From NCBI GenBank assembly GCA_039683575.1, contig JBDKRC010000034.1, positions 1 to 15,772 on the forward strand: DNA of 15,772 nucleotides, read 5' to 3'. A program made the translations under genes and the position numbers. This DNA comes from Armatimonadia bacterium. Lineage in GTDB: Bacteria; Armatimonadota; Zipacnadia; Zipacnadales; UBA11051. Shown here one piece after another: positions 1 through 15,772 of the stretch (position 1 is its first letter; each line of letters begins with the position of its first letter). The notes under the pieces are model-generated. The model did no database searches and was not told where the DNA came from. It was given only the letters and a program-made list of their open reading frames with translations.

Positions 1-58
1 GCAGTTGTTCGAGCACCTTGCTGTAGTTGCGTTCCTTGTGGCTCATCAGTAACTTCAT
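1..58 (-). CDS. Transposase N-terminus (partial), IS1202/ISNCY-like
   Basis: ATG at 58 (alternative at 46) reads MKLLMSHKERNYSKVLEQL and is open to the window edge. The MSxKExxxxKVLxxL pattern resembles the N-terminus of ISNCY/IS1202 transposases. It lies just inside the IS end. Confidence 0.7.
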   Translation of the reverse strand, partial: MKLLMSHKERNYSKVLEQL

Positions 59-125
59 GCCCTTCAGTTCGCCGAAGGGACATTTCTACTTTGCACAAGA
101 GGGACATTACTACTTGGCAGCGACA
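1..125 (-). mobile_element. Left end of an IS1202/ISNCY-type (IS481-related) insertion sequence, truncated by the window edge
   Basis: The - strand starts TGT at 125. Two 19-bp direct repeats lie 24 bp apart (77-95 GGGACATTTCTACTTTGCA; 101-119 GGGACATTACTACTTGGCA, 17/19 identical). This is the terminal architecture of TGT...ACA elements with repeated transposase-binding sites. A transposase-like ORF start follows directly. Confidence 0.8.
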
Positions 126-140
126 CTCCCTCCGCTCCTC

Positions 141-170
141 TTGCCCGCCCCCCGTCAACCGTGGTATTCT
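141..170 (+). promoter_or_regulatory. Putative sigma70 promoter of the FKBP gene
   Basis: TTGCCC (141-146), 18-nt spacer, TATTCT (165-170) preceded by TGn (extended -10). It ends about 37 nt before the ATG at 208. Confidence 0.45.
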
Positions 171-207
171 GCTCCCTACGCAAACCCCGAAAGGATGTGT
201 CGTCTGA

Positions 208-759
208 ATGGTTCGTCTCATCACTTTGCTGGTAATTCTGACGCTCGCGGTCACGCTCTTTGGCTGCAAGCAGGCTCCTCAGGCCACCAACCCCGAGCCG
301 CCGCCTGCGGTTGAGACTGCGCCGCCTGTTGCGCAGCCCCCCTCCGCCGAGGCCACCAAGCCCGCGGCAACCGAGAAGAAGGCCGTCGGCCCCAAGCTCG
401 AGGGCGAAGAGGGCAAGGAAGTCAAGACCACCAAGACCGGACTGAAGTACATCGTGCTCGAAGAGGGCAAGGACGAAAAGCCGAAAGCTCGCCAGACCAT
501 CGTCGCCGAGTACACCGGCTGGCTGACCGACGGCACCAAGTTCGACAGCTCCAAGGACCGTCCCAATGAGGAGTTCAGTTTCCCCGTAGGCACCGGCCAG
601 GTCATCCCCGGTTGGGATGAGGCGCTGCTGGACATGAAGGTCGGCGAGCGCCGCAAGCTCATCGTCCCGGCCGACTTGGCGTACGGCGACCAGAGCATGG
701 GCCCGATCCCGGCCAACTCCACTCTCGTCTTCGAGGTCAAGCTGGTCAAAATCAAGTAG
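208..759 (+). CDS. FKBP-type peptidyl-prolyl cis-trans isomerase, lipoprotein
   Basis: Lipoprotein signal with lipobox LFGC, Pro/Ala-rich linker, then FKBP motifs YTGWLTDGTKFDSS, GQVIPGWDEALLDMKVGERRKLIVPADLAYG and IPANSTLVFEVKL. AAAGGA lies upstream. Confidence 0.97.
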   Translation: MVRLITLLVILTLAVTLFGCKQAPQATNPEPPPAVETAPPVAQPPSAEATKPAATEKKAVGPKLEGEEGKEVKTTKTGLKYIVLEEGKDEKPKARQTIVAEYTGWLTDGTKFDSSKDRPNEEFSFPVGTGQVIPGWDEALLDMKVGERRKLIVPADLAYGDQSMGPIPANSTLVFEVKLVKIK

Positions 760-889
760 GGGCGCACCGTGGTGCGCCCGCCTCACGCGTAGGCCGCGCG
801 TCTCGCCCGCCTCACGCGTGGTGCGGGCGTCTCGCCCGCCTCCGGGCGCGACGCTCTTTCCTCTTCGTAGGCCGGGCCTCTCGCCCGGC
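756..889 (+). repeat. Cluster of four GTAG/GTGG REP-like palindromes
   Basis: GTAG-GGGCGCAC-CGTG-GTGCGCCC (756-779); GTAGGCCGCGCGTCTCGCCCGC (789-810, degenerate); GTGG-TGCGGGCG-TCT-CGCCCGC (818-839); GTAG-GCCGGGC-CTCTC-GCCCGGC (867-889). GCCCGCCTCACGCGT is repeated at 776 and 805. Confidence 0.8.
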
Positions 890-904
890 TTCCACCAACA
901 CACC

Positions 905-939
905 AAAAAGGCGCGCCGGAACCTCCTCCGGTGCGCCTT
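905..939 (-). terminator. Rho-independent terminator for the 964-1701 gene (possibly bidirectional)
   Basis: Stem AAGGCGCGCCGGA / TCCGGTGCGCCTT with a 6-nt loop, followed by TTTTT on the - strand. It lies between convergent genes. Confidence 0.7.
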
Positions 940-963
940 CACTTCTCCTCAGCACCCAAAACT

Positions 964-1701
964 CTACGGCCCTTCCAGCTTCACCGTCCCCGCAAACCCC
1001 ACCGTGACCTCGAAGTGGAAGCGGTCCTCCGGCGTAACCTCCGCCCCCTCCTCGGCTATCGCCGGGAACCGCACCTCAAACACGTCCTTATTCCACTGCC
1101 GCAGGTCCTGCACATTGAGATCCGCAGCCGCGATCACCTCCACCGTCACCGCCTCCGCCGTCCCCTTGGCCACCTCCACCTTGTACCCCTCGCCGGACCA
1201 CCCATAGAACGCCTTGTCAATTTCTCCGCCGGGCAAGCTCACTCCCGACGGTTCCCCCTCCGGCCGCGCGATCTCGATCAGCTTCCCTGCATACACGCCC
1301 ACCGGCAGCAGCACCGAGAAATGCAGCCCATTGAGCTTCATCGCCTGGCCCACCGCCACGTCATACTCCAGCCGCAGCCCCTGCGGCACCACCTTCACCG
1401 TCTCCACAAACTTCAGCGCCCCGCCACCGGCGTTAGGAATCGGCAGCGCCCCGGTGAATCGCTTCCCCGCTCCACCCGGCAGGTCAACCGCAGTAGCCGT
1501 CGCGGTATTCTGCGGCGCATGCTGCCACCCGGTCCCATGCGCATTAAGCTCAATCATCGCCAGTTCCACACCGCCCCGGCTAACCCGGATCATCCCACTC
1601 TTATCGAGCTTAGCCGTCAAGGCCTCCTGCGCCAAAGCAACCTGCGCCAGGGCTAGTATCGCCGCAACGCAGATGATTGCATGCCTGGATAGTGGCCTCA
1701 C
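964..1701 (-). CDS. Secreted hypothetical protein, beta-rich
   Basis: GTG start with GGAGGAGG RBS; signal peptide ending AQVALA; codon usage matches neighbours; no catalytic motif recognised. Confidence 0.85.
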   Translation of the reverse strand: MRPLSRHAIICVAAILALAQVALAQEALTAKLDKSGMIRVSRGGVELAMIELNAHGTGWQHAPQNTATATAVDLPGGAGKRFTGALPIPNAGGGALKFVETVKVVPQGLRLEYDVAVGQAMKLNGLHFSVLLPVGVYAGKLIEIARPEGEPSGVSLPGGEIDKAFYGWSGEGYKVEVAKGTAEAVTVEVIAAADLNVQDLRQWNKDVFEVRFPAIAEEGAEVTPEDRFHFEVTVGFAGTVKLEGP

Positions 1702-1761
1702 GCTTTAGCCTCCTCCGTCGCCGTGTGACATTTCGCCTCTGCCGCCATCCGCGACCACCGA

Positions 1762-1845
1762 GGAACGGGGACTGACCCCAATTTCGCAACGCTCCCGATC
1801 TCCTCCCACAGACCCTCATGCGAAATTGGGGTCTGTCCCCATTCC
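1762..1845. repeat. 84-bp inverted-repeat element (MITE/REPIN-like)
   Basis: Arms GGAACGGGGACTGACCCCAATTTCGCA (1762-1788) and the reverse complement of 1819-1845 are 25/27 identical, with a 30-nt spacer. Each arm holds its own GGGG-N5-CCCC hairpin. Confidence 0.8.
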
Positions 1846-1884
1846 GGCCTCCCCTCACTTACCGCTATTCGCTATCCGCTGCCG

Positions 1885-4101
1885 TTACCGCACCACCTCA
1901 AACGCAATCGCCGGTAGCACCCCCAAATCCCGCCTCCCCGCCTGCACCTCAACAACCAAATTCCCCTTGTCCCCTTCGCTCGCCAGCGTCGCATCCGCAG
2001 CAATGGTCACCACCAACCCACCCGCCGCCGCCGTCACGCCCCTGAGCCCAATTCCCCGCGGCCGGTTCGCCGCTCGGTACTTCACCCCATCCAACCCCGG
2101 CGCTCCCTTCATCTGCACCTGCGCTTCGCCGCCCAGCGGCACCCGCACCGGACCCGCGCTCGTCGCCTGCACTCCCGCGATGATCGGCCGCCATACCGCC
2201 GGCACCTTCCGCGCCCCACCAACCGCCGCGAGCAGCTCCTGCCCGACCACGAGATGCTGGTACGCAAACGCCTGCATCATGTCCTCCGCCGGTGCCGCCT
2301 GCCGCGTCACTTGCGCCCCGCCGATCTGCGCCCGCCCCTCCAGCCGCAGCGGAAACACACCTCGCGCCGCCCCTCTCGGCGCCGCTATAGTCACCGTCGC
2401 CTTCGACTCCCCCGCTGGTATCTTCGCCTTGCTCATCGTGTATCCCGCCGGCCCCTCCGCCAGCGCCAACTCGATGTCGCCCTCAAACCCGTCTTTCCTG
2501 ATGGCATGGACGGTCACCGTCGCCGACCGTCCTGGTCCCAGGTTCACCGCTGACGGCACTACTCGCAACACGAAATCCGGCCGCGCTGCCGACAGCCGCA
2601 ACCGATAGGCATAGCCATCCCCGCCCTGATGCTGCGCGTCCGACAGGCACACGAAGTACGCCCCGTCCTGCGCCACCTTCACCCGCAGGTACGAGTCCGC
2701 ATGGTGAGTAATCAGCCCGCTCGCCTTATCTTCCTCATCATCATTCGCCCCCAGAACCTTCCCCTCGGCATCCATGAGTTGCAGCACCGAATCCAGCGAC
2801 GATCCCAGCCGCCGCGCCTGCACTTCCGCCACCACTTCCTCCCCGGTCTTCGCCTCGATGCGGAAGAAGTCCACCTCCCCCGCCTCCCCGATGCGCCCGT
2901 TGACGATCCCCGGCAGCGCCACCTTCTGCGCCCCCTCGACCGTATCGTTCGGCTCAGTCTCCAGCCACTCCGGCAGCGTCCCCACCGCATACCGCACCGG
3001 ATTCGACAACCCCTTCGGCCACTGCCATGTGGCTTCCTGTACGCCTTCTGCCCCGCTCTCCAGCTTCACGCTCGAAACCGGCAGGTTCCATCCCCACACC
3101 GCCGCCTTTAGCTCGCTCCCCGCCTGCCCACCCAGCGGAAACACCCGCGTCACGAACGGGAGCTCACCCACGGCGACCCGGTACACGAAATCATCCCGCC
3201 CGCGGTAGATCGCGTCCCGCACCTCGAGCCGGTATACCCCCTCGGCTGGCACCTTGTACAGCAGCACCGGGTCCGGCTCGGTCCCATAGTCATCCCCATA
3301 CGCTACTTCCCGCCCCGACGCGTCATACAGCGTAATCGTCCCCTGAAACCACCCCGGCACCGCATCCGCCAGATACGGTATCAACTGCCGCGCCTGCATC
3401 CGCAAGACCAACTGCTGCCCCGCCCGCGCCCGCACCCAGAACCGGTCCACCTCTCCCGGCGTGATCTGCCCGTTGAGCATCACCGGCAGTCCCACCGCCC
3501 GCTCCGGTTCCTCCCCGCCTTCTCCCTCACAGACCTCTGGCAGCGTCCCCACCTCGAACCTCACCGGGTTCGTCAGCCCCCCCGGCGTCAGCAGCCGCAG
3601 TTCCCGGTCGCCCGGCGCCGCCTCCGGCGCAATCGTCAACTCAATCTCAACCTGGTCCGATATCTGCGGGTTGAGCTGCTTCTTGTCATCAAACAGCTTC
3701 TTGCGCAGCCGCGCCAACTCCGCCGGAGTCTTGTGCTCCAGGTCCCGAAGCCACGGGTGATCCGGCAGGAAGGGCGGGTCCTCCGACGCTGCCAGCGCCC
3801 GCATCGTCCGCAGGCTCCACCGCCGCCGCACCAGGTCCCGCATGACCTGCCCCACATCGCTCAGCTCATTCTGTCCCAGCGGCCGCACATACTGCAAAAC
3901 CTCCCCCTGCACACCAGTCCCCGACACATAGACCTCATCCGCCCCGCGCAATAGCTGTCCTCCAACCACCACGCGCACAGTAGTGCCCACGCAACCTCCT
4001 GCCGGGTAAGCATACCCGACATAAGGCCCGCTCCGTTGGCCCCAAGCGCCCGCCGCACACCCGGCAAGCACCATCACCAACCAGCACAACCGTCGTGTCA
4101 T
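1885..4101 (-). CDS. Secreted PPC (pre-peptidase C-terminal) domain-containing protein
   Basis: Signal peptide; N-terminal YAYPAGGxxGTTVxV motif; ETEPNDT and duplicated NGxI...GEVDxF...A...ARxL modules typical of PPC-repeat proteins of Planctomycetes-type bacteria. No protease catalytic motif seen. Confidence 0.85.
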   Translation of the reverse strand: MTRRLCWLVMVLAGCAAGAWGQRSGPYVGYAYPAGGCVGTTVRVVVGGQLLRGADEVYVSGTGVQGEVLQYVRPLGQNELSDVGQVMRDLVRRRWSLRTMRALAASEDPPFLPDHPWLRDLEHKTPAELARLRKKLFDDKKQLNPQISDQVEIELTIAPEAAPGDRELRLLTPGGLTNPVRFEVGTLPEVCEGEGGEEPERAVGLPVMLNGQITPGEVDRFWVRARAGQQLVLRMQARQLIPYLADAVPGWFQGTITLYDASGREVAYGDDYGTEPDPVLLYKVPAEGVYRLEVRDAIYRGRDDFVYRVAVGELPFVTRVFPLGGQAGSELKAAVWGWNLPVSSVKLESGAEGVQEATWQWPKGLSNPVRYAVGTLPEWLETEPNDTVEGAQKVALPGIVNGRIGEAGEVDFFRIEAKTGEEVVAEVQARRLGSSLDSVLQLMDAEGKVLGANDDEEDKASGLITHHADSYLRVKVAQDGAYFVCLSDAQHQGGDGYAYRLRLSAARPDFVLRVVPSAVNLGPGRSATVTVHAIRKDGFEGDIELALAEGPAGYTMSKAKIPAGESKATVTIAAPRGAARGVFPLRLEGRAQIGGAQVTRQAAPAEDMMQAFAYQHLVVGQELLAAVGGARKVPAVWRPIIAGVQATSAGPVRVPLGGEAQVQMKGAPGLDGVKYRAANRPRGIGLRGVTAAAGGLVVTIAADATLASEGDKGNLVVEVQAGRRDLGVLPAIAFEVVR

Positions 4102-4140
4102 CTTGCGCCCTTCGCCCTCATTGCTACCTTCTGGTCTTCG

Positions 4141-4236
4141 CCGTCGCCGTCACCGTCACCGTCACCGTCACCGTCACCGTCACCGTCACCGTCACCGTTG
4201 CCGCTGCCGCTGCCGTTGCCGTTGCCGTTGCCGTAG
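4141..4236. repeat. Hexanucleotide tandem repeat, 16 units of CCGYNR
   Basis: CCGTCG, (CCGTCA)x8, CCGTTG, (CCGCTG)x2, (CCGTTG)x3, CCGTAG. Confidence 0.95.
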
Positions 4237-4275
4237 GTGCGCGAAGCGACGTCCGCGTCGCAGGGCATCCTGCCC
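4233..4275 (+). repeat. GTAG-led REP-like palindromes
   Basis: GTAGGTGCGCG followed by hairpins GCGACG-TCCG-CGTCGC (4246-4261) and GGGCA-TCC-TGCCC (4263-4275). Confidence 0.55.
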
Positions 4276-4317
4276 GCCTCTGGCCGTTTCCGTTTCCGTC
4301 GCCGCAGCCCCGCCGTT

Positions 4318-4522
4318 TGACCCCAACGGGGTCACCGAATATAGCCAGGGGTGAAACCCCTGGAACGCGCCCCTCCAACCTCTCTCCTGACCCCAACGGG
4401 GTCACCCGCCGTTCACCGTCGTCAAGCCGTTCCTGTCGTCAGGCCCGAAGGGCCGCCAGCCTCTAGCCAGGGCCGCAAGGCCCTGGTGCGAAGCCCCCAA
4501 GCTTCTGGAGCCCCGAAGGGGC
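4318..4522 (+). repeat. Two diverged copies of a three-hairpin cassette
   Basis: Unit 1 (4318-4404): TGACCCC-AAC-GGGGTCA, TAG-CCAGGGGT-GAA-ACCCCTGG, TGACCCC-AAC-GGGGTCA. Unit 2 (4442-4522): GGCCC-GAA-GGGCC, TAG-CCAGGGCC-GCAA-GGCCCTGG, GCCCC-GAA-GGGGC. Confidence 0.8.
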
Positions 4523-4536
4523 GGCAGCACTTACAC

Positions 4537-7500
4537 TCAGTTCCCCAACCGCCCCTCCACATTAGTCACCACAATCCGCCTCACCAGGCCCCCGTCCTCG
4601 CGGTTGATCAGCCTCACAACATGCTCCCCCGCCGCCAGCCGCACACCCTCCGCATGCCGCACCCAATGCCACCGTCCCATCACCCCATCATTCCCAAACG
4701 TCCCCTCGGCCCCGTCATCCACCTGCAAAAAGAGCGAGTTCCCCTTGTCATCCGGCCACCAGCACTCCGCCCCGAAGTAGTATACCCCGTCCACCGGCAC
4801 GCTCACCTGCCACTCAACCCACCCCGCCCGCTCCCCCGGCTGCCGTGGGTTGCCGGTAAACGTCGCATCACGCACCACTCCCACTGCCGGCGGCGTCTGC
4901 TTGATGAGCACGAACGGTGCCTGCGCCTTCCCCTCGCCGGCCCCCTTCTCCACCTGCACCAGCTTCGCGACCACCTTCACTGGCAGCGCATACTCCCGGC
5001 GCGTCTCTCCCGCCTTGATCTCCAGACGCACCTCACCCGTCCGCTCCTCACCCTTCTTCGTCGACAGCCTGCAGACCAGCTCCGTCACCTTCGACGGCTC
5101 AATGGTAACCTTCGCCGGCACCTCCAGCGTCAGCCCCGCCGGTACCGCCAGCCCCTTCACCTCGATCGCCAGCGCCTTGTCGGTGGTGTTCACCACCTGC
5201 AGCTTGATCTCCGCCGGCTGATCCGGTGACAGCACCGCCTGCGGCGTGACCAGCCTCACCCTGATCGGCGTGAAGTACGGCAGCAGGTGCCCCAGCGACT
5301 GCGGCGCCCACGCGATGCTCCGCGTCCCCGCGCGCCCCTGGTTGTAATGCTCCTCGGTCAGCGGCCCGTACCACTGCTGGTCCCCATACCGCGCCGCATA
5401 GCTCAGCGCCGTGAAGCACTGCCACTCGCTGGCACTGTACCCATGCTTCTGCGTCGGCGCCTGCTTGTAGTAGAACAACGCGTTCGGCCCCATGGCCTCA
5501 GTCGTTAGCCAATCCGCGATGCCCAGCACTGCCTCCTTCGCCCGCACATCCCCCGTCGCCTCATACCATCGCCCCGCCCCACGCGCCACGATCCCGTGCA
5601 TGAACGCCGTCCCGCCCTCATACGAAGGCTGTTCGGAGATCGGCACCGAGATCACGCCCCGCACCGGGTCCTGCACCGACCGTACCCAGTCGATGACCTT
5701 CGTGCCCGCCTCGCGGTACTTCTCGTCATACGTCCCGTCATAGAGCGCCGACAGCGCCACCAGCGTCCATCCCGGCCCGCGCTCCTGCCCGCCGGCCCCG
5801 TACTGGTTGTTCGCCACCGTGTAGCAGTACCAGTCCCCCATGGCGTTGTACACTTCATAGCTGCGCGGGTCGCCCGTCATGAAGTAATACGCGATGACGC
5901 CCTCGACCCACGAGTGGCTGTTGTGCGCCCCCGCCACCGTATGATCCGCCACCCACCCCTTCTCCACGATGTGGCTCGAATTGTGATGATGCGGCGCCCC
6001 GACCAGATACTCCCGCCCCGGCGCCCAATGATAGCAGTCCACGTCCCGGTAATGCCGCGAACCCTCGTCCGCAATCTCCCACCACCGGTAGTCCCCGCTG
6101 CGCAAAAACTGCATCAACATCCCGTAGTGATGGTCATACTCCTGGTTCGACCAGAACGTATACGACGGCCCATAGCCCCACTCGAAGGTATCGTCCCCGA
6201 AGTTCTCCACCCCATACTCCCGCCGTGCCTCGCGCTTGGACAGATACCCCTTATACACACTCTCAACGCTCTGCTCATACTCCGGGAACAGCGCCTCGTC
6301 CGCCGCCGCAAACTCCCCCAGCGCCAGCGTCGAAGCCACATACCCCGGCTCCGCCGTAGCCACCGCCGGCGAGGCCACCGCGTCAAACTCACCCTCCCGC
6401 GGACCTTCGCGTAGTGCGGGCGTCTCGCCCGCGTTGTCGCCGAACACCAACGCAAAGTCGTTCCACAACGCCTGCCCCTGGTGCAGCACAAACGGCTTGT
6501 CCTTCTCCGCCGCCACCAGACTCAACTCGATCCCGCCCGGTGTCGCCACTACCCTCTTCGGGTACATCTGCCAGAACCACCGCGGCACCAGGTCCATCGT
6601 CATGCCCTTGCCAACCAGCCGCACCTGCCCCTGGTATCGCTTCTCAGTGCCCCTGACTTCCTTGCCATCGCGCACCCCTACGAACTCCGCCGTCTGGTCA
6701 TCCTTCTGCAAGAGCCCGCCCTTCTCCACCCGCTGGCCGTCCATCCAGATCGCCTTGGCGCCCATGCTGAGGGAGTAGTTGACTGTCAGCAGCTTCTCCT
6801 CCGCGCTCGCCTCCTTGTGCGTGATGACAGGCTGCACTCGCACTACTCCACTGTTCGCATAGAACTCTTCGGTCACGTCATACTCCAGGAAGTCCTGCCC
6901 GCCCTGCACTGCCTTCAGCCGCCCCACTCGCCGCACTATCGCCCGCATCGGCCCCGCCTCGACTACCTCACACCGGCTGACCGTCTCGCCAGCCGATGAA
7001 TAGACCGTGCCATCCTCCGCCGTCACCCACAGGTCCCACCCGCTGCCCGTCAGCCCCAGCTCCTCACCATCAACCTTGAGCCCGCTCAGCAGCCCGCCGC
7101 CCTTCTTGCTGATCGTCGCCTGCAGTGGCCCCGTGTTGATCGCGATGCTGTCCGCGGTCTCCTTCACAGTCACTCCCAGCCCCTCCACCGGCGCCCGCTT
7201 CACCTGCGTCCCATACTCACACCGCACCTCTCCGGGCGCGGTCGGGAAGCTGAACAGCACCCACTTGAACGACCCATCCGGCCACTTCGCCAACACCCGC
7301 GTCTGTAGCGGCACCTCTCTGCCCTGGTCATTGAGCAGGCGGATATTCTCCTCCGCCTTGACCGCCCCATAGGCAAACGGCATGCCGCCACTAACCACCT
7401 CGCCGCTCGCCTTGTAGTTCTCCGGCCCGGCCACCAGCACCGGGAACGTCGCCCGCACCGGAGCCTTCGTTGGCTTGTACAGCGGCGAACCCGTCGCCCC

Positions 7501-9183
7501 CGCCACCTCCTTGGCCTTCCCCGCGAGCAGCCCCACCGGCACCAGCGCCACGCTCTGCATGACGCACGCCTCGCCGCCCTCCGGCGTCGCCTGCACGCTC
7601 ACCACGCTCCCCGGCTTCAGGTCCGCCTGCCCAAAGTTGATCCAATACCACCCATAGTCATCCGCCGTAAGCTGTGCGGTCCCGAGCGCCTTCCCCTCCA
7701 CCGCCACCGCCAGCTTCCCCTGTCCCGTATGCTCATCCAGAGCCCGCACCAACACCGCATACCGACCCTTCTGCCCCGCAAACCTGGTCTTGACGGTGCC
7801 CTGCCCCTCGGCCACCGGCACCTGCACGATGCCCGGCAAAACATCCACTCCCGCCCAATACACATCGGTCGCAAACGGGAAATCCGCCGTCGTCGCCGCG
7901 CGATTCTCAACTCGCAACGTAATCGTCGCCTTGCCACTCGTGGGAGGGGCCACTGGCCCCGACGCAGCGCCCGTGGGAGGGGGCACTGACCCCGACCCGG
8001 GCATCTCCACCATCACAAACCGCCGCGTTGCCGGGTTGGGATTCATCCCCAGCACATCCTCCTCCCACACCACCTTCCCATTCACGAGCACCTGCTTGAA
8101 CCGCACGTCCTTCAGCTTGTTCTCCCGCGTGGACACCCGCTTGTCGCCCACCATCGTCGGGTCCATGCCTCCGCAGTAATCATCCGAATTGTAGAACCGC
8201 AAGTACGCTCCGCCCGCCGGAAGCGTCACCGTCCGCGTCGCCTCCACAAAGCTCCCCGCCGCCGCCGGCTCGTCCGCATGAGACATCGTCATCACGCCAC
8301 GCCGGTCCGTCTTGCAGCCAAACGGCCCCTTGCTTGTGATCTTCCATCCCTCGTCGCTCAGCGGCAGCGACCCCACCGCCCGCGGCGCCAGCAGTATCTC
8401 ACCAAGCTCCGCCGCGAAGTTCGCCGGCACTACCCGCGCCCGCGGCGCCGGCCAATTCGGCGCCACCGAACACGCATACGCCATCAAATTCGCCAAAAAC
8501 GCGCTGCTCGTCCCCGGCTGCCCCTTATCATCATTGATGAACCCATACTCCGGGATCATCTGGCAAAACACTACTCGGCCCTTGCCCACCGGTATCTCCA
8601 CCAGACCATAGTGCGGCCCCTTGCTCGCTGCCACGTTCTTGTCCCAGTTCTGCTCGTCGCCGGTACTAACCAGCGGCACCGCTCCCTGCGGCAGTTCATG
8701 GAAAGCCCGGTAGATGCTCCCGCCATGCACCTTCGCGAGGTCACCCTTCCCGAACTTCCGGGGCAGGTTGAACACCGCATGCTCCGGCTTGAGCACCTCG
8801 CCCAGCGCATAGGCCTTATCCATTTTGAGGCCGGACAGACCCGTATTCGGGTCTGCGAGCCACTGCGGCTCCTGGTTCATGCGCATGCAAAGCAGTACCC
8901 CACCAGTCCGCAGGAAGGCCTGCACCCGCTCCGGCGCCAGGTTCAGCGCATTCTGATCCACATCCATCCCCCAGACCACCACCTGGCTATCAAACAGCGA
9001 CACCTTCCGACTCGAATAGTCCCCCGGTGCTGCCAGCTTGTACTCCACCCCAAGCCCCGTCAACCCCTTCGCCGTAGTCCCACCGGCATCATCAAACAGA
9101 GTCACCCGCACCTCCGCCGCCTCCCCCAGCCCCATCACCATCACGACCAGCAAGCTGACCAGACACCGCAAAAAAGTCCGCAT
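4537..9183 (-). CDS. Large secreted multidomain protein (1548 aa) with a PcRGLX/YetA-like exo-rhamnogalacturonan lyase-type module
   Basis: Likely start is ATG 9183 (GAGGGTGG RBS, signal peptide MRTFLRCLVSLLVVMVMGLGEAA). Motifs GMPFAYGAV, VPLQTRVLAKWPDGSFKWVL, INTGPLQATI, VVEAGPMRA, YGVENFGD, WSNQEYD, HYRDVD and SHSWVEG..YYFMTGDPR match the PcRGLX/YetA (PL26-like) architecture as I recall it. CBM-like beta domains flank the module. Substrate is inferred. Confidence 0.8.
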   Translation of the reverse strand: MRTFLRCLVSLLVVMVMGLGEAAEVRVTLFDDAGGTTAKGLTGLGVEYKLAAPGDYSSRKVSLFDSQVVVWGMDVDQNALNLAPERVQAFLRTGGVLLCMRMNQEPQWLADPNTGLSGLKMDKAYALGEVLKPEHAVFNLPRKFGKGDLAKVHGGSIYRAFHELPQGAVPLVSTGDEQNWDKNVAASKGPHYGLVEIPVGKGRVVFCQMIPEYGFINDDKGQPGTSSAFLANLMAYACSVAPNWPAPRARVVPANFAAELGEILLAPRAVGSLPLSDEGWKITSKGPFGCKTDRRGVMTMSHADEPAAAGSFVEATRTVTLPAGGAYLRFYNSDDYCGGMDPTMVGDKRVSTRENKLKDVRFKQVLVNGKVVWEEDVLGMNPNPATRRFVMVEMPGSGSVPPPTGAASGPVAPPTSGKATITLRVENRAATTADFPFATDVYWAGVDVLPGIVQVPVAEGQGTVKTRFAGQKGRYAVLVRALDEHTGQGKLAVAVEGKALGTAQLTADDYGWYWINFGQADLKPGSVVSVQATPEGGEACVMQSVALVPVGLLAGKAKEVAGATGSPLYKPTKAPVRATFPVLVAGPENYKASGEVVSGGMPFAYGAVKAEENIRLLNDQGREVPLQTRVLAKWPDGSFKWVLFSFPTAPGEVRCEYGTQVKRAPVEGLGVTVKETADSIAINTGPLQATISKKGGGLLSGLKVDGEELGLTGSGWDLWVTAEDGTVYSSAGETVSRCEVVEAGPMRAIVRRVGRLKAVQGGQDFLEYDVTEEFYANSGVVRVQPVITHKEASAEEKLLTVNYSLSMGAKAIWMDGQRVEKGGLLQKDDQTAEFVGVRDGKEVRGTEKRYQGQVRLVGKGMTMDLVPRWFWQMYPKRVVATPGGIELSLVAAEKDKPFVLHQGQALWNDFALVFGDNAGETPALREGPREGEFDAVASPAVATAEPGYVASTLALGEFAAADEALFPEYEQSVESVYKGYLSKREARREYGVENFGDDTFEWGYGPSYTFWSNQEYDHHYGMLMQFLRSGDYRWWEIADEGSRHYRDVDCYHWAPGREYLVGAPHHHNSSHIVEKGWVADHTVAGAHNSHSWVEGVIAYYFMTGDPRSYEVYNAMGDWYCYTVANNQYGAGGQERGPGWTLVALSALYDGTYDEKYREAGTKVIDWVRSVQDPVRGVISVPISEQPSYEGGTAFMHGIVARGAGRWYEATGDVRAKEAVLGIADWLTTEAMGPNALFYYKQAPTQKHGYSASEWQCFTALSYAARYGDQQWYGPLTEEHYNQGRAGTRSIAWAPQSLGHLLPYFTPIRVRLVTPQAVLSPDQPAEIKLQVVNTTDKALAIEVKGLAVPAGLTLEVPAKVTIEPSKVTELVCRLSTKKGEERTGEVRLEIKAGETRREYALPVKVVAKLVQVEKGAGEGKAQAPFVLIKQTPPAVGVVRDATFTGNPRQPGERAGWVEWQVSVPVDGVYYFGAECWWPDDKGNSLFLQVDDGAEGTFGNDGVMGRWHWVRHAEGVRLAAGEHVVRLINREDGGLVRRIVVTNVEGRLGN
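6411..6432 (+). repeat. Intragenic GTAG REP-like palindrome
   Basis: GTAG-T-GCGGGCG-TCT-CGCCCGC. 6408-6432 is 24/25 identical to intergenic 815-839, and the hairpin is identical to 13301-13317 (- strand). Confidence 0.85.
7940..7996 (+). repeat. Intragenic tandem pair of GTGG REP-like palindromes
   Basis: GTGGGAGGGGCCACTGGCCCCGAC (7940-7963) and GTGGGAGGGGGCACTGACCCCGAC (7973-7996), 33-nt period. Same frame GTGGGA-GGGG...CCCC-GAC as intergenic 9214-9238. Confidence 0.8.
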
Positions 9184-9213
9184 AGTACCACCCTCAAGAA
9201 TCTCGAATGCCGT

Positions 9214-9238
9214 GTGGGAGGGGTCTCCAGACCCCGAC
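9214..9238 (+). repeat. Intergenic GTGG REP-like palindrome
   Basis: GTGGGA-GGGGTCT-CC-AGACCCC-GAC. Confidence 0.75.
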
Positions 9239-9281
9239 CCTCGTCCACCACCAGCGCCGCCCGTACGACCACCCCTCCGCT

Positions 9282-9327
9282 GTAGGGCCGGGGCTCGTAC
9301 CCGGCCGGCCGTTATCACCGACCAACC
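9282..9327 (+). repeat. 46-nt GTAG hairpin plus conserved-tail element
   Basis: GTAG-GGCCGGG-GCTCGTA-CCCGGCC-G-GCCGTTATCACCGACCAACC. A second copy is on the - strand at 13244-13289. Confidence 0.8.
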
Positions 9328-9435
9328 CTCCGCCGCGACCCTCGTGGCCGCCCCTCCAACCTTCCCCGCTCTGCCCCAAACTTCCTGCGCCTGCAGGCTC
9401 CTCATCCCTCCCGACGAACCCAACCTCACCGGAGG

Positions 9436-9870
9436 CCCCAATCTGGGGATAACGCGCGATGGGGGCGTTTGGGCGGGATATCTGCATTGTTATCAGAACA
9501 GTTAGGCGAAAAACGGGGGCTGGTGCCGAGGGGGCGAAGGCTCTCGGGAAGACGGTCAGATCTGAGGGATGATCGGCGCTATGGGGCTGTGAGTGGGTGC
9601 TGCGGGCATTGTGGACTATTCAACGAAAACCTTAAATAGTGCCTCAAAACGCCTGTCAGGGCCGTCGAACATCTGTGCACACATGAAAATGGCTCTCAGA
9701 GCCCCGTAGAGGGCACTGAGAGCCATTTTGCCATTTCCTGCGAGTCCCAGATGAACAGCGATTCCGGGGCCCAAATGTTGGCTATTGCAGCTTCACAAAG
9801 GTAGGTCAGCGACTAACCAACTCATCCCCGCCGCACCCACTTTGGTATCGATTTCGACCTCTGATTGAGC
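9436..9870. other. GC-skew switch region; candidate replication origin
   Basis: The + strand is C-rich to the left and G-rich to the right regardless of gene strand. The region is non-coding and less GC-rich, with DnaA-box-like TGGGGATAA (9444-9452, 8/9), TGTGGACTA (9610-9618, 7/9) and CTGTGCACA (9673-9681). Confidence 0.5.
9686..9729 (-). terminator. Long hairpin, probable (bidirectional) terminator downstream of 9872-13138
   Basis: AAAATGGCTCTCAG-A-GCCC-CGTAGA-GGGC-A-CTGAGAGCCATTTT: 14-bp perfect stem, one mismatch, 4 further bp; ends in T4 on both strands. Confidence 0.65.
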
Positions 9871-9871
9871 G

Positions 9872-12800
9872 TTACTGTACCACTGTCAGTGCTTGCTGCT
9901 TGCTCAGACCCGAGGCGAGTTCCTTCGCCTTGATCTGCCATGTTCCGGTCGGGTCGTTGGAGGCGATGTCGAGGTGCATAGTCGCCTTACCATTCCTGGC
10001 TCCATAGTACCCACTGAACTCGGCCTGCTGACCCTTCGAGTCGGTGACCTGGAGCTGGACGGGAACCACTGCGGACAGCGGCTGGCCCTTGGCATCCAGC
10101 ACCGCGACCACAACATCAACCCCGCCACCGCGCTTGACCCTGGCCGGAGCGGTGACCTTGACCGAGGCCACCGGGGCCGGGGTGATGAGGAAGACCTTGC
10201 CGTCACCGGGGCCGAAGCTCGCATCGAACTGCATGCCGCCGGCGACCGGCTTTGAGGGCACCGCGCAGTGCTTGACGAGGTCATAGATCGTCCCACCCTT
10301 GAGGGCGACCCAGAGGCGGGAGGACAGCGGCAGGCCCTTCTCCATGACCTTGCCGTGGTGGCCGACGTAGTCGCCGAACTCCCGCTTGTCATTGAGGGCG
10401 AAGAGGTAGTCGCTGCTGCCATACTGGCGGAAGCGGAGCACAATGTCGGCCTCCAGCGAGTCGCCGTAGCGGCTGTAGAAGGGATCAAGCTCCTTGCGCA
10501 GGGCCGCTGCCTTGGCCTGCAGGGCCGCCTTGTCCTGGTCGGCCTTGCCGGTGCGCTTGGCGGTTGAGACTACGATGTCGGGCAGGATAGCCGGGCAGAG
10601 GTACTCGTCGGCAACTACGATGCCGCCGCGCTTTTGGAAGGCCTTGATCCTGTCTACCACGCCCTGGGTGAGCACATCGCAGTAGGGCATGACGAGGACG
10701 CGGTAATCATCGAGGCCGTCGCGCATGATGGTTTCATCGAAGAGGATGCGAGGCTGCAGGTGGGCCCACTGCAGGATCAGGTGCATGTCGGCTTCCCACG
10801 AACTGCTCCAGCCATACGAGCCGCGGCCGGCGAAGATCTGGGAGGCGGCGCTTTCGAGCATCGCCACATCGGTCTTGCGGTCCGGCACCTGCAGCAGCGT
10901 CGGGCCGAGCGGGCGGACGACGTTGTGGGTCAGGTCAGTGAGCACGTTCTGGGTCTCGGGGTTGGTGAAGACATAGCCCTTGGTGGCGCCGATGTCCACG
11001 AGGGAGCCCCAGCCGTGGTACATGATGCCGCGGATGGGGCGGGAGATCTTCGACCAGAAGGCCTCGCGCATGTGATCCGGGGCGATGGTGATGAACGCGG
11101 CCTCCTCGGCGTTGGGCAGCTTCTTCTCCCAATCCTTGCGGTCAGCTTCGTTGTCCGGCGGCTTGGGAGCGGTCTGGGAGCGGTACCAGATGATCTGCGT
11201 CATCTTCATGACTTGCTGGCCTGGCTTGCCGCCAGCCATCGCAAAGAGTTCGTCGGTGGCCTGACCGATCTTGATTGGATCGGGATAGGAGTAGGTCCAC
11301 TGGGAGATGACATCAACATCGCCGCCGCTGCCCCAGATGTCCGGCACGCGGACGGCGGGGTCGAAGAAGGTGAAGAGGTCCTTGCGGCCAGTGGACTTGA
11401 TGCCATTGGAGAGCTGGCTATGCAGGGGGTTCCAGCCATCTCCGTCTTTCCAGAACCATTTGTAGAAGGTCAGGAGCTTGTAGTCATCGGGGATGACGCG
11501 ATTGGCCGGGAAGCCCTTGAGAGCGCGGTAGTTGACGCCGTTCTTGCCGGCGGCTTCGGCGGGAATGTCGAAGCCGGAGAAGGCTTTGAAGGCGGCTTTG
11601 TCATGCTCGTGGAAGCACAGGTCGGAGCCGTCGCGGACCTCAGAGTGGATCAGGGCAGCGGTGAGGGCGGGGTACTGGCCGAAGGTCTGGGCGATGGACG
11701 CGCCTACGTTATAGCAGAACTGGCGAACCTCGGGGAAGTTGCCGCAGACGTTGTCATTGGCGCGCACGACGCCGAGGCGGTCTACGCGATTGTACTTGGC
11801 CTTGCGCTCGGGATCACGGGTGACCCAGGTTCCGGGATGGGCGTAGACGGCACCGTTGAGACCGTTCTTGAGATAGTCGTCGAGGGTCTTGCCACTCTGC
11901 TCGATACCGTCCGGGGTCGCGCAGGGGCCGGGCGTGCCGCGCTTCCAGATGAGTTCGTCGTTGGCGAGGCCGATCAGGTTGTGAGTGAAGCCGATGCTCT
12001 TGAGGCGCTCAATATCGCCGGTGCCCCACATGACCACAGGCATCTGATTGGGCAGCGGGCGCGGCGTGATCGTGAGCGGGATTTCCTTCTCGATGCGGAC
12101 GGGCTGGCCGTTGCTGACCGCCGTGGCGAGGGCCTTGAGGTCGTAGGTGCCGGGGCGGACGGTGGTGTCCAGAGCGAGAGGAATGGAGGTCTCACCGTTG
12201 GGGGCGAGGTCGGGAATGGTGACGTTTTTGGTGACTCCGCCAAAGGTGACCTGAACCTTGCCATTGGTCATGGGCGTAGGGGAGTCGTTGGCGATCTGCA
12301 GAGCCAGGTTGACGTTCTTCTCCATGCGCACATAGGCGCTGCGGGCGCGGCCGAGGCCGACGATGAGCCCGCCGGAGAAGTAGGGGACGATGCCCTTGGA
12401 GACGCGGACCTGGGCGAGGTAGCCGGGGAAGCCGGAGTGCGTGCTGCCGAAGCGGTCGCCGATGACGAGACCATTGGTGCCGTTGGTGACAGGGCCGCGG
12501 TCCTCAAGGAGTTGCTTGGAGACCAGCTTGCCATCGAGGAAGAAGCGGACGCGGCCGGCGCCATCGTAGGTCATGGCGGCGTGCATCCACTTGCCGGGCT
12601 CGACATCAAAGACAGGACCGGTGAGGAAGGCGGAGTCTTTGCCGAAGCCAAGAGAGGACATGAAGCGGCGCTTGTTCTCGCCGGCTCTGGCGAGGTAGAA
12701 GCTGTAGTCCCAGTTGGCCTGGGGGAGGTCCTTGGCGTATGGGTAGTTCTTCTTGTCGAAGAAGTAGATGTTCTCCCACTTGTTGGCGTCGGGCTTGAGC

Positions 12801-13138
12801 ATGAACCAGGCTTCGAGGGTGAAGGCGCCAGCGGGGGTGAGATCATCTTTGTCCGCCGCAATGGCGCCCTGCTCCTTGTCGCTTTCGGTGTTGGCGCCGA
12901 AGGACTCGAGCGCGCCGCCGAAGGGGCCCTCTTTCACGACCACGGACTGGCTGCGGAGCTTGAGGTCGTGGCCGTGGCCGGAGACGTCCTTGAGTTCCTG
13001 TCCGGGCTGGAACTGCCAGAGGGCGATGACGTTGTCGCCGGTGGCCTCGGCGCCGGTGTAGAGCTGTTGCCAGGGCTCGGCGGCGAAGGCGGAGGTTACG
13101 GCGAGGAGTACGGCCAGGATTGGGATCAGGTTTCGCAT
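9872..13138 (-). CDS. Secreted LamG-jellyroll / GH42-like glycoside hydrolase-type protein (1088 aa)
   Basis: Likely start is ATG 13138 (CAGGAG RBS, signal peptide MRNLIPILAVLLAVTSAFA). LamG motifs DVSGHGHDL, AFTLEAW, WMHAAMTYDG..RFFLDG; beta-galactosidase trimerisation-like YRVLVMPYCDVLTQGVVDRIKAFQKRGGIVVAD; C-terminal Ig-like ASNDPTGTWQIKAKELASG. Confidence 0.8.
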   Translation of the reverse strand: MRNLIPILAVLLAVTSAFAAEPWQQLYTGAEATGDNVIALWQFQPGQELKDVSGHGHDLKLRSQSVVVKEGPFGGALESFGANTESDKEQGAIAADKDDLTPAGAFTLEAWFMLKPDANKWENIYFFDKKNYPYAKDLPQANWDYSFYLARAGENKRRFMSSLGFGKDSAFLTGPVFDVEPGKWMHAAMTYDGAGRVRFFLDGKLVSKQLLEDRGPVTNGTNGLVIGDRFGSTHSGFPGYLAQVRVSKGIVPYFSGGLIVGLGRARSAYVRMEKNVNLALQIANDSPTPMTNGKVQVTFGGVTKNVTIPDLAPNGETSIPLALDTTVRPGTYDLKALATAVSNGQPVRIEKEIPLTITPRPLPNQMPVVMWGTGDIERLKSIGFTHNLIGLANDELIWKRGTPGPCATPDGIEQSGKTLDDYLKNGLNGAVYAHPGTWVTRDPERKAKYNRVDRLGVVRANDNVCGNFPEVRQFCYNVGASIAQTFGQYPALTAALIHSEVRDGSDLCFHEHDKAAFKAFSGFDIPAEAAGKNGVNYRALKGFPANRVIPDDYKLLTFYKWFWKDGDGWNPLHSQLSNGIKSTGRKDLFTFFDPAVRVPDIWGSGGDVDVISQWTYSYPDPIKIGQATDELFAMAGGKPGQQVMKMTQIIWYRSQTAPKPPDNEADRKDWEKKLPNAEEAAFITIAPDHMREAFWSKISRPIRGIMYHGWGSLVDIGATKGYVFTNPETQNVLTDLTHNVVRPLGPTLLQVPDRKTDVAMLESAASQIFAGRGSYGWSSSWEADMHLILQWAHLQPRILFDETIMRDGLDDYRVLVMPYCDVLTQGVVDRIKAFQKRGGIVVADEYLCPAILPDIVVSTAKRTGKADQDKAALQAKAAALRKELDPFYSRYGDSLEADIVLRFRQYGSSDYLFALNDKREFGDYVGHHGKVMEKGLPLSSRLWVALKGGTIYDLVKHCAVPSKPVAGGMQFDASFGPGDGKVFLITPAPVASVKVTAPARVKRGGGVDVVVAVLDAKGQPLSAVVPVQLQVTDSKGQQAEFSGYYGARNGKATMHLDIASNDPTGTWQIKAKELASGLSKQQALTVVQ

Positions 13139-13166
13139 TTTGTTTGGGCTCCTGTGAGGCTGGGGC

Positions 13167-13334
13167 GGTTGGTTAGTCGGTGATAGTCGCGATCGGTGAT
13201 CGCTCGTACAGATGGTTCTAGTAAGGAAGGTATGTGGTGCGGCGGTTGGTCGGTGATAACGGCTGGGCCGGCTGAAGCCCGGCCCCTCCGAACGGCGGGA
13301 GCGGGCGAGACGCCCGCGCACCTACGGCAACGGC
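13167..13334 (-). repeat. Cluster of REP-like elements on the - strand
   Basis: Read on the - strand: GCCGTTGCC-GTAG-GTGC-GCGGGCGTCTCGCCCGC (13334-13301); GGAG-GGGCCGG-GCTTCAG-CCGGCCC-A-GCCGTTATCACCGACCAACC (13289-13244); variant tail TATCACCGACTAACCAACC (13185-13167). Confidence 0.8.
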
Positions 13335-13346
13335 TACGGCGGGCGG

Positions 13347-14336
13347 CTATTGGAGGACCTGGATGGTTACTGGCTTCCAGATGCCGCCGGCGAAGGCGCT
13401 GTCTGAGACGCGGATTGTTATCTGGTTCTTTTCGCCCCACTTGAGCTCTTTGGTTACGTCCAGCGCAAACGGGATGTTCCAGCCCTCGGTGCCGAGGTCG
13501 TGCTGGCCTATGTACTGGCCGTTGAGCCAGACCCAGGCGATTTCGTCTACGCCGCCGAAGGCCAGTTCCGTGCCGAGTTGCTGGGGCTTGGCCGGGAGGT
13601 CGAAGGTGGTGCGATACCACGCTATGCCGTCGTAGGGGCCAATCTGCTCTTCCCAGGTGGCAGCGATCTTGATGGGCTTCCAGGCGGAGTCGTTGAACGC
13701 GGGCTCGAACCACTTTTGCAGGTGGCCGGTCTGCTTGGGATCGGTCTGGAGACGCCAGCCCTCGGTGGGGAGGGGGATGGTCTGGACGATTTTGATCTCG
13801 TGGTCCCAGTCCTTGCGGTCACGCAGGGAGATGTTCTCGCGGAAGAAGGGCCAGACGGCCTGGGCGGCTACCTCTCGGACCTGCTGCGATTCATCCTGGC
13901 GAGCGCCCTCGAGGAGGGTGTTGAGCTCCTGGGTGCGGGGCTTGAGGTTCACGAGCAGGTTGATGGCGGTGAGGCGGACGAGGGGGTCGGTGTCCTTCAT
14001 GGCTTTGGTGAGGTGCGGGAGGCTCTCGGCGGTGGGCGGGTCGCAGAGGGTCGCGAGGGCCGAGCGGCGGACGAGGACGTCGTCGTTGTCGAGAGCGGGA
14101 ATGAGAGCCGCGCGGGCCGGAGCGCCGAGGTCCACCAGGAGGCGAACAGCGGTGCGGCGGACGACGAGGTTCTCGTCCTGCAGGGCCGCCGAGAGTGTGG
14201 GTATGGCGGCAGCGCCCTGGGTGGAGCACTTGAGCAGGGCGGCGCGGCGCTCGGCCGGTGATTGGGCCGGAGCGGCGGCAGAGAGGGTGGCCGCGAGTAT
14301 GGCTACGAGGACCAAAAGGTACGAGGTGGTTTTCAT
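13347..14336 (-). CDS. Secreted HEAT-repeat protein fused to a GH2 N-terminal-like sugar-binding domain (329 aa)
   Basis: Likely start is ATG 14336 (AGGAAG RBS, signal peptide). Four HEAT/PBS-lyase repeats (LQDENLVVRRTAV, LDNDDVLVRRSAL, MKDTDPLVRLTAI, QDESQQVREVAA). C-terminal YDGIAWYRTTF, LAFGGVDEIAWVWLNGQYIGQH, GEKNQITIRV and GGIWKPV. Confidence 0.88.
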   Translation of the reverse strand: MKTTSYLLVLVAILAATLSAAAPAQSPAERRAALLKCSTQGAAAIPTLSAALQDENLVVRRTAVRLLVDLGAPARAALIPALDNDDVLVRRSALATLCDPPTAESLPHLTKAMKDTDPLVRLTAINLLVNLKPRTQELNTLLEGARQDESQQVREVAAQAVWPFFRENISLRDRKDWDHEIKIVQTIPLPTEGWRLQTDPKQTGHLQKWFEPAFNDSAWKPIKIAATWEEQIGPYDGIAWYRTTFDLPAKPQQLGTELAFGGVDEIAWVWLNGQYIGQHDLGTEGWNIPFALDVTKELKWGEKNQITIRVSDSAFAGGIWKPVTIQVLQ

Positions 14337-14444
14337 GGGTTGCACTTCCTGAACGGCCTGATGGGAGGCGAGATGGTGGGAGAGTTCGAGGGGAGAGGGG
14401 GAGGGTCCTTCTTTTTCTGCGGCGGGGGAGGCAAAGGCATGCAA

Positions 14445-14476
14445 AGGATGATGAGGATGAGAAGGATGTTAAGGAG
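14445..14476 (+). repeat. AGGAT motif with 9-bp periodicity
   Basis: AGGAT at 14445, 14454 and 14463; AGGAG at 14472. Confidence 0.55.
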
Positions 14477-14545
14477 GAAGGCCCGAAGAACTTGGGCGGG
14501 CAGGTGGCAGGCGAAGGCTCAGGCAGGTAACGAGCAGCCGAGGTA

Positions 14546-15652
14546 ATGATGGAAGAACGAATAGCGAGTTTGAAGGCCAGCGTCCTGGGGTTTGTGGAGA
14601 GCTGTGCGTTGGGCGAAGTGGGGCGGTACCGGTATTCGCTGGCTTGCAGTGAGGCGACGCTGTATTCGTCCAGCTATGCAGCGATGGCGCGGGACCTGCT
14701 CGGCGACCTGGAGGGGCTGGAGGTTGGGGAGCGGGAGGAGTGGGTGGCTTATCTCAATGGTCATCAGGACGAGGAGGGGCTGTATCGCGATCCGGTGATC
14801 TTTGGGGAAGGGTGGTATGAGGGCGATCCGCTGTGGTGCGGGCGGTCGCATCTGACCTGCCATGTGGTGACCGCGCTGGCTTGTCTGGGGGCGGTGGCGC
14901 CACGGGAGTTTGGATGGCTGGAGCCGTGGCGGGATGTGGACCGGATGGTGGCGTGGCTTGGGGAGCGGGATTTCGGGGAGCGAGTGGGCTGGTCAGGTAA
15001 TGAGATCATGAACGTGGGGACGCTGCTGCAGTATGCGCGGGAGTTCCATGGGGATGAGCGGGCGGGGCGGGCAGTGGCCTGCTTGCTGGATTGGCTGGAG
15101 ACGCATCAGGTGAGCGCGGAGACGGGGGTGTGGGGGTCGCTGGACGTGAACGACCCGATACAGCGGTCGCATATGGTGCAGGCGGCTTACCACTGGTGGC
15201 CGCTGTTTGCGTATGACGGGCGGGCGTTTCCGTATGCGGAGCGGGCGGCGGAGACGGTTCTGGCGACGCAGAATCCAGTGGGCGGGTTTGGGTGGGGAGT
15301 GCACAACCCGGCGGAGCCATTTGCGAGCAGCGCGTGTGAGGATATCGACTCGCTCGATCCGCTGGCGCGGCTCCTGGAGCAGGCGCCGGGGCAACGGGAG
15401 GAGATTGTGGCGGCGATACAGCGGGGGGCGGAGTGGGTGAGGAGCAACCAGGTGGCGGATGGGGGCTTCGTGTTCGTGAAGGGGAGGGGGTTTGAGTATG
15501 GGCACCGGGAGCTGAGAGGAGAGGAGGGGAAGGGGGCGATGTTCCCGACGTGGTTCCGGTTGTTGGCGCTGGCGGTTTGTGATGCGGCGCTGGGGGAGGG
15601 AGGGTGGAGGTTCTGTGGGTGTCCGGGGATGCAGTTTTGGGGGGAAGGGTGA
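14546..15652 (+). CDS. Prenyltransferase/squalene-oxidase-repeat (alpha/alpha toroid) family protein
   Basis: GAGGT upstream of ATGATG. Repeated QW-like motifs YLNGHQDEEGLY, WLETHQVSAETGVWG, LATQNPVGGFG and WVRSNQVADGGF. No signal peptide; function unknown. Confidence 0.75.
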   Translation: MMEERIASLKASVLGFVESCALGEVGRYRYSLACSEATLYSSSYAAMARDLLGDLEGLEVGEREEWVAYLNGHQDEEGLYRDPVIFGEGWYEGDPLWCGRSHLTCHVVTALACLGAVAPREFGWLEPWRDVDRMVAWLGERDFGERVGWSGNEIMNVGTLLQYAREFHGDERAGRAVACLLDWLETHQVSAETGVWGSLDVNDPIQRSHMVQAAYHWWPLFAYDGRAFPYAERAAETVLATQNPVGGFGWGVHNPAEPFASSACEDIDSLDPLARLLEQAPGQREEIVAAIQRGAEWVRSNQVADGGFVFVKGRGFEYGHRELRGEEGKGAMFPTWFRLLALAVCDAALGEGGWRFCGCPGMQFWGEG

Positions 15653-15672
15653 GGGGTGAGGGGGAGAGCTTT

Positions 15673-15710
15673 ACAGGATGGGCAGGATAAAGGCGAGGAT
15701 GAGCAGGATG
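15673..15710 (+). repeat. AGGAT motif repeats (9/12/9 spacing)
   Basis: AGGAT at 15675, 15684, 15696 and 15705. Confidence 0.55.
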
Positions 15711-15772
15711 AGAGGGGGAGGGGGAGGGGTGTAGGGGAGTGGTCACAATGGGGACGGAGCCATTGCGCGATG

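What the first reader, a model, noticed from the sequence alone, without database searches (positions are those of the whole stretch)
9436..9870. Sharp strand-asymmetry switch: candidate oriC with no dnaA nearby
Seen (hand counts on selected 60-nt lines): 2041-2100 C29/G13 and 9301-9360 C32/G13, versus 9541-9600 G26/C11, 12121-12180 G30/C13 and 15061-15120 G29/C13. The switch is independent of gene strand. Left of it, the + gene prefers C-ending codons and the - genes G-ending; right of it, the - genes prefer C-ending codons and the + gene G-ending. The flip starts near the palindrome CCCCA-ATC-TGGGG (9436-9448), which overlaps an 8/9 DnaA box; 9780-10100 is mixed. Known: a C-to-G switch on the + strand is the usual polarity of a replication origin. 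No dnaA, dnaN, gidA or parAB gene is in the window and the boxes are few and degenerate, so this may be an atypical origin. Alternatives are an inversion breakpoint or a mis-assembly.
Basis: partly seen in the sequence, partly recalled or inferred. Interest (0 to 1): 0.8.

Follow-up and report, generated by a model that had tools for sequence, protein, structure and literature searches.

The report
Recurrent strand-bias cusp, not the origin
The sharp flip in G-versus-C content is real, but it is only the strongest of at least twenty such one-directional flips in this uncultured bacterium's genome, so it marks an unusual recurring DNA process rather than the single start point of chromosome copying.

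Summary
GC skew is -0.31 over 751-9440 and +0.23 over 9872-15772, and the cumulative minimum is at 9443. The flip is independent of gene strand.

The oriC reading does not hold.
- The window is a whole 15.8-kb contig of an Armatimonadia MAG.
- dnaA and dnaN, together with the only intergenic DnaA-box cluster, lie on another contig that has no upward jump.
- The genome holds 20 sharp upward jumps in third-codon-position skew against 2 downward ones. With all sites the count is 31 against 8. The window's jump is the largest. Skew relaxes over about 10-30 kb on either side of a jump, giving a sawtooth.

Relatives sampled are almost skew-free. MutY is not found here but is present in skew-free kin. 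The bias is a G/C exchange.

A REP repeat family, of the kind mobilised on single-stranded DNA, tracks skew polarity by orientation and is denser in skewed DNA. A genome-specific palindromic element of about 170 nt (window 9571-9738) is enriched at the jumps.

Best reading: a fixed site from which a recurrent, two-sided process that exposes single-stranded DNA spreads outward. Whether that process is break-and-resection-like or origin-like is unresolved.

The parts
9400..9500 (.). The cusp. Composition flips from C-rich to G-rich on the + strand. The cumulative G-C minimum is at 9443, inside the short palindrome at 9436-9448.
   Evidence: Counts per 100 bp: 9301-9400 G20/C52, 9401-9500 G28/C31, 9501-9600 G47/C17.
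751..9440 (.). Left flank. The + strand is C-rich, with skew -0.31. GC3 skew referred to the + strand is -0.47 to -0.59 in three - strand genes and -0.13 in the + strand FKBP gene.
9872..15772 (.). Right flank. The + strand is G-rich, with skew +0.23 rising to about +0.5. GC3 skew is +0.40 and +0.41 in two - strand genes and +0.62 in the + strand gene.
9184..9871 (.). Intergenic region between g4 (4540-9183, -) and g5 (9875-13138, -). Its G+C is about 55%. No Rfam family matches at E <= 1 and there is no tRNA.
9571..9738 (-). Copy of a genome-specific repeated element of about 170 nt, found at 26 loci. It is enriched at upward skew jumps.
   Evidence: nhmmer E = 6e-37, alignment A1. Association test: 10 of 24 scorable loci have delta GC3 skew > 0.3, against 5.6% of 1157 other intergenic gaps, Mann-Whitney p = 1.7e-6.
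9615..9640 (.). Core imperfect palindrome of the element: 11-nt arms with a 4-nt spacer.
   Evidence: The degenerate core pattern gives 32 matches (about 21 sites) in this genome and 0 in 30 relatives; the reversed-pattern control gives 0 here.
9686..9729 (.). Long hairpin with a 14-bp perfect stem flanked by an A-run and a T-run, like a bidirectional terminator. It is part of the element.
   Evidence: Inverted repeat I2, 95% complementary. Terminator-like site. DNA fold z = -3.07, with 0 of 200 shuffles folding as well.
9266..9335 (+). REP-like repeat, with GTAG 5' of a GC-rich hairpin, in + orientation on the C-rich side. The related strain lacks one 71-nt copy (9234-9304).
   Evidence: BLAST, nhmmer 289 hits genome-wide, strain joint 9233>9305.
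13244..13285 (-). REP-like repeat in - orientation on the G-rich side. This agrees with the genome-wide rule that the GTAG strand lies on the C-rich strand.

Best explanation
The flip at about 9443 is not the chromosomal origin. It is the strongest of at least 20-31 fixed 'cusps' in this genome. At each cusp, G/C skew at synonymous sites jumps sharply from C-rich to G-rich, and it relaxes over roughly 10-30 kb on both sides.

I propose that each cusp is a fixed site from which a recurrent DNA transaction spreads in both directions and leaves one strand single-stranded. Because the lineage lacks MutY, guanine damage on the exposed strand goes uncorrected (G to T). The genome's strong A/T-to-G/C pressure then turns this into a net G-to-C change. 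The result is an extreme, gene-strand-independent G/C asymmetry in the sequence.

The REP repeats are mobilised on single-stranded DNA. Their polarity indicates that the exposed strand is the one that ends 3' at the cusp. That is what a two-ended break followed by 5' resection would leave, and it is the opposite of what origin firing would leave.

The 170-nt palindromic element beside the window's cusp is either the fragile or cis-acting site itself or, more likely given its variable offset, another repeat that accumulates where single-stranded DNA is frequent.

Shown here: the cusps, their one-way polarity, their restriction to this lineage among the genomes sampled, the G/C-only chemistry, the REP coupling, the failure to find MutY, and the enrichment of the element. 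Inferred: single-strand exposure as the common cause, MutY loss as the amplifier, and break-plus-resection as the transaction.
For: Positional, not gene-strand, skew.
- GC3 skew of adjacent genes on opposite strands correlates at r = +0.64 when referred to the + strand (705 pairs).
- The regression is p3 = 0.91*local skew - 0.03*strand, R2 = 0.63.

One-way cusps.
- There are 20 upward against 2 downward distinct jumps of more than 0.5 in GC3 skew.
- With all-site skew the counts are 31 against 8, 18 against 2 and 9 against 0.
- This asymmetry does not depend on contig orientation.

Shape.
- The mean profile at 10 element-linked cusps is about +-0.4 within 10 kb, falling towards 0 by 25-30 kb.
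- Long contigs show plateaus near 0 between cusps.

Lineage specificity.
- All 49 orthologous loci have per-kb |skew| <= 0.25.
- G002 has sd 0.025 over 55 windows of 4 kb and G004 has sd 0.028, against sd 0.12 and a maximum of 0.39 here.

Chemistry.
- At 4-fold sites C falls from 0.40 to 0.19 and G rises from 0.40 to 0.66.
- The C-rich strand has T > A.
- C/G differences are about 20% of all differences from the related strain.

MutY.
- The best hit here scores 53 bits against a cut-off of 286.5. G002, G003, G004 and G017 score 305-320 bits.
- tblastn with MutY from two relatives finds only a paralogue at 22-25% identity.
- MutY-less kin have larger GC3-skew sd (G018 0.12, G001 0.12-0.20) than MutY-bearing kin (0.06-0.09).

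REP coupling.
- The fraction of REPs in + orientation falls from 0.89 to 0.28 across the skew bins, Fisher p = 9e-14.
- A composition-balanced core word gives the same trend, 0.80 to 0.17.
- Orientation does not depend on the direction of neighbouring genes.
- REP density is about 2.7 times higher where |skew| > 0.3.
- The genome has 7 Y1-transposase homologues.
- Passages in PMC3333891 and PMC5027513 state that these enzymes act on single-stranded DNA, preferentially on the lagging-strand template.

The oriC candidate lies elsewhere. The element is enriched at cusps.
Against: - The polarity inference rests on transferring the IS200/IS605 paradigm to this REP family, which was not tested here.
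- The classical rule that the leading strand is G-rich reads the same cusps as origin-like.
- A passage on E. coli mismatch-repair mutants reports G:C transversions only 1.15 times more often with the purine on the leading-strand template (10.1101/346874). This would fit origin polarity.
- The ribosomal-protein operon has a slightly G-rich coding strand.
- The orientations of the Y1-transposase genes are uninformative. Only 4 lie in clearly skewed DNA; in 3 the coding strand is G-rich and in 1 it is C-rich.
- MutY is 'not found' in a 96.4%-complete MAG. No clean deletion could be shown, because gene order is scrambled between these genomes.
- Other MutY-less kin (G001, G018) have only moderate skew and symmetric jumps. 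MutY loss alone therefore does not make cusps.
- 11 of the 20 strongest cusps lack the element, 5 of 24 element loci show no upward shift, and the distance from flip to element varies by about +-1.2 kb.
- Break hot spots that stay fixed over evolutionary time would be costly to the cell.
- My REP profile was seeded from a copy that lies in skewed DNA.
- No read-level data were available, only assembled contigs.
Confidence: 0.4

Rival explanations
1. Origin-like sites. The cusps are places where bidirectional DNA synthesis starts repeatedly. This could be many chromosomal initiation sites with stochastic use and dispersed termination, like the 'N-domains' of mammalian genomes, or it could be local, often abortive over-initiation. 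In either case the G-rich strand would be the leading strand, as in classical bacteria. The window's cusp would then be the most efficient of these sites.
For: - The cusps have the same polarity as classical origins, and the sawtooth has sharp rises and gradual declines.
- This matches the shape described for human N-domains (search listing and abstracts of PMC2764438 and PMC3320577; the details are recalled).
- The cusps are two-sided and do not depend on the orientation of the element.
- Higher REP density near cusps could reflect extra rounds of synthesis.
- The E. coli transversion bias and the orientation of the ribosomal-protein operon fit a G-rich leading strand (10.1101/346874 passage).
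- The complete Fimbriimonas genome (same phylum) has a 'jagged' skew map (PMC4072686 passage).
Against: - To the right of an origin the exposed lagging-strand template is the + strand, which is G-rich here. The REP strand that the ssDNA transposase acts on lies on the C-rich strand instead.
- Genes are not co-oriented with the inferred fork direction: 858 of 1807 (47.5%) have their coding strand on the G-rich strand.
- No DnaA-box clusters occur at cusps: 14 of the 20 jump regions have no box with at most 1 mismatch, and none has more than 2.
- Several cusps lie inside long reading frames.
- Plateaus near zero between cusps fit local decay better than a linear gradient between origins.
- No natural bacterium with many origins on one chromosome turned up in my searches.
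Confidence: 0.3
2. Fork-convergence sites. The cusps are fixed barriers where replication forks from both sides meet. Initiation would be dispersed within the domains, and the leading strand would be C-rich in this MutY-less lineage.
For: - REP polarity and the argument from G loss on the exposed strand both give converging forks at cusps.
- The palindromic core of the element could bind a dimeric protein and act as a two-way barrier.
- At the dnaA-adjacent DnaA-box cluster the skew steps mildly downward, from -0.05 to -0.25, as an origin would under inverted polarity.
Against: - It requires as many initiation zones as barriers, for which there is no evidence.
- The step at dnaA is about one standard deviation of ordinary intergenic variation (sd 0.19).
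- The element is missing at 11 of 20 cusps.
- The higher REP density near cusps is not explained by fork direction alone.
Confidence: 0.08
3. The single chromosomal origin, in atypical form and displaced from dnaA.
For: The window has the largest jump in the genome, delta GC3 skew 0.88. It lies in a lower-GC intergenic region with one 8-of-9 DnaA box at the exact flip.
Against: - There are 19 other sharp upward jumps.
- dnaA-dnaN and the only intergenic cluster of at least 3 DnaA boxes are on C252.
- The count of DnaA boxes in the window is within chance: 12 of 200 shuffles reach 3.
- The intergenic sequence is not conserved in 30 relatives.
Confidence: 0.04
4. A patchwork with no local process. 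The skew pattern would come from inversions or translocations in a genome with strong two-replichore skew, from foreign DNA, or from chimeric assembly. The window's flip would then be a breakpoint.
For: - Gene order is scrambled between these genomes. The g6-g5 pair is conserved in relatives, but g4 is never next to g5.
- The assembly is a fragmented MAG of 352 contigs.
- MutY-less relatives show block-like, symmetric sign changes.
Against: - Breakpoints would give equal numbers of sharp upward and downward jumps. The observed counts are 20:2 and 31:8.
- The graded declines and the graded REP orientation are not step-like.
- Flips occur inside intact reading frames.
- Native, syntenic genes (g5-g6) carry the skew.
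- Independent contigs from other samples tile the junction.
Confidence: 0.08

Closest known systems
Bacterial oriC as seen by GC skew (minimum of cumulative skew, DnaA boxes, dnaA-dnaN neighbourhood)
   Same: A sharp switch from C-rich to G-rich on the + strand that is independent of gene strand and lies in a lower-GC intergenic region.
   Different: It is not unique (20-31 such switches). There is no DnaA-box cluster and there are no origin-linked genes nearby. The dnaA-adjacent DnaA-box cluster lies elsewhere and has no upward jump. The skew decays within tens of kb. Genes are not co-oriented with it.
Skew 'N-domains' of mammalian genomes: upward jumps at replication origins with gradual decline between them (PMC2764438 and PMC3320577 seen as listing and abstracts; details recalled)
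   Same: A sawtooth with sharp upward jumps and gradual declines, and a strand asymmetry that is independent of gene direction.
   Different: The organism is a bacterium. The scale is tens of kb rather than megabases. The amplitude is far larger (GC3 skew up to +-0.6). Plateaus near zero lie between cusps. REP polarity argues against origin polarity.
Strong G/C-only strand disparity in Microgenomates (CPR) genomes (PMC7143001, passages read)
   Same: A large G-versus-C disparity with little A/T disparity, unrelated to gene strand and restricted to a lineage.
   Different: There it keeps one sign along the whole chromosome, read as possible unidirectional replication. Here the sign flips many times with a polar sawtooth.
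'Jagged' GC skew of Fimbriimonas ginsengisoli, a complete genome of the same phylum (PMC4072686, passages read)
   Same: An Armatimonadota genome with irregular skew and scattered replication genes.
   Different: That paper reports no polarity of the jumps, no associated repeats and no link to a repair gene. Its supplementary skew figure could not be seen.
Orientation bias of IS200/IS605 elements and REP/RAYT systems relative to the lagging-strand template (PMC5027513 and PMC3333891, passages read)
   Same: The REP has the GTAG-plus-hairpin architecture, the genome carries Y1 transposase genes, and REP orientation is strongly strand-biased.
   Different: Here the bias follows many local skew domains in a graded way rather than two replichores. 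No RAYT-REP pairing was tested.
MutY-deficient (GO-system) mutator lineages
   Same: MutY is not found. G+C is lower than in MutY-bearing congeners (63.5% against 68-69%). The asymmetry has the sign expected from G-to-T changes on one strand.
   Different: A classical mutY phenotype is a genome-wide G:C-to-T:A excess, not local cusps. Other MutY-less kin lack the polar pattern.

Membership tests
DnaA-dependent bacterial oriC | Cluster of DnaA boxes in a non-coding region | tested here: not met
   There is one box with at most 1 mismatch in 9184-9871. The window holds 3 against 0.92 expected, and 12 of 200 shuffles reach 3. The genome has only two clusters of at least 3 boxes in 600 bp, and neither is in the window.
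DnaA-dependent bacterial oriC | Neighbourhood of dnaA, dnaN, gidA or parAB | tested here: not met
   Pfam on 7 window proteins finds FKBP, glycan-active and HEAT domains and nothing linked to replication. dnaA and dnaN are on C252.
DnaA-dependent bacterial oriC | Unique sign change of skew (global cumulative minimum) | tested here: not met
   There are 20 distinct upward jumps above 0.5 in GC3 skew and 31 above 0.2 in all-site skew. A global curve cannot be drawn for 352 unordered contigs.
DnaA-dependent bacterial oriC | AT-rich unwinding element | tested here: inconclusive
   The lowest 500-bp G+C is 0.56, against about 0.65 in the flanks. No dedicated search for a DUE or DnaA-trio was run.
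DnaA-dependent bacterial oriC | Conservation of the origin region in relatives | tested here: not met
   BLAST finds the 186-nt stretch 9560-9745 in 0 of 30 relatives. The core pattern is found in 0 of 30. The element profile gives 0 hits in about 1 Mb of sampled relative DNA.
Replication skew N-domains (multi-origin sawtooth) | Sharp upward jumps with gradual declines, independent of transcription | tested here: met
Replication skew N-domains (multi-origin sawtooth) | Upward jumps coincide with mapped initiation sites or early replication | not testable with these tools
   Only assembled contigs of public runs were served, so no depth profile could be made.
REP / RAYT (Y1 HUH transposase) repeat system | Short GC-rich imperfect hairpin with conserved GTAG 5' of the stem, in high copy number and mostly extragenic | tested here: met
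   Consensus from 62 seed copies. There are 289 nhmmer hits, and 221 of 289 lie outside called ORFs. The definition is taken from passages of PMC3333891.
REP / RAYT (Y1 HUH transposase) repeat system | Cognate Y1 transposase gene, typically flanked by REPs (a REPtron) | tested here: inconclusive
   7 PF01797 hits score above the cut-off. Whether REPs flank them was not examined.
dif / Xer recombination site (considered for the palindromic core) | Single copy per chromosome at the terminus | tested here: not met
   There are about 21 sites in the genome.
Structured non-coding RNA (considered for the 170-nt element) | Match to a known family, or a conserved fold with covariation | tested here: not met
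   No Rfam match at E <= 1 in 9184-9871. RNAalifold predicts 0 consensus pairs on alignment A1, with one strand tested. Single copies do fold into hairpins.

The most novel reading that the evidence does not exclude
This bacterium copies or processes its chromosome from dozens of fixed sites. In that case the cusps are either true replication initiation sites used stochastically, giving a eukaryote-like multi-origin programme with fork-polarity gradients, or programmed break-and-resection sites. Loss of MutY has turned the genome into a natural recorder of which strand is single-stranded where. This would be the first sequence-level map of such a programme in a bacterium.
Probability: 0.3. Interest if true: 0.95.

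Novelty: new variant of a known kind. Interest (0 to 1): 0.8.

Why it matters
GC skew is the standard way to place origins and to check genome assemblies. It assumes one upward and one downward switch per bacterial chromosome and a G-rich leading strand. This genome breaks both assumptions:
- it has many one-directional switches of extreme amplitude;
- the switches are absent from its closest sampled relatives;
- an independent, non-compositional marker (the orientation and density of REP repeats) follows them;
- the genome lacks a guanine-oxidation repair gene.

If the cusps are initiation sites, this would be a natural multi-origin bacterium. If they are break-and-resection or stalling sites, it would be a sequence-level record of chromosomal fragile sites.

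Either way the case makes one question testable: how far does single-strand exposure, combined with a missing repair pathway, shape base composition and even protein composition? Codon positions 1 and 2 also shift with local skew, with coefficients 0.16 and 0.14.

There is also a practical warning. Calling origins from skew, and checking MAGs for mis-assembly by skew, would both mislead in genomes like this one.

Tried and rejected
- Contig ends as cusps. The first 4 kb and last 4 kb of 178 contigs do not differ in GC3 skew (Wilcoxon p = 0.16), and the within-contig slope is not significant. Rejected.
- A fixed distance from flip to element. The offsets scatter by about +-1.2 kb, and the all-site minimum is blurred by codon effects. 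No fixed start point.
- A shared gene next to the element. Among 111 neighbouring ORFs, the only family that recurs at more than 3 loci (5 loci) is the very abundant prepilin-type N-terminal class. No initiator, integrase or transposase module was found.
- The element as a known RNA or mobile DNA. There is no Rfam match, no consensus fold, and no match in the phage or plasmid collections.
- A second shared element at the 12 jump regions without a full-length element copy nearby. Only short REP-like repeats and one partial element copy near the C8 jump were found.
- Synteny across the switch. g4 is not adjacent to g5 in any of the 15 relative loci examined, and gene order is scrambled in general. 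This is uninformative about a breakpoint.
- A clean mutY deletion could not be shown, for the same reason.
- Orientation of the Y1-transposase genes as a polarity marker. Only 4 of 7 lie in clearly skewed DNA, split 3 to 1. Uninformative.
- 16S rRNA as an orientation marker. None was found in the assembly.
- Other repair and fidelity genes. MutS, UDG, RNase HI and Fpg are present here and in nearly all the kin searched, so they do not explain the difference.
- Literature on the replication-strand bias of G-to-T changes in mutY bacteria. Two searches gave no direct statement.
- Public runs. All 24 listed runs are served as contigs only, and the best holds 0.34 of the sampled words. No depth, molecule-end or expression evidence can be drawn from them.
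- My first gene-calling attempt collapsed, because codon usage differs between skew domains. It was replaced by a model blind to G versus C at the third position.
- Supplementary files of papers were not consulted. The Fimbriimonas skew figure (its Figure S2) may bear on how general the pattern is in the phylum.
Full report
**1. The observation**

The window is an entire contig (C34, 15,772 bp) of a 6.23-Mb assembly in 352 contigs, 63.5% G+C. The assembly is 96.4% complete and 2.0% contaminated. The titles of the nearest relatives place it in Armatimonadota, class Armatimonadia.

Over whole regions, 751-9440 has G 1975 / C 3761 (skew -0.31) and 9872-15772 has G 2333 / C 1457 (+0.23). The chi-square is 677. 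The cumulative G-C minimum is at 9443, inside the small palindrome at 9436-9448, and 9780-10100 is mixed.

Seven real-looking genes fill the window:
- g1, an FKBP isomerase (+);
- g2, g3 and g4 (-);
- a 688-bp intergenic region, 9184-9871;
- g5 and g6 (-);
- g7 (+).

Genes on the - strand flank the switch on both sides with opposite third-position preferences: G957/C342 in g4 against C653/G281 in g5. The flip is therefore not an effect of gene strand.

**2. Genome-wide, skew depends on position**

I called 3,777 ORF-genes with a model blind to G versus C at the third position. GC3 skew referred to the + strand correlates between adjacent genes: r = +0.64 for 705 opposite-strand pairs and +0.76 for 1,941 same-strand pairs.

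A gene's GC3 skew is 0.91 times the skew of its 10-kb neighbourhood minus 0.03 times its strand, with R2 = 0.63. Codon positions 1 and 2 follow more weakly.

Gene orientation ignores the polarity. Of 1,807 genes in clearly skewed DNA, 858 (47.5%) have the G-rich strand as their coding strand.

**3. The switch is one of many, and they are one-directional**

Comparing adjacent 3-kb windows of GC3 skew gives 20 distinct sites that jump upward by more than 0.5, and only 2 that jump downward. The window's jump (0.88) is the largest.

All-site skew needs no gene calls. It gives 31 against 8 (more than 0.2), 18 against 2 (more than 0.25) and 9 against 0 (more than 0.3). A 320-kb control from a relative has none above 0.15. 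Reverse-complementing a contig leaves this asymmetry unchanged, so it cannot come from arbitrary contig orientation.

Long contigs show a sawtooth. On C347, in tenths per 3 kb, the series is +4 +3 +2 +2 +1 0 -2 -1 -2 -2 -1 -2, then +4 +4 +3. Plateaus near zero are common between cusps. Around 10 element-linked cusps the mean profile is about +-0.4 within 10 kb and approaches zero by 25-30 kb, though few contigs reach that far.

Several cusps lie inside intact long reading frames. One example is a 1,228-codon ORF on C163 that flips near 7,450-7,580.

**4. It is not the chromosomal origin**

dnaA and dnaN are adjacent on contig C252. Only two clusters of at least 3 DnaA boxes (at most 1 mismatch, within 600 bp) exist in the assembly. 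The only intergenic one lies directly upstream of dnaA, at C252:10494-10695. GC3 skew there goes from -0.05 to -0.25, so there is no upward jump.

The window's intergenic region holds a single 8-of-9 box, and the window's total of 3 is within chance. No window protein has a replication-related domain.

**5. Mis-assembly and breakpoint**

Public runs were served only as assembled contigs. Contigs of a 95-97% identical strain from other samples tile the junction: 8833-9233 plus 9305-9635 (X3), 8979-9568 (X2) and 9533-9927 (X4). That strain lacks one 71-nt REP copy. A chimeric join is therefore unlikely.

Synteny is uninformative. The g6-g5 pair is conserved in relatives, but g4 is never next to g5, and gene order is scrambled in this group in general.

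A patchwork of inversions would give equal numbers of sharp upward and downward steps. That is not what is seen.

**6. Restriction to this lineage**

The orthologous loci in same-genus and same-family genomes, and all 49 related loci from the genome collection, have per-kb |skew| of at most 0.25 and no flip beside the orthologue.

Larger samples of 4-kb windows give:

| Genome | Windows | sd of skew | Max abs. skew |
|---|---|---|---|
| G002 | 55 | 0.025 | 0.062 |
| G004 | 19 | 0.028 | 0.074 |
| G003 | 11 | 0.037 | 0.069 |
| this genome | - | 0.12 | 0.39 |

**7. Chemistry and a missing repair gene**

At four-fold degenerate sites the asymmetry is essentially an exchange of C and G. C goes from 0.40 to 0.19 and G from 0.40 to 0.66. 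The C-rich strand has T > A, and total G+C rises slightly in strongly skewed genes. C/G differences make up about a fifth of the differences from the related strain.

MutS, UDG, RNase HI and Fpg are present here and in nearly all the kin searched. MutY is not found here:
- The best hit scores 53 bits against a cut-off of 286.5 and is an EndoIII-like paralogue.
- tblastn with MutY from two relatives (G003, G004) finds only that paralogue, at 22-25% identity. The G002 query had picked a frame that is probably not MutY and gave no hit.
- G002, G003, G004 and G017 carry a clear MutY scoring 305-320 bits.

The MutY-bearing genomes are the skew-free ones. MutY-less G001 and G018 have intermediate skew variability, with GC3 sd of 0.12-0.20 against 0.06-0.09. 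Their jumps are symmetric, however, and my gene calls for G001 were poor. The sample is small and the genomes are not independent.

I infer that MutY loss amplifies a strand asymmetry: G to T on the more exposed strand, then T to C under the genome's strong pressure towards G+C. It does not by itself create cusps.

**8. An independent polar marker**

A REP-like repeat of about 72 nt has 289 profile hits genome-wide, with window copies at 9266-9335 and 13244-13285. It has the REP hallmark of GTAG immediately 5' of a GC-rich hairpin (definition from passages of PMC3333891).

Its orientation follows local GC3 skew in a graded way. The fraction in + orientation is 0.89, 0.75, 0.56, 0.39, 0.35 and 0.28 from the most C-rich to the most G-rich bin (Fisher p = 9e-14).

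This is not a compositional artefact. A core word with 3 G and 3 C, allowing one mismatch, gives 0.80 falling to 0.17. Orientation is also independent of the direction of neighbouring genes, with coefficients -0.02 and +0.02 against -0.79 for skew.

REPs are about 2.7 times denser in 10-kb windows with |skew| above 0.3. One caveat applies: the profile was seeded from a copy that lies in skewed DNA.

The genome has seven Y1 (IS200/IS605/RAYT-type) transposase homologues. The passages I read state that these enzymes act on single-stranded DNA and that IS200/IS605 elements insert preferentially into the lagging-strand template (PMC5027513, PMC3333891).

The GTAG-bearing strand lies on the C-rich strand. 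This suggests that the C-rich strand is the one more often single-stranded. On both sides of a cusp, that is the strand whose 3' end points at the cusp.

**9. The 170-nt element**

The intergenic region beside the cusp contains a copy (9571-9738) of a repeat found at 26 loci, sometimes in tandem. Its parts are:
- a long hairpin (window 9686-9729);
- a second GC hairpin with an A-run;
- a core imperfect palindrome with 11-nt arms and a 4-nt spacer (window 9615-9640);
- a conserved tail.

The skew change across element loci (right 5 kb minus left 5 kb) has a median of +0.25. Ten of 24 scorable loci exceed 0.3, against 5.6% of 1,157 other intergenic gaps (Mann-Whitney p = 1.7e-6).

By inspection, about 9 of the 20 strongest cusps have a copy within roughly 1.5 kb. 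The link is not one-to-one:
- 11 cusps lack the element;
- 5 element loci show no upward shift;
- the distance from flip to element varies.

The element was not found in 30 relatives by BLAST or by core pattern, nor by profile in about 1 Mb of sampled relative DNA, nor in the phage and plasmid collections. It matches no Rfam family and shows no consensus RNA fold, and it has no recurrent neighbouring gene of interest.

**10. Interpretation**

The following facts call for a DNA-level process anchored at fixed sites, acting in both directions and fading with distance:
- the skew is positional;
- the cusps are one-directional and decay on both sides;
- the pattern is confined to this lineage;
- the chemistry points to guanine loss;
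- the REPs are coupled to it in both orientation and density.

Two polarity classes remain.

*Classical reading.* If the G-rich strand is the leading strand, the cusps are origin-like. This reading is supported by the near-universal rule, by a weak transversion bias in E. coli (10.1101/346874 passage) and by the slightly G-rich coding strand of the ribosomal-protein operon.

*REP reading.* The REP logic, the argument that guanine is lost on exposed DNA, and the mild downward step at the dnaA-adjacent box cluster point the other way. The exposed strand would then be the one ending 3' at the cusp. A two-ended break with 5' resection would leave that, and so would converging forks.

Extra REP density near cusps and the plateaus between cusps favour a local, repeated transaction over a genome-wide gradient of fork polarity.

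I put break-and-resection-type exposure first (0.40) and origin-like firing second (0.30). Fork convergence (0.08), patchwork or artefact (0.08) and a single atypical oriC (0.04) follow. The rest is unassigned.

**11. Comparison with what is known**

My searches found several related reports:
- irregular 'jagged' skew in one complete genome of the same phylum (PMC4072686);
- a strong G/C-only strand disparity of constant sign in some CPR genomes (PMC7143001);
- sawtooth N-domains in mammals (listing and abstracts only);
- replication-linked orientation of ssDNA transposons.

I found no report of a bacterial genome with many one-directional skew cusps, and none of REP orientation tracking such domains. 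Earlier notes of this scan on this genome concern other loci. Word searches of the scan's notes found nothing alike.

I therefore file the finding as a new variant of replication- or repair-associated strand asymmetry. It is not a member of the oriC class.

Noticed in passing
window 4441-4486 (-): Match to the Acido-Lenti-1 small RNA family (RF01687): 39.6 bits against a gathering score of 37, E = 4e-6, full length. It lies in the g3-g4 intergenic region.
   Followed up: no
G000 whole genome; relatives G001-G005, G016-G018: MutY is not found in this genome or in G001, G005, G016 and G018. It is present in G002, G003, G004 and G017. The MutY-bearing congeners have higher G+C (68-69%) than the MutY-less ones (63.5% here, 54% in G001).
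   Followed up: partly
window 9234-9304, 9419 and 9446: The related strain in runs X2 and X3 lacks one 71-nt REP copy. It also carries a 13-nt insertion at 9419 and a 1-nt insertion at 9446. These indels cluster within about 200 bp of the cusp.
   Followed up: no
G000:C89:6114-6687: Second cluster of DnaA boxes (4 boxes with at most 1 mismatch in 600 bp). It lies inside a called ORF at the end of a 6.7-kb contig, so its right flank is missing.
   Followed up: no
G000:C331 about 37.3-37.7 kb and C239 about 18.4 kb: These are the only two sharp downward GC3-skew jumps. The one on C331 coincides with a Y1-transposase homologue at 37316-37654.
   Followed up: no
G000:C115:2630-3020, C31:4455-4926, C345:42837-43224, C44:47951-48319, C164:14879-15238, C123:1279-1558: The 170-nt element occurs in tandem, 2-3 copies spaced about 190-225 bp apart, at six loci.
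   Followed up: no
G000:C285 and C190: The ribosomal-protein operon and rpoB lie in DNA with almost no skew (local GC3 skew -0.03 to -0.11). Core housekeeping regions appear to be spared.
   Followed up: partly
G000 whole genome: No 16S rRNA gene is found in the assembly (RF00177, 0 matches), as is common for MAGs.
   Followed up: no
G001:C8 about 12 kb and about 40 kb; G018:C79 1-160 kb: MutY-less relatives show moderate block-like or weakly sawtooth skew: G001 goes from -0.11 to +0.09 and back, and G018 goes from +0.17 down to -0.08 and up again.
   Followed up: partly
element-flanking genes, e.g. G000:C209:8076-8688 and C345:43534-44134: Genes for proteins with a prepilin-type N-terminal methylation motif recur near 5 element loci. 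This is probably chance, because the family is very abundant in such genomes.
   Followed up: partly
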